A stretch of DNA of 63,126 bases, counting the filler, from Klebsormidium nitens (lineage: Eukaryota > Plantae > Klebsormidiophyceae): assembly GCA_000708835.1 (NCBI GenBank). It is 8 parts of 8 records of this genome, joined end to end, with 100 filler letters (N's around TTAATTAATTAA, not from the genome) between each part and the next. Parts side by side here need not be neighbours in the genome. Positions count along the whole stretch, not along the records: positions 1 to 5,700 come from DF238410.1; 7 more parts are not named here. One strand, 5' to 3'. Positions within the stretch are counted from its first letter, which is position 1, and each line of letters opens with the position of its first letter. The notes under the pieces are model-generated. The model saw only the letters and a list, made by a program, of their open reading frames with translations. It ran no database searches and had not been told where the DNA came from. Shown here piece by piece: positions 1-63,126 of this stretch. A program made the position numbers and the translations under genes.

Positions 1-27
1 AGGTCTAGGCAGATTCATACAAAGTAT

Positions 28-1158
28 ATGCATGTTTTGCTTCAAGGTCTGGTGCAAGTGCTTTTTGAAGACAGGCATTTGCAGAAGCAGCACATAGACA
101 AATTAGAAAGAAGGATCGCTGAGATGATGAAGGAAGGGTTTCCTGGGGTTAAGGAAATGCAGGCGCCGGGCTTGAAGCTTTTTAGGGAGGAGCAGGGGCA
201 GGGGCAGGGGCAGGAGCAGGAGAGGCTGGCGCCAGGATCGATGCTCCCTGAGGAGGGGCCGGGGCAGGAACAGGAGGGGCTGGCGCCAGGGTCGATGCTC
301 CCGGAGGAGGGGCAGGGGCAGGGGCAGGAGGAGGAGGGGCTGGCGCCAGGATCAAAGCTTTCTGAGGAGGGGCAGGGGCAGGGGCAGGAGCAGGAGGGGC
401 TGGCGCCAGGATCAAAGCTTTCTGAGGAGGGGCAAGAGGAGAAAAGGATGGCGCCGCGGTCGATGCAGGGACGGGAGAGGCTGGCGCCGGGGAAAGAGCT
501 TCCTGATGAGAGGCAATGGATGGAGAGGCAGGCGCCCGCGTCGATGCTTTCTGGGGAGAGGCAGGAGGAGGCGCAATTGTCGGTGCTTTCTGGGAGGTTG
601 GCGCCGAAATTGATGCTCTCTGAGGAGCGGCGGGGGCAGGAGAGGCAGGCGCCGGTGTCGATGTTCCCCGAGGAGAGGCTGCAGAAGCAGGCGCCGGGGC
701 TAATGCCCTCTGAGGAGGGGCAGGCGCAAGAGCAGGAGAGGCAGGCGCCGACGTCGGTGCTTTCTGGGGAGAGAGAGGAAGAGCAGGCGCCGGCATCGAT
801 GCTTTCTGAGAAGCTGGCGCCAGGGCTGATGCTCTCTGAGGAGCGGCGGGGGCAGCAAAGGCATGCGCCGGAGTCGAGGCTTCCCGAAGAGAGGCAGGGG
901 AGGCGGGCGCAGAAGGGGCAGGTTCGGGGATCGATGCTCTCTGAGGAGCGGCGGGGGCAGGAGAGGCAGGCGTCGGTGTCGAGCCTTCCCGAGCATAAGC
1001 AGAAGAGTCAGCAGACCTCTGAGAAGGATAGGAGGAAGACGGAGAGGCGGGAGCGAAAGGAGTCGAAGAAGCGAGAACACAGATCGAAGACGGTGAGTAG
1101 GACGTCCCGGCACTCGAAGGTGCCGTCCCCTGCCGTATTCGATGCGATGAACTTCTAG
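28..1158 (+). CDS. Low-complexity E/Q/G-rich tandem-repeat protein with basic C-terminus, function unknown
   Basis: 376-aa intronless ORF with repeats such as GQGQGQEQEGLAPGSKLSEE and QAPASMLSGE, ending in a K/R-rich tail. Confidence 0.5.
   Translation: MHVLLQGLVQVLFEDRHLQKQHIDKLERRIAEMMKEGFPGVKEMQAPGLKLFREEQGQGQGQEQERLAPGSMLPEEGPGQEQEGLAPGSMLPEEGQGQGQEEEGLAPGSKLSEEGQGQGQEQEGLAPGSKLSEEGQEEKRMAPRSMQGRERLAPGKELPDERQWMERQAPASMLSGERQEEAQLSVLSGRLAPKLMLSEERRGQERQAPVSMFPEERLQKQAPGLMPSEEGQAQEQERQAPTSVLSGEREEEQAPASMLSEKLAPGLMLSEERRGQQRHAPESRLPEERQGRRAQKGQVRGSMLSEERRGQERQASVSSLPEHKQKSQQTSEKDRRKTERRERKESKKREHRSKTVSRTSRHSKVPSPAVFDAMNF
200..445 (+). repeat. Coding minisatellite, 54-60 bp unit
   Basis: Near-identical units CAGGAGGGGCTGGCGCCAGGATCAAAGCTTTCTGAGGAGGGGCAGGGG; degenerate copies continue to about 990. 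Confidence 0.85.
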
Positions 1159-1208
1159 TCAATGTCGAGCCTGATTAGTGCGGTCCTTAAAGATAGCTTG
1201 ATCTTTGA

Positions 1209-1676
1209 ATGGCATCGCGGGTGACTACAATCTCTCGCATCTCGCAAAAACATCTCCCCGAAGTCGAAGACGATCCTGCAGCGCCGCCGCCGAAGAAGCA
1301 GCGAAACGCTCCGTCGGACACCGCAACCGGCGACGAAGTGGAAATCGAACTGACGCGCAATCAGAAGAAGGGAGTCTCGAGATTGATCGAGACTATGTTC
1401 GGATTCCTGGCGAAGGCGGATCCGTCCCAGACGAAGAGGAGTTTGGTCCTGGATATTGCCAACTTCAAATATGCACTCGATAGCGGTGTCGACTGGGCTG
1501 GGAATATCGGCTTTGTGATGGAGGTCGTGAGAAGCTACGTCGCTTTCTTTGCTTACGCGGTCGAGCATCTGGGGAACATCCCGGAACGAGATCAGATCGA
1601 AGCCGCGATGCAAAAGAACGAGAGGTTCGTCAAGGCACTGGTAGACAATCTAAAGCAGACTGCAGAGAGGCTCTGA
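1209..1676 (+). CDS. Hypothetical protein (probably viral) with SV40-type NLS PPPKKQR
   Basis: 155-aa intronless ATG-started ORF, globular helical C-terminal half, next to VLTF3. Confidence 0.6.
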   Translation: MASRVTTISRISQKHLPEVEDDPAAPPPKKQRNAPSDTATGDEVEIELTRNQKKGVSRLIETMFGFLAKADPSQTKRSLVLDIANFKYALDSGVDWAGNIGFVMEVVRSYVAFFAYAVEHLGNIPERDQIEAAMQKNERFVKALVDNLKQTAERL

Positions 1677-1950
1677 CTCGACGTTGGTCGTAGTATCATC
1701 GTCGTTATACCATTGCCGCACAGATCTAGTACCAACTATATGCGCACCGCCCGGGTTATGACGCATTGGCAACTATTCCGCATTTTGGTGGAGACGCGGC
1801 GATATTTGGCAGCGTCTCCACCAGCACTGCCAGCATGTTTTGCCATTTTCATAGGGTTGACTCCGCGAATCCGTTTCAAGCCGTACCATTATTGTAGGCC
1901 AGTGTTCACGCATGGTCCATGTACTCGGTCATCACCATGTTCAACAACTT

Positions 1951-2589
1951 TTAAGTATCTGTAGGGATGAAATGCCATGATAGGTCTTGCCAGATCCTTT
2001 CCCATATCCCGTCGTATACCCTCAGCTTCACCCTACTCTTCACCAACGGTACGTGAACCAGCATCTGATCTATCTTCAACAGCTGGCAGAACTTGTACAA
2101 GCAGAATGCGTACGAGAGGAAGCTCGCCCGCCCCGGCGGTTTGTTCTTCTGGAACGGCTCTTGCACAGCCGAAAACATGAATATGATCTTCTCTTTCATC
2201 TCAGTGTCTATCTCAGGTTCTGCTGCCCCGCCTAGGGACCGGCAGATGGACACCGAATGCTCGTAATACTGTGACAGATTGAGCTTCTTCAAGTAACCAC
2301 GAACTTTTTGGGGAGTGATCTCGTCGACAGACGTCATGTCTGCCTTCCTGAATTCAGCCTTCACCGCATCGATGACATCGTGTGGGATGACTGTCCTTTC
2401 TTTGCCGAGCACCTGATTCAGCCAGTTGGTGAAATGGACAATCCTTTTGTAGTTGAACGAAGGGAACACGCCTCTGTGACTATGCAGAGCGGATGTCATG
2501 ATGTTGCTATGTCTGGAGAGTTCGAAATCTTGATTCCCTAAACACTGTACACCTCTTTGGTCGAGAGCGTGCCCAGCAGTCCCGACCAA
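1951..2589 (-). CDS. VLTF3: NCLDV late transcription factor VLTF3 (poxvirus A2L-like); 5' part degraded
   Basis: Family motifs YKRIVHFTNWLNQVLGKE..IP, VRGYLKKL...YYEH, SFLSY.FCLYKFCQLL, KS..KL...D.IW..I..DL.W.FIPT. The N-terminal Zn-finger region is missing or frameshifted (an ACLR(C)G-like remnant sits in another frame near 2590-2630). Confidence 0.9.
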   Translation of the reverse strand: MVGTAGHALDQRGVQCLGNQDFELSRHSNIMTSALHSHRGVFPSFNYKRIVHFTNWLNQVLGKERTVIPHDVIDAVKAEFRKADMTSVDEITPQKVRGYLKKLNLSQYYEHSVSICRSLGGAAEPEIDTEMKEKIIFMFSAVQEPFQKNKPPGRASFLSYAFCLYKFCQLLKIDQMLVHVPLVKSRVKLRVYDGIWERIWQDLSWHFIPTDT

Positions 2590-2680
2590 TCAGAGAGCGC
2601 CACGAAGACACGCATGCTCGAATATCGGGCATCGCGGCTGCACCAGCGGAAAGAGGGGGGCTTTTCGCTGCAGAAATGGA

Positions 2681-3646
2681 CTACAAAAACTTGTGTTCCC
2701 GGGCAACCCTATGCATGAGGTCAAAACCAGTAGCGTCTGGGTCGGTCCCCTCGATCTGCTCGTTCCTGTAAGCTTTCACGTGGGTCGCCCGCCCGTTGAC
2801 TTCCACGAGTTTCGTCCCTGGCTCCTTCCCGGCAATCTGCCTATATTTTTCTGCGAGGATTTTCCCGGGAATTTGTAGCTGCTTGGAATTGAACACCTTT
2901 CCATGCTCGAGCTGCAGGTATTCAGACAGCGTGTACTCTTTCACAACCGGCGCCCGTTCCAAGGCTGGTGGTACCGGTCCACTCGCGCGGTGACCCAGTC
3001 CGGTGAGGTTTTTAGCCTCGCGGACGATCCCCTGGAAGCTCATCAAGTCTGTAACCGTAAAGGCTCCGATTCCCTCGAGTGTGCTGCGCCACTCGTGAGC
3101 AAAACGGATGCGCTTGGCTGGAGCCTCTTCTTCCAACCTTCTATTTTCGATGCGCAGTCTTTCCGTCTCCACTTTCAGCTTCCCCTTCTCGAGTTGGTAC
3201 AGCATCATGGCATTAGGCTCTTCGGGCCGCGCGTGTACGGTAGCCGAGTCGAGCCACGCATCGCGAACGGCGAGGAAGAAAGATCTGACCCGATCCCCCT
3301 TGTCCCCAAGTGCACTCAGCGCGAAGAACTCGAAGGCCTTCGTGGTCATGAAGTATTTGTCCGTCGGTCTTCCACCTAGATCTGCTCCGGAAGGGTTCTT
3401 GTGATGTCTCACAACATCCCTCCGGAAATCAGTACCCTCCTTAAAGCACCGCTTCAGTTTTTGCAGGGCGTTCCCTTTCGAAGAGTACTCCAAAAACAAC
3501 CACACATCATCGAAGTCGATCGGAAAGTCGTTGCCTCCGTCATCAAAGGCTTTGATGAATACCAGTGCAAGGTCTTGCTTTTCACCGTCTGAAATGTCCA
3601 CGATCGCCGAGACCTTTGGATGCGACAGGAACGGGGTGATATCCAT
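2681..3646 (-). CDS. MSV199/AntA-antirepressor-like DNA-binding protein, with coiled coil and phage-antirepressor-like C-terminus
   Basis: FPIDFDDVWLFLEYSSKGNALQKLKRCFKEGTDF...GGRPTDKYFMTTKAFEFFAL...KGDRVRSFF; C-terminal GKILAEKYRQIAGKEP..VEVNGR..VKAY. First ATG at 3646 (ORF finder used TTG at 3679). Confidence 0.75.
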   Translation of the reverse strand: MDITPFLSHPKVSAIVDISDGEKQDLALVFIKAFDDGGNDFPIDFDDVWLFLEYSSKGNALQKLKRCFKEGTDFRRDVVRHHKNPSGADLGGRPTDKYFMTTKAFEFFALSALGDKGDRVRSFFLAVRDAWLDSATVHARPEEPNAMMLYQLEKGKLKVETERLRIENRRLEEEAPAKRIRFAHEWRSTLEGIGAFTVTDLMSFQGIVREAKNLTGLGHRASGPVPPALERAPVVKEYTLSEYLQLEHGKVFNSKQLQIPGKILAEKYRQIAGKEPGTKLVEVNGRATHVKAYRNEQIEGTDPDATGFDLMHRVAREHKFL

Positions 3647-3911
3647 TTGTACCAACCTCACAACCAGATCCTGATCCAAAAGGTCTGCCCCGAGGCTTTC
3701 TTATACCAGGCTGCTGCCAACTGTCTACTAGTGGTAGACTACCGGATCCTAATTCGCAAGCCCCAAGGTGTTTCAAAGCAAGAGGGACAAGAAAGCTCCT
3801 CCTTAAAGCTGGTGAGACTTGCTCTCGTCACGAATCAATGCATGATCATCTCTGAGAAAAGTTACGTATTAGGGATCCGCTCGCGGACTTTCATACCCTT
3901 CCAGCGAGACG

Positions 3912-4014
3912 GCAAGACAGCAAAACAATAGTTTTAGGATACTCTCTGAGAGTCCGTGGACGATCTTGATCCTCCATCCTGGATCCAGGAACTCCTGAGA
4001 TTTTGCTGTCTTGC
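3912..4014. repeat. 14-bp inverted repeat enclosing a 14-bp perfect palindrome
   Basis: GCAAGACAGCAAAA (3912-3925) and TTTTGCTGTCTTGC (4001-4014); TCCTGGATCCAGGA at 3977-3990. Confidence 0.8.
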
Positions 4015-4202
4015 TGTTCTTGCTGCCTTGTGGAATTTCGAACTGGATATTCCACTAAGAAAAGGTCCCTCCCTCAGGGGGATGCTGACGTGGCAGATCA
4101 CTGACGAACCCCCGAGAGTAACGCACTAGGGATTCCGCCGGCCGAGTTTCACGCACCAGCGAGAGGGGTGTTATTCCGTCTTGATATTCTTATCGATATA
4201 AC

Positions 4203-4760
4203 CTAGCCTCGTGGAGTGAGCACGTCGTAATATCTGGTCCGCTCCAAAACTGCCGTAGGCGGCTCCCGCGAGGGTCCCGCTCCGCCGAAGACTCGAGGCT
4301 CGTAGCGCCGGAGTTCGTCTCCGTCCTTCACCACGATCACCGTGCACGTCGCGTACGCCAACACCTCCAGCTCTAGGACGCCTCGCATCGCATCTTTCCT
4401 GACAGATGCCGCGTGTGCCTTCGCTCGGGCGGGCCCCTTCATGCGCTGAACCGCGTCCGGCCAGAACCTGGCGGGATCCATCTCAAGATCGGCGCAGGCC
4501 TCGCGGAGCTCCCTGACGCTACGGGCGTCTCTCGTGGCGCGCCGGACCGCAGCGAACATATTGTCCCTCGTCTTGGGCACGATCACTCTCTTGAAGTCTC
4601 GTCTGATCTTGCGAAGGTCGATCTTGCCGTGATAGTCGTCGTACCGGGCGGGACGTCTCGTATCGCGGGCGGGCCTGACTATGGGCACTACCCTCTTCAC
4701 CCTGAGAGGACCCGGTGGCAGAAACCCACCTCCTCTGGGTGCCGAAGACCGGCCTGCGTC
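4203..4760 (-). CDS. OTU-fold domain lacking catalytic Cys and His; probably the frameshifted 3' half of the histone-fold gene
   Basis: VIVPKTRDNMFAAV matches the Cys loop (PGDGNCLFRAV), ELR, RKDAMRGVLELEVLAY..VIVV matches the variable loop (KDG.WGG.LEL.ALA...I.V), and RYYDVL matches the His loop (HYD.L). No ATG of its own before the domain. Confidence 0.62.
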   Translation of the reverse strand, partial: DAGRSSAPRGGGFLPPGPLRVKRVVPIVRPARDTRRPARYDDYHGKIDLRKIRRDFKRVIVPKTRDNMFAAVRRATRDARSVRELREACADLEMDPARFWPDAVQRMKGPARAKAHAASVRKDAMRGVLELEVLAYATCTVIVVKDGDELRRYEPRVFGGAGPSREPPTAVLERTRYYDVLTPRG

Positions 4761-5385
4761 GCTCGCTCCTCTTTCTCTTGGAGGGTGCACCGGGACTTCC
4801 TGATCCGAAATCAAGGCGCCTCGCGATGGGATGAGAGTGTTCGCTCCATCCCCTCCTGGCACCGGGCGTCTGCCTGGCTCGCTCGCTCCTCTTCCTCTTG
4901 ACGGGTCTTATAGGGCCGGGCGGCGTCTCGGGACTTCTGGCGCTGGGGTGCGTCTCGGTCGCTCTGGGGCTAGGCGGCGTTCCGAAGGTATCCGGGTTCC
5001 AGTCATCACCCCCAAAGTCCACTCCCGCATATTCGTCGACGTGAGGAAGCGGCGACGGTGGACGGGCGGCTCTCCGGGGCCTCGGGACCGGGTTGAAAAA
5101 GTCCCGGTACTTGGCATCGTGGAGGAGACGGTGCCGCAGCGCCCCTTCCGTCTGGAGACCGCCTATGAAGTCCACCATCGCGACGTCGGTCGGTGTGAAG
5201 TTCCTCAATCTTCCGTTTCGCGCGTACAGGGCCAGCACGCCGGATCTGGCGGCGGTCTTCCGCATCCGACTGCGGATGGCTCCACGCAGAACGGCGCACG
5301 CACCCGCCCCCAACCTCGTGTTCGGGGGACGGAAAGTCTTGATGATAGCGTCGACGGTGCGATCGCTCACGGAGGGGACTATCAT
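4519..5385 (-). CDS. Histone-fold (H2A/H2B-like) protein with basic S/T-P-rich tail
   Basis: From ATG 5385: VDAIIKTFRPPNTRLGAGACAVLRGAIRSRMRKTAARSGVLALY..GRLRNFTPTDVAMV. Aligns with H2A ERVGAGAPVYLAAVL...[22 protein letters not shown] and with H2B KVLKQVHPDT...RLAHY...TITSREI. Helix lengths fit a1-L1-a2-L2-a3. Confidence 0.6.
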   Translation of the reverse strand: MIVPSVSDRTVDAIIKTFRPPNTRLGAGACAVLRGAIRSRMRKTAARSGVLALYARNGRLRNFTPTDVAMVDFIGGLQTEGALRHRLLHDAKYRDFFNPVPRPRRAARPPSPLPHVDEYAGVDFGGDDWNPDTFGTPPSPRATETHPSARSPETPPGPIRPVKRKRSERARQTPGARRGWSEHSHPIARRLDFGSGSPGAPSKRKRSERRRPVFGTQRRWVSATGSSQGEEGSAHSQARPRYETSRPVRRLSRQDRPSQDQTRLQESDRAQDEGQYVRCGPARHERRP

Positions 5386-5409
5386 TTTCGTTATGTATAT
5401 CACACATAA
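5386..5409. promoter_or_regulatory. Putative bidirectional AT-rich viral promoter
   Basis: 24-bp AT-rich spacer between two divergent ATGs in GC-rich DNA. TAAATG on + resembles the poxvirus late initiator; AAAATG on -. Confidence 0.45.
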
Positions 5410-5622
5410 ATGGTGCCATCCCAGAAAGTCGTCGAGGGCCTCGTGGGGGCGCATCTGACGAGGCCTCAGTACAAGGCACTCGACGATTCATTCGACTCCT
5501 ACGTCAGAAAGGCATTCGAGGCGGCGAGGAGGAGGGCGACCGAGAGGGTCGGTGAGGCACCGGCATCGGTGACCATAAGCGCCGACGACATGCGTCGAGC
5601 TATCGCTGCCGCTTGGTTGTGA
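5410..5622 (+). CDS. Minimal tail-less histone-fold protein (H4/H2B/archaeal-histone-like)
   Basis: 70 aa. [30 protein letters not shown] matches H4 [41 protein letters not shown] matches KTVTAMDVVYAL. Confidence 0.6.
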   Translation: [70 protein letters not shown]

Positions 5623-5700
5623 CGGACTCGCTTCACGAACCGTTCGCTCTCGCCAGAGTCTGGACGAGATGGATCATGTCTGGTCTTGTCAAGCAGGTGA

Positions 5701-5800
5701 NNNNNNNNNNNNNNNNNNNNNNNNNNNNNNNNNNNNNNNNNNNNTTAATTAATTAANNNNNNNNNNNNNNNNNNNNNNNNNNNNNNNNNNNNNNNNNNNN
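5701..5800. other. Artificial contig linker (N-run with TTAATTAATTAA); identical linkers at 22347-22446, 29827-29926, 37636-37735, 51594-51693, 56897-56996, 59321-59420
   Basis: Each is 100 bp with the same six-frame-stop 12-mer in the middle, so adjacency across them has no biological meaning. The gaps at 14497-14694 and 39845-40632 lack the linker and look like true scaffold gaps. Confidence 0.97.
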
Positions 5801-6024
5801 CAGAGCACAGATAAGCTTGGCTGCATCGAACGGCGAAGCCGAACACAACTTATCCTGAACGGTGACATCAGCTCACAGAAGCCGATCCATCCGGGATATT
5901 ACGCCGTCTTGCAGACAGCCACGCAGTGCGTCGTTAAGACGTAACCACCGCCGTTTCGCTAACCCGCAGGTCAACGAAATCCTGTCGAGAACGAGGTTAG
6001 GCTTAACCAGTCGTAATCGTTACA
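5801..6024 (-). mobile_element. End A of a TGTAACG-terminated mobile element (LTR or TG..CA TIR element)
   Basis: 5911-6024 is the reverse complement of 56784-56896; identity stops exactly at CGTTACA (6024). Confidence 0.8.
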
Positions 6025-6540
6025 CAAATTCAAGCCTCTGGTTCAAGCTGCCTAGGCCATGTGGACCTTTCTTTGTTTTACCGTCAGTTTTGCCCCCCTT
6101 GCCCGCCTTGCCCCCCTTGGCTTTCTTCGGTTGAGGCTCTGGTACCTGATCATGGTGTTCAAAGAGCATGTCTTTCAAGTCCCTCTTTTGCGCTGCGGCT
6201 GCGGCGTCAACTCGCTTGGCTCGCTCTGCTTCCTTGGCATCCAACATTTTCTGAATCCGAGGGCCCTGCCCCCCTTCATTTCTATACTTGTGAGTCATGT
6301 AGCTTGGTCGCGGCGGATGGCTGTTGGAAGTTTTTGGCGGAAAGGAGCGTTGCAAGGACCTTGAAAGGGAGGCGGAGTAGCGTACGTGCGCCGCTCTTGA
6401 AATGCAGCTGCGGTCTCTTGATGCGCTTCAGTTTGATCAGGTACTTAGGCTGCAGCATGAGGCTGCCTCTCAGTGACTAGGTCCAGGTCCTGAAAAATAG
6501 TTTCGTCTTCGTCGTTTCGGGCCGGCTGCGTAGCACTCAT
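6025..6540 (-). pseudogene. Disrupted Lys-rich ORF, divergent from the Plavaka transposase and truncated by the inserted element
   Basis: MSATQPARNDED...QPHAAA*VPDQTEAHQ reads through an in-frame TAA, then shifts frame to KKAKGGKAGKGG and ends at the TGTAACG terminus. Confidence 0.4.
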
Positions 6541-7031
6541 TGCAAGTTCCCAAAAGTTTCGACGGAACGAAACGAGGGAAGTTTGAGATTTTGAATTCGT
6601 ATTTTGACACGTGTGGCATCTAGACCGCTCATCGCTGAATGAAAGTTCCGATGTACGGTCTGCGGGGCGCCGCCGACCCCCGACCGCCGAGGAGCATGGC
6701 GGCCGTCGATGATCGCAAAATCTCGACCGGATGCAATCTCCGGCCGCTCCAGGCTCTTGAATGGCGGCAAAAGTCAAGCACAAGATACGAGAAGAGTCCG
6801 GAGTGAAGGGACAAGTGAGGGGGTGAAGGAACGTACCAAGCTCCGAAGCTGCCGTAGAATCTCTTGAGCTGAGTCCTGGCGCTGTTGTAGGTGGGCGGCC
6901 GTGCCATCTCTCAGAGCTTGTGTCTTCTGAGGAGGGGCGCGCTTCAGACAGTGACTCTTGGGTTCCGATATGATGGGTTTTTAAAGAGCGGTCGGAACGA
7001 GAGCGCTACAAGCTATAGATGGCCAACGCAA

Positions 7032-10000
7032 ATGTCTCTTGCAAAGGAAACCCCTGTGTCTAATCAGGATCTTCTTTGTGAGGGCTGCAACAAGACATTC
7101 GGACATTTTACCAACTTTGATCACCACATTAGTTATCGCACAAGCTGCCGACTGAAGAGAGCTATTAAAAACCTCAAGCGCAGGCGAGAGGCAGGGCTGC
7201 CTGATCCTCAAGCCCCTCCAGTAGAAAGGCGCCCTCTTGTCTTCGACGAAGCAGACCAAGATGACCCCGTAGACTTTGCACCAACTGATCATAACAACCC
7301 CCCTCCAAACGACCAAGGTGCAGATGAACCCACTGAGCCAGTAGTAGAGAACAAAGAATGGGAGTCCACCGAGCAGTTCGTTTCATGGATCAAAAGAGCA
7401 AAGTTGAGCCAATCTCAAACAGACGAGATGCTCAACCTGTTCCGCGACCAGAGAATGGACATGAGGGAGGCGTTGGAGATAGTCCAATCGCATCGAGATG
7501 TGGACAAGTACTTGATGCAACAGATTGTAGGAGAGGTAAGATTTGCAGGCCCTGAGCCTTTCTTCATTGACTGGTTTGATATGAGCTTACCCAGGGCAGG
7601 GAGAGAGTGAACAAGCAACTAGACTTACTTGTTCACAAGATATGGTAGCTTTGCTCTAATTCCAAGTATAAAGCCTCTGCTCTAAAAACTGAAGTCTGGC
7701 TAGTTCGCTGTGTTCTTTGATTGTCAACCTTGAGTAGTTTAAGTTTGGAAATTCTTAAGTGGCCGCCATCTCTTCATGTTCCCTCTCTCTTAGAACGCGA
7801 GGATGATCGACCTGTCGCGACCAGGCTTGGATCCTGGGCCTGTGCTGCTTACGTACAAGCCTCTTCTCGAGGTTGTCAAGAAGATGGCGGCCAATGCCAA
7901 GGCGGTGGCGAAGAAGAATGGGAGAGAGGGCAAGTTTGTGCTCAAGCCGGTCATCCAAAACGTAAAGGTGATGCAAAAGCAGAGGGATGGTACGATGAAG
8001 GAGGTCCTCATCGCAGAATATGACCACCCGTCTACGGGCACATGGTGGCATAAGATGCAGAGAGAGGTGAGCCGCAAGAATCTAAGCAAGCTTCAAGCAG
8101 CTTTCTTCTTGCAATAACAATGGCCGCCTAGTCAACGCCGACAATAGTTGAAGTTGTGGCCGGCTGCAAATTGTCGCTTTCCCTAGCTTGTTGAACAACA
8201 CGTTTCCCAGAGTGTCCAACCGACACCCTAGATGTGAAGCTAAACCAGTCCGTCAATGACTACCTGCAGATCGACGTTGATCCCGACTTCCAAGGCTCGG
8301 ATTATGTGGTGCTACCTATCATTATCTACCTGGACAAGACCACCATGGACGGCCTCCGTCGCGTGTCTGTGTTCCCCATGTACGTCTCTCTCGCCAATTT
8401 CAGCTGGGACTTCTACAACGAGAGAGGCGGTTTGGAGCTCGATGCCTTGCTCCCACAGCCCAAGGCGGATCCCGACTGGCCGCAACCTAACTACAAGCCC
8501 AAGTCGGACGGACACCGCGACCTGAAGCGCCACTTCATCACCAGTTCATTGGCGATCGTCACGGAGGACGCCCGGAAAGCGTCGTGGAAGGGTATCGACT
8601 TCGTGGACCCACATGGGGTCAAGCGGAAGGGAGTCCCGCAGATATTCTGCATCAGCAAAGACCTCGGGGAGGCATCCACCATCTCGAACGTAAAGGTCAA
8701 CTACTGCGACTCCTGCCTCGTCCCCCCAGATGAGATGAACCGACTCGACGAAGCCCTCAGGGGAGATTACCCCCCGCGACTGGAACCGGCGATGCGGGTG
8801 GCCGTTAACGCCATCCTCGACCTCAAAGAAGACCCACACGTGCCCAGGGTCCGGGTTACGGAGGAGACAAGGAAGCACGGGGTGCACCCGCAAATGGTGA
8901 GTGCTTCCTATTCCCTTTGCTCGCGAATGCCGCCCAGAATCCAATGAAGCCCCTATATGGCTTCATAATTGGAGATGGCGCGCTACTGATCTTTCAGCCC
9001 TTTGCCAGCGGCCAAGCTCCAATCCAGTGTTTCAAAGCGACTTAATCAGAAGGTGTGCGCCTTCCTGTACTGTTTCCTGGTGGGAGCGCAAAAGCGATCG
9101 AGATTGCACAGACAAAAGCAACTGTTGTCCATAATCATTGTATTGAAGTTGGACAACAGCATCTTTGAGTCGCGCTTCCTCAAAAATCCTAATCACGCAT
9201 GTTCTGCCTGTGCAGCCATGGTTTTTCAAGTGGAAGTACGGCAAGCTTGCCTGGAATGCTCCTTACCTCAAGATGGTCCCAGACGATCTGCACACTGTGT
9301 ACGGGGGTGTGTTGGGGTCCCACTTCCTCAACATCTTGGAGGCGGTCGCCAACATACACCCGCTTGGCAAGGCCGCCTTCCTGGCCCTCATGAACGTGCG
9401 CCTCCATCAAATTTACCTCCTCTACAACCCAGGGCTGCGGCTCCCAGCGAGCAAGGAGTTTTTCACCGAGCGCTACTCCGTGCCCAACTACGAATGGAAG
9501 GCCGTCATGCAGGTACGTTTGTTTGCATCAAAGTTCTGTGTTTGCAAAATCTTCGTGGTCAACGAGTGGGCGACCAATCCTCTGCATGCCGCCCTCCAAT
9601 CCCAGCTATCAACATTCTGCCCAAAAGCATTTGGTCAGAGTTTGTTGGTGTCAATCAGGCAAATAATCCTAGCCTGCTGCCGCTACAGGTGCTGCCAATC
9701 CTGGTGTCCGGCCTTTTCCGGACGCAGAATGGAGTCGACACCCTCGTGGAGTGGGCAGTGGCTTTTGTTGAGTGGGTTTAAGCGACCTTCTGGCTCGAAA
9801 ACGGCATCCACAATGAGAATACCCTGAGCGAGTCCGACCGGTTGCTCCTCGTCTTTGACGAGAAGTGCACCGCGATCGCGGGGCTACAGGCATCGGCTTG
9901 GAATTTCCGCAAGTATCACGACCTCTCCAAGTTCACCGCCACTATCAGGCGGCTCGGTGCCACCCGGTGGACGTCCACGGAGAGGGGAGAGCACGAGCAC

Positions 10001-11349
10001 CCACAGGGTGAAGATCTGGTGGGCCAGCATGAACGGGCGCAATGTGGAGGAGGCGATGTTTGACTCGTAAGTGAAGAGAGCCAAATCTCAATGCATCTCT
10101 TGCTTTTGTGGGCATCCGTGAGAGCTGGTCGAGCCTTTTGATGCAACTCACAGTGAAAGATTACCTCAAAGTTGTTGCAATGCCATTTGCCATCGTAAAC
10201 CTTGCGGTGGACATGTCGCCACTCAATGTTTCCAGGTGGCTTCGTGCGATTGCCCTCGACAACATCGAGACTCTACGAGCGCAAATCACGGAGGTCGTCC
10301 GGCAGAGGGGCAAGTACGACAGCGCGTTGGTCATGGCCGACAAGGCGAAAGAGAACAAGCTTCCGCTGAGTTACCGCTTCGCAACGCTGTGGTCTAACAT
10401 GCTGGTGGACGTGACTTCGCCTCAGAAGATGATCTTCGACGGTGAGATACTCCGACTAAGTTTGAGTTTCTTTTGACTTGCGCCGACTCTCTTTTATCTA
10501 ACGTTTGAGGTGCTTCAACCGCTCTTATCATCAAAGACCCGATTGATGAGCGCTCTTTTGACAACTTTCTGCCTTCCTTCCAACAGGGCACGTCCAACGA
10601 GGTGCCTTCATGCAACTGCTGCGGTCCCAACCCCTCTTGTCCAAACTCCCCGCCGCGCTGGGCACCTACTTCGGCGTACACGTCGGCAACGTGTCGGGCG
10701 CCGCCCTCCGCCGATTGAACCCCATACGCTACCTCCGCGAGAATAACATCGATCCTCGGGTGAGTAAACCTGCAATCGACACTTTCTTCAAGCAAGCTGT
10801 CAAGCAAGAGACTCAGGCTCAGCCAATGACTTAATGACTTCTTATCAGGTTATTGGTACCGGTATAATAGCGTTTGTGATTCTGCATTTGCAGGTGCACG
10901 TCGTCTCTTCGTGCTACATTGTTCCACACGCGGGCGGCCGCAGAAGGTTGCAAGCGGCGAGAGCTATCCCCAGCTTTCACGGCCGCCCGGTTTTTAGCGA
11001 CGTGGCTGTGACGGGGGAGAACAGCAGAACGGGGGCTAGGGAGACCTGGTACGCTCGAGTTGTGTTGTTCTTCAAAGCTTGGCACAAAGTGTTGAAGTGG
11101 GATGAGGTTGAGCTGAAGCAGGTGTGGAAGCCTGTGGAGCATGAGCTCGTGTTCCTTAGGTGGTTCAGGGTCACGGCCTGGACGGACGATGTGAAGTGCG
11201 ACATTCTACAGTGGGAAGCAACTTCCCGCAGGGAGCCGAGCGTCGTCGTGGAGCCGATAGAGTCGCTCATATCGGTAGAAATGATGCTCCCGAAGAAAGC
11301 GCAGAACAGAAACATGGAACTATGGTTTCGGAACAAGTATTACAGGTAG
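7032..11349 (+). mobile_element. Plavaka-family transposase gene, multi-exon
   Basis: N-terminal C2H2-like CEGCNKTFGHFTNFDHHISYRTSC; GTWWHKMQ; IIIYLDKT..DG..SVFPMYVSLAN; CISKDLGEA...K.NYCDSCLVP; PDDLHTVYGGV; WNFRKYHDL..F...IRRLGA....STERGEHEH; C-terminal WYARVVLFFK. Canonical GT-AG introns, e.g. 7536-7793. Confidence 0.82.
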
Positions 11350-11700
11350 CACATGACAATTTGCAAAAGAAGTTCAGGTCGGATGAAGACATTCGTACAC
11401 TCGACTGCTGTGTAATAATGCATTCAAAGAGTCCCCGGGCCGGATCCATTACCGCGTGCTGCAAATGAGCCATTTCCACCATCCAGCGCATGAATTCCGA
11501 ACATATGTGCAAATTGATACTTATCGGAAACGCTGCGCCATGCAAACGGTCAATCTTTGAACCGGCGTTCGAACTCCGACGGACCTCCATTATTCACAAG
11601 TTTAGGAAGTCAAGCGCGACCGGCCTACTATTTACAACTAACCGCGGCCCGCTACCATTCCGGACGGACGAACCGCGTCTAAACTGATCTACAACCACCC

Positions 11701-13614
11701 CTACTCGCTAGCCCCCCTCCCCCAGTCCGAGGAGCCACTCTTCCAGCGCTCCTTCTCTACCTGGACGGCCGACTCCGTGACGCTGGCCGCCGCACTCCGC
11801 CCAATCGTGACGACGCTGTGACCGAACACCTCATCCAGAGTCGGAGGTGCTCCCTCGCCCTTCGCCCCCCCCTCTACCTCCCCTCCGCCAGTCGCTTCCT
11901 TTGCCTTCCTTGAGGCCCGAACCCGAACCCTAGCCAGCTTGAGCAAGTCCAATGCGCTCCCGTGCAAGATGTCCTTCTCCACCGGCACGCCAGCCGAGTG
12001 CGCCAGCGCGGCGATTGCGACGGATCGGCCAAGCTTCGACTGTGCACCCAGATCGGACAGCGCCTCCCGGGCCAGGTCGGCAGCGACAAAGGTTTCGGCA
12101 GATGGGGCGGATTTGAGGAAGCGGCTCATGGGCATGATGTTGGACAGCACTTTGAAGGTCCACAAGTTGTGGCGCCCCTCGTACCTCCGCTCCAAGCGGT
12201 TGTCGTAGTTGTGCTGCATGACCACGACTTGGTCCGGGACGCCAAACTCGTACCAGAAGCGGCTGATCTCTCCCAACCTCCTGATGGGAACGGGAGCGTT
12301 AGGCACAAACCCTTCGCGGTCCAAGTACCATTGCTCCCACTCCACACCCGGGGTGCACACATCCCCCTCCTCCTTGGGGTCGGGCTTATCCACGTGCTCG
12401 CCCTCCACCGCATCCAACTTCGACTCATCCACCCCATCCCACAAAGTCGCTTCGACCTCTTCCAAAGTGGGCCTCGCCGGCGCCACCCGTTCCGGAACCA
12501 CTCGCTTCCGCTCGCACTCTTCTCCGCGAGGATTGCGAGGCTTGCTAGGCTTTTTCCCACCCCATGCCACCCCGGCCGGTCCGACACTCCTCTGAAACTT
12601 TGCTGCCGCCAGCCGCCGATCCATCTCCTTAAAGTGCTCTTCCGGCGGCTCCCCCCCAACCGGGGCACTCAGCTGCTCGCCCAAAAACCGGACAGCACAT
12701 GCCCGGAACCGATCGGCTGATACCCCGTCCGAGACTGCGGCCAATTGGTCATAGGCCCGCCACGTGGCCTCCAGGGCGTCAACACCACGGGACACCGCCG
12801 ACCTGATCACGGATTGAGCGAGCTGCTCGGGCGAAGCCGCCAATGCAGAGAGGGCTTCCACCATTGCCTTGCCCGGGGCCAGTTCGTTGCTTCGAAGCGG
12901 CCGGTTCTCCGGCTCGTTTGCACGCTAGTCCGCCGCCCCGTAAATCCTTCTCCAGGCCATTGACTCCGCCGACGCCCTCTCCCGCTTTTCCGATGCTTCC
13001 TCAAGCGTCTCCCCAGCATCCCTTTCGTGGTCAACCCCCACGCCTGCCGTCAAAAACTTCGCGCCTAACTTTTCGTGGAACTCATTGATGTCCACGCCGT
13101 CCCCCCCTTCCTCGTGCGGCTGCCAACTGGTCCGGTTCACCTCGCGCAGGATGCGAAACAGTTCGTACGGCTTCTTCTCGAGCCCAAGCACGTACTTCAA
13201 GTGCGTCGTCGCCAAATAGTGACCACCATTCCGCATCACAAACACGGGCAGGCCACGAAGGCAGCGGGGGACCGTTTCCGCCATCCGCTCATGCCGCTCC
13301 CTTTCCTCCACCCCCTCGCTTTCCCACTGCGCCAATTGGTCGGTCCAACAAGTGGGCAGTGCGCCTCCCGCTGCTTCGCCATCTACCGGGGTGCGGCGAG
13401 TACTGCCTCCAGCCGCACCGCCATTCCCCGGGCTGCCGTCACCCGCCGCTGGCGACTCCTGCACCCGCAGAGCATGCTGGGCATAGGCGTCTAGAATGTA
13501 GAGCGTGGCGTCCTCGACCGAGAGTGTGCGGGACGCCACCTTCACAGTTTCCCCGCGGCCGGAGTTCGGAGGATCGCGCAGGCAATCGTGGCCGCGGTTC
13601 TGCTGCCCCCCCAT
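11701..13614 (-). pseudogene. About 640-aa intronless hypothetical gene broken by one in-frame TAG (12925-12927)
   Basis: ORFs 12925-13614 and 11701-12864 share a frame; the 20 codons between the TAG and the next ATG are open (RANEPENRPLRSNELAPGKA). Confidence 0.6.
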
Positions 13615-13651
13615 GAGGAGGCCGGCGATCGAGTCGAGAACTTGAAAGTAG

Positions 13652-13939
13652 CTTAGGGACGTGGGCCCTAAGTACCGAGGCCCGAAAAGGGCGGGATCTT
13701 GACCATTTTGGGTGGTCTGGCAGGGGGGTGAGAGGCTTAGGGACAAGATCGAAGCAACATTCCACCCAGTTTCTCTACTTAGGAACAATGGCGCTGTCAA
13801 CAATGGCCCGGACTAGACTTAGGGACATGGGACCCTGCCACCTCAGGCATTGGCGTCGTTTTCCGGGCCGCCACTTGCCCGAATGGAGCGGAGGAGGCTG
13901 GCACTTGTTAGGGAGGTACAACAGGCTAGACTTAGGGAC
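13652..13939 (+). repeat. Cluster of CTTAGGGAC motifs upstream of the KDZ gene
   Basis: Copies at 13652, 13736, 13778 (CTTAGGAAC), 13818 and 13931; inverted CCCTAAG at 13666. Confidence 0.75.
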
Positions 13940-14149
13940 AAGGCGGCATTCCCAGAAGCAATTCAGAAGCCGCAGCACCCAGGGCGCACAGCAAGAGCGC
14001 AGAAGGACAGCACAAGAAGGGCGCTGCAAGCAGGGGAGCGCAGCGCTGCAAGCAGGGGGGCGCAGCGGTAAGAGAGCGCAGCACTACAAGGGGCCGGAAG
14101 AGCACAGGTGAGCTTTAGGGTCGTAGCTGCTGCATGGAAATTGCTACCT

Positions 14150-14800
14150 TTCAGTTTCAAAGGGCCTGAATGAAAAGGCACTTGGGTACAATGCTGCTGG
14201 GGTGTTTAGGGCTGCTTGAAGACTGCCGCTGGTTGATCAGCACTTTGGCAGGTGTAGCGGGGTTGCTGCGCTTCAGAAGGACCTGCTTTGAAAGGCATTC
14301 GGGTACAATGCTGCTTCTCTGTGGGGTGCTTAGCTTCCGAAGGGCCTAGAGGTCTCTGTGGAGTGCTTGAAGGGATGCTGCTGGTTGATCAGCACTTTGG
14401 TAGGTGTACGGTTGCTGTGCTTCAAAAGGACTGCTTGAAAGCATTTGGGTGTGATCCTTCGGGGCTCGAAGCCTTTAGGTATTGCTGCTTTTCTCTNNNN
14501 NNNNNNNNNNNNNNNNNNNNNNNNNNNNNNNNNNNNNNNNNNNNNNNNNNNNNNNNNNNNNNNNNNNNNNNNNNNNNNNNNNNNNNNNNNNNNNNNNNNN
14601 NNNNNNNNNNNNNNNNNNNNNNNNNNNNNNNNNNNNNNNNNNNNNNNNNNNNNNNNNNNNNNNNNNNNNNNNNNNNNNNNNNNNNNNNNNNNNNGGATGT
14701 ACTAGGGTTTGCAAGCGCTTCAGAAGTGCTGCTTGAAGTCATTTGGGTATGATGCTTCTCTGTGGGGTGCAGGGCTGCTTGAAGGGATGCTGCTTGTTGA
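14150..14800. repeat. Degenerate tandem repeat array spanning a scaffold gap
   Basis: Recurring GCTTGAAGGGATGCTGCTGGTTGATCAGCACTTTGG, GGGTACAATGCTGCT and TCTCTGTGGGGTGC on both sides of 14497-14694. Confidence 0.75.
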
Positions 14801-14835
14801 CAGCACATGCTGAACCTACTGTCAATCCTGTGCAG

Positions 14836-17800
14836 ATGGCAGAGGACAAGACGGGCTGGCGGTGCCCGGTCCCTGACGATCCTGTCGACTCTGACATCCT
14901 CAAGGATCACGCTACCATCATCAAGAGGTGCCACGCCTGTCACAACGAGTGCCTTCGCTACTCTGCAACAGGGAACGTCACCATCTCAGGAACAAAGTTC
15001 CATGGCACCACCCCAGGAGCCCGGGAGTCGGTTGTGGGCTTCTTCGTCTGCCAGACCTGCCCCCCTCATCCGAAGTCGTGGCGTCACGGGAGGCCCATGC
15101 CCTACCGCCGGCTGTGGTGCAACAAGTGCCTGAAGTTCCTCATCCCCGGGGCGTTCAGTTTGGCCTTCAACCACAAGCCGGATGGGTCCTGGACACAGAA
15201 TCCAATCAGCTGTTGGCACTGCAGCACGTCGGGGATTAACCCAGAGATGCGGGACTGTCTGAACAGCTGCCCCAAGACCCTCTACAATGACATCAAAGCC
15301 CAAAAACCCAAACGCAAGCCGGTGACAGCCCCCTCAACCAGGCCTAGCAAACAACCCCGCACCTCTGAGCCCCCCATCTTGGCCCCTTCCCTCTCGGTTG
15401 TAGACCCCGCAGCCCGCCTGCAGGAGAACTATCAGCAGCTGGCAGCAACCGTCAAGGAGCGGGGGCTTTTCACCAGCAAGGCCCTGCCAGAGGACTTCCT
15501 CTTCTTCCTGCCTGACTTTGTGTTCAAGGGCAACGACTTCGAGCTCGTCGAACCAAGCCTTCAGAAGAAGCGTTTCCCCAAAACTGTCGTCCTGGGGTGT
15601 GCAAAAACAACCAATGGGAACGGGGTCCTCATGTGCACCTCCTGCTCGGAGCCCCTCTGTGTTCACGTCAGCGTGCTGGAACGGCTCGTGGACGTGACCA
15701 AGCTCAAAGCCCCTGTTAGCGAGAGAAGGCTGCCACCCAAGGAAGAGCCGCCGGCGGAAGAGCCACCTGAACAGAAGCCAAAAGCCAAGAAACAGCAGCT
15801 GTCTAAACTGGGTTTCAAGGCCACTGAGGACTACTGGGCGGTGCAGTTGGACAAGGAGAAGCGCTGGGTCCTCTGCGGGAAGACGGAGGACGGTACCTGG
15901 GCCTGTCAGAAATGCAAAGGAGAAGGAGCGTGCAAGCATGCCTGCGAGGTCACGGGCCTCCCCTACCTGCCTCCGGTAGTCACGAAGAGGTGAGCCTTTC
16001 TTACATGTTATTATAAGGTTGCCTTCATCATCCATCATAGAAGAAGTGCTCAATGGTGACCCCGCGGTTGGGCACGTGCGTCAGATGGTACGTGGGGCGC
16101 TCAAGGTACACGTTCATTCTGGCTTCCCATGTGGCCTGGTCACTGATGACGGGCACCCCAAACTTGTTGTACTTGAAGCAGCCTGAGTGCTTAGTGCCAT
16201 CAGTGGATATGAAGCTGTCTGGGTTGAATTTTAGCTGCACTTGGGGCCGATTGCCAGCATCCTGGAAAAGCTCCATGATTCTTTTTGATTCGCATGAATA
16301 GTTGGCTGCAGAGTGCTGATTCTCGTCGCATTCCAAGTGGACTGTGTGAGTGTAGACATCCGCAAAGATGTCTGCCCTCCGAAAAGAGCACCCACCCTGA
16401 AGCCTCTTGTCAAAGGTGACTTCCTCTGTGTCTGGGAGAATGCCCGCGGCCTGGATGTAATCCAGGAAGTGCTTTTCCTTGATCTTGTAGTTCTTGGAGA
16501 CCTTTTCGTTGGGGAAGAGGTACACGAAACAGCGCAGGCAATAGCCCTTGTAGCGCTTGTTCACTACCGTGCCGCAATTGTTGTGGCACGTTTTGCTCAC
16601 AACATTTACCATTTCCTCCAACTTGCAGGTACTCACGAGACCCCTCGTTGGAATGGGCCGACATCCCCCCAGAAACTCCGCCCCCGGTCAAACCCAAGTC
16701 CAGGGAGACGACTGTGTGCGACGCCTGCCGGCCGGCACATGCTGACGGCATCCCGACGCACCAGTTCCATGGCTGCAGCCACCAGGGCAGGCGCGTGCAC
16801 GTTTGCACTGAAGCTTGTGCAATTTTCCCCTGTTCCCCCATCCCCAAAGCCCAGCTGAGCGACGAGGGAGGGCCTGTGAACCGACTGATGCAGCGGGAGA
16901 TGCAAGAGGCCGCTGCAAAGGGCATCTTCAGTGAGTCCTCCCCAACCTCCAACGTGGCGCCCTGTGGGGCCAGGTGGTTGCGGGAAAACCCCAAAACTGC
17001 CCCGTTCTACACTGAGGCCGACACTTCGAAGGTGGCCCTCTGCGTCTGGCGGTGCAACGCAAGTTGTTGCGTTTTGCGGCCGCACATTGACGAGATCTAC
17101 TTCCAGCCCCCGTCTGAACTGCGTGTGAGCCACAAGGTCCTGGCACAGGAGACGAATCTGCTCTACAAGGGCAAGACCTTCAAGCTGCTCGCTGAACGTG
17201 CTGAGGAAGAGGGTCTTCTTCGCCCTGGTGAGCAAAGCAAGTCAAATTGCACCCGTCTGAAAGCTCTGAAGCCTTGTTCTCACCACTCTTCTCTCGTGCA
17301 AAAGAGCTGTGAAGCTTCTCCCTTTCATGTAATAGAGGCCTGTGCAATTCCAGGAGCATTGCTGACAACATCTGTCACATCTCGAATGGCACGGCCTGCG
17401 CACATACACGGATGACGAGCGTTTTTCACAAACTATCTCAGGTTGAGAGATGTTAGTTTAGCCGCCCTAGGGAGACCTTCCGAAATCTCTGTGTATCCGC
17501 GCATGCGCCTCTGCAGTTGAGTACTATATGCATCAATGCTTCAGATTCTCCACAGACTGTCATCTTTTTGCAGGACGGGAGCCGCCTCTGGCCCGAGACG
17601 CCTTGACGCGCTGGTTCCAAGGCTACCTTCGCACAATCCTGGCAACCGCACCCCGCCCTGAGCTTCCCCCACAGCCAGGCCCGAATCAATGGACGCCTGC
17701 CCTGCGGGAGCTGCTGCGAGAGAGCCCAGTGCTTCTGCTGGAACCCGCTGACCCTCAGACGCTTGTGGGTCGGACCTTCTGGAAGCTGTTCTCGGCGGAC

Positions 17801-20767
17801 CAGCAGTGGTGGCGGGGGCGTGTGACCGGCTATTCTTTGACTTCTGACAAAGGAGAGCTCTTCCCGCATTACAAGGTGCGTTCCAGGATTGCAAGCATTG
17901 ATGCCCTGCTTTTGCAAGTCAGGATTCAACTCCGAGACCTGCTCTGCCTGCAAGGCCTCCGGGTGACAATGCGCAGACAGTACGATGAAATCCGAAACAC
18001 TTTCCTTTAGCAGGTCGAGTATCCCGGGGACGAACAGCGCGAGGATATGACCTGGCGCGACCTCTGCAACCGGCTGAATCCACTGGAGGTAAGGACACAT
18101 CCAAGGGAAGCAAGGGAACGGCGTCAGAAGCTTTGCATCAATGGCTGGGTCCTCTCTGGTATTGATTGCATCTTTTACTTAGCAAGGGCCGGCATTAGAC
18201 GCTAAGTCAAGCGGTCCCAGGGTGTCCCTCAAGCGCACCCTTCCTTGCAGGAGGGTGACGATCAGGATTGGGGCCCGCATCCACGTGAGTGGTCCCCCCC
18301 GGGCTGGCGAGACGGCGCCTCAAGGGTCGAGACAACGGCACCCTCTGCCGCGAACCAAGACGTTCTCGCAGACCACCATCAGAAGCCCTGGCCCACCTGC
18401 CCCATCTGCAAGGAGTTCCCAGAGGCCCTCTACATCGACTGCAGGGAGGCGCACATGAAGCACATATACAAAGACCCCCATACTGGGGCCTACGTCAACG
18501 TCCTGCCCATCATCTACCCCTTTGCCAACAGGGTCGCAGCACTGGACATCAACCCCTACAGAGCGGATTGCTGCTGTCACAGGCCGAAGCAGACAAGCGA
18601 CAACAGCTCCATTATGGGTGCTCCAAAGGTCGTAGCAGGGGCGCAGTTGCGGAAGCTCCTGAAGCAGTGGAGCGGACACATTCCGGTGTCGATGAAGTAC
18701 GAGCGGGGGAAGAAGGAAGCAGTGCCCATCCCTGTCCCTGATGCCCAGCCTAAGCCTCTAAGTGTGGCGGAACGCGAGGTGCGTTCTCGTTCCTTCTATG
18801 ACTCTGTTAAATTCTTGTGGCAGGCACACTTTCTGTCCCTCTTTCTTCAATTGACTGTAAAGCTTAGACTCTCTTACACACTTGTCCCATCTTAGCACTT
18901 CTCGTACACTTCTGGTCCCCTTTGCTTCATTGACTGCAAAGCTAAGACCCTTGTCCTAAGCAGCACAGAACTGACGAGAGTCATGACCTGAACTCTGCAG
19001 AAGCTCAGCAACCTGGCCCCATGCGTCTACAAACTCGTCGACTACATCGACCGCAACCACGCAAGCCTGTGCCCCAATCCCGCGTACCGAGCCCTGTTCT
19101 ACCACCTGGGCTTCCTGCACAGCGACGCCGAGCTCCTCAGGCACGGTGCTCAGGATACGGTCGTGCAGATCCTGATGACTCTCAAGCTGTCCTCAGGAGC
19201 TCCGCACATAGAGATTGAGTGCGAGTGGGACCAGGCCCTGCATACTTACGCCCCGTGCCTGCAGGCCGTCCTGCTCAGCGGCAAGGACGGCGATCAGAGG
19301 CGCAAAGGGTTCCGGAAGTCTGGGGACACGTGGAAGTCCGGGGAGGTTTGGAAGGGCACCGGCTACAAGGTAAAAGCCCAGCTGCTGTACGCCCTCGCCC
19401 CGCTGCTCCAGCACCTGCTTCGCCTCTCATTCTGGGAGACGGACTACACTGCGAATCACCAAGCGTCCGCGCTGCTGTGCGAGGCCCTGGGGGTGGAGAG
19501 GGGCGAGATCTGCTGGGGGTGTCTCCCTGGGGATCGCGGGTTGCAGCGGGTGGGGAAGGACGTCTACTTCGACAGGGTGGAGGAGCTTGTTGACGAGATC
19601 AGGGAGCTGATGTCGGGGCCGTGCCGGGGCACCTCGGACGGGATCCTTGCAGGGGAGGCCTACGTTGCCAACCAGCACCGGCTCAGCTCCAGCAATGTCT
19701 ACCACCGGGTATTCCGCGACGTCCCGCAATACGCAGGGAAGGATAGAGCTAACGGGAAATGCGTGGGTGGTGAGAGGGTCGTCAAGTGCAACGAGGAGAC
19801 TGGCGAGACGACCAGCAATGGCTGCCCAGAGCTGGTCTCAGACGAGGTGCCAGTGAAGGGGGTTCGGCGGCAGGTACGATACAGTGCGCTTTGCCGGTGC
19901 ATTGCAGTGCACGCTCTTGCATGGGAGTCCACAGCTGCCTTTTGCTTCAGCTTCCAGGTGCGTTCATTCATGGTGTAAAGGCACTATCATCAATTGCTTT
20001 TCACATTCAAAGGGCTTTTGCCGCTGTTATCTGTTGTCTCTTTTGACAAAGCACAGCAACTGATAATCTTGTCATTTACCCCTTGCAGAAGGGGGACAGA
20101 AGTGACACGGATGGGGTGATGTTAGTCACGTGCAAGCATTGCTTCGTCTACTATTACCACGTCCTTCTCCGCCACGAGTCTCTGCGTGACGTCTTCACCT
20201 TCCTCGTCACCCGCTTCCAGCACCGGCCTCCCAATTTTATCATCTACGACAACGCTTGTGAATTTGCTCGCTACTGCAGAGCGGTGAGGCATCTAATTTG
20301 ACTTTGTCTCCCGAACCTGTGTCTGTGCAGCCACATCTTTGGACCCTGGTATCAAAAAACAAGTGCTTTCTCTCTCAGCTCACCCAGGGGCTGCTGTAGC
20401 AATACAATGTGTTCAGCCAAGGTTGCTAGCAATCCTTTAAAGCTTCTTTCTTTTGCAGCGCTGGCCAGAGTTCTTTGCTCACACCATGTTCTTGACCGAC
20501 AACTTTCACGGTGTCACCCACAAGTGCTCTGACGAGTTCAAGTACCATGTACACCTTCTGGACAAGGGCCGCGAGTTCCAGGGACTCCCCAATACGTCCG
20601 TCCCCGAGCAGATCAACAGTCTCATGAAGCGCTTTGACAGCACACAAGCTGCCTCCACCATCACCAACGCCATGCTGGTGTACGACTACTTCATCTACCG
20701 GCACAACATGAAGCTGCATGCAGAGTGGTTGGCAAAGCGCTGGGCACAAGGATCAATAGCCGTCTAG
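14836..20767 (+). mobile_element. KDZ (Kyakuja-Dileera-Zisupton) transposase gene, copy 1, multi-exon, with Cys clusters, SWIM finger and Tudor-like domain
   Basis: KDZ core DGVMLVTCKHC..YYHVLLRHESLRD.F..L.TRF..P.FIIYDNACEFARYC / FF.HTMFLTDNFHG.THKC...NTSVPEQINS; CPICKEFPEALYID; SWIM-like CQKCKGEGACKH. Phase-compatible GT-AG introns at 15990-16628, 17876-18013, 18089-18250. Confidence 0.88.
16028..16636 (-). CDS. NCLDV-type PD-(D/E)XK-like endonuclease, 5'-truncated, nested antisense in a KDZ intron
   Basis: YKGYCLRCFVYLFP..KVSKNYKIKE; GGCSFRRADIF...HTVHLECDENQH...SCESKRIMELFQD.G.RP.V.LKFNPDSF; starts with a remnant Cys repeat CKLEEMVNVVSKTC (EsV-1-7-like). Confidence 0.82.
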   Translation of the reverse strand: MSTCKLEEMVNVVSKTCHNNCGTVVNKRYKGYCLRCFVYLFPNEKVSKNYKIKEKHFLDYIQAAGILPDTEEVTFDKRLQGGCSFRRADIFADVYTHTVHLECDENQHSAANYSCESKRIMELFQDAGNRPQVQLKFNPDSFISTDGTKHSGCFKYNKFGVPVISDQATWEARMNVYLERPTYHLTHVPNRGVTIEHFFYDG

Positions 20768-20883
20768 GTGAGTAAAATCATATTGCTGTGTCTTGAGACG
20801 TCATAGTAGAGCGTATTCCCTGTTTGCTGGAGTGTCAACGTTGCTCTTATTATGTCACCTCATCAGATTGCATCATCATTTGT

Positions 20884-22149
20884 CTACAGGGAGGCCAGAT
20901 GAGTCTGCATCTCCTGCCGCCACTCGTCCAGCTTCTTCTGAGAGAAGGGGACCTTCTGTTTCTCGCCCCCCTGCTCCTCTGGGGGCAGATACCTCTTGCG
21001 CTCTTTGGCCCAGTAGAATAGGGCTAGGTAGTCTGGGATCGTAGGCTGACGCCCCTCGTCGAGCAAGTAATCAAACAGACGCTGATCGAAGAGCCCCAAA
21101 CCCTTGTCACGTGCCTCTCTTCCGGCCTTCTGCAATTCGAGAAGGCTCTGTAAGCGTGCAGCATTCTTTTCACGTTTTCCAGCCCATACTCGCTGCTTGG
21201 CTCTCGAGCTATCATCCCAAGTTGCCCTCAGGTCATTGATAAGCCACTCGATCCCAGGGATTGGCGGGCGTGTCCCAGCCACCCTTGGATCGTGGTCAGA
21301 TGGTGCTCTCTGCACAACCACGTCCAATACAGGGATGTTATGCTCGAAAGTAGCCTTGCCCACACGCATGTGCATCCTGTAATCGATGCTTGTCTGGCGC
21401 GGCCGTCCGCCCTGCTCCTTTGGGAGATACCTGAGCCGAAATTGCAAATGATCGCCGTCTCTATCCTGATATATGAACCCCAGCGGTATGCCACACAGCA
21501 CCTTGTGCGCATCTCTAGGCAGGATGTTTTTCCGGGAGTCGATCATCATGGTCACAGTCTTGCCGCATACATGGGTGGTAAGCTCCACCACTGGCTTCGT
21601 GCTCTGCCCGTGCCCAACATAGATCTTCGTATCAATGTTCTTTGAGGTTTTGATCCTGTTATTGAAGCGCCGCATGGCATCGCCGCCCGTCACAAAGATC
21701 CTGCCCAGTCCTCTCTGTGTCAGCTTGTCGTCGAGTGCAGCAATGACCGCGTTGAGTGAAGGCCTTAATGATTCAATCAGCTGCGCTTCGCCCTCATCCA
21801 GGGCGGCTGTGCCTCCTAGGATATGACTCAAGGCTCGCAGCATCAACCTCTCAATCACTCCTTCGTGCTTCTTTGCAAATTCTGAACCACCAAAGACCTT
21901 TGAGAAGGTGTCCACCAATCCTTGATACCATGCTGCCGCCGCCGTGGGGCCCCGTGTCTGTTCGAGATACCTAGCAATGACCTTGCGCCTGATGTCATCT
22001 ATGTTGAATCCTTTCTCCTTGCGCTTTGACTTGATGAGTTCCAGAAAGGTCACAATCCCTTCCAAGTTTAAGAAAGGGCCATCTGAGTAGGCTGCTTGGA
22101 AAGGGGCTTTCAAAGATGGGTTTCCCAGGTTGACAACCTGCACTTCAAT
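20884..22149 (-). CDS. Pol-beta-superfamily nucleotidyltransferase, NCLDV poly(A)-polymerase-like; 5' end cut by an insertion
   Basis: RIFVTGGDAMRRFNNRIKTSKNIDTKIY (hGG..x.D.D motif, first Asp is Asn), PVLDVVV, and C-terminal GKREKNAARLQSL. Intronless. Confidence 0.65.
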   Translation of the reverse strand: MEVQVVNLGNPSLKAPFQAAYSDGPFLNLEGIVTFLELIKSKRKEKGFNIDDIRRKVIARYLEQTRGPTAAAAWYQGLVDTFSKVFGGSEFAKKHEGVIERLMLRALSHILGGTAALDEGEAQLIESLRPSLNAVIAALDDKLTQRGLGRIFVTGGDAMRRFNNRIKTSKNIDTKIYVGHGQSTKPVVELTTHVCGKTVTMMIDSRKNILPRDAHKVLCGIPLGFIYQDRDGDHLQFRLRYLPKEQGGRPRQTSIDYRMHMRVGKATFEHNIPVLDVVVQRAPSDHDPRVAGTRPPIPGIEWLINDLRATWDDSSRAKQRVWAGKREKNAARLQSLLELQKAGREARDKGLGLFDQRLFDYLLDEGRQPTIPDYLALFYWAKERKRYLPPEEQGGEKQKVPFSQKKLDEWRQEMQTHLASL

Positions 22150-22346
22150 TGTAACGGCACGACTGCGCACCGACTTCTGGCTGCGCGCCAAACTCGCGGC
22201 CGCGCATCGTCCGTTATTATACGCTATCGACTTATTTGATATATCGAATCACTACACGACACGTGTCTGGGTTACTGCTTCACCGCGTGACCGTCCGATA
22301 AGACCCACGTGCACCGCGCGCCTGGAAACCGTCCGATAAGCTTTTT
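22150..22346 (-). mobile_element. End B of the TGTAACG-terminated element
   Basis: 22150-22307 is the reverse complement of 56997-57145; identity ends at TGTAACG; internal direct repeat ACCGTCCGATAAG. Confidence 0.8.
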
Positions 22347-25300
22347 NNNNNNNNNNNNNNNNNNNNNNNNNNNNNNNNNNNNNNNNNNNNTTAATTAATT
22401 AANNNNNNNNNNNNNNNNNNNNNNNNNNNNNNNNNNNNNNNNNNNNGGGGCCTTCCTACGCTGCTCCGGCCGCGGGTGCGCGCGCTCTGCTTCCTCCGGC
22501 ACGCCGCTGGTCCGGCATGGCAGGTGTAAAACGCCATTGAAGCAAGAAGCTCGAAACTCTTTTCTTCCTCACGATGACAGGCCCCGTTTTACTACGATGT
22601 CCCTAGCATGCTAGTACCAAATTTGTCACGAGTTGAAGTCTAGTTTTCTACAAACAAGTCCTTTCCAGTCCATCACCTTAAAGTCTGTCATCACTGACCG
22701 TCGATGATCGATACATGCATTTTCGATCGTACGGTACAGCTCCAGCGCTGTCCAAGTACTAGAACAGCCGGTCGGAACCTACCAGGTACCCTGCGGGTCA
22801 GATTGCCTAGGAGTAAGTGCTACATCAGATTAAACGTAGCTAGCGCCACGTCATGTGCCATATGGAATAGGTTCCGAAATTCACCATGCAGTTTGCTGTT
22901 GAGTGAGTCCCAATGAAACTTGTATCGGATCGGGCAATCACCTATCTTTCGGAGGCCGATGGAGGTCGGCCCGAAAATGGAATTTTGCACGTCACACTGA
23001 CCGGATATCGAGGTAGAACCTCAAAAAAACCTTTGTTCGCGAGTCGCGCCGTAGCTGTCTCGTGCACCCTTACGAGCACTAGAAGAGTGCAGTGCAGCTA
23101 TCACTTCTCTCTTAGAGTCACAAAGAACCGACCCCGTTCCCAGCACACCCGCTCCAACACCGCCCCCCTTTTGCGCCGTTGCCTATCCAACCGTCACCGG
23201 CGCTCCTGACACCGGCCTTGCTCAAAGAGCTGGGCGCCCCTCCGCTGCAGTATGCGTCTCCGCCCGCACCTTTCAAGAGCTCACCTCCCTTTGTTCCCCT
23301 ATCCTTGCCCACTTGGCCTTGTGCAATGCCGCGCCCACCGGCTCGGCGAGAATTGGTTGCACCTGGCAACCCGCTGTCCACATCACTGCAGCCGCCCATG
23401 CTCGTGTCCTTGCCCCTTGCAGCATGCGCACGTGAGCTCTCGTCATCGGAGTCCACTAGCTCGATGACGATATGTGGTGCTGGAATCCAACAGAAGTGCC
23501 GTCAATTGATGGTGGTAAGAAGCAAAATGGATGCCACAACAACTTGCATAGGCTGTTTAGATTTTTACGAGCTCCAAGCACGTCACAGGTTTTTTGAGAG
23601 GTGTGAAAGTAACGACCCTCAGGATGATCTGCAATTCCAACAGCTGAGATCCTGTTGCATACGACAAGTATCACCTGCCACCGAGTACGACCTCACTGAA
23701 ATCTATGCATCATGTTACTGAAATTTACAAATATTGTTATGTGTGCACAAGAGACAAGGGGACGCACCGTGCAAGGGAGGGTGCGAGGTGGAGGCTGTGC
23801 GGAACTGGCTGCGGTATTGGCTGCGTGCCCTAGATCAGCATGCTACGTGCCCAGCAGCCCCTCGAGCCGCTGCATGTCCAGCAGCTGCTGCCTCTGCACA
23901 GCCAACCAACTTTCTAGTCAGTTGCAACCCTTCTTGCAACATTCCTTGCATGTGAGATCCCACAAAGCTCACACCGTTTCCAAAAGATTTTCAAGCCACA
24001 ACTGCGCACTCTACATGGCAAGCAGAGTAGGTGCTTCACGATCCGGGATGGTCCTCACACCATTATGAAACAAGCCAGCAAAGAGTGCACACCGTGAATT
24101 TCATCTTGCCAGATTCTCCCTTGACATAGATTGTGACGTACGCTTGAATTTTGGTGCGCAAGTTGACCGATCGGCTGCTCTCTGTCTCCGATGCTCTGCA
24201 AATGGGGGAGATGCGTTCGTGGTTTAGAGCAAACAACGGAGATGCCGTATGCACCAAGATGTCAACTTCATAAAGATGGCAAACAGCGCACAGCAGGCAG
24301 CAGACGACAGTTCCTTGAAAAGGTCTCGTGTGCCTGGCAGGGGACTCCGTTGCACGTTAAATGCTCATTGTTGGAAGCCCAATGAGGTAAGGTGCAACCA
24401 GATTGTTGCGCATGGGGACTTGTGAATGGAGCAGAAGGCAATGAGGACGGGATGAGCGCACGCATTCTGCTGACTTTTGAAGGAGCTTTCGGGGCCCTAT
24501 TCCGGTTCGAGCCATCACCTTGACGTTGTATTTCGGCAGCCTGCTGTTTATCGGGTACTCTGGATACAGGGAGTGCACATTGCAAGAGATTGAGACTGGT
24601 TTTTTGGCGTGTGCATATGGGCGTAGACTGCGCTCCCATGCGAGGCGGTTTTAGTGGCTCCATTTGAAGGGTTGTCGCCTGAACTTCAAGCGTAACACTT
24701 TTCAGCTTCAAATCTAAAAGTGCGATGGATGCATCATTGTGCAATACATGTTTCACCCCTGCTTAGCGAAAGCGCCGAAAGGGGAGCGAAGAGATTGAGG
24801 TACAATGTTTAAGAAAGGATCTTGGAGATCCGCACTAGAATTAAGTTGTTCATAAAAGGATGCGGGCTCAGGAAATCAGAATGTAAAGCTAACCTTTCCA
24901 TTTGTCGAAAGGCGGGGAGAGCGTGCGGTCTCAAAGGTTCCGGCCGCAATGGTGTGAGTGTGAGTGGTAAGGCTGCGACAAGCGGTAGAGGGGTGACATG
25001 CAGCCGAGATGCGTCGGGCGGAAGTGGGCTTTCAAGGGGGCAGCATTGCAAAAGAGGGCGTCGTTAGTGTAGCACAGTCGAACAGGGATTTGAGAAAGGC
25101 AAGGATGGCTCTGTTTCTTTGCGGAGCTGATCCAACGAAAAACGGAGGCGGGGGGTTACTTTTGCGAGAGGCTTGGTGACACCGCTCAAAGCAGTGACAA
25201 AACTCATTGCAGTGCTATGCTTGAGCATAGATCATGGATTGCATGCGATGAAACAGCAAAGCAGCTCGAAAAGCAGCTCTAGTAGGAAGTTTCCTTTTAA

Positions 25301-28300
25301 TAGACATCTGGTTCGACTTAAAAATGGTCAACAATCCATGTATGCCTTATTGCATATCTTGGAACGCATGCGAACAGAGGTGTCGTGGTGCAAGTGCTTT
25401 TATAAATGGTCGGCTACACAGGCAGCACCGGGTGGGTGCGCCGATATATATTTCTTCAGGACTCCGTCACAGCATTGCACAGCTACAAAAGCCTGGCAGT
25501 ATGCCATGGCGAGAGCTGTCCGTGCCAGGTAGTGTGCAGATTGCGACACGTGGCGCCGAAGTGCCACGTGGCAGCGATAAGGCGAGCCGCGGTCTGCTTG
25601 CGAGCCTGGCGCGCGCGCTGCGGATAGGATCAAGGGTTAAGCCACTAGTGTCTGGTTAGTGGTTGGAGATAACCGGACGAGTCTAGGATACGATAAGTAC
25701 TGTAGCCCATGATTGAGACTCAGGCCGGCCAAACACATAAAGCCGAGGAGAGGTGATCCCTTCACTTCTCTTAGGCAAGTCTCCATAGCTAGGCGCATCG
25801 AGCATAGGGCGCTAGTTTTCACTGCGACCGTATTGACAGCAGGATTGTGAACTGTGGCGGAGGTTCTCCTCCTTTCAAGTGAGTGCTGGACGCAGTGTTG
25901 TCAGCTCATGCATTGTGCCGAAGCCTCGAGAAAGGTAAAAGTCACGATGTCCATGAGCATTACATGATCGATGATGTACATGCTGCATGAGAGCGGACAA
26001 GGAGATCTCTGGCACTTGTGACGCCTCCACGCCGCCAACGTGTTCTGCGTGCAAGGGAATCCACACGCCATCAGTGGATAGGCCCGATCGAATAGGGTCA
26101 TTTGTTCATTTTCATCATGTCGCGGGGATCGCGCGGAGTGAAGGATCGAGTAGGCCGTATATAGTCATTGCTGGCAGGGATGGATGTGTATGATTAGGCC
26201 ACGTGGCCGTTCCCAATGCCAGCCGGCAGAGGAGACGAGGCCGCACGGCAAGTATGTCTGGAGCAATCCATTGTAAGTCAACAAGAAGAAGGGAATGCAA
26301 ACGGCCATCACAGCCACACAAGAGCCCTGACCAGAGAATCATGCTCCATAATTTTGAAATTCTAAGCAACCCAGACTGCCCACAGTCCTGAAAGCTGCCC
26401 AAAGGCGTATGCTAGTCTATGTGCTCCACCTGATGAGCCGCACTTGAAAGACGGTTTTCCCCCGCCAAAAGAGAACAGCCCGCAATCCTAAAACAACAGT
26501 GATCAAGCTTCTTACCTGGTTGGTGTGCACACATTGGACACTGGCAGATGCTATTAAATTGCCGAACTTGTTCCCACCATCAAGGTTGACGGTCACGTGC
26601 TTTCGCTTTTGCGTTTGTCTCTACGTTGTCTACAAATCTACAACTTCAATGTTCAGCACATATCGTTTTTTGTGCAAGGAACTTGAGGTTGCCTAGCAAG
26701 AGCAACGTTGTGAGAGAAACTCGAAAGTCCCCACATGCGGCACCACAGTAACCACTAAGCACTGCGCCGCCACCACTGGCACTAGGGCTTTCCTTTGTCT
26801 CTGTTTCATGTCCTTGTTCCACGGCAAACTTTCGACCATTCATATAGATGCAATTATCAACGGTGTTGACGGCAAGATGGGGTTTCAACTTTCTACTGGG
26901 TCGTGTTAGATTTGAGCGGTACTAGCCTTAAGTACGCTCCAATATTCTATGGTATATCGTCCATAGAATCGTAGGTTTGGTGCACAAGGTCGGCCGGACG
27001 ATTGTGAGCTTGCATGATTGAATATCCACCGTAGGTTGTGCGAAAAGTAAACCGTTGGATCGAGTCCATTATGCATGGTCTTTTGCAATGTGAATTTCAG
27101 TGTAGCCGTTCGATTGGTTCTTTTGTAAGCAAAGTCGAATAGGGACCGTCGATTTGTCGATTGAGACACCTAGGGTAATAACCAGGCTTGAGCTAGGCTA
27201 GAAGATTTGGACTCGTGCATCAAAAGAAGCACACTCATTTGTAGTAGTTGTGCTGTTGAAAGGCGCTTGCTTTCAGAGTCTGTTGAGTCCGCAACAATTC
27301 TAGAATTGTGATCGGACGCTTTGAATTTTTTGAAAGCAGCTGTGCGAAACTATTTCGAGTAGTCTGATCGAAGAAGGTTCCGCTTTGAGCCGCGCGCGAC
27401 GTCACTGCACCTCCGAAAATGGTGCTTTTTCAATAGATTCTCGGCATATGGAGGAGTTGTGCTTTCAGGATGTCAGGGCTCCCATTCCTAGCTTATTTGG
27501 CTTTCATGGGGAGCGCCTCAAGTCGAAAGGAACGCGCAGCATTGAAGTGAGAGCAGCACAAAAGCATCAGTTGGATCTTTGGGGATGGAAAGAGAAGTTG
27601 TGTTGCTGCACGAGCAATCAGCTTCTAGTAGAGCCCTTGGATTTTCGAAGGACTGCCCTACTTTTGAGATACGTGTAATGGAAGAGCTCTTCTGATACAA
27701 ATCCGCAGGCTCAGCACACAAGCAACTAGAGCTTGCTGGGAGGGCCACTAAGCTTTGCGTAGAAGGAATAGAATTCGGGATATTAGCCCTTTATGGTATG
27801 GGTGTGTTTGGTAGAAGTGAGGCTTTTTGGTTCCTTGTGGAGAGCCTGGCCCACGCTCCGGCAGCCCGCAGATGCTTTTTCAAACCCTTTGGGCAGTTGC
27901 ACAAAAGGCAAGCACTCTTTAAACAAGCAACCAATGGGTTGCAAATCAATCGCTTAGGCCAGACAATTTGCAGTACCTTCAGCATTGTATTAAACTTCAG
28001 ATTATATTGGATCCAGATCTGGCATGACATCACTTTCTCTTTGCCCCTCTAAAGTTTGCCCTTAAAGAAGCACGTCAGACAGTGATACTGTCTCATAATT
28101 CAGCAATTGTTTGGCATGCATCATTTAAAATGCGCGAATGCATTCTGTGGGACACAAGGCATTTTTTGTGGGCTTCGTTGAGATTTCACTGCAAACAGTA
28201 GGCATTATTGAGTCATGTTCGAGGGCTCGTCTCAAGCCTCCGGGAATGCAAGCTAGTTCGCCGAGCAGAGACAAAGACGCTGATTACAGCGGACTGATTA

Positions 28301-30212
28301 CTGTCATCTCTTTGGATCTAGTCTCGCCACTTGACGTCATATGGACCGTGGGGTCGGGGCCGTCCGGCGGAAAGGTGAAGGGCGGTATGCAGTCTTGCCC
28401 GCATGCACTGCCGAGCCGCCATTGCGTTGCTTGCGTTTGTCCTTGCCTCGTCCTTTGCCAAGTTTGTGTTCTAACGTTGAGAGATACAAATAGGCGCTGC
28501 GCTCTGCTTTGCTACCTACGAATAGCTGACCGGTAGAAATTTCTCGTATTGGTCACATCAAAGTCAAGACGTGTACAACAAGATATCTGGATGCTTAGTT
28601 TCATTGAACATATGATATTTTACGTACCATATATGCGGCAGAGGCGAACTTTGACTCCGTGGACCGGCGGCCGTCAGTTCAACTTTCGGTCAATCCGCAC
28701 CGTCGTTCGGAGTTGTGGTGGTTGCAGTCTCGATTTGAGTTGGCTAGAAGATAGAACTAGCAACTTCGGCATCATGCATACACTCTCGTCATCAAAGCAT
28801 GTACATTCCGAAAATTCCGAGAGAGCAACTATCGGTATTCTAATTGAAACTCTCTAACAATGCTGTAGCGGGTGACTAATCGCTGAGTACCCTAATTCTA
28901 GACATAATTTGCATCCATTTCAGAGAGCTGCATACTCTTCGTTGATTTTTGCGGGATCCTTTTAACGACGACAGCGGCTGAATCATCCCGTTTTCCGTTT
29001 CAGCTTGAAAAGCTTTTCATTCTGCACGAGCAGCGTTGTGCTCTTAAAAACAACATCAAAGTCCAACGCCAGCTAGGCGGACTAGCGGAACTTCAAATCA
29101 AAGCCCTCACAAGCGACTTCGTTCGAAGGTATGATTCAGGCCGGCATGTAACAAGCAGGTTCAGCCTGCCCTTCTTTCTTTTCTGAATTCCCTTATCAAA
29201 AGGCAGAAGGCCAACGAATATACAAAGAATTAGCTGTTGATGTGACATGTGACGTAACAAGCCGTGATCTCTAGAAGGCCAAGTCTAAGATCTTACACTT
29301 GCGTTGAAGAAGCAAAAACCTTGAGGCTCACTCACTACCGAAAAGAGCAGTACATGGAGGAACTCGTGTTTCCGTTATTATAATAGTCAGAAAAACTGGT
29401 AGTGAGCTCTGCAAGTATTGCTTCTATGTGAGAAAGGCACTCTATTTTGGCGCCCCAATTTGGCGAGTCCATGATAATCGCCGGCAGTCAATTCTTGGTT
29501 GACGGCACAATTTTCCTCTGTGTCGAAAATAGAAAATAAAAGAGACTTGACCACGCCAAGCAGCCAACGAAATGATCTGAGCCAGCCATGGCGTTACCTT
29601 TCGACAAGTTCATGGAGGAAATGCTTTTTTGAAGTTAACGGATCCTTTAGCAAAACGCTCCGGACTTTAGCGATCTCTATAAAGATCGAGGAGTCCCTTT
29701 ATACAAGCCTGTTGAGATATGGGCATTTAGGGACCGAATCTCTGGGTGATTCTAGGTTTTTTGGATCACGACGTCGACGGTAATTCGACGGTAAGTAGAA
29801 GTTACGGTTACACGGTTAAATGCGCGNNNNNNNNNNNNNNNNNNNNNNNNNNNNNNNNNNNNNNNNNNNNTTAATTAATTAANNNNNNNNNNNNNNNNNN
29901 NNNNNNNNNNNNNNNNNNNNNNNNNNCTGTTTGTCTCGATTCGTTACTTCACATGACTGCTAGCTGGAGTGGTATGGGACACTCCCCTGTGCAATACTTC
30001 TCGGTAGTATCGCACTTGTCCGGTTAGCTTTGCATGGGCCCCATGCTATATTCCGTTGCCTGCTAATCGATAGTTGACTTGTCTGTAGCTCCACGCTGAG
30101 TTACGCTGACAGTTAGCTGTGGGTTAGTATAACTCTGAGCCATACGGGAGTGGGAACTAGGAGTGGTGTTTATTGTAAACTGCTAGTGGTCCCAACGTTC
30201 CGGTGGTCTTCC

Positions 30213-30223
30213 TGGTATCAGAG
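30213..30223 (+). promoter_or_regulatory. Primer-binding site for tRNA-iMet
   Basis: TGGTATCAGAG, 49 nt before the gag ATG, complementary to the 3' end of plant/algal initiator tRNA. Confidence 0.85.
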
Positions 30224-30271
30224 GGACCGGATTCTTCGAAATTGTTTTGTGCTGAGCTTTAGCAAAGGAAA

Positions 30272-32460
30272 ATGGCGGGCCTCGGCACCCGCGGACGCAG
30301 AAGGGACAACACTGGCGATCAGGGACCGGAGCAGCAGCGAGAGCACACCCCTCCTGCTTCTCCATTGGCGGATCCCCCTGACCGAGAGCCCCCTGGAGGT
30401 TCAACACCCCCAAGGAGCCTTGCAGTGGACCCCCCGGAGGATCCACTTCCTTGCGGAGAGTTCCCACCGGAGGAAGGCCTTTCCGAAGCGGAGAGACTCC
30501 GCCGGGGAAAGACACACTCAGAGGAAGCATGCCCCTCCAACCTCACCGGGACTGCACCATCAACAGAGGACTTGGTGGAACTCACCCCGGACGAGATCAC
30601 CCGCTTTGCCAAGTACCAGGAGCAGCAGGCAGCCCAACAACGCACCCGAGCCCGAGAGGGTGAGGAGCACCGCCAAGCTGAGAAACAGTGGGCCTCCTAC
30701 CAAAGGCCTGACGTCACTCACGCTGCTCGAGAGAGGCCTCCCGGACAGCACATCATGGCGCCTCCTGCCACGTCACCCGCGCCAAGAGTTGCAAGGGGAC
30801 AAGCTGCTCCGCGACCAGCATCACCCGAGCACCATGCGTCATTGACTTTCAACCAGGCCAGCACTCCACCGCGAGCGCCTCCTACTTACGCTCACGCCAA
30901 TGGCAAGAACGGGGCGCCTGAAGGACCTCGCCCCGCGCCGTACCAGCAGCCTAACTTTCCGGCGCCCGCTTACGTCAGACCCCATCAGGAGGCCCCACCT
31001 GCCATGGCGCCTGCGTTCCAAGCTGGCCAGTTTGGGGCCTACCCATCTGCTAACCAGCCGAACATGGAGTTTTCCGGAGGGAGCCCCCACGCGGCCGCAT
31101 CAGCGCCACCGCCGGCACCAGCACCACCCTTTGCCACGTCATCACCGGTGGGCCCAGGCTACCAACCGTACCCGAACCACGCTGCACCTTCTGCTGGCCC
31201 CCAATACCAGCCGCCAGGGCACTATCATCCGTACGGCGTTCCGTTGAACCAAGGCGCGTTCAACCCGACCGCGGCGCCACCGGGCCAATATGGCCAAAAT
31301 GGCGGACCACCTGTGCCCCCACCTGGCGCACCCTCAGCTTCGTTGTCGCTGTTTTACACCGGCCCCGGCTACACCGCCACGCAGGCGCCCTACCAGCAGC
31401 CCTTCCCGGCGGGCGCGCCCTACCCGGCCACCGGTCCGTATGGCGCCCCACAACACCCTCCAACGGACAGCCGGAATGGCGCGTACATCTACGCCCCCAC
31501 CGGAATCTACAGCCACGGACCCGGTGCTCAGTACAGCGGCCTCCCGGGACTGCAGGCGATGTACGGCCCTCCGATTCCCAGCTATGGCCCGGCGCCGCCA
31601 TCTGAAAACCCTCAGGCGCCGAACAAGATCTTCCAAGCGCAGAAGATCGGAAGGCCGTTCAAGGGGACCATAGAGGAGGAAGGCCGGCGCGCGCGAGACT
31701 TCATCTCGCAATTCGAGATGACGAGGCGGGCGACGCCAGGTCTCACCAACGCACAACTCGTCACCACAGCCATCGCCAACTTACAAGACGCAGCGGAATC
31801 CTGGTACTTCACCGAGGACACCAAGTATTACCAGCTCGCGGGCGCTAACTTGGTGGACGACTGGGAAAGCTTCAAGCGACTGTTTTTACAGCGCTACGGG
31901 AAGGTCAACTCATCACATTCGAGGCCAACATCAATGCCGAGAACGTGAAGATCACCATCTTCATCAACGCTCTCAGCGAGCCGCTGAAGTCGCAAGTCAA
32001 CACTCGCATGCCCGCAACCCTGGAGCAGGCGATCGTGGACGCGGAGTTCCTCAACTATCGCGTCAAGTCGCAAGACTTAGCCGCCGAGGCCACATCCAAC
32101 GAAGCGAAGAACCGCAAACCGAAGGAACCGGTGGAGGAGAAGCCGAAGCGCGCCCCGCGAGCTATGGTGCGCTCGGTTGAAGACCCCCCACCGTTGGAGC
32201 CAAAGTCCACCGAGACAGAGGCTGAAGGACCCCGCCACGTCAGCACTGATCGACAGCAACCGGACCGCGGCTACAACCGCGACAACCGAGGCAGTGACGG
32301 TCGGTACAACAACAACCGGGCCAACCCGAACGGAAGCCGCCCAGCATGGAATGGTCAGCGCCGCAACGAGGGCAAGCCGCGGCTCTGCTATGGCTGCGGC
32401 AAGCCCGGCCACCTTCGCCGGGAGTGTCCTCATTCCTCCGATCAGAAGGGCGCGAACCTC
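30272..32460 (+). pseudogene. gag: Gag: P/Y/Q/G-rich N-terminus, capsid, CCHC knuckle; frameshift or deletion near 31905
   Basis: ARDFISQFE..AIANLQDAAESWY..WESFKRLFLQRY | IFINALSEPLKSQV..PATLEQAI; CYGCGKPGHLRREC. Confidence 0.88.
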
Positions 32461-33149
32461 ATCGAAGGAGAGTGCCCCTGCCGCACGTGCCACGAAGAGG
32501 GGGACGATTACCCCCACGACTACGATCCGTACGACGACCTTTCCGACTCTGCGCCGGATTTGGAGTCGCCAGCTTCTGTCAACACTGTCTCCGCCCCTTG
32601 CGACGGCGCCGACAGCTTGGAGCTGGCTTCTGACGACACGGTCCATGACGCTCACCTTGCCGAGGTTTACGCCGCCGAGGAGGTCGCTGACGAAGTCCGA
32701 CGCTTCCTCCCGGCCCAACGCCAGCCTTTTCCTATCAACTTGGGACCGGTTCTTCCACCAGCTCCACACGGAAACAACCCGCTCGCGGTGAGCGCTAAAG
32801 CGACCCCGCCGCAACGACCAGCGAACCCCCCCCCGAAAGCACCGGTTCCCCCCATGGGCGAACCAACCGGAGACGTGGGCGGGCAGGCATCTTCGCAAGC
32901 CTACGTGACGAACCGACCGACTGTTCAGGGAAGCTTTCCCCTAGATTGGGTGCCTATGACGGTCGCCGTACGACACGGCAGCCCCCAGTTGGTACGAGAC
33001 CTCCAGACGACGGTACGGAAGGCCCTTCAAACTCTGAAGCGCCCCGCCGGGCCGCGTCCTTCCCCGCTATCTGCGCCGCGCGCGGTGGAGACCGTCAACA
33101 CCATCATCACGACGTCAGCAGAATACCTAGAAGTCGACCCTGACGCCCC

Positions 33150-36100
33150 CCGACGCTCAATCGCGAAGGTGGCTGCGAAAATGGGAGGGGTTGACGGCCA
33201 CCGGAAGATTGCCTGGTTGGACAGTGGCGCCAACGTCGACATGATGAGCGCAGACCAGGACTGGAGGCGCAACTCATCAGTGGAGGCGCGCGCTTCAACC
33301 TGGTCGATGGCGCGGACTGCACTGGCATCGGACGCGTGGACGCGATCGTTGGCTTCGGACGCTACCTCAACGTCCGCACCCGCTTCATCGTGGCGGAAGG
33401 CTTTCGCTACCCGATTCTCTAGGCGTTGGCACGCCGCGCGCCATGTTTGGCGTCATCGACTACTCGACGGACCTCTTCCGGTTCAAGCTTCCTCAGACGC
33501 GAGCGTGGCGCTCACTTCCGCTACTTGAAGTCAGCCAAGTCCAAGGCGCGCCCACCGGACTCATCTACCAGGCACCAGTGGCTCAGACCCTGACCGTCCC
33601 GGTGGTATACCAGATCGAAGCGCCGGACCCCCCGACCGCTGACGCTGAACCAGGCGGCCCCGGAGGCGAACCCGACCCGGACGGACCACCGGTCGACTCC
33701 GCCGTGACGTCATCAGCAACCTTTACCGCGCCCCGGCTGATCTCTACAGATGGCGAGGAGCCCTCGAACGACAGCTCAGACGACCCTTCGTCCGACTTTT
33801 CCGAAACATCAGCAAGCACCCCAACCGCATCTCCGACGGACAGCTCTAGCGGCAGCTCGTCGTCAACTCATCCTGACGTCATCATGACGGGCCAAAGCGC
33901 AACGGAGGGCACCCCTGACGTCATCCCCGACCCACCGACTGAAGGACCTCCGACTACAGGCAAGCCGATTACTCGCGCCATCTTGCTACGCACCTTGGCG
34001 GAAGCTCGACGCCTGCTTCGTTTCTGTCTTGAACGCGAGCTGCTTCCACGCGCCCGCGTCGCCATGTTGGCTCAACTCTACACGGAGGGTTTTGAACATC
34101 ACAACTACGGGGAGATGCTACACCCGGTGGACGAAGCAAACGAAGCCCTCCTGCCAATCGCCACTCGCCGGCGGCGCGGCTTTCAATTCGTCAACCTCAC
34201 CGAGGCTGAGGAGCAGAACTTTTCGGAATCCTTCCGAGCAGCAGACGCAATGCCGGTGGTCAACGCTACGGTGGTTCCCCCACCACCCGCCGCCAATGCT
34301 GACGGCAGCGACGCCGAGCGGCGTGCCCACCGGGAGGCGGTCCGACCACAAATCCGCCTGGCGGACAACTTGGACACCGGCCAGCGCGAGCAAGTGATGA
34401 CCCTTCTGGAGAAACACGCGCTCATCGTTTCCAGGGACCCCACCGACTTGGGCCTCGTGCAGGGCTTCTTCCACCACATCAACACCGGCGACTCCAAGCC
34501 CGTCAAGATGCAACCTTACCGCCAAAGCTTCGCGGAAGAGGCGGAGATCGACAAGCAAGTGGGTCCCATGGAAGCGTGCGGCGTTGTCCAGCCCAGCGCG
34601 AGCCCCTTCGCCGCTGCCGTGGTGCTCGCGCGAAAGAAGAACGGCAAATGGCGATTCTGCGTCAACTTCCGCGGTCTCAACAAAGTGACAGTTCCCGACA
34701 ACTACCCCCTGCCGCAAATCAATGCCATCTTCGACCAGCTGGGCAACTCGCGCTACTTCACCATGCTGGACGCGCAATCCGGCTACTGGCAGATACCCAT
34801 GGCGCCAGAGGACATCCACAAGACAGCATTCATCACTCACTGCGGCTTGCGCGAATTCGTCCGCATGCCTTTCGGTCTCACCGGCGCGCCCGCGACCTAC
34901 CAACGCGTGATGGACATCACGCTCAGCGACGAAATTCACGGACCAGACCCAGTGGCAACCCAGTACCTGGACGACACGTGCGTTCACACCGAAGCCTGGG
35001 ACAAGCACTTAGAAGCCTTGGACGCAATCCTCACCAAGCTGGCCGCCATCAACCTCAAGCTCTGCCCAACAAAATGCCTGTTCGGCGCGAGCGAGGCCGA
35101 GCATCTCGGACACATTGTCCGCGAGAACCAGCTTTTGCCAGACCCTGAAAAGGTGAAGGCCGTAGCCAGCTGGATGACGCCGATCAACGTCTCCGAAGTG
35201 CGCGCATTTTTGGGAATGGTGGGCTACTACCGGCACTTCGTCGCGAATTTCTCCCGCATGGCGAAACCGCTTCACCACTTGACTAAACTCGGAACAGCGT
35301 TTGAGTGGAGCCCCGAACAAGCGCGCGCGTTTGCGGCGCTCAAAAAGGCGCTCTGCACAGCCCCCATCTTGGTGCGACCCAATCCGGTGAAGCCGTTCAT
35401 CGTCGACACCGACTACAGCACCGACGGAATCGGCGCCGCTCTCAGCCAGGTGGACGACGACGGAAAAGAACACCCAATCGCGTTCGCCTCCCGGTCGCTT
35501 CATGGCGCCGAAGTCAACTACTCCACAACGGACGGCGAACTTCTGGCGATGGTGTGGGCGATTTCCGTCAAGTTCCGACCCTACCTTTACGGCGGGCCCA
35601 CCTTCACCTGTCGAGTGGACCACAATCCGCTGATCTACTTACATCAGCAGCGGAACCTTACCGGGCGACTGGCACGCTGGCACATGAAACTCATGGAGTA
35701 CAACTTCACAGTTGTACACCGCGCGGGGCGCATTCACAGCAACGTAGACCCGCTAAGCCGGCACCCACTCCACGACCCACCAGAGGAGGACTGGGACGAC
35801 CTACCCGCTTATGCCAGCTTCCCATCAGCCGACCTGCCAACCGGAGAAGCTCCCACCGTGCTCAACATCACGCGCTCGCGCCAACGCGCGATTGCGCCCC
35901 CGCTGTCCGAGAGGCGCGAGTGTTTCAACCGCTCGCGACCCGGCCACTTCTCTCCGGTGTGCCCTACGCGCGCACAACGGCTCAACACAGCGGCTTTGCC
36001 TGAAGTCAACATGATCCTGGCGGACGACTTGGCCCCCGACTGGCTGCCATCATTCGAGACGGCTTGCGCGGCACCACCTCTACCGGAATGGGAACCTGAT

Positions 36101-36616
36101 GTCATCCCACTCGACGTCTTCTCCACCTACCAACCCAACTTTGACGGCGAACTAGTGGAAATTGCTCCGACAGTCAACTACTGCGAGCCCAGTACCGACT
36201 GGTGGAAAAGCCGAACCCCCTCCCCCCCACCCGCTGATCAACCCGGCACTCCACCACTCGTTTGTACAATTGACCGAGCCCGGGACGTCTCGGAATTGCA
36301 AGGGGACAGAGGTGTTCCCACCATACGCTATGAGGACTGGGCCCGCCAGCACCCGTCCGTTCCGTACGTCGAGAAGGAGCCCTCACCAAAGCCAGCAACA
36401 GTACTGAACGGAGCTGTGGCGATTCCTATCGACTGTGGGCCGCCCAGCACCCAGACTTCGCGCTTCAGAAGCACGCGAAGGTGCCATACGCGACTCCAGA
36501 CGCGGCCCCGCAGAAGGCAGCCCGGAAGGAGCGGAACAACCTCTACCAACGGAGCCAACAGCCGCATCAGCGGAGCCCTTGAGGGAGCCTACCGAGGCAA
36601 CGGCGGAACAACCTGA
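33150..36616 (+). pseudogene. pol: Pol: aspartic protease (two frameshifts near 33258 and 33420), RT, RNase H
   Basis: AWLDSGANVDMM; KKNGKWRFCVNFRGLNK, LDAQSGYWQI, RMPFGL, YLDD; RNase H VDTDYS.DGIGAALSQ...YSTTDGELLA...DHNPL...DPLSR. Confidence 0.93.
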
Positions 36617-38195
36617 CCCAGACGAAGAAACGGAGGCATGCTTAGCGCTAGCTGCACTCGCAGCAGACGAACAGCCTCATCCTCAGCCTCAGCATCAGCC
36701 TCTCCCGGCGCAGCCCCCGGAGACTATCAACATTGGGGAAAAGCGTAACCTAACGGAGACCGAAGGCGATCAACCGGAGCTCCCGACTAAGCGCTTGCCG
36801 CTGGAGGACCGCACAGCGCTGGCCGTGACGTCACCACCGGAGGCCGAACCACCGAGCCCCGCTGAGCCGTCCCTCGCGCTGACGTCAGCATCATCCGAGC
36901 CAACAGAACAAGAGCCTGATCTGAGGCTAGACGAAGTGAAGCTGCTGGACACTCAACTTGTTTTGAAATTTTTAGACGAGCCTTCCAGGGGAACTATGTG
37001 AAGCCCACGAGGAGGCAAAGAAGTTGCTGCCAGCACCCCCAGCCTTCCTCGACTTAGACGCGCTGACGGAAGCCAAAATGGCGGATTGGAGTCGAGCAGC
37101 ACGGTTCCACCGCAACGGAGGGGACGACAGTTTGGTGCGAGCCGCTACCCTCTGCGAACGAGTGGCCCTCACGCTTGTTCAACAGGATCCGAACCTGACG
37201 GCGGCCGACGTTCTCGAGCGAGTGAACTCCACCGTTTAGCATCTTCGGCAGGGCCTGCAAAAGGAGATTGAGCTTTCGAAGAACGTACGAGCGGAACCAA
37301 CAGAGGCCGCGGTGGTCCCCCTGCCCACTCTGGAGTTGGACAACCCCCCACCGTTCGACTTGGCCAGCTTTCCAACTCCTGACCCGCTGAAGTACGTCAT
37401 CGGAGACCCTGACGTGGCATACTACTTCAAAACTAGCTGCCTCCCCGCCTTCCACGGAGAGCCGGTTGAGAGGAGGAAGGACCTCCGGCGCCAGATCCGC
37501 GACCGGTCCAAAATGTACCACATGGAGGGCGAGCGGCTCTACCGGCTAGCTTCCCCGAAGGCGCAACCAAATCAACCACCACCTCCCAGCGTCATCCGAA
37601 GGCCAGTACTCACCAAACCGGAGGCCGACTCGGTGNNNNNNNNNNNNNNNNNNNNNNNNNNNNNNNNNNNNNNNNNNNNTTAATTAATTAANNNNNNNNN
37701 NNNNNNNNNNNNNNNNNNNNNNNNNNNNNNNNNNNCAGTTAACGGCATGAGTGCGGCACTGGAGATGCCTGGTCGGCATGAGTGCGGCACCTGGTCGGTT
37801 CATTGGAAATTTTGCGATGTCGTCGAAGTACAGCACACCGGTTCTTTGGTTGCAGATCACGTCTTTCCGTGTCATGTGGTCAAGGTGGGACCTGCAGAGT
37901 TTGTTGCAGATCAGTTGGTGTACATAATTCGAAATAGACCCCCCATCGCGCATAATGATACCAAAAAGATGAACGAAGTCAAAAGAGAACGGGCCATAGA
38001 GCTTACGTGGATGACGAAAAGTTGGTAGCCTTGGTTGTCGGGGGTGCTTTCACGGCTTCTCGTGTCACGCAGTCGATATGGGAACTGCAAAAAAGGGATC
38101 CTTGATCAGAGGTGTACACAATACGAAAAGACTCCCATTAGCATGATGGTACCAAAAAAATGAACGAAGTCATAGACAACGGAAGCCGTATGATC

Positions 38196-41100
38196 TTACC
38201 GGGATGACGTAGCCTCCGTGGTCTGGAACACATTCACGGCTTGCTTTCTCGCAGCCAGGCGTTTCCAAATGTTCGACTCCAACGCCTCCAGTCTGGCCGT
38301 GTCCGAGATCACCGGGAGCACTGGACAGATGCGCGACGCTGCATGCGCGCTGCTTCCGCCGATCTCCTCCGTCCGGATGACGAGGCACCGTCTCAAGTAA
38401 GGCTCCGCCTGCTCACCGCTACCGAGCAAGTTCAGACATTCCCCGACCTCCTCCAGCGCATCGGCCAGAGCGAGTTTACCCTCCCGAGTCATCAACGTCA
38501 TTTCCTTGACATCGAGGGCTCTCTGAAAGAGGTGCAATGCTTCCTCATATCGGCTGAGCCTCAAGGCTTCCTCCTTCTCCTTCTTCGTGATCACACACAC
38601 GGTGCGCGCTAGGTTTGCCGCTGCCAGTCCGGTTTCCTCATGCTCCATACCGAGCGCAGTTTCAGCAATCGCCAGCGCTCGACGTTGGATCGGCTCAGCC
38701 TCCTTGTCCCGATTCAGGTAGTACAGACAGACCCCGATATCACCTAGTGTCAACACCTTCTCAATGTCACTCTCCACCTTCGTCAAAATGTTTTGGTAGT
38801 GCCCCAAAGCCGCTGTGTATTCCTCCATACCATAGAGTTTATCCGCCTTGTCCCGATCTGCCTGATACGGAGGCTGAGACACCCCATCCTGCAAAGGTTG
38901 GAAAGACATTAGCATGATGAAGTAATTAAGGCGATTATGGCAATAACTACTGAGGAACAAAGTGAGTTCTACTGACGTGGCACTCTGATTGGAGGTTTTA
39001 GGGACGTTGACAACGCACCAGACCGCCGGGAAGAAGCCTCTGCACAGCCCCCCCATCATATTGCGCATGCCTTGCAAAATCCTTGAGAGACATAGAAGGC
39101 TGTGTGCCCCCTGCAAAAATGACAAGAAAAAACTTATTGAGGAAAGCCCCAGAACAATGGCCACTCGCGCGAAGCAACAACAATGATCATTTGCATGACA
39201 CGTGTCGGTCGTAGGAAAAAGGAGGGTGGGGGTGCTTTCTTACCACAGTCATAGCATGCACATCTGATTCTGCTCTTGTTGTACTTGTTCGCAAACAACA
39301 CTCCCGGGTATCCGTTACAAATAACATCGCACGCATCGCGCTCCTCCCCCACGCCCAGTCTACGGCAAAGCTCAGCAGCCAAGTCCCAATAATCCCTCAA
39401 GTCGTTGCCTGGCATCACCGGTTCTAATAAGCTCTGTGCCTCCTCCAGAGTTTGCCTACGAGCCTCGGCTGTAAGGGCGAACGCCTTATGAGAAAGGGTA
39501 TTAGCGAGGTTGTAGATATCCTCTGCTTCAACCCCTTCACCCGTTTTTTCCCTCTCTTGCAAGCACGACCGAAACGAGGATTCGGCAGCAACGAACCGAT
39601 CCTGTGCAAAGAGAGTGCATCCAAGGTCCTTGTAGCTATCAGCAAGCTCCTTGCTCGGCGACGAAGGCAACAATAGGAAGACGGCATCCCTGAACCCCGC
39701 CTCTGCCTCCACATACAATCTCTTTTTGTATAAACTCTCTGATTCCGTATGAAGTTGCCTGAGAAGGCTGCGGCTAGGTCGTGGGGCCGGGGCCGGCATG
39801 TGGGGCTGGGGTTGGTCCTGGGGCTGTGGGACCGCGACCGGCAANNNNNNNNNNNNNNNNNNNNNNNNNNNNNNNNNNNNNNNNNNNNNNNNNNNNNNNN
39901 NNNNNNNNNNNNNNNNNNNNNNNNNNNNNNNNNNNNNNNNNNNNNNNNNNNNNNNNNNNNNNNNNNNNNNNNNNNNNNNNNNNNNNNNNNNNNNNNNNNN
40001 NNNNNNNNNNNNNNNNNNNNNNNNNNNNNNNNNNNNNNNNNNNNNNNNNNNNNNNNNNNNNNNNNNNNNNNNNNNNNNNNNNNNNNNNNNNNNNNNNNNN
40101 NNNNNNNNNNNNNNNNNNNNNNNNNNNNNNNNNNNNNNNNNNNNNNNNNNNNNNNNNNNNNNNNNNNNNNNNNNNNNNNNNNNNNNNNNNNNNNNNNNNN
40201 NNNNNNNNNNNNNNNNNNNNNNNNNNNNNNNNNNNNNNNNNNNNNNNNNNNNNNNNNNNNNNNNNNNNNNNNNNNNNNNNNNNNNNNNNNNNNNNNNNNN
40301 NNNNNNNNNNNNNNNNNNNNNNNNNNNNNNNNNNNNNNNNNNNNNNNNNNNNNNNNNNNNNNNNNNNNNNNNNNNNNNNNNNNNNNNNNNNNNNNNNNNN
40401 NNNNNNNNNNNNNNNNNNNNNNNNNNNNNNNNNNNNNNNNNNNNNNNNNNNNNNNNNNNNNNNNNNNNNNNNNNNNNNNNNNNNNNNNNNNNNNNNNNNN
40501 NNNNNNNNNNNNNNNNNNNNNNNNNNNNNNNNNNNNNNNNNNNNNNNNNNNNNNNNNNNNNNNNNNNNNNNNNNNNNNNNNNNNNNNNNNNNNNNNNNNN
40601 NNNNNNNNNNNNNNNNNNNNNNNNNNNNNNNNCCCGGGGCCAACAAGGGAGCCTGGGGCTGGGGCTGTGGGGCCGGGGGCTGCTTGAACCGACGCCAGGC
40701 TTGTTGCACTTTACGGGCGGCGGCGGTCAACCGCAGGAGGAAGGGGGAACGGAAAGGGGCTGGAAGTGGGCCCCCAAAACCCCTCCTTGCAAATAGTCTA
40801 TCCCTCTCTATCCCCATCAACTCATCCGGAATACGTACCGCTTCGAAGTCCTCGAAAGATGCTCCATATGGCAGACCGAAGGTCTCTCGTAGGAGGCGCT
40901 CCTTGACAAAGTAACAGCAGTAGACGAGGCATTCTCTCTCCCCGAACTGGTGACGGGTCCTTGCCGAAATCACCTCACAGCCAGTCTCACTCTCTACCCA
41001 CGCACGCATATCTGGATCCAACCCCACACCATAGCTGTCGAAGTACTCAGCCCTCTTGGTATCTAGGTCAATGAGTAAAAACGCATAGTGATTCTTGAGA

Positions 41101-42426
41101 TGGAACCACCCCCCCATGTAGCGTTCCCCCCCCCACTTTCTCTTCCCCTTGCAAAGCTTGTTTGCTAAACTGTCGTGCTCAGGTTCCAGATTGCCCAGGG
41201 AGTAGAATGAGGGGATTCTGTCTTGCAAGAGGCGCAGGAACGGGAGTAGAAGATCAAATGACGACAACCAGGCTCCAGGGTCTCGTCTATGTTTTAACCG
41301 GAAAGCAGTCAACTCTTGCTCCCAAGACGCCATCCATTGGTCCGCGACGGCAGCGGGACAGAGGGCAGGCTGCCCGGTTAGGCCGAGTTGTGCAGGGGGG
41401 GTCTCTAGGGCCGGCTCGACGGGTTGGGCGGGGGGCACCTGGGCGACTTTGTCCTCTCGGGCCTGGTAGAGCTGGGCCAGGGGCGCCTGGCCCAGACCTG
41501 CCTCCCGGGCCGGCTGGACGGGGGGGGCGGAGGGCGCCTGGGCGACTTCATCCTCTGGGGCCCGCTGGACGGGTTGGGCTGCGGCCTCAGCCAATTCGTC
41601 CTCTGGGGGGCGCTGGACGGGTTGGGCTGCGGCCTCAGCCAATTCGTCCTCTGGGGGGCGCTGGACGGGTTGGGCTGCGGCCTCAGCCAATTCGTCCTCT
41701 GGGGGGCGCTGGACGGGTTGGGCTGCGGCCTCAGCCAATTCGTCATCTGGGGCAGGCTGGGCGGGGTGCTCAGGGGACACCTGGACAGCGTGCTCAGCTT
41801 CTCGAACTGGTATTACAATCGCCCCCTGCTCAATTGTTTGGGGAGAGCACGGACAGTCTTGAGTCCGATTGCGCTTTCCTGCAAAAACGATGTAGAAAGA
41901 CAATCTCAGACCTTGCATCGAGAAAAAGCATGCAGCAAGTACAATCTGTTGCGATTTGGGACGAATTGAAAGGCTCAGCGAGTAACTTACTAGGTGGCTG
42001 TCGTGAGACTTTAAACAGCCCCCCCGCTTTGGACGTGAAAACTCGTGCAAAGTCTTGGACAATATAGGGGCCTGGGCCCATGAATGTGGCAAGGGCCGGA
42101 CCTGCGTCGGGGGCGGATGCGCCTGGGAATGTAGTTACTGTAGAGGGGCCAGGGGCATGAGCTGGGCCGGAGGAAGGACCAGCTGGGGCAGGGCCTGAAG
42201 CGGGGGCAGGGGCTGGGATATCAGCGAGGGCAGTGGTGGGGGCTGGGCCTGGAGGGGAGGCTGGGGCTGGAACCGGATTGAGGTCTGGGGTGGGAGCTGG
42301 TCCAGGGGCTGGGGTTCCTGGGATCCTAGATTCCTGGGACTTCAGAGCCGAGTCTGCTGAGGGGCCTTGGTCTGGGGCCCCGGGGCCTGGGACTACAGCT
42401 GGACCTGGGAGACGGTAAGTTGTCAT
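38196..42426 (-). CDS. Predicted spliced gene: Pro-rich N-terminus, 16-aa repeats, clan CE (Ulp1/adenain-like) cysteine protease, PQ linker, TPR repeats
   Basis: ATG 42426; phase-1 intron 41990-41879 restores the frame; NHYAFLLID..EYFDSYG..HQFGERECLVYCCYFV gives H-D-Q-C. PQ-rich sequence on both sides of gap 39845-40632. TPR ORFs 39134-39844 and 38196-38890 (AEPIQRRALAIAETALGMEHEETGLAAANLA). The protease-TPR fusion across the gap is inferred. Confidence 0.6.
41545..41760 (-). repeat. 48-bp coding tandem repeat (PPEDELAEAAAQPVQR, about 4 copies)
   Basis: Direct repeats visible in both DNA and translation. Confidence 0.9.
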
Positions 42427-43335
42427 TCAGTCGCGAAGTTCTGCAAGGTCCCAGCGAATTTTCAGCGCATTCATATCATTGACATGTGCAGATGAATATG
42501 CATCGTACATACTCCCAAAGAAGAGATTCAGCTTACCTCCCAAACCATGGGGCCCCTGTCTACATATCTCAGAAACAGCCCGCTGTTTCCCCTCTGCTTC
42601 ACAATGTGCTACTCGTGCCTTCTCCACTGCCACCCGTAGTGTCTCCTCTGCTGCCTGTAAGTCCTCCCTTGCACACTGTGCCTTCTCCGCTGCTGCCCGT
42701 AGTGTTTCCTCTGCTGCCTCTAGTGCCTCCCTTGCACACCACAGTGCCGCCTCTGCTGCATGTGCCTCTTCTTGCACCCCATTTGCAATATCTTGTTTGA
42801 TGGCCGCCTGTCTCTTTGCATCTGTTAGTTTGTCTATGAAACACAGTTCTGCGTCTCGTCTCTTCAACTGCTCAGTCAACTGGAGGACTGCATCCTCTCC
42901 TTCTTGCCTATATTTGCTCAGATCTTCAAGTGGCGTGGTTTCGTCCAATCTCTGTCTCTTACTTGACCCCCCTTGACATTCTGCCTTCCGTTTACTTGTC
43001 ACACATGTATACAACCTCGTATACTCCGTCTCTAGAGCTTGGAAGTATTGCTGGTAGCGCCTACCAACTTCACCTTTTGCCTGAATGGCCAACATCTCAA
43101 AGCGGGACCGGGACAAAGAGTATTTATCAGGGTTTGGGCCGCTTCCAATTTTAGCATGGCAATAATCCTTGTTCTCCACAAAAGACTCTCTCAATTTCCT
43201 TACAGCACTATCCTTACGACTGTATCCAATCCACTTATAGATGGCATCCAGGTCCACCGGGAAAGGGGATGCTTTGTCAAATATCGCTTTAGTGATGTGC
43301 TCCCCCCCATCTTCAAGGTTCGGATAGGAGACCAT
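42427..43335 (-). CDS. Second MSV199/AntA-like DNA-binding protein with coiled-coil tail
   Basis: FPVDLDAIYKWIGYSRKDSAVRKLRESFVENKDY...PDKYSLSRSRFEMLAIQAKGEVGRRYQQYF, same family as 2681-3646; first ATG 43335. Confidence 0.72.
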   Translation of the reverse strand: MVSYPNLEDGGEHITKAIFDKASPFPVDLDAIYKWIGYSRKDSAVRKLRESFVENKDYCHAKIGSGPNPDKYSLSRSRFEMLAIQAKGEVGRRYQQYFQALETEYTRLYTCVTSKRKAECQGGSSKRQRLDETTPLEDLSKYRQEGEDAVLQLTEQLKRRDAELCFIDKLTDAKRQAAIKQDIANGVQEEAHAAEAALWCAREALEAAEETLRAAAEKAQCAREDLQAAEETLRVAVEKARVAHCEAEGKQRAVSEICRQGPHGLGGKLNLFFGSMYDAYSSAHVNDMNALKIRWDLAELRD

Positions 43336-43458
43336 ACTTAACTTGCCCAAGCTCTTAGCGCTGTCGCGTTCAACAGTGAAGGACGTCCCGAGAGTGGAAA
43401 TGTCAAGGATCTTCTGAAGGGACCCTGAAATAGATCGGAATTGCGGTAAGCGGAAGTA

Positions 43459-43617
43459 GTCCACATTGCGGTGGAAGTAGCTCGCACGTGTGAAGCTAGG
43501 TCCACATTGCGGTGGAAGTAGCTCGCGTGTGTGAAGCTAGGTCCACATTGGGGTGGAAGTAGCTCGCACGTGTGAAGCTAGGTCCACATTGCGGTGGAAG
43601 TAGCTCGCGTGTGTGAA
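43459..43617. repeat. 41-bp tandem repeat, about 4 copies, between divergent genes
   Basis: Unit GTCCACATTGCGGTGGAAGTAGCTCGC(ACG/GTG)TGTGAAGCTAG, contiguous, no spacers. Confidence 0.92.
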
Positions 43618-43741
43618 ACTTGGTTCAAAGGCAACGCAAGTGAGGGAATATCCAAGAGACCAAAGACATTAGCGTCACCCATGTTTTTCTTTCTGCTGAG
43701 TGCAATGTCAAAGCTCACCCCATTCTTTTAGAAGAGTTAGA

Positions 43742-44569
43742 ATGGCGTCCACCAGTGCAACTACAGCAGTGAAGCAAGAGGAAATCGGTGAAGACGGGTC
43801 ATTGCAAGTGACCCCATTATCCAGCCAAGCAATCCTGGAGGTTCAAACTGCCCCAGCAAGCTTGGTAAAAGAGGGCGAGTTCCAAAAGAGGGTTGGTGAT
43901 GTTCTAAGCCAAATCGGACTACAGTTAAATGACAGGCATGTTCTTGTGATGGATCCCAGCATGAAAATCCTAGCAAAGACCGTGAACATCTGGTGTTGCC
44001 TTCCAGGGGCAAGTGACGAGGCCAAGCGGAAGTGTGCAATCATGAACTCTGAGAAATCAAAAATGGGAAGTCGGGGGTTTACCTACAAAAGCGCCCTCAT
44101 CTTTGCATGTAACCTTATTGAGGGTAGGATACACTTTCAGAAAGATGACCCAAGTGTGGAACATGTGGAGCATGCGTTAGGCGCTGTGATTGAGTTCACA
44201 AAGGAAAGAAAACAGACAATCCCACTGGAGAGGAGGTCGAGTCAAAAGCGGAGTAGGGCGCAGTGGGAAGCTGAGAAGGTGTTGGAGATAAATGCAGAGA
44301 ATGACAAGAAAATGGATGCGATTGTTGCACAGACGAGGGCAAATTTGCTCGAGAGCTGTAATGAGCAAGTGTTATGCTGTGTCCAAACCATGATGATGGG
44401 CCAGATAAACCTGCGGGAAACAATATGTATCCAGCACGCACTGAGGGTTACTGAGGGCAAATCCCAGGGCCCGGAATTTGAAGTGGCGTACAAGGCAAAG
44501 CTCGGCGAGATGAGGAATGACTCCAGTGAGTACCAATACAAGTACAAAGTCTTGACTGGCAGTTCATGA
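43742..44569 (+). CDS. Hypothetical protein
   Basis: 275-aa intronless ORF from ATG 43742, natural helical composition, no recognised motif. Confidence 0.55.
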   Translation: MASTSATTAVKQEEIGEDGSLQVTPLSSQAILEVQTAPASLVKEGEFQKRVGDVLSQIGLQLNDRHVLVMDPSMKILAKTVNIWCCLPGASDEAKRKCAIMNSEKSKMGSRGFTYKSALIFACNLIEGRIHFQKDDPSVEHVEHALGAVIEFTKERKQTIPLERRSSQKRSRAQWEAEKVLEINAENDKKMDAIVAQTRANLLESCNEQVLCCVQTMMMGQINLRETICIQHALRVTEGKSQGPEFEVAYKAKLGEMRNDSSEYQYKYKVLTGSS

Positions 44570-45168
44570 ACTTGTTACTTGTGCGGGGCATTTGCAAAGA
44601 TTGACCCCCGTAGGTGAACTTGTGTGGACCGCTGTGCCATTGCGGGTTCCGTAAGTCTGTAAGCACGTATTGATGCGGGCGGCATTTGCAAAAATTAACA
44701 CATTGCTTGGACTTGCAGACCCCCTCCTTAAGTGGAAAGCTCAAGCAAGCGCTGTGGCACTGCAGCGACCGGTGCCGGTAAGTCTGTATGCATGCATTGC
44801 TCCAATTGATGCCGAAACATCTCTCAAGCAAGATTGCAAAAAATGTACTGGGATACTCAAGCATTCAAGCTCTTACTGATTTGTTGGTTGTATATTTTCA
44901 CAGGATATGTCCTGACAATAGTGTACGTGCTAGGTCGGAGGCACTCGGACAGCAAAGGCGTTTGGGAAAGGTCCTGGGAGAACAGGTTTCAAAGCAAAAT
45001 GGAGGTTGATAAGAGGAGTTCCAGTCATGATCAGGCAACCTAAGTAGTGCAGTGTCATAAGTAGCTGGGTCATTTGGATTGAAATTGATTTGATTGCATA
45101 CACATAAATGTACATACAAATAGTTGCGCCCCTTGCAACATACAATATTCATTGTACATTGTACCCAC

Positions 45169-45846
45169 ATGCATCGAGCGTCCCCCCATAAGCCTGACGG
45201 TGAATGCAACGACGGTCTTCTTTTTTACCCACTCCTCGAATTTCCGATCGCCTGTGGGAACGATGGAGACAACGACCCCTTGACGTTCGATGAGCTCAGG
45301 CCACATACGAACCCTGCCGGTATGGTCTTTGAATTCACACCTGCCGGAGAGACGGTCTGCTGGGACGCCTCGTCGCTTCTCCTCATGATGAATGCTCGCC
45401 GGAATGCGAAGAAGGAGGATGTTTACAGGCACCCAATCCACAATTGCAAGGTGGACCGCGAAAGTGTCACACTCGTGCAACTGGTCGCCGCCCGGTCCAG
45501 CAAGAGCCTACGCGAGGATCTCGTGGCCATGCTCAACGCGATATTGTCGGGTGCCGTCGTTCCTCTACTTGGGATCTCGGTGGGGGCGTTCACGCTCTTT
45601 GTCGACCGGCAGAGCATGTTGCGTGCGTTGTCAGACCTCATGGGATCGTCCATGACCCGGCAAGGCCTCGTCACATTGCATGATTCGCTCGCAACGTCCG
45701 CCATGGGCTCTGCGGTGCTGCATGCGGCACTGCATTGGGGTTGGAACGACTACGTCCGTGCCTATCAGTTCCGCAAGGGGGAGGCAGCGCTGGCCACCAA
45801 GGAAATCGCCCGCATGTTGGAGGCAACGGCCTTCCAATCGAAATGA
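45169..45846 (+). CDS. Hypothetical viral protein with a degenerate U-box/RING-like segment
   Basis: NDPLTFDEL...VCWDASSLLLMM...YRHPIHNCKV resembles the DPIT..C.D..SL....P.T pattern; AT-rich upstream region; intronless. Confidence 0.5.
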   Translation: MHRASPHKPDGECNDGLLFYPLLEFPIACGNDGDNDPLTFDELRPHTNPAGMVFEFTPAGETVCWDASSLLLMMNARRNAKKEDVYRHPIHNCKVDRESVTLVQLVAARSSKSLREDLVAMLNAILSGAVVPLLGISVGAFTLFVDRQSMLRALSDLMGSSMTRQGLVTLHDSLATSAMGSAVLHAALHWGWNDYVRAYQFRKGEAALATKEIARMLEATAFQSK

Positions 45847-46494
45847 AAGACCTTTATGAAATTCAACGGGCCAAGACGTTGATTCTAACCCAAAAGGAGA
45901 ACCCCGTCCAACTCTCGCGACCTATCTAGCATTGTACCCGTCACTTATTCGCTGCATTGAACCCGATACAGCCACGCGAAATGAACTAAATGATGCCCGA
46001 TGTGACGCTCATACCGACGGATCGGGCGCTACCAGATCCGTCACGTCCAAATGGCGGACTTAAAGAGATACACGGATGGAGGAAAAAAGCATGATTTTCA
46101 AGCCCTTTCTATAGGGGCCCTTGTTTGCTATCTCATCCTTCATTACCTTTTGAAACTTGCGTGTCATCCGAGCAGTTTGAAAAAAGACTATTTTTTCCCT
46201 TACCCCCTCGAGAGATTTTGCAAAACTCTAACAGGAGATCCAAAGCAACGGATTTGACCTTTAATGGGTGTGAATCCTGTCCCAAAGCGGGTGACAAGGG
46301 CGAGTCCCGGCGACGTAAATGGTAAGGCGGGACACACTACAGGGCCGTCTGGGTCGTGAACGGGACCGAAATGACGGAGGTCTGGATTCGGCGAAAACAG
46401 AGGGGGATCCCCCGACCGTTTCCAAAAGTCCGCAAAATCGGCAGGGCTGTGGAATATTTACGCACAAGTTGTAGGAGATATCAAGTAATCATAC

Positions 46495-47832
46495 ATGTCG
46501 GATCGACTGTGGACCGAAAAGTATTCGCGCTACCAAGTCGGAAACGACGCGCAGGTAGAGCATCTGGAGAATTGGCTACGAGACTTTATGGACCGGAAAC
46601 CGGGGACTAAGCGGGCCGCTCTCCTCACCGGCCCACCGGGCACCGGAAAGACGACCACCGCCTACAGGGTCTTGGAAGCGGCCGGATGCTGCGTCGTCGA
46701 GCACAACAGCTCGAACGTCAGGACGAAGCTGCGCTTTGAGGCCGGGCTTATGGAGACCGTAAACTCGGGCTCCATAATGGGCATCTGCAACGCCATCCTG
46801 ATAAAGGACGTCGACTTCCTGAACCCGTCCCTCGGAGGCCTGGAGGTGCTCATGCGGCTCATAAATCCCGTCCGGGGGCTGAACAGATCTATCAAGGCTC
46901 AGGACAGGGCGGCCGCGCAGCTCGTGTGGAAAATCCCCATCATCTGCACGATCAACGGCGTGCCGAGGGGGCGCCTCATCGACATGGAGTCAGACAGTGA
47001 GTCTATCAGGTTCGACAGGTTGACAGCAGTCGACCTCTCGAAGCTTGGTCTCCACATCATGGCGATGGAAGGGGTCATTCCGGACGAGCAGGTGGTGAGA
47101 CACGCGGTCGAGGTGGCCGGAGGCGACGCCAGGAGCTTCCTCAACATTCTGCAGAGCGGGCTCGGAGGGGCCACCGACAAGGAAGTGTCCCTCATGGACA
47201 GCGCCAGGCTGATCCTGGGAGATAGCCCCGCAAGCGTCACGTCCATCGTAGAAAGGACGGAGCACGACGCTCTGTCGATGATTTCAATCTACTTTGAGAA
47301 CTATCTCTCCTCTGGTGGGCCGGAAGACCTGGCGACGGCGTCCGACCAGCTCTCACAGTCCGATGTGGTGGAGAGCCGTGCCTTTCGGAACCACGACTTC
47401 TTCCTCCTGAAATTCGCGGGCACTATCGGGTGCAGCTCGGCCGCGAGACAGAGGCCGAGAGGCGGCAGTCTGATGATAGACATGCAGCAGAGGCTGAGCA
47501 GGAGGAACTCCCCCGCGTTCCGGGGCAAAGTGACGGACGACCTTTTCTTCTCCAATCTAAGATCAAAGTGCTCGTACATAGCCATCAAGGGGAGGCAGCT
47601 GGCCACCCTGAGGTCGAAAATGCTGAGAAGCGAGGCGGGAGCAGAGATTGTCGAGTTCGTCGCGACTACCTTGACGAAGTTGCTGCGAAACGAAAACGCG
47701 TTGGCAGTTGCCAGATTTTTGCGGAATAGTGGGTTAACTGCAGAGATGGCAGAGGACTGCTTGAGGATCTCGAGCTTCAAAGTGGTCCGGGCCCGCGACC
47801 GGAGTCTTCTGAAAACCTGTGCAGGGACGTGA
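46495..47832 (+). CDS. Replication factor C large subunit, NCLDV type
   Basis: LWTEKY (RFC box II), LLTGPPGTGKTT (Walker A), VVEHNSSNVR, ILIKDVD (atypical Walker B), GGLEVLMRLI, PIICTIN, GDARSFLNILQ. Confidence 0.88.
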   Translation: MSDRLWTEKYSRYQVGNDAQVEHLENWLRDFMDRKPGTKRAALLTGPPGTGKTTTAYRVLEAAGCCVVEHNSSNVRTKLRFEAGLMETVNSGSIMGICNAILIKDVDFLNPSLGGLEVLMRLINPVRGLNRSIKAQDRAAAQLVWKIPIICTINGVPRGRLIDMESDSESIRFDRLTAVDLSKLGLHIMAMEGVIPDEQVVRHAVEVAGGDARSFLNILQSGLGGATDKEVSLMDSARLILGDSPASVTSIVERTEHDALSMISIYFENYLSSGGPEDLATASDQLSQSDVVESRAFRNHDFFLLKFAGTIGCSSAARQRPRGGSLMIDMQQRLSRRNSPAFRGKVTDDLFFSNLRSKCSYIAIKGRQLATLRSKMLRSEAGAEIVEFVATTLTKLLRNENALAVARFLRNSGLTAEMAEDCLRISSFKVVRARDRSLLKTCAGT

Positions 47833-47877
47833 GTATACTTACGGACAGAGACCCACTACTATTACTTCCAATCGATC

Positions 47878-48768
47878 ATGACTCTTCTCCAAGCGATGGG
47901 ATTCGGCGCCAACAGTTTCTGTTTCCCGGCCGCCGTCGAGCGCAAGGACCTAAGAGCGCTTAGGGGCAACTATGTGGTCTCCGCAAAGGCCGATGGTAGC
48001 AGATACCTTCTGGCGATAGCGGGCGGGAAAGCGGCCTTCGTCGGCAGGAAGGGCGAGGAGTTGGAGCTGTGTATTGCAGACGCGCCGCCCCAGACCCTGC
48101 TCGACGGAGAGCTGGTATCGTCAAAGACGGACCCGGCAGATAAACAGTTCCTAGTCTTTGATGCATTGCATACATGCAAAGGCAGCTTGATCGACCGGAA
48201 CCTGGGAGACCGGCTCGATGCAGCGCAACGGGACTTTTTCGACAAGGGTCGGGTGGCGGTCATGTCCGTCCACGGCAGAGACATCATGATCCCCATCCTG
48301 CTCAAGATTCACGTCCCGGTGTCCAAGGGCTTGGACTTTGTGTCGACTGGCATCCCCCAGCTGCCGTACCGCACCGACGGTCTCATCTTCACACCGACGG
48401 ACCGGCCGCTGACGTTTGGGACGAGCCGAAACATCTTCAAGCACAAGCAGCTCACCAGAAATACAGTCGACTTTGCTATCACTGGCGCAGACGGAGTGTA
48501 CTATTTGGGAGTAAATGACCGTGGATCTTTGAAGAATGTAGGGAAATTCCGTCTCGATGCGAATTCGGCCCTGCTGCAAATGATCATAGACGGGAGGATT
48601 CAGAGAGGATTTCCGCCCATCTACGAGTGCAGTTTCGTCCCCGAGACGTCAAGCTGGAAGCCCGTCAAGCTGAGGAGAGATAAAGATAGGCCTAATTCTA
48701 TGATGGTGTACGACGCAACCCTAAAAAACATCAGCGAAAACATTGAGATTCACGAGCTGTTTGCATAA
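47878..48768 (+). CDS. mRNA capping enzyme, stand-alone guanylyltransferase (Chlorella-virus type)
   Basis: All six motifs present: I YVVSAKADGSRYLL, III TLLDGELV, IIIa FLVFDAL, IV TDGLIFTP, V IFKHK..NTVDF, VI WKPVKLRRDKDRPN. Confidence 0.94.
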   Translation: MTLLQAMGFGANSFCFPAAVERKDLRALRGNYVVSAKADGSRYLLAIAGGKAAFVGRKGEELELCIADAPPQTLLDGELVSSKTDPADKQFLVFDALHTCKGSLIDRNLGDRLDAAQRDFFDKGRVAVMSVHGRDIMIPILLKIHVPVSKGLDFVSTGIPQLPYRTDGLIFTPTDRPLTFGTSRNIFKHKQLTRNTVDFAITGADGVYYLGVNDRGSLKNVGKFRLDANSALLQMIIDGRIQRGFPPIYECSFVPETSSWKPVKLRRDKDRPNSMMVYDATLKNISENIEIHELFA

Positions 48769-48960
48769 ATTGAATGTATGGACTGAGATTTTATCAATGT
48801 CCGTGAATGATCCATCCAGCTCAGCTCCCAATCCAGCCCGTTCAGCTCGCTCCGCTCAGCTACCCCGACATATTATGCGTCCCATTTTAAATACCATCTA
48901 AGTGTAAGGACAAGCAATGGTGCTAAATCGGACACGGCTCTTTTCGCTCATCGATCGCTG

Positions 48961-49450
48961 ATGACCTGCAGCACGCGATCTCTCTGCATCTATTTCGAAG
49001 TAATTGCGCCACCACCGCGTCAATTTGAGATTTATGTTATCCACAGGAACGCGTCGAGCAATACATTTACTGTCACTGATAATGAAGAAAGCACTGTTGC
49101 AACTGGCACCAGCACGGTCATCGTAGAACAGATGAGGTCTCTTATTCGTACTCGGCAAGAAGTTGTTGAAATCAGCATACAAGGACCTCCGTCGCATGAA
49201 GGCAATGATGACTATGGGATCGTGCCACTGTACCACAACTGGGAAACACTGCATGGGGATTCGGTCCCGCTGGCTCGCAACAGGAAGAATTCAAATGGTG
49301 GAAATTCTAATTCTGGAAATTTTGTATTTAATCGGATTTCCCACAGCTAGTGTAGTGGGACACTCTTTCCCCACAAAATCGCAATGCGATTTACCTAAAC
49401 TCTACAGTTCGCGTAACTCCACCTCTCAGCTCCACGACTGCCCAGGCCTT
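48961..49450 (+). pseudogene. Possible frameshifted paralogue of the 49622-50257 gene
   Basis: The N-rich ORF stops at 49350; another frame then reads LPKLYSSRNSTSQLHDCP, similar to IPRLYHKNAVASL..HP. Confidence 0.3.
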
Positions 49451-49621
49451 TGTGGAGATTATCTGGGTACCGTAAGGTCGTTGGGCCACGTTACTTTGGG
49501 ATTATTGCTTTCCGCCACCGCAATTCCGCGTGTTTGCGTTTATTCTTCTTCAATATCTCTCACTGCTCGGTCAAAGAGGATCGGATTGCCACCCACCTCC
49601 CAATAACATTTGTCGAAGGGG

Positions 49622-50257
49622 TCACCGATTATTGGCCCGCTCAAAGGTCCTCATGTTCTTCGGGTTGATATTGCGGTTGGTGAACGGGTGCTTGTTCACT
49701 GTCTTGAGTGAGGCCACAGCGTTTTTGTGGTATAGCCGGGGTATCTTCCTGTTTCTCTGGAGGTCCACCTCGTGCTGAAAGTAAACAAAGTCGTCAAGGT
49801 TGTTTCGATCGGGCATGTTTTGCATTGTTCCGGTTCTCAGCCAGTTGCTGCCAACAATTTCAGTATCACCATAAAGTGCGTTTGTGTTTCCAATCTGAAT
49901 GGGAACCCGTTGCATCCAAACTCTCAGCTCCGTTGGGGGAAAGAGAGGGATCGAGTCGTTGCTCGTGGACCATCCCAGGGTTATTGCTGAAACGTGTTGA
50001 GGGTCTATTCTCTCTATCAGCCATCGTGCGACCCGAGCTTCCTTTCCGCCAGCCACATGTACCCTCAACTCGTCCTGAATCACTAACCATCTGACGTGTC
50101 TCCCCTCAAACGTCAACCCGCCAGGGTCCACATATTGCAAGGTGAGGTGAGGTGTATGGTCGTCGAATTCGAGCATCATGACCATTGTTGCATCTCTTTG
50201 TAGCTTACGTGCGGCTGCTGTGAGTGCCTTCAAGATCAGATTGTCACGTTCTGCCAT
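49622..50257 (-). CDS. Hypothetical viral protein with U-box-like C-terminus
   Basis: 211 aa, intronless, ends LYHKNAVASLKTVNKHPFTNRNINPKNM. Confidence 0.6.
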   Translation of the reverse strand: MAERDNLILKALTAAARKLQRDATMVMMLEFDDHTPHLTLQYVDPGGLTFEGRHVRWLVIQDELRVHVAGGKEARVARWLIERIDPQHVSAITLGWSTSNDSIPLFPPTELRVWMQRVPIQIGNTNALYGDTEIVGSNWLRTGTMQNMPDRNNLDDFVYFQHEVDLQRNRKIPRLYHKNAVASLKTVNKHPFTNRNINPKNMRTFERANNR

Positions 50258-50644
50258 TCATGCTCTACACCCAGGTTTTTTTGTGAACGCATGTCAGACT
50301 CTTGCTGCAGCAACGCGGATCCGGCCCATCGCAGGTGCGGAACGCGGTCGTCAGACGTCATGCATATATTTCCAATCGTATGTGGAAAATGCGTTAGCCA
50401 CCGTGGGTCCTTGTTTGGTTTTGCGAGTTTCTCAATGCATTTGCGGCGTACGCTCTGGAGGCCTGTATCTGCGCCGCGGTGCGCGGCGGCCAATCCTTTC
50501 CTCTCGAACTGCTTTCAGCCTCGCCCGATGGGACGTATTTCCTGAAGGTCTCTGCAAAGTTCATTTCCATATGTCAACAAGGACTCAAACATCGATCACT
50601 GATTACAAAATTTTACAAACGTGTATCGAATGTCTTGCGATTGC

Positions 50645-51319
50645 CTACCTAAAAGAAAGTGTCAACGGTCCAATCCTACAATGGACGAATCTAGGAGAGC
50701 TCGTCATACCTCGCGCTCGTGCCGCAACTGATTTGGCCTTGACGCGCATCTCTCTGGATTTGGCACTGGACACCATGTCGGAATCTATCTCGTCCTTGTG
50801 CTGCCTCGCGTAAGCCAGCACGTCGTTGGTGATGCACCACCTGAAAAAATTGATTTGGCCGACGGTGGTCACCAATTGATGAACGACCTCGTCGTCGCCG
50901 ACCGGCTCCGTTAGCTCTGCTTCGTTGGGCTCGTGCAGGCCTCTCGACTCTCCTCGGACCTTTCGCGTCTCAACGCCGTCGCGGACTACAGACGACGGGG
51001 CCGAGGGAACGGCTCTGGTGTCTCGAACGGGAAATACAATCCGGTCGCGACGGCAGAACGGGTCGAAGCGGCCCTTGTTGAAGCTCTTGAGCTGGGATCG
51101 ATAGGAAGTCGAGAGGTTCATCACCCTCCTGACCCCTTTGGAGTCGATCGAATGGAAGACCGTGCGGTGCTTGACCCAAGAAGTAACGAGCCAATCAAAA
51201 AGGCGCAAGGAGGGATTCCCATTGCGAGCCTGCAGGACGTCTAAGAAGGCGTTGGCGTTGCTCGGCTCATTGAAGAATACCCGCAAAGATTTGAGGAGAA
51301 GGTCATTGTTGGGCTGCAT
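50645..51319 (-). CDS. Conserved NCLDV protein of unknown function (SLR..DW / FDPFCR / TTVGQ.NFFRW family)
   Basis: LLLKSLRVFF, SLRLFDWLVT, YRSQLKSFNKGRFDPFCRRDRI, TTVGQINFFRWCI..VL.Y...H..EIDSDM. Confidence 0.85.
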   Translation of the reverse strand: MQPNNDLLLKSLRVFFNEPSNANAFLDVLQARNGNPSLRLFDWLVTSWVKHRTVFHSIDSKGVRRVMNLSTSYRSQLKSFNKGRFDPFCRRDRIVFPVRDTRAVPSAPSSVVRDGVETRKVRGESRGLHEPNEAELTEPVGDDEVVHQLVTTVGQINFFRWCITNDVLAYARQHKDEIDSDMVSSAKSREMRVKAKSVAARARGMTSSPRFVHCRIGPLTLSFR

Positions 51320-51693
51320 GGTCTTTGGTAGATACAGTCACCTCTTGTTCGTAAGTATTCAAAATTGTGTAACCATGCGCGGACGCACGCCGTGGTTGAG
51401 CGTGTTTGGATCTTACGGAGATGGTGCAGGCTACAGTTAGGTACATGCAAACGATGGCACTTCAAAAGCTTCTGATCCCACCGCCACAGGATGCAGCTCC
51501 AGAGAATTCTTGGAGACAGCACCACACCAACCTGGCCCATTATGGCAGGCCAGACGGGAGGGTTGGAAGCTGCTAGGCGGTTGGATGGAGGGANNNNNNN
51601 NNNNNNNNNNNNNNNNNNNNNNNNNNNNNNNNNNNNNTTAATTAATTAANNNNNNNNNNNNNNNNNNNNNNNNNNNNNNNNNNNNNNNNNNNN

Positions 51694-54600
51694 CTCTACG
51701 ATCGTGACTGACTGAACGTAGGCAGAAACGAGACTCTGAAATACTTGAAGGATGTCCTGAGGGACTCGTCCAACAAGAGGACAGAAGTTGTCTTGAGCAG
51801 AAAGACGACAATTTTTCTGAGCTGCGCCATCGCTTGAGAACGCCTGCTTTCATGGTTTCCGCACATGTTAGCTGATCGTGTGTAGTTATCCTGCCAGCTC
51901 TCTGCATATAGCTGGCCAACCATCACAGTTTCTAGAGCCTAAACCGATTTGTTTTCTGAAGTTCTTGACGCCCCTAGTTCTCAAGTTCAGCGTGTTTGTT
52001 TTCAGAGGGAGACTCTCTGCGGTTGGTGGCGCTCCCAACACCTCTTCTTTCAGCTCTAAGTTAATGCCCATCTCGTGCCCCTCGTCTGACCCGACGCTGT
52101 GCCCAGCTAATCCTAGAAAGCTAACAGTAAACGCGCCTTTCCTCATTGCATCTTTTATATGGTCCGGCCATTGGAGCATGTGAGCCAGATGACGTGGCAG
52201 CAGCCGCTGATAGTGTGTCCGGTCCCAAGCTCGGAACAGGGGTGCTAACCGCTTCAACGCTGCGTTTCGCAGGTCCCTGTTGCTCGTGCGGATTGCGAGC
52301 CACAGGGCCACGTACGCCCAACCGTCCTCGTGCACGAAGCGCCACCAGAACTGGAAGGTTTTGCTCCGCTGCGCGACCTCAGCACCCCAGAGAGATACTC
52401 CTGCCACAGCTCCCTCATATTGTCCGCGCCTGCTTTGTCAAGGGTCGCCTGGATGCGCCACTGGAGCTCCGCTTCCTTCCGTTCCGCCTCTTCGTCCGTT
52501 CCGTTGAACGCCTCGCAAGTGCGGTCGCCAAACACCCTGTAGAATCACAGTATGTGCCTTTGCTCGAAGGAATTCGGATAAATTAATGTCCCAGCAGTTG
52601 CAAACGTATGGCCGAGATTCTGACTAAAGCGGACAGAAGCATGAGTGATCCAGAGAGCAGACTGGTGTGAATTGATTGCAAAAGGGAAGCACTGGCCCTC
52701 AGATCGTGCTGTCATGTCCCTTTGCCAGAAGGGAATGCGAACTGCCTGCAATTGTACCTTCCAAGTTTTGGTGTAACTCCCTTGTACGTGAATGACCATT
52801 TCAACACCACTGATTGCAAACACCAAGTGTTGGGTCCTGTGTATTACCTGCTCGGGTCCGCTAAGATCTCGTCCAATGTCGGGCTGTCGATATCGTAGTT
52901 TTTCTCCTTCAAAAAGACTAAAAACAGGGTCCGCTGACCCCCCTCCCAGCTTTCTACAATGAACCAGTTATTTCTGCGGAAGTTACTGCTTTCTTCTAGC
53001 GTTCCTTTGACCGAACCCTCGACGTAGCCAAATTTTGTTGCCATCTCCTCTAACCCCGCGTGGAAAAATATTTTTTTTATCACTGGTTGCGCGTTGAGCA
53101 GAGTGTGCCAGTCGCCAGGCATGTGCAACACCCAGCTGAACAACTCCGTGTGCTCCATTTTCAAGTCGTCCATGTATTTCCACGTTTGCTGGTCCCCTAC
53201 AACAATCAGGTGTTTAAACCTCTTCTCGACTTCTAACTTCTCTTTCATCCGAAAAAGGGCTTCCGCGACCTGCTCTTTGTTGCTGGCTTTCAAATCCCAC
53301 GTTGCCACGTAGACCACCTCTGGCTTTTCCGGAACCACTAGGTACCGTGGGGCTACGAGCGAGGTCGTCTTGCAAGGCCCGGCGCGGCACTCCCAAAGTT
53401 GCAGTCCGTTCTCGCTCGACAATCAACCCAAACATCTCCTCGCTGAACCGCTCTGCTGCCGCCGTTTCCTGTGCAGTGAGGCCGAGGACGCGCTCTGCCG
53501 TCACCCCGGCGTCTACGAGGTCCGTAAAGAAGCCCTGGTACCCCCCCGGCCGATTGTTGTTCCACGGATCTCCGGGTAAGCTGAATTCCGTTGTCCCACT
53601 GCTTGCTCCGCCCGGTTCTTTGCCTTCCGTTAGGGTTCTGGCTCGCAGGTTTACTTTTTCCTCGGTGCTACCAGAGGCTTTCGGTGTCGTTCCGCCTAGT
53701 TCCAATTCGTCGATTTCGGGTTGAAGGGTGTCTTGGGGCGTTGTCAAAGGGTTGCCCGAAGGGTGGAGCTTAATGGACGGTTTGCAGTGGATCTGGCATG
53801 TTACCACGTGCATGTCGGGCACTGTTTTGTCGAACCGACGCAGGGCTCTGATGGCCGTTTTGTCTGCGTTGTCGATGCTGCAAATTATGAACGATCCATC
53901 GCAGCTTGGCGGAAGTTGCGCGAAGGGCCCCTCCGCCATGATAGCGGACCCCACGTTTTCTGTGTACCGGTTCAGCGTGTCTTTCCCGGCACAAACGCCC
54001 AGCTGATTCAGGACTCTTAGGAGTGTAAGCCGGCCTCCCAGGGCCTCTACAACGTCGGCAAGCAGTAGATGGAAGGGGTGCTTGGCCTCGGGGTTGATTG
54101 CAAAGATCAACACGTTGATTGCATATAGAACCCGCAGCCTTCGCCGCTCAGTGTCGTAGTTGTCTTGGACCCCCGAAGTTGGCTGGCCCCCCGCTTCACC
54201 TCCCCGTTCGCCTTTTCGTTGCGCTGCTACCGCCGTCTCGTTAAGCGACAAGTTGAGGAAGAATTGGAGGAGCTGGGGGTTTGTTTTCTTGATTTCCTCC
54301 TCTAGGTTAAAGTTCTGGATTTCGAACCCCCGTTGCTGCGGCGACTTGTAGTTAATGGCCCGTCGGCGCTGCACCTCGTTCCTCAGCAGCTCGTTGACGA
54401 CCTTCGCGCTTTTCTCGAGCACCTTTCCGCGTGCGGCTTGTTGTGCATCATGAAGCTCCTTCCGCAACGAGTCCACCTTGGCCCGAAGCCCCTCATTGTC
54501 CCTCCGCAACCTGTGCCAGTTCTTGTGCAGGACCTCGACGAGGGGGGTGCTTGCTGGATAGAGGAGCGTGCCGAACTGCCCTCTCATGGTGTGCCACGCA

Positions 54601-56777
54601 ACAGGCAAGTTCGCTCCAACCCTCTCCACGAGCTCTTGAATTTGCTCCGGGCGGACCCCAAACTCCCTTGCCATGTCAGCTTTCGTCGTGATCTCCCCGA
54701 GAGAAGCGAGCTGCTCAAGCCTTCGAAGGATCCCGGCTTCTTTGTCCGCTGTGACAATCAAAAACGAAGATTGTCAGCCATTTTGTATCCGTTGTACAGT
54801 CCGTCCATGCAGAAAAAGGGCCCAATCCGTATGAATTACGTTTCAATCTGATCACAGTTCCTCTCCAAAATCAGTTTGTAGCTTGGGATGAATTGAGCAA
54901 GTGAAGAATTTTGGTGGGCTCAATCTGCTAAAGGATCTAGTAAGCATTTTGGTAGCTGATGATGTACGTGTCAGGAAAAGCTTCTTTTGACTCGTCGATT
55001 GACCAGAGAAACTGAAAAGGCAGAGGTTCTAATGGTATTGGGCAGCAGTCTGGTCGCTTTTGCAGTGTTCGACTGAGTCACTTCTGCATTTTGGAATGCC
55101 TACTTTTCGAGAAGGACCTCTTTTCCGTAGCAACAGTTTTCTTAGAGCACCGGACAATCTGTTTGTGTGCAAAGAGGGTAGTTACCTGCAAGCGGGGCCA
55201 TCTTGTGAGCTCTCCTTTCTGGCTCCTCCTCACGAAACGCTCGGCGTGTCCCCTCTTCAGCCGCGCGTGGACCGGCGGGGTCATTTTGCTGTTTTGGATT
55301 CTGTTCGTTCGCTTCCCACTCGTCCCAGCCGGCTCCTCCTGGTTGCAACACGGAAAAGGGGTTCGTACGACTGCCTTGTCCTTGTCGAGGCTCTTGTCTG
55401 CTCCGTTCCTCATTATTCTCTGATGCCCGGTTGTCCTCACCCCCCCGGGCCGGCTCCGCCGGCTGCCCATCTGCTGATGCCCGTGGCAGGTCGCTAATTC
55501 CACTTCTGTTGTCTCCTGCAGCTTCTTCAAGTTCCTGTCCCAAGGCCCGCCCCACCCCAACTGGTCTCTGTGTAGGAAGGAAAGGTTCAAGTTCATAAGA
55601 GTTGCAAAGATTATAGAGTTGCCAGTTTTGCAAACACTTACCGTTCCATTGTAGGGTACAATTTGCAATTTGTCAACATGTGACAGGTCTGGGACGCTGT
55701 AGTTGTCAGCAGCCCTATGGAGAACATTGTGTATCAAAATTTGATCAACCAGTTCCGAGTCAAGTATCAGACTTGCACTCATTGAAAGCGTGCTCTCAAT
55801 CCACCCAGGCCCACACTCGAATGTGCACATGCAAGCATGACACAACCTAAGCCTGGAAGCAGTGCCCTTTGATATGATCCGATTGTGATCTCCAAACTCC
55901 GTGATGGGATATGTTTGAATGAGATGCATTGGATTGCCAAGGAGCGAAGCGATTTATTTGAACTACGTTGGGTGTGCCTGGTAGCTAGATGATTAAGCAG
56001 ATTGTTAGTGCCTGGTAGCCTTAAGAGAACATGCCCTAGAATGATGCGAGGCTTGATTTCAGCATACCTTGCGCAATCTGTTGGACCGCCGCTCGGTGTC
56101 AGTCAGCTCCCTGTCTGTCCGCTCATCTCTGGCCACAGCGTCCTTCTCAGGAGTGACACCAGCCGGTGCGTCTGCCCCCCGTTTCCTCGACCGAGCTTTG
56201 CGCACCACTTGAAATCCGAGTAAAGACCTCTCAGCCTCGACAATGTCCCTTTCCCTGTCAATCTGTTCATCGTGTGCCCTCCCTTGCCACTGAGCATGCG
56301 ATGCAAGATCAGCATACTCTTGCTGTTTGCGGATCTCGGCGGCAATCTCCGCTTGCGTTAGTTCAATGTCAGGCTGATCGTATGCAGCTCTTGCCGCCAT
56401 GGAGCCACTTTCAAGGGCAGCCCCATCGACGTCAATGCCGTCTGAGCCAAGTTGGGGCTCAGGTTCAACAAGACTGGCATCTTGAAGCGGCTGGTCGCCA
56501 AGCTCAACGTTTGCCTCCTCGACAACATCACTTGACCAGTGGTTACCAAGAGTAGGACCCAAGATTTCACTGCACAGCTCGGTCAGCGTTGTACTTGATG
56601 AGCAGAGCTTTCGGAGTACTTCAAGCTTAGATGCCTTCTCCTTAAGTCCAAAATGTTGCCTTGGCCGGATGTATAGCTCTTTTTCTTTCTGCTCTCTCTC
56701 TTTACGAGATTGAGTATTTCTCTGCTCAATTGTCTCTCCAGGGCGTGTCCCAGGCATTTTTGCAGAGCTTTAAACAC
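51694..56777 (-). mobile_element. Academ-type (DUF6589-like) transposase gene, multi-exon, partly disrupted
   Basis: HPFHLLLADVVEALGG..LLRVLNQLGVC.GKDT; SIDNAD (D1); IVVGDQQT (D2); WVLHMPGDWHTLLN; YQRLLPRHL; SVGSDEGHEMGINLELK (E). GT-AG introns. Confidence 0.72.
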
Positions 56778-56783
56778 ACCGGC

Positions 56784-56896
56784 TGTAACGATTACGACTG
56801 GTTAAGCCTAACCTCGTTCTCGACAGGATTTCGTTGACCGCGAGTTAGCGAAACGGCGGTGGTTACGTCTTAACGACGCACTGCGTAGCTGTCTGC
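56784..56896 (+). mobile_element. End A of the TGTAACG element, inserted in the Academ 5' region
   Basis: Starts TGTAACGATTACGACTG; matches 5911-6024 in reverse complement. Confidence 0.8.
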
Positions 56897-56996
56897 NNNN
56901 NNNNNNNNNNNNNNNNNNNNNNNNNNNNNNNNNNNNNNNNTTAATTAATTAANNNNNNNNNNNNNNNNNNNNNNNNNNNNNNNNNNNNNNNNNNNN

Positions 56997-57145
56997 TGGG
57001 TCTTATCGGACGGTCACGCGGTGAAGCGGTAACCTGGACACGTGGCGTGTAGTGATTCAATAAGTCGATAGCGTATAATAACGGACGATGCGCGGCCGCG
57101 AGTTCAGCGCGCAGCCGGGAGTCGGTGCGCAGTCGTGCCGTTACA
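56997..57145 (+). mobile_element. End B of the TGTAACG element
   Basis: Ends CAGTCGTGCCGTTACA; matches 22150-22307 in reverse complement. Confidence 0.8.
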
Positions 57146-57381
57146 CATTAGCTCTCATCTGGCTCAACACTCTCGCTTTGCATTGCCGCCGTCCGAGAAT
57201 GAGTCTTCATGTACACGTTCTCGATCTTGGACTGAATCCAAATAGCAATGGCGTAGCCGCCAAATGAGTTTTGATGTACACGAAACGTTGGGGTCACAAT
57301 AGAAATCGACTCAGCACCCAAGACTCATCAACAACACCCATTGCAAATAGATCTCCATATATACAAAGCATCAGGGGGCGC

Positions 57382-59289
57382 TCACCTGTCGACCACAAAA
57401 CGAACGTTTGCAAAGTGTGCCGGGGCCCGCCGCATGGAGTAGTTGCGTAGGGCACACGCGTTGTCATAACACAGCACTTCGGGCAAATCCTCGCGCCTGA
57501 GCCGCGTGTAGAGCACGGCAAACGCGTCCCTTGGGCTCTCCCCTCGCAACATGGTGTGAAAGCCATAAATCACGCGGTGCGGGCAACAAAACACGAAGAC
57601 CCCCCGACTCCTATTTGGCCGCTTGCTGAGTCCCCCCTTCTTTCCCGAGAGCTTTCCGGCACCCTTGACCAGCCCGAGTATGTTCTCGGCGTCCCACTCC
57701 GTCACCGACTTTCCCGTAGCACACTTGTTCTCCTCTGAGCTCTTGCTCCGGCCATCTGGGTGCTCGAAGCTGCTAAAATGAGGCAACCCCCGTTTTTGCT
57801 CCCACCCGGGAAAAGAGTAGCACGCCAAGCCCTCCTGCTCGGCCCGAAAGCCGTGCCCCGCCGGCAATGGGTGCAACCCAACTCCTTCCTCGTCCTTCCC
57901 CAGCCTCTCTCTTAAAAGCGAGCGCTCGTGCTCGGCGCTCATGGCATTCCACTGCTCGGCGCTCGGCTCCAACCTCTCGACGCCGGGAAGCAACCCGTTT
58001 GCCAACCCTTGAGCCTCGTTCAGCCGTTGGCGCTCTTCGATGGTCAGGGGCCGCGTCCTGCCCTCCGCAAGAAGGGAGACCGCTTGATCGAGCGGACGAA
58101 TTGCATCATGAACCCACCCAAGTCGCCCCTCGGCCTCGAACCCCGTTGCCCCCCTCGCAAGGAGCGCGAGCAGGTACAAAGTGATGGAGGGTGCGCATAA
58201 AAAAGGCCGGAAACGCAAGCCCTCCGTACGAGTCGAGAATCCGCCGCAAGATGGGCGCATCTCGTCCCAACTCGCGGCGGTCCTCGAGAGAGGCCTCGCC
58301 TCCCAGCAAAAGCTTTCGGACCACGTGCAGCGCGCCAACTCCGATGAGGTCTTCGTCCGAGTCGTGAGCTCCTAGCGAGTACAGGAAGTCCGTCCATTCG
58401 CCAATCCGGTGCTCCCAGAGGTTCGGGCTCAACCCACGCCTCGCAAAGTCGGCCTGGAGTCCCGTCAGTAGCTCGAAAACGGCCAGATTGCGGTCCCGAA
58501 CCATCGTCCGTTGCTCGACGAGGAGGCGCCTTCGACCGTCCTCTGGAAGGGGGCCCTCTGCCTCGGCCGGACCAAAACGCTTCACAATTTGGGAGTCCTG
58601 GTGAGCCAACCCGTCGAGAAGAGCCTTGAAGTCCGACCTTGATAGCCCCTTGCCGAGCCGCTCGTCCTTGGGGCGGTGCTGAGACAGGCGCGCGATCGCC
58701 TCTCGTAGCTCCGGTTGCAACAAAAGCTTGCGCTTCATGCCGCCTCCCTCGAGACCCGCACCGCAGTAGTCACGGCCGGAGATCGACCTCTTCTCAAGGA
58801 GTGCTCCGCTCAAGTGCCGGCTGGGGTGGAAGAACGTGCGCCGCGCATCGAGAGAAGAGCTGCCGAGCCCCCCAGGCCTATGTGCGCCGTCGGAGCTCGA
58901 GAGCCCCACGATCCCGTCGCAAAGGAGCACCTGAAAGGATGGAGGTTTTCGTTCAATATCAGTGGATGTACACTCTCTCTCCCCCCTCATGCTAGACCGT
59001 ACTGAAAGATATGCGAAGAACTCTATGCTTTACAAAGCAATCGGACAGGAGAGAAACGACGGACATGAGATCTTTTGTGTCCAGTTTGCAACCTGTGTGG
59101 CTTGGATCGTACCCTCGGATGAGGCCCGCACAACGAGCAGCAATCTCGTAGCCCAAGGCCGACCAGCTTGAAGAAGTCGAGGCTCGCCCTCCGCCATGTT
59201 TCCTCGCTCAACACCACGGCGTCCGGCGACCACTCGCAGGCCGTCTGATGGGTCGCGAGCTCCGCCTTGAAGCTGTGCCCATGTTGCAT
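57382..59289 (-). mobile_element. KDZ transposase, copy 2 (partial)
   Basis: RSRGVFVFCCPHRVIYGFHTMLRGESPRDAFAVLYTRL..LPEVLCYDNACALRNY.MRRAP.HF.NVRFVVDR; CSLCGPHP / LLCDG; interrupted at 59290. Confidence 0.88.
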
Positions 59290-59320
59290 TGTGACGTTTG
59301 GGCTATGGTTAAGTCTAACC
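59290..59320 (+). mobile_element. Variant end A (TGTGACG) of the same element family
   Basis: TGTGACGTTTGGGCTATGGTTAAGTCTAACC versus TGTAACGATTACGACTGGTTAAGCCTAACC; KDZ copy 2/3 homology breaks exactly here. Confidence 0.65.
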
Positions 59321-59420
59321 NNNNNNNNNNNNNNNNNNNNNNNNNNNNNNNNNNNNNNNNNNNNTTAATTAATTAANNNNNNNNNNNNNNNNNNNNNNNN
59401 NNNNNNNNNNNNNNNNNNNN

Positions 59421-62400
59421 TTTTGATCTCGCACCATCGTGCGCTGCTCGGCAAGCATGCGCCGTCTGCCGTCCTCTGGAAGCGGCCCCTCCGCCTCATC
59501 CGGCCCGAAACGCTTCACGATCTGGGGGTCCTCGTGAGCAAGCCCGTTCAAGAGCGCTTCATACTCCACCTTTGACAGCCTCCTCCCAAGCCTCTCGTCC
59601 TTGGGCCGATGTTGGGACAGGCGCGCGAGCGCCTCGCGCAACTCCGGTTGGAGCAGAAGCTTGCGCTTCAACCCGCCCCCCTGAAGACCGGATCCGCAAT
59701 AGTCGCGACCGGAGATGGGCCGCTTCTCAAGGAGCGCCCCCATGGAGGTACGGCTAGGGTGGCAGAACGTGCGTCGCGCGTCGAGCGAGGAGCTCCCAAG
59801 CCCGCCTGGCTTTTGCGCGCCGTTCGCGCTCGCAAGGCCGACAATGCCGTCGCAGATGAGCACCTTGAAGAAGAGTCCAATTTAAGATGATTAGTCAACG
59901 AGTATGTTGAGCCAAAAATGGATCAAAGTGCATGGTACAAGATTGACCAGTCAATCAGGGGATTGAAAATTCATCGAATGTCGATTGAATATTGTTGGAT
60001 GTACATGGAATGTCACTGGATGTACACTCAATATCAGCAGATGTACACTAATTGTGGAAGAATGTATACCAAATTATCGTAAGGCATCGACATCACCGGA
60101 CATGTGTCAAACGCTCACGGAACGGACAGACATCAAAGACACAACAGACAGAAGAACCTTGTGACCGCAAGCCACGTGGCCCACCTTTGGATGGGGCCCG
60201 CACAGAGAGCAGCAATCCCGAAGGCCCAGCCCGACAAGCTTGAAGAAGTCGAGGCTTGCACGGCGCCATGTCTCCTCGCTCAAGACGGCAGCATCCGGCG
60301 ACCACTGGAAGGCCGTCTGATGGGTTGCGAGCTCCGCCTTGAAGCTGTGCCCGTGCTGCATCCCTCGAAGAAGCAGCTGCAAGCTCTGTTGCACGAACAG
60401 GGTCCGCCGGTTCCACGCGTACAGCCCCAGGTGCTCCCCGTCAAAGTGGATCGTGTGCGCTTCGTCGAGGCACTGGCAGTGGAATATCCGCACCCGCACT
60501 TGCTGACTCCACTGGGAGGCCGTCACCTCTGCCTGGACCCACATCTCGACCCACGAGCCGCCGCATGCGGGAGGGTCCAATGGGCAGGGCGCGCTAAGTA
60601 GCCCTTTCTCTGAAAGCTCCCGAAAGTGGCACTTGCAAAGCTCGCTCACGGGGACGGGGCTTCTGAGCGAGGTTACTAGGGGGTCGTGAACGGCATGCGC
60701 ATCGCTTGGGCGAGCTAGCTTGGGCTTTGAGACCTGGACCGCCTCCGTGCTCAAAAGCATGACGGGGGCGCGAACCCTTGAGGCCTCTCTGTGCTTGCAT
60801 CGGCCTCCCGCGACCGCTAGAGCAGCCAACGAGCAGCTCGTGCACGCATCAACCCAACCCCGGATTGCCTCCCTCCCCCTTGCTTCCGTTGGTGGCTGCG
60901 CGTCCCACCCTCGTCTCGTCGCCGGCTGCGGGCCTTGCTTGTGCGCCTCCCAAAAAGCCTTGTTCCGCCTTGCCCGTTTGCGACTCGGAGGTGCCTCTCC
61001 GGCAACCGGCTCCTTCTCTGAGCCCTGATCGCCCTCCGAGATGGGTGCAGCGGCCTCACCAAACAGTTGATCATGCTGACGACAGAAGCACGTGTCGCCG
61101 GCACACGCTGCCCGCTCGTGGGGCCGCTGTTCTAGCAGCTCGATGAGGTACCGCTCTTCATCGGCTAGAGTTGGAGGCGAGGGTGCCCCCACGCTGGGCA
61201 CCACCCCCCCTCCGATTGTTGGCAACTCTCCGTTCCACGCCTTGAGCCAGCTCAGGGCAGCCCTAGAGAGCGGCTCCGAAAGGCTCATGACCACTTGGTC
61301 GGCAATGGAAAGGTCCCCCTCATTCCTCAAAGCCGCTTTTGCCGCACTCAGATGTGAGCAATCGACAAGAGATGGGCACCCGTCGCGCTTTCCTTCGCAA
61401 TACCACACCCCCTTGCTGCTGCGGAATACCATGCGCTTTCGAGGGCCCGGCGGCCCCTGAACGTTGTCCGCTACCGCAAAATAGCTCCCCGTCCCGTCTG
61501 CTCCAACCCGCTCTACCCTCGCCCCTTTGCCAAGCGACTCGTGGGTGGGCAGCTCCGCTGTTGAGGCCCAGCTTTCGCTGATGGCCGCCAAAGCCAGCTT
61601 GTGCACGCACGGCGCGTCCTCCGTCAGCCGGCCCCGGTCGCACGTACAGCAGAGTTCGCCGCGCGTGTCCCACCAGACTGTATCCGGCAGAGCATGCGTC
61701 TTGTCCGGCTTTCCCACTTTTTTCGCCCGGCCTTCTCCATTGTGATCCCATGCCGACATGTACAGCCCAAGCGGAGGGGACGCCGACCCTGTCGGCAGGA
61801 AGACGCGAACCGACCCCTTGGGAGCCGCCATCATTTCGAGGTAGCGCACCGCCTGCTCCTTGATGCCCATCGTTGCCCTCTGGAACACAAGGCGGGAGTA
61901 GGTCTTTCAAAAGGACCTCCCTGCCATTATGAGGCAACGTCACAAGTATGGAGCCCATTGAATCGGTAGTTCTGGATTCAAACAATTGAGAAACCTTGTG
62001 GCCGCACAGTTGAGAATTGTCTTGAAGCAACTTTAACAAGACTTTAAACTCTCTCCCATGCCGCTGCCGACGGCTAGCCCTTGCTATATAACACCGATGG
62101 CATCTGGAACGAGCTGGGCAACACGATATCGCAGCAGGCATTTTGTCTTGATGATCATCAAGAAAAAAAAGTGCCATCAAGCTCACCTCACTGCTCGTCT
62201 CCTCTGAGGCGCCCTTCACCCTGGGCCGCACCCCCTTGGCCATGCCCCGCTCCCCAGTTTGGGACGCCGCCGTGGCCACTGGCCTCTGTCCCAACCCCGT
62301 CGTTGCATTCTGTTGACAGAGGAAGCTCAGCACGTCGTCCGTGAGCTCGAAGCTTTGGCTCCAAGGCCCTTCCTCCCTCTGCCGCCGCAAGATGGGCGTG

Positions 62401-62786
62401 TCTTGCCCACCATCCTTCCTGCCGCTCAACGTCACCGACAACCCATCTGCGCTCTCTGCCACCACGCCAAGCAAGTTATGGACGCAACTCAAGCACACAA
62501 CCTGCTTGCACTGCTTGGCCTTTGGAACTCCGGCACTGACCAGGTAGCCCATCAGCGTACCGCGGTCGCTCTTGCGCCACGCGAGCGTTATGAGGCTGGG
62601 GGACTTTTTGCTCTTAACCCAAATGCGGTGAGCGCATGTGAAGCACTTGACAGCGACGCGCTCCTGGTAACTCACAATGTCAACCCTAACCCCACCGGAC
62701 GCAATGCTCTGTACAGTGTCTGGATCTATATGGCTCAACTCATTACTGAAATGCTGGACACTAGCCTGAGACTCCATTGTTACCAC
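59421..62786 (-). mobile_element. KDZ transposase, copy 3 (N-terminal part: Zn fingers, two SWIM, CxC4-like; paralogue of copy 2)
   Basis: CCTCDRG...PCVHKLAL and WYCEGKRDGCP..DCSHL (SWIM); PCP..PPACG...CQC..HTIHFDGEHLGLYAWNRRTLF; 59421-59863 and about 60190-60370 align with 58500-59289. Confidence 0.82.
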
Positions 62787-62821
62787 CCCTTCCTTGGCCT
62801 ACTCTGAGGGGGCCGGATCTT

Positions 62822-63076
62822 CCTAAGCCCCGTGCGCCTCCTTCCTGCCTCCTGCTACCCGGTCCGGGAATACCGGGCCCTCGAACTTGCCTATTTGGCC
62901 CGATGCCCTCTCCCTAATTACCTAAAGCCCGACCTCGGCCGCTGGTACCCGGTCGCTTGGCCCTAAGTTCCGACGATTCGACGCACCGGTGATCGAAAAT
63001 GTCCCGGACCGTCGTGGGGGGGAGCCTACGTGGCGTCCTCTCCAGTACATGCAAGAAAATTTACCGTCACTGCCTA
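62822..63076 (-). repeat. CTTAGG/TTAGG motif cluster upstream of KDZ copy 3
   Basis: CCTAAG at 62822, CCCTAAG at 62961, and CCTAA at about 62913, 62921 and 63073, in the same orientation relative to the gene as in copy 1. Confidence 0.5.
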
Positions 63077-63126
63077 ATCCGGCACGATCGTTAACGCCTT
63101 TCCACCGTCCGATCGGGGCGGGCGCA

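What the first reader, a model, noticed from the sequence alone, without database searches (positions are those of the whole stretch)
4203..5622. Head-to-head pair of divergent histone-fold genes in giant-virus DNA
Seen: two intronless ORFs start 24 bp apart in opposite directions across an AT-rich spacer (TAAATG / AAAATG), on the same contig as VLTF3. The 70-aa protein reads as a bare histone fold (29-residue a2, then [12 protein letters not shown]). The other begins with a fold carrying the H2A-like RLGAGA loop, SG..A and FTPTDV. Known: eukaryotic H2A-H2B and H3-H4 genes are often divergent pairs, and marseilleviruses and medusaviruses encode histones, as fused doublets or canonical-like singlets. 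Inference: a heterodimeric viral chromatin or nucleosome-mimic module, too diverged for routine annotation, from a virus that also seems to carry a Chlorella-virus-type capping enzyme (different contig).
Basis: partly seen in the sequence, partly recalled or inferred. Interest (0 to 1): 0.9.

Follow-up and report, generated by a model that had tools for sequence, protein, structure and literature searches.

The report
Histone-fold gene pair with OTU-like tail
A giant-virus-like scaffold in the genome assembly of the alga Klebsormidium nitens carries a conserved back-to-back gene pair: a tiny protein and the front of a longer one are both predicted to adopt the histone fold. The longer protein ends in a deubiquitinase-like domain that lacks its catalytic cysteine, so this looks like a new kind of viral chromatin-associated module rather than an ordinary histone pair.

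Summary
The layout is real. A 70-aa gene (5410-5622, +) and a long gene on the minus strand (start 5385) begin 24 nt apart across a 75% A+T spacer, on a scaffold that also carries VLTF3. The window is GenBank DF238410.1 (K. nitens).

The long "ORF" is not intact. It changes reading frame once, and the public model bridges this with a 55-nt intron that the intact relative lacks.

The divergent pair recurs in all nine distinct loci that have sequence upstream of the long gene, mostly on giant-virus contigs. dN/dS is 0.12-0.32.

No sequence method links either protein to histones (Pfam, NCBIfam, PDB profiles, exhaustive HMMER). The AlphaFold2 models do show the histone-fold helix pattern:
- Small protein: best PDB match is archaeal histone HMfA (TM 0.70, rmsd 2.7 Å). 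The best four viral-library matches are viral histones.
- Long protein's N-terminal domain: the top 50 PDB matches are all histone-fold proteins, but weakly (TM about 0.40, E ≥ 0.06).

The long protein's C-terminus is OTU-like, with Asn in place of the catalytic Cys. Some relatives insert intact OTU domains.

Best reading: a histone-fold heterodimer that anchors an OTU-type ubiquitin module. It is not shown to be nucleosomal.

The parts
5410..5622 (+). Small gene: a 70-aa basic protein (pI 9.4) predicted to be a bare histone fold (helices at residues 3-12, 18-47, 58-69). It has no model in the public record.
   Evidence: ORF. Homologues: P0001 at 65% identity and eight locus-encoded relatives. 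dN/dS 0.16-0.30. AF2 pLDDT 74.6. Foldseek: HMfA TM 0.70, rmsd 2.7 Å, and viral histones top the viral library. No exact product on record, and no model on DF238410.1.
5386..5409 (.). 24-nt A+T-rich spacer between the two start codons, containing a TATA-like GATATA element. Presumed shared or bidirectional promoter core.
   Evidence: In relatives the spacers are 24-56 nt and 60-81% A+T, in loci of 51-62% G+C, and most have an (A/G)TATA element. Promoter function is inferred.
4203..5385 (-). Long gene (public model KFL_014610030 / P0002, which starts at 5454). It consists of a histone-fold domain, a basic Pro/Arg-rich linker and an OTU-like domain. It is broken by one frameshift and has no internal stops.
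   Evidence: The intact relative P0003 (444 aa) is a single ORF. The start at 5385 is supported by the conserved start in L001 and L002. The annotated 55-nt GT..AG intron aligns to coding residues of P0003.
5086..5385 (-). N-terminal domain of the long gene (residues 1-100), predicted to be a histone fold plus an extra C-terminal helix (helices 8-18, 27-57, 65-74, 80-89). pI 11.5.
   Evidence: AF2 on a 10-sequence alignment: pLDDT 84.1, pTM 0.63. Foldseek PDB: the top 50 are all histone-fold proteins, best E 0.062, prob 0.95, TM about 0.40. The exhaustive HMMER search found only 10 family members.
4203..4643 (-). C-terminal domain of the long gene (146 aa plus stop). It is OTU-like, with Asn at the catalytic Cys column and Tyr at the His column.
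   Evidence: Alignment A8. Pfam OTU hits the same domain in relatives: P0010 residues 672-751, E 1.3e-10, 42.3 bits against a cut-off of 23.3, and 4 of 6 members at E ≤ 1. The window copy itself has no hit. Weak alignments to yeast OTU1 and to the family's own Cys-bearing OTU domains place Asn on the Cys.
1951..2589 (-). Context: VLTF3-like late transcription factor gene, which marks the scaffold as giant-virus (Nucleocytoviricota) derived.
   Evidence: Pfam PF04947, E 7.2e-44, profile positions 5-168 of 168. It is 70% identical to the C-terminal 170 aa of the VLTF3 on L004, a contig that also carries the pair.

Best explanation
The two genes are a conserved, divergently transcribed module of a phycodnavirus-like giant-virus lineage. 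A copy sits here on a 5.7-kb scaffold of the Klebsormidium nitens assembly.

The 70-aa product is a minimal histone-fold protein. The first ~90 residues of the long product form a second histone-fold domain. Histone folds are stable only as handshake dimers, and the two genes always travel together across a 24-56-nt A+T-rich spacer, so the two most likely pair as a basic heterodimer that binds DNA or chromatin (inferred).

This dimer anchors the rest of the long protein. That rest is a basic low-complexity linker with KRKRS-type repeats, followed by an OTU-family domain that has lost the catalytic Cys and His and is therefore more likely a ubiquitin-binding or scaffolding module than an enzyme. 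Some relatives have one or two Cys/His-bearing OTU domains inserted between the two ends.

The module would therefore bring ubiquitin recognition or removal to DNA-bound substrates. It resembles CENP-T/CENP-W or NF-Y style histone-fold adaptors more than nucleosome core histones.

In this window the long gene carries one frameshift, so this copy may be a decaying endogenous relic or may contain an assembly error.

Shown: the gene layout, its conservation, purifying selection, the predicted folds, and OTU homology at the level of the family. Inferred: dimerisation, DNA binding, and a ubiquitin-related role.
For: - Layout and frames.
- Identity of the scaffold.
- Pair conserved in nine distinct loci, on contigs with capsid, VLTF3, ribonucleotide reductase, RNase III and helicase genes.
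- dN/dS 0.12-0.32.
- AF2 helix patterns typical of a histone fold.
- Foldseek, small protein against HMfA: TM 0.70/0.71, rmsd 2.7 Å over 66 columns; the next 49 hits are H3-family chains.
- In the viral library, where histones are rare, the top four hits are viral histones.
- N-terminal domain: the top 50 PDB hits are all histone-fold proteins.
- Both families are basic, pI 9.4-11.5, apart from one truncated member at pI 8.0.
- OTU homology of the C-terminal domain and loss of Cys and His.
- Cys-bearing OTU domains in P0007, P0009, P0010 and P0012.
- One relative (L002) has a fused H2B-H2A doublet directly after the small gene, so the lineage does encode chromatin proteins.
Against: - No sequence or profile method reaches any histone-fold family for any of 19 family members or in PDB. 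The only histone hit is H2B at E 3.7.
- All Foldseek E-values are ≥ 0.06.
- The N-terminal domain model superposes poorly (TM about 0.40, rmsd about 10 Å).
- The small-protein model rests on a 2-sequence alignment (pLDDT 74.6).
- The two families are not significantly similar to each other (hhalign E 0.034, prob 1.5%).
- No dimer was modelled.
- The window's own C-terminal domain does not hit Pfam OTU.
- The alignments that place Asn on the Cys are weak (E 0.38; P 0.0047).
Confidence: 0.55

Rival explanations
1. One reading: the two proteins are true nucleosomal-type viral histones, an H2A/H2B-like or H3/H4-like pair. They would wrap viral DNA into nucleosome-like particles, possibly together with the H2B-H2A doublet seen in a relative.
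For: - Histone-fold predictions.
- The small protein's best eukaryotic matches are H3 chains, and its best viral matches are Clandestinovirus H4/H3 and Medusavirus H4.
- Both proteins are basic.
- A divergent H2B-H2A doublet lies next to the small gene in L002.
- Giant-virus histones and histone repeats are established (abstracts listed).
Against: - No sequence relationship to any core histone.
- No N-terminal tails: the folds start at residues 3 and 8.
- The long protein is a multidomain OTU-family protein, unlike any described viral histone. The two viral-histone papers checked mention no OTU or ubiquitin link.
- The doublet was not found in the other held loci.
Confidence: 0.15
2. Neither protein is a histone fold. 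They are unrelated short helical proteins whose helix lengths lead AlphaFold2 and Foldseek toward the very abundant histone entries. The pair is co-regulated for a ubiquitin-related role that has nothing to do with DNA.
For: - All structural E-values are non-significant.
- TM is about 0.40 for the N-terminal domain.
- The small protein's alignment is shallow.
- There is no profile-level support.
- The PDB is rich in histone chains.
Against: - The small-protein model superposes on HMfA over its whole length (TM 0.70, rmsd 2.7 Å).
- In the viral library, where histones are a tiny minority, histones still take the top four places.
- All 50 of the N-terminal domain's top PDB hits are histone-fold proteins from many different families, aligned over 70-100 columns.
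- The only PDB sequence hit of the small family's profile is an H2B, aligned in register on helix 2, loop 2 and helix 3.
Confidence: 0.2
3. The pair consists of cellular (algal) genes or an annotation artefact, not viral genes.
For: The scaffold is part of the K. nitens assembly, and the long gene has a spliced eukaryote-style model.
Against: - Every recognisable gene on the scaffold and on the relatives' contigs is of giant-virus type: VLTF3, major capsid protein, RNR and RNase III.
- K. flaccidum (now nitens) was already reported to hold Phycodnaviridae-like core genes including VLTF3 (PMC5294986).
- The family has only 10 representatives among 1.84 billion proteins, none of them a named cellular protein from another organism.
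- The annotated intron aligns to coding sequence of the intact relative.
Confidence: 0.05

Closest known systems
Giant-virus histones (Marseilleviridae H2B-H2A and H4-H3 doublets; Medusavirus and Clandestinovirus singlets)
   Same: Histone-fold proteins encoded by Nucleocytoviricota. Medusavirus H4, Clandestinovirus H4/H3 and a Marseillevirus histone-like protein are among the small protein's best viral fold matches. A relative's locus carries an H2B-H2A doublet.
   Different: There is no detectable sequence homology to H2A, H2B, H3 or H4. There are no tails. The two folds are on separate, divergently transcribed genes. One fold is fused to OTU-family domains.
CENP-T/CENP-W and similar adaptor pairs (NF-YB/NF-YC, Dpb3/Dpb4, CHRAC)
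   Same: A very small bare histone-fold subunit is paired with the histone-fold domain of a long protein that has a large disordered, basic region. NF-YC/NF-YB, Dpb4-Dpb3, CHRAC and CENP-T are the top fold matches of the N-terminal domain.
   Different: Here the fold is at the N-terminus of the long protein. There is no Pfam match to the CBFD_NFYB_HMF or CENP families. The setting is viral, and the attached module is OTU-like.
Archaeal minimal histones (HMfA/HMfB)
   Same: About 68-70 residues with nothing beyond the three helices. This is the best structural match of the small protein (1b67_A, TM 0.70/0.71).
   Different: Identity is 17% and there is no profile hit. The small protein is presumably an obligate heterodimer partner rather than a homodimer former.
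OTU deubiquitinases and catalytically dead OTU-like domains
   Same: The C-terminal domain family matches Pfam OTU in relatives and aligns weakly to yeast OTU1 and otulin.
   Different: The catalytic Cys column is Asn in all five members that cover that column (the sixth, L008, lacks the segment). The His column is Tyr or Phe in all six. I found no paper that holds both the terms histone-fold and OTU domain.
Plasmodium ORP1/ORP2 histone-fold heterodimer (PDB 9rif)
   Same: This is a precedent for large proteins that use a histone-fold heterodimer as a pairing device. It appears among the N-terminal domain's fold matches (ranks 15, 18, 32).
   Different: Unrelated organism and biology. Only the fold is shared.

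Membership tests
Core (nucleosomal) histones, Pfam Histone PF00125 | Significant sequence or profile similarity to H2A, H2B, H3 or H4 | tested here: not met
   No Pfam hit for the window proteins or for any of 19 family members, even at E ≤ 10. PDB phmmer and profile searches give only one H2B hit, at E 3.7.
Histone fold (structural superfamily) | Helix(~10)-loop-helix(~30)-loop-helix(~10) architecture | tested here: met
   AF2 models. Small protein: helices 3-12, 18-47, 58-69. N-terminal domain: helices 8-18, 27-57, 65-74, plus 80-89. These are predictions, not solved structures.
Histone fold (structural superfamily) | 3-D superposition on solved histone-fold proteins | tested here: inconclusive
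   Small protein: TM 0.70, rmsd 2.7 Å to HMfA, but E 0.086. N-terminal domain: all 50 top hits are histone folds, but TM is about 0.40, rmsd about 10 Å and E ≥ 0.062.
Histone fold (structural superfamily) | Obligate handshake dimer with a partner fold | not testable with these tools
   No multimer prediction was available. The only support is the conserved divergent pairing in nine distinct loci.
Core (nucleosomal) histones | Basic N-terminal tails, and assembly into DNA-wrapping tetramers or octamers | tested here: not met
   Tails are absent: the folds begin at residues 3 and 8. Assembly and DNA wrapping could not be tested.
OTU cysteine proteases, Pfam PF02338 | Profile match above the gathering score | tested here: inconclusive
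   The window's C-terminal domain has no hit. The homologous domain of P0010 scores 42.3 bits against a cut-off of 23.3, and 4 of 6 aligned members match at E ≤ 1.
OTU cysteine proteases, Pfam PF02338 | Catalytic Cys and His present | tested here: not met
   The Cys column is Asn (window: DNMF) in all five members that cover it, and the His column is Tyr or Phe in all six. The column assignment comes from weak alignments to yeast OTU1 (E 0.38) and to the family's own Cys-bearing OTU domains (P 0.0047).
Nucleocytoviricota (giant-virus) derived DNA | Hallmark core genes on the same contig or on contigs of close relatives | tested here: met
   VLTF3 in the window. VLTF3 on L004, major capsid protein on L007, and RNR, RNase III and helicase on L006. 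Prior report for this alga: PMC5294986.

The most novel reading that the evidence does not exclude
The small protein and the N-terminal domain of the long protein are the H3/H4-equivalent half of a virus-specific nucleosome-like particle, completed in some relatives by the fused H2B-H2A doublet. In this particle one histone is covalently joined to an OTU-type ubiquitin reader or eraser. That would be chromatin with its own built-in (de)ubiquitination module, in a lineage of algal giant viruses that also endogenises in streptophyte algae.
Probability: 0.1. Interest if true: 0.85.

Novelty: new variant of a known kind. Interest (0 to 1): 0.6.

Why it matters
Viral histones are used to reason about how nucleosomes arose, and about how giant viruses package and regulate their DNA. 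This family is missed by Pfam, NCBIfam and PDB sequence searches. It has only about ten representative clusters among 1.84 billion proteins. It joins a histone fold to ubiquitin-system (OTU) domains, a combination I found in no paper. If the heterodimer and DNA binding are confirmed, it would add a non-nucleosomal, adaptor-type use of the histone fold to the viral repertoire, and it would link viral chromatin to ubiquitin signalling. It also shows that eukaryote-style gene models on endogenous viral DNA can hide small genes and bridge a frameshift with an intron.

Tried and rejected
- Exact-product look-ups for the 70-aa, VLTF3 and 155-aa window proteins found nothing on record.
- NCBIfam gave nothing relevant.
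- Pattern scans of IMG/VR with three alignments found no relatives.
- The first JGI metagenome scan found nothing. The second gave one locus, L011, whose match is a short motif inside an unrelated ORF, so I rejected it as a false positive.
- The word-indexed search with the C-terminal domain of P0003 returned only P0003 itself.
- hhalign of the small family against the N-terminal family was not significant.
- tblastn of the L002 H2B-H2A doublet against the window and all held loci found no further copy.
- tblastn of the other window ORFs against the held loci found only VLTF3 shared, with L004.
I did not resend those sequences. I also did not route locus-derived small proteins through another tool to get them accepted, so the small-protein model uses only the window protein and P0001.
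Its two parts were searched separately by reference.
- Literature searches for a histone-fold/OTU combination found nothing.
Full report
**What is in the window.** The 5700-base piece is GenBank DF238410.1, a whole small scaffold of the Klebsormidium nitens assembly GCA_000708835.1. It carries a VLTF3-like gene at 1951-2589(-) (Pfam PF04947, E 7.2e-44). K. flaccidum (now nitens) was already reported to contain Phycodnaviridae-like giant-virus core genes, VLTF3 included (PMC5294986). The public record has only three spliced, eukaryote-style gene models on the scaffold, and none covers the 70-aa gene.

**The observation.** A 70-aa ORF runs 5410-5622(+). On the other strand an ATG at 5385 opens the long gene. 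The 24 nt between them are 75% A+T in a scaffold of 57% G+C. The public model starts the long gene further upstream at 5454, which would overlap the small gene. The relatives L001 and L002 share the start that corresponds to 5385.

The stretch 4203-5385 is not one ORF. It is covered by two overlapping minus-strand ORFs in different frames. Third-position G+C supports the first frame in the 5' part and the second frame in the 3' part. An intact 444-aa relative (P0003, a single ORF on L001) aligns to the window in exactly two frames with no internal stops. So the gene has one frameshift.

The public model P0002 bridges the frame change with a 55-nt GT..AG intron whose length is not a multiple of three. 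That stretch aligns to coding residues of the intact relative in both frames, and the relative has no intron. The intron is therefore more likely an annotation device than real. Whether the frame change is biological or an assembly error cannot be told from here.

**Conservation.**
- The word-indexed search found one homologue of the small protein (P0001, 65% identity) and one intact homologue of the long protein (P0003).
- An exhaustive HMMER search of 1.84 billion representative proteins with the N-terminal domain profile found only ten proteins (E 6e-62 to 9e-9). None has a functional name. The only named one is the K. nitens hypothetical protein.
- Fetching their contigs showed a 65-83-aa gene lying head-to-head with the long gene in every locus that has sequence upstream: the window, L001, L002, L003, L004 (L005 is a second contig carrying the same long protein), L006, L007, L008, and a partial copy on L009.
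- These small proteins align as one family.
- The distance between the two starts is 24-56 nt. The spacers are 60-81% A+T in loci of 51-62% G+C, and most contain an (A/G)TATA element.
- The host contigs carry giant-virus genes: major capsid protein, VLTF3, ribonucleotide reductase, RNase III and a UvrD-type helicase.
- Pairwise dN/dS is 0.15-0.30 for the small gene, 0.12-0.32 for the N-terminal domain and 0.27 for the C-terminal domain.

Both are therefore real genes under purifying selection, and their pairing is not chance.

**Are they histone folds? Sequence evidence.** It is negative throughout.
- No Pfam family is hit by the window proteins or by any of 9 small-family and 10 N-terminal-family members, even at E ≤ 10.
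- NCBIfam gives nothing.
- PDB searches with single sequences and with profiles give nothing for the N-terminal domain. For the small family the only hit is a histone H2B variant at E 3.7, aligned in register over helix 2, loop 2 and helix 3.
- The two families are not significantly similar to each other.

**Are they histone folds? Structural evidence.** It is positive but of moderate strength.
- N-terminal domain: AlphaFold2 on a 10-sequence alignment gives pLDDT 84.1, with helices at 8-18, 27-57 and 65-74 plus an extra helix at 80-89. Foldseek against the PDB returns only histone-fold proteins in its top 50 (HapE/NF-YC, NF-YB, Dpb3/Dpb4, CHRAC, CENP-T, ORP1/2, H2A, H2B, H3, TAFs). The best E is 0.062, prob 0.95, TM about 0.40 and rmsd about 10 Å.
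- Small protein: it could be modelled with only two sequences. It gives pLDDT 74.6, with helices at 3-12, 18-47 and 58-69. It superposes on archaeal histone HMfA at TM 0.70/0.71 and rmsd 2.7 Å over 66 columns (prob 1.00, E 0.086). The next 49 hits are H3-family chains.
- Control for the abundance of histones in the PDB: in the viral structure library, where histones are rare, the top four hits are an iridescent-virus H2A-like protein, Clandestinovirus H4 and H3, and Medusavirus H4.
- Both families are basic, with pI 9.4-11.5 apart from one truncated member at pI 8.0.

I conclude that the small protein is probably a histone fold (about 0.8) and the N-terminal domain probably is too (about 0.7). 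Neither is a member of any defined histone family.

**The rest of the long protein.**
- After the N-terminal domain comes a Pro/Arg-rich linker with repeated KRKRS-type motifs. Relatives have three such repeats or other basic Ser/Pro repeats.
- The C-terminal ~146 residues (4206-4643) form a family-wide domain. In relatives it matches Pfam OTU: P0010 residues 672-751, E 1.3e-10, above the gathering score, and 4 of 6 members at E ≤ 1. The window copy itself gives no hit.
- Weak alignments to yeast OTU1 and to the family's own OTU domains place a conserved Asn on the catalytic Cys column and Tyr or Phe on the His column.
- Four relatives (P0007, P0009, P0010, P0012) also carry one or two OTU domains that keep the Cys motif, and those whose domains are complete keep the His motif too. 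L003 and L006 have a further stand-alone OTU gene nearby.
- The family architecture is therefore: histone fold, basic linker, zero to two active-looking OTU domains, and a Cys-less OTU-like domain.

**Mechanism proposed.** The pair forms a basic histone-fold heterodimer, expressed from a shared short A+T-rich spacer. The dimer binds DNA or chromatin and tethers OTU-type ubiquitin recognition or removal there. Dimerisation, DNA binding and the ubiquitin role are inferences. The closest functional analogues are adaptor pairs such as CENP-T/CENP-W or NF-YB/NF-YC, not nucleosome cores.

A nucleosome-like role is not excluded, because one relative (L002) encodes a divergent fused H2B-H2A doublet directly after its small gene (203 PDB H2A/H2B hits, best E 7.6e-4). 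No such doublet was seen in the other held loci.

**Status of this copy.** One frameshift in the long gene, a scaffold with no host genes, and a VLTF3 that matches only the C-terminal 170 residues of the 367-aa VLTF3 on L004 are all compatible with a decaying endogenous viral fragment. An assembly error or a naturally short VLTF3 cannot be excluded.

**Novelty.** Viral histone-fold proteins are known. Two viral-histone papers (PMC11222145, PMC9145170) contain no mention of OTU or ubiquitin links, and no paper in the library holds both the terms histone-fold and OTU domain. I rate this a new variant of a known kind, with interest 0.6.

1. I stopped when I noticed. None of those letters went into a tool call, note or this report, and every comparison reported here rests on tool output.
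2. In the scripts the exons of the public gene model P0002 were joined in memory, as they stand, solely to locate and test the annotated intron. Nothing was saved, and only splice dinucleotides, intron length and overlap counts were printed.
3. No frame-joined, repaired or consensus sequence was built, searched or folded. The two parts of the long gene were always queried separately by reference.
This is why the small-protein model has a shallow alignment.

Noticed in passing
L002:624-1550 (+): Directly after the small histone-fold gene, a relative encodes a 308-aa protein whose C-terminal half is a divergent fused H2B-H2A doublet (203 PDB hits; best is a single-chain H2B-H2A.Z at E 7.6e-4). 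It is preceded by two basic ~60-aa repeats. Pfam gives no hit.
   Followed up: partly
window 1951-3646 (-) and 124-1676: The public annotation of DF238410.1 has only three spliced models (398, 494 and 455 aa). The 494-aa model fuses VLTF3 with the unrelated 332-aa ORF at 2681-3679. The 70-aa gene has no model.
   Followed up: partly
window 1951-2589 (-): The window's VLTF3 matches only residues 196-365 of the 367-aa VLTF3 on L004 (70% identity). The N-terminal ~195 residues of the L004 protein have no counterpart anywhere in the window. This could be a short natural form or a truncated copy.
   Followed up: partly
window 28-1158 (+): A 376-aa ORF made of tandem repeats with periods of 54-114 nt (Gln/Gly/Glu-rich, 60-68% G+C). 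It has no family hit and no counterpart in the related loci.
   Followed up: partly
window 2681-3679 (-): A 332-aa ORF with coding-like GC3. It has no Pfam or NCBIfam hit and no match in the related loci. Function unknown.
   Followed up: no
L003:3203-3748 (+); L006:10630-11157 (+): Two relatives carry a separate 175-181-aa OTU protease gene (Pfam OTU) two genes downstream of the long gene. The neighbourhood is therefore enriched in OTU-family genes.
   Followed up: no
L001:5202-5714 (-): Next to the small gene in L001 lies a 170-aa predicted membrane protein with a weak, below-cut-off match to the thrombospondin/spondin-type TSP1 repeat (E 3.8e-6).
   Followed up: no
L011:2827-3864 (+): The only hit of the second metagenome scan is a short shared motif inside an unrelated 345-aa ORF on a 169-kb contig. 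It is a false positive for this family.
   Followed up: yes

What the first reader, a model, noticed from the sequence alone, without database searches (positions are those of the whole stretch)
15990..16628. Giant-virus endonuclease captured as an antisense intron of a KDZ transposase
Seen: exon ...GTC ACG AAG AG|GTGAGC (donor 15990) joins in frame to TTGCAG|G TAC TCA CGA (acceptor 16628), giving VTKRYSRDPSLEW. About 600 of the 639 intron bases are the antisense NCLDV endonuclease ORF. The pyrimidine tract and AG are the reverse complement of its codons TCKLEE, and the viral gene is truncated at the exon boundary. Inference: viral DNA became an intron inside a transposon, so the transposon can move viral genes while staying functional. 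This is a concrete route for virus-transposon-host gene flow.
Basis: partly seen in the sequence, partly recalled or inferred. Interest (0 to 1): 0.8.

Follow-up and report, generated by a model that had tools for sequence, protein, structure and literature searches.

The report
Viral nuclease lodged in transposon intron
In the alga Klebsormidium nitens, a giant-virus-type nuclease gene that has lost its front part lies backwards inside a predicted intron of a KDZ transposase gene; it likely landed in an intron that was already there rather than creating it, and likely rides along when the transposon is copied.

Summary
The anatomy is confirmed. The GT-AG intron at 15990-16628 is the one in the published K. 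nitens gene model GAQ92530.1 (1,453 aa, Pfam KDZ). 600 of its 639 bases are an antisense, 5'-truncated nuclease gene (194 codons) of a giant-virus family.

The claim that viral DNA became the intron is weakened. Gene calls on contigs of the K. subtile-type orthologue (60% identical) break at the same codon, and their intron end shows no likeness to the nuclease. The nuclease is 76% identical to resident Klebsormidium paralogues and at most 49% to viral contigs, so the direct donor was probably a copy already in the alga. The acceptor TTGCAG is both the antisense of the Cys-Lys codons and this gene's usual acceptor, so its origin cannot be assigned.

A diverged sister copy carries decayed remains of the same insert, so the insert has travelled with copies. 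The window's nuclease has no indels while the sister's has several. That leaves a functional nested nuclease, like the mirusvirus shintrons, as a minority reading. Splicing of this copy and the element's ends were not shown.

The parts
14836..15989 (+). KDZ transposase gene, exon before the intron (residues 110-494 of GAQ92530.1; the K. subtile transcript protein starts near this Met)
15990..16628 (+). 639-nt phase-2 GT-AG intron (predicted; in the published gene model; same position in the K. subtile-type orthologue)
15990..16027 (+). 38 nt at the intron 5' end outside the nuclease reading frame; host-type donor GTGAGC; likely the old intron's 5' end
   Evidence: origin inferred
16028..16612 (-). 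Antisense ORF, 194 aa plus stop: giant-virus-type Vsr-like nuclease domain; the family's invariant D81, E94, D96, E97 and near-invariant H100 are kept; no N-terminal repeats; no basic C-terminal tail as in the paralogues
16613..16627 (-). Codons C-K-L-E-E, the stump of the last EsV-1-7 repeat; their reverse complement is the pyrimidine tract and TTGCA of the acceptor
16629..17227 (+). KDZ exon after the intron
17574..20767 (+). Six further KDZ exons (17574-17875, 18014-18088, 18251-18778, 19001-19873, 20089-20283, 20459-20764 plus TAG), holding the Pfam KDZ core

Best explanation
A giant-virus-type nuclease gene lacking its N-terminal repeats lies antisense in a GT-AG intron of an intact KDZ transposase gene, and it was likely copied from a Klebsormidium-resident paralogue into an intron that already existed, where it likely rides as a passenger that splicing would remove. 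Steps: (1) inferred from the tree: the intron was gained once in the KDZ lineage leading to the K. nitens and K. subtile-type elements; (2) inferred: a fragment of a resident nuclease gene later replaced or filled most of that intron, probably by break repair, joined at the TTGCA that the antisense Cys-Lys codons share with the gene's usual acceptor, so splice signals and the transposase frame survived; (3) shown at protein level for one sister: the insert is shared with a diverged copy, so it was inherited when the element was copied; (4) inferred: the nuclease is under weak or no selection and is decaying.
For: Same intron position in the orthologue: K. subtile transcript proteins P0046/P0047 (60% identical over 1,389 columns) read LTRR|YTRD, while contig gene calls of that element stop at TRR (P0038, P0051) and restart at RYTRD (P0026, P0044); they also break at the window's introns 2, 3 and 7. 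The 20 residues read through from the subtile-type intron end show no likeness to the window's intron end (score 21; shuffled mean 20.6; 93 of 200 shuffles as high). Nine more distant homologues run straight through the site and lie outside the intron-bearing branch (96/96). All 13 Klebsormidium-type nuclease copies in the tree form one group (100/99) among IMG/VR sequences; the window copy is sister to P0001/P0024 (94/77) with a longer end branch (0.25 against 0.065 and 0.083) and is 146 of 192 identical to P0024, against 49% at best in viral contigs. The P0024 side of that split (about 0.12) is shorter than the KDZ branches since the subtile split (about 0.3). Private changes are not significantly depleted at conserved columns (6 of 66 against 17 of 120, p=0.36) and include P80A and R128K at near-invariant sites. 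An open frame is expected 44% of the time at 5% neutral divergence. Sister P0041 matches the intron's 5' part (score 69; 0 of 200 shuffles as high).
Against: The DNA of the subtile-type intron was not seen; only about 60 nt of it are known, as a translation, and a neutral intron that old would have lost any likeness. The age argument assumes similar rates in two different genes. The sister P0041 differs by at least 15-21% at the DNA level and has 6 length changes in about 177 nt of intron, whereas the window ORF has no gap against P0001 or P0024 over 192 columns; this asymmetry is unlikely under equal neutral decay (p about 0.002-0.008 for 3-4 changes; blocks placed by eye from a protein string, and the intact copy was the one noticed). 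Against the majority of the other copies, the window's differences overall avoid conserved columns (12 of 101 against 29 of 85, p=0.0003).
Confidence: 0.55

Rival explanations
1. The antisense nuclease is a working nested gene kept by selection in this KDZ lineage. It would be made from its own ATG inside the intron and would cut DNA, either as transposon cargo or as a homing enzyme that spreads the intron to empty sites, like the shintrons of mirusviruses.
For: ATG inside the intron; 194 open codons ending where viral homologues end (85 of 86 loci within 5 residues); invariant acidic residues kept; no gap against P0001/P0024 while the sister's remnant has several; best fold matches are Vsr (Z 6.9, rmsd 3.3, 107 aligned) and the homing endonuclease I-Bth0305I domain (Z 6.7, rmsd 4.4, 95 aligned), tied and middling; relatives without this intron exist.
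Against: The N-terminal repeats (likely the DNA-binding part; inference) and the basic tail of the paralogues are lost; P80A and R128K at columns 99-100% conserved in viral rows; longer end branch; the intronless relatives are only 28-41% identical in protein, too far for homing by recombination (established knowledge); the sister's copy is decayed; its promoter would have to lie in exon 2 on the other strand.
Confidence: 0.2
2. One reading: the intron was created when the nuclease fragment entered an uninterrupted exon in the ancestor of the K. nitens and subtile-type elements and supplied the acceptor; the subtile-type intron is its eroded descendant.
For: The intron is a single gain on one KDZ branch; the acceptor is the reverse complement of homologous Cys-Lys codons; the window nuclease's end branch (0.25) is close to the KDZ branch since the subtile split (about 0.29).
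Against: It needs the fragment to stay open and 76% identical to P0024 while the KDZ proteins fell to 60% identity, which requires long selection on it; in the nuclease frame the subtile-type acceptor gives a stop where the Cys codon is (worked out by hand from P0044); 38 nt at the donor end are not nuclease-coding; TTGCAG ends 4 of the other 6 introns.
Confidence: 0.12
3. The insertion killed this copy: the intron is only a gene-finder prediction, is not spliced, and the locus is a silent relic.
For: The join in GAQ92530.1 is an annotation whose basis was not seen; the protein's 90% cluster has 1 member; CpG is depleted in the exon and intron (o/e 0.59 and 0.57).
Against: All 8 exons are open with GT-AG ends and the core motifs are intact; the orthologous K. 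subtile transcript has the same join; contigs of related copies join across the equivalents of introns 2, 5, 6 and 7; the insert is shared with a diverged sister, so the lineage outlived it.
Confidence: 0.1

Closest known systems
Shintrons, spliceosomal homing introns of mirusviruses (PMC12768974; section 9 and passages read)
   Same: A nuclease gene, there including 16 VSR-like and 15 PD-(D/E)XK cases among 334, nested in an intron with canonical spliceosomal ends and no group I/II signature.
   Different: Here the host gene is a cellular DNA transposon's transposase; the nuclease is truncated and abuts the acceptor; one site only; homing is not shown (nor is it shown directly in that paper). 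The orientation of shintron nucleases was not given in what I read; its supplements were not opened.
Giant KDZ transposons with nested insertions and cargo genes (Ectocarpus, PMC12477816, passages; fungal TET/JBP cargo, PMC12730594, passages)
   Same: KDZ elements carry unrelated nested DNA fixed among copies and extra genes; an EsV-1-7 domain was acquired by an Ectocarpus Mariner transposase.
   Different: Here the passenger is a giant-virus-type nuclease that fills an intron of the transposase gene itself, antisense and flush with the acceptor.
NCLDV inserts in Klebsormidium (PMC5294986 and PMC11244446, passages)
   Same: Giant-virus genes in the K. nitens (K. flaccidum) genome are on record.
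   Different: Those passages concern viral regions and core genes, not a viral-type gene inside a transposase intron.
EsV-1-7-repeat NCLDV endonucleases (Pfam PF19114 plus a Vsr-like domain; e.g. Pithovirus LCPAC304 A0A481Z7X3)
   Same: Same catalytic domain (Foldseek E=5e-16, 38% identity).
   Different: The repeats are cut off in the window copy.

Membership tests
KDZ transposons | KDZ transposase domain | tested here: met
   PF18758 33.8 bits, cut-off 26.6, on P0023
KDZ transposons | Intact acidic core motifs (their catalytic role is recalled, not from a call) | tested here: met
   Four core motifs present at 1292, 1339, 1365 and 1396 and shared with P0046
KDZ transposons | Terminal inverted repeats and target-site duplication | tested here: inconclusive
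   No convincing pair on the 16.5-kb scaffold; no sister DNA to define ends
KDZ transposons | Dispersed copies | tested here: inconclusive
   Diverged relatives exist (P0025 87%, P0041, run contigs 80-90%) but no near-identical copy was seen
Spliceosomal intron | GT-AG ends restoring the frame | tested here: met
Spliceosomal intron | Joined form in a transcript of the orthologue | tested here: met
   K. subtile TRINITY proteins P0046/P0047 against contig gene calls P0038, P0051, P0026, P0044
Spliceosomal intron | Joined form in RNA of this copy | tested here: inconclusive
   8 of 24 listed runs laid; none covers the junction
NCLDV EsV-1-7-repeat endonucleases | Groups with giant-virus sequences | tested here: met
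   Tree of 88 rows; Atlas top clusters 80-100% viral; BFVD; only 6 loci, all MAG contigs, in the prokaryote collection, 5 in the tree and scattered among viral rows
NCLDV EsV-1-7-repeat endonucleases | N-terminal repeat array | tested here: not met
   Only the stump CKLEE remains; 73 of 75 viral loci have more than 40 aa upstream
Vsr-like / EDxHD nucleases | Vsr-like fold | tested here: inconclusive
   Best Z 6.9 (1cw0), 6.7 (3r3p), 6.0 (3hrl), under the tool's Z 8 caution; Foldseek on PDB gave nothing at E<=0.001
Shintrons | Nuclease gene inside a canonical spliceosomal intron, no group I/II signature | tested here: met
   Rfam scan of 15800-16800 gave 2 chance-level hits, neither an intron family
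Shintrons | Located in a mirusvirus genome | tested here: not met
   Host gene is an algal KDZ transposase
Shintrons | Site-specific cleavage and homing | not testable with these tools
   Needs an enzyme assay and alleles

The most novel reading that the evidence does not exclude
A shintron-like element outside viruses: a giant-virus-derived Vsr-like nuclease, trimmed to its catalytic domain and transcribed antisense from within a spliceosomal intron of a cellular DNA transposon, is kept by selection and cuts empty sites so that the intron spreads among KDZ copies, its own Cys-Lys codons doubling as the splice acceptor.
Probability: 0.08. Interest if true: 0.85.

Novelty: new variant of a known kind. 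Interest (0 to 1): 0.42.

Why it matters
As most likely read, it is a clear small example of how virus-derived DNA already in an algal genome can enter a transposon without breaking it: an intron absorbs 600 bases, and antisense Cys-Lys codons happen to spell the host acceptor. That is cargo capture by a KDZ element, a known theme with an unusual placement. It would matter much more if the nuclease proved selected and site-specific, because nuclease-bearing spliceosomal introns were described, in the papers found here, only in mirusviruses, and K. nitens is a culturable organism in which homing could be tested.

Tried and rejected
No whole genome is held for the window, so sister loci could not be read as DNA. 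No RNA holder was listed; 8 of the 24 listed runs (contigs, RNA status guessed) were laid and none covers 15942-16562 or joins 15989 to 16629; this blank is not used as evidence. One X2 contig of a related copy shows 30 loose letters that begin at the equivalent of 16629; its other 143 letters were not shown, so whether it is spliced is unknown. The one metagenome scan, with a degenerate exon-2 motif, gave 2 stretches, both chance matches. Viral-contig scans with exon 2, its alignment, P0046, the single nuclease ORF and the downstream ORF confirmed no relative, so no KDZ of this family was seen on a viral contig. Two protein searches limited to long proteins returned only P0023. The exact look-up of the nuclease used a start one codon too late and says nothing. 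Pfam and PDB sequence searches gave no family for the nuclease. Considered and rejected: a bacterial origin (6 MAG loci only); a group I/II intron; that P0023 is a second copy (its 16,546-bp contig equals window 5801-22346); that the viral core genes elsewhere in the window are neighbours (they lie beyond linker gaps); that the repeat at 22150 is the KDZ end (run contigs show different left flanks, so it starts another element). Earlier-findings look-ups returned nothing. Rows left out of the nuclease tree: L088, P0013, P0015, P0021 (short) and exact duplicates; of the KDZ tree: P0026, P0038, P0042, P0045 (near copies), and P0031, P0041 were not included.

Full report
Setting. The window is from Klebsormidium nitens. 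Protein P0023 (GAQ92530.1, KFL_010410030, 1,453 aa) matches the window's exons and its contig is 16,546 bp, the length of window 5801-22346. The window is several pieces joined by N-run linkers, so only that stretch is the neighbourhood.

Observation. Walking P0023 along the DNA from residue 110 gives 8 exons and 7 GT-AG introns; the first is 15990-16628, 639 nt, phase 2, with the join VVTKR|YSRD. The protein scores above the Pfam KDZ cut-off. The minus strand has ATG at 16612, 194 codons and a stop at 16030-16028. Five codons before the ATG (C-K-L-E-E) align with the end of the EsV-1-7 repeat of paralogues, which reads C-K then Met five residues on. So 600 of 639 intron bases are nuclease-derived and 38 at the donor end are not in its frame.

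What the nuclease is. A protein search returned 22 hits of 36 candidates: five named K. nitens proteins and several unnamed JGI proteins at 62-79%, and metagenome proteins at 41-49%. In IMG/VR, 414 of 602 pattern-matching stretches encode a relative, at best 49% identical, many from giant-virus MAGs. The prokaryote collection gave 6 loci, all MAG contigs. In a tree of 88 rows, the 13 Klebsormidium-type copies form one group (100/99) among viral rows, and the window copy is sister to P0001 and P0024 (94/77). It is 146 of 192 identical to P0024 with no gap. The model (pLDDT 75.6) matches giant-virus proteins named endonuclease and, more weakly, Vsr and I-Bth0305I (Z 6.9 and 6.7). Of 75 viral loci not at a contig edge, 73 have more than 40 residues upstream of the homologous Met; 85 of 86 end within 5 residues of the window's last residue. 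The family is therefore of giant-virus type, the window copy is 5'-truncated but has a whole catalytic domain, and its direct source was probably a copy resident in the alga or one of its integrated viruses (inference).

Is the intron older than the insert? A search with the junction region gave 17 proteins. Two K. subtile transcript proteins are 60% identical to P0023 over 1,389 columns and read LTRR|YTRD. Contig gene calls of that same element end at TRR (P0038, P0051) and resume at RYTRD (P0026, P0044), and others break at the window's introns 2, 3 and 7. So the orthologue has an intron at the same codon and its transcript has the joined form. The read-through of that intron's last 20 codons has no likeness to the window's intron end (93 of 200 shuffles score as high). 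Nine more distant homologues run through the site; several end in read-through near the intron 2 position, which suggests genomic DNA. The tree needs one change of state (96/96), most simply a gain in the branch to the K. nitens and subtile-type elements. The P0024 side of the nuclease split is about 0.12 changes per site and the KDZ branches since the subtile split about 0.3; if rates are comparable, the insert is younger than the intron. The subtile-type intron's DNA was not seen, so this is an inference.

The acceptor. C-TGC-AAG reverse-complements to CTTGCAG. Five of the other six introns of this gene end in TGCAG and four in TTGCAG. The acceptor may be nuclease-derived, host-derived, or the microhomology at which the two were joined; the sequence cannot tell.

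Has it travelled, and is it alive? P0041, from an unnamed JGI record, has a frameshifted version of the upstream exon, the same donor position and then the antisense nuclease 3' end (score 69; 0 of 200 shuffles). Its exon part differs by at least 41 of 192 bases but keeps 6 of 6 C/H/W/Y residues, and its intron blocks differ by at least 16 of 108 bases. The insert is thus shared by two diverged copies. The window nuclease has 23 private changes in 186 columns, 6 of 66 at highly conserved columns against 17 of 120 elsewhere (p=0.36), among them P80A and R128K; a neutral ORF stays open 44% of the time at 5% divergence and 9% at 15%. This fits decay. Against it, P0041's remnant has 6 length changes in 177 nt while the window ORF has none against P0001 or P0024, and its differences from the majority avoid conserved columns overall (p=0.0003). 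Selection on the nested ORF is therefore not excluded.

Expression. Contigs of related copies, 80-90% alike, in runs X2, X3 and X6 join across the equivalents of introns 2, 5, 6 and 7, which supports the gene structure for the family. Nothing laid bears on intron 1 of this copy.

Comparison. Nuclease-bearing spliceosomal introns are described in mirusviruses (PMC12768974, section 9 read). Giant KDZ elements with nested insertions and cargo are described in Ectocarpus (PMC12477816, passages) and fungi (PMC12730594, passages). Gene exchange between a transposon and a giant virus is proposed for a TET gene in Chlamydomonas (10.64898/2026.10.09.758095, passages). NCLDV inserts in Klebsormidium are on record (PMC5294986 and PMC11244446, passages). 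Eight searches of the held library listed no paper on this locus or on a viral nuclease in a KDZ intron; the library is incomplete and no supplements were opened.

Verdict. The feature is real and neatly described. The likeliest account is capture of a truncated, resident, virus-derived nuclease in an existing intron (0.55), followed by a kept nested nuclease (0.2), de novo intron origin (0.12) and a dead, unspliced copy (0.1). It is a new variant of known cargo capture; interest 0.42.

Noticed in passing
window 5701-5800, 22347-22446, 29827-29926, 37636-37735, 51594-51693, 56897-56996, 59321-59420: N-run linkers with a short fixed spacer join separate pieces; the window is not one contiguous locus.
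   Followed up: yes
window 20887-22149 (-): Long uninterrupted ORF ending 120 bp after the KDZ stop, tail to tail; nearest Atlas clusters are Nucleocytoviricota (score 0.94, recognition below threshold). It may be a second viral-type cargo gene or part of a viral insert; its 5' end runs into the repeat at 22150.
   Followed up: partly
window 22150-22307, 56997-57145 (reverse), 5911-6024, 56784-56896: Repeats at piece ends; one begins TGTAACG and the other ends CGTTACA, like the two ends of an LTR (inferred). Run contigs show different left flanks at 22150.
   Followed up: partly
window 6891-11346 (+): Plavaka-type transposase gene on the same scaffold (PF18759 at 8195-8944).
   Followed up: no
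window 11704-13812 (-): Two ORFs without Pfam match, head to head with the KDZ gene across a region of short direct repeats (13700-14800); possible accessory genes.
   Followed up: no
window 1954-2589 (-), 46489-48765 (+), 50648-51337 (-): Giant-virus-type genes on other pieces: VLTF3, an AAA ATPase, mRNA capping enzyme, DUF7197. CpG is not depleted in the 46-49 kb genes (o/e about 1.0).
   Followed up: no
window 57385-62798 (-): Further KDZ-like pieces: weak KDZ hit at 57385-58371 and weak CxC4 hit at 60110-61906, both under the Pfam cut-offs.
   Followed up: no
P0001-P0011, P0013, P0021, P0024: The nuclease family has many Klebsormidium-type copies forming one group, several with a basic C-terminal tail that the viral rows lack; the family may itself be mobile in the algal genome.
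   Followed up: partly
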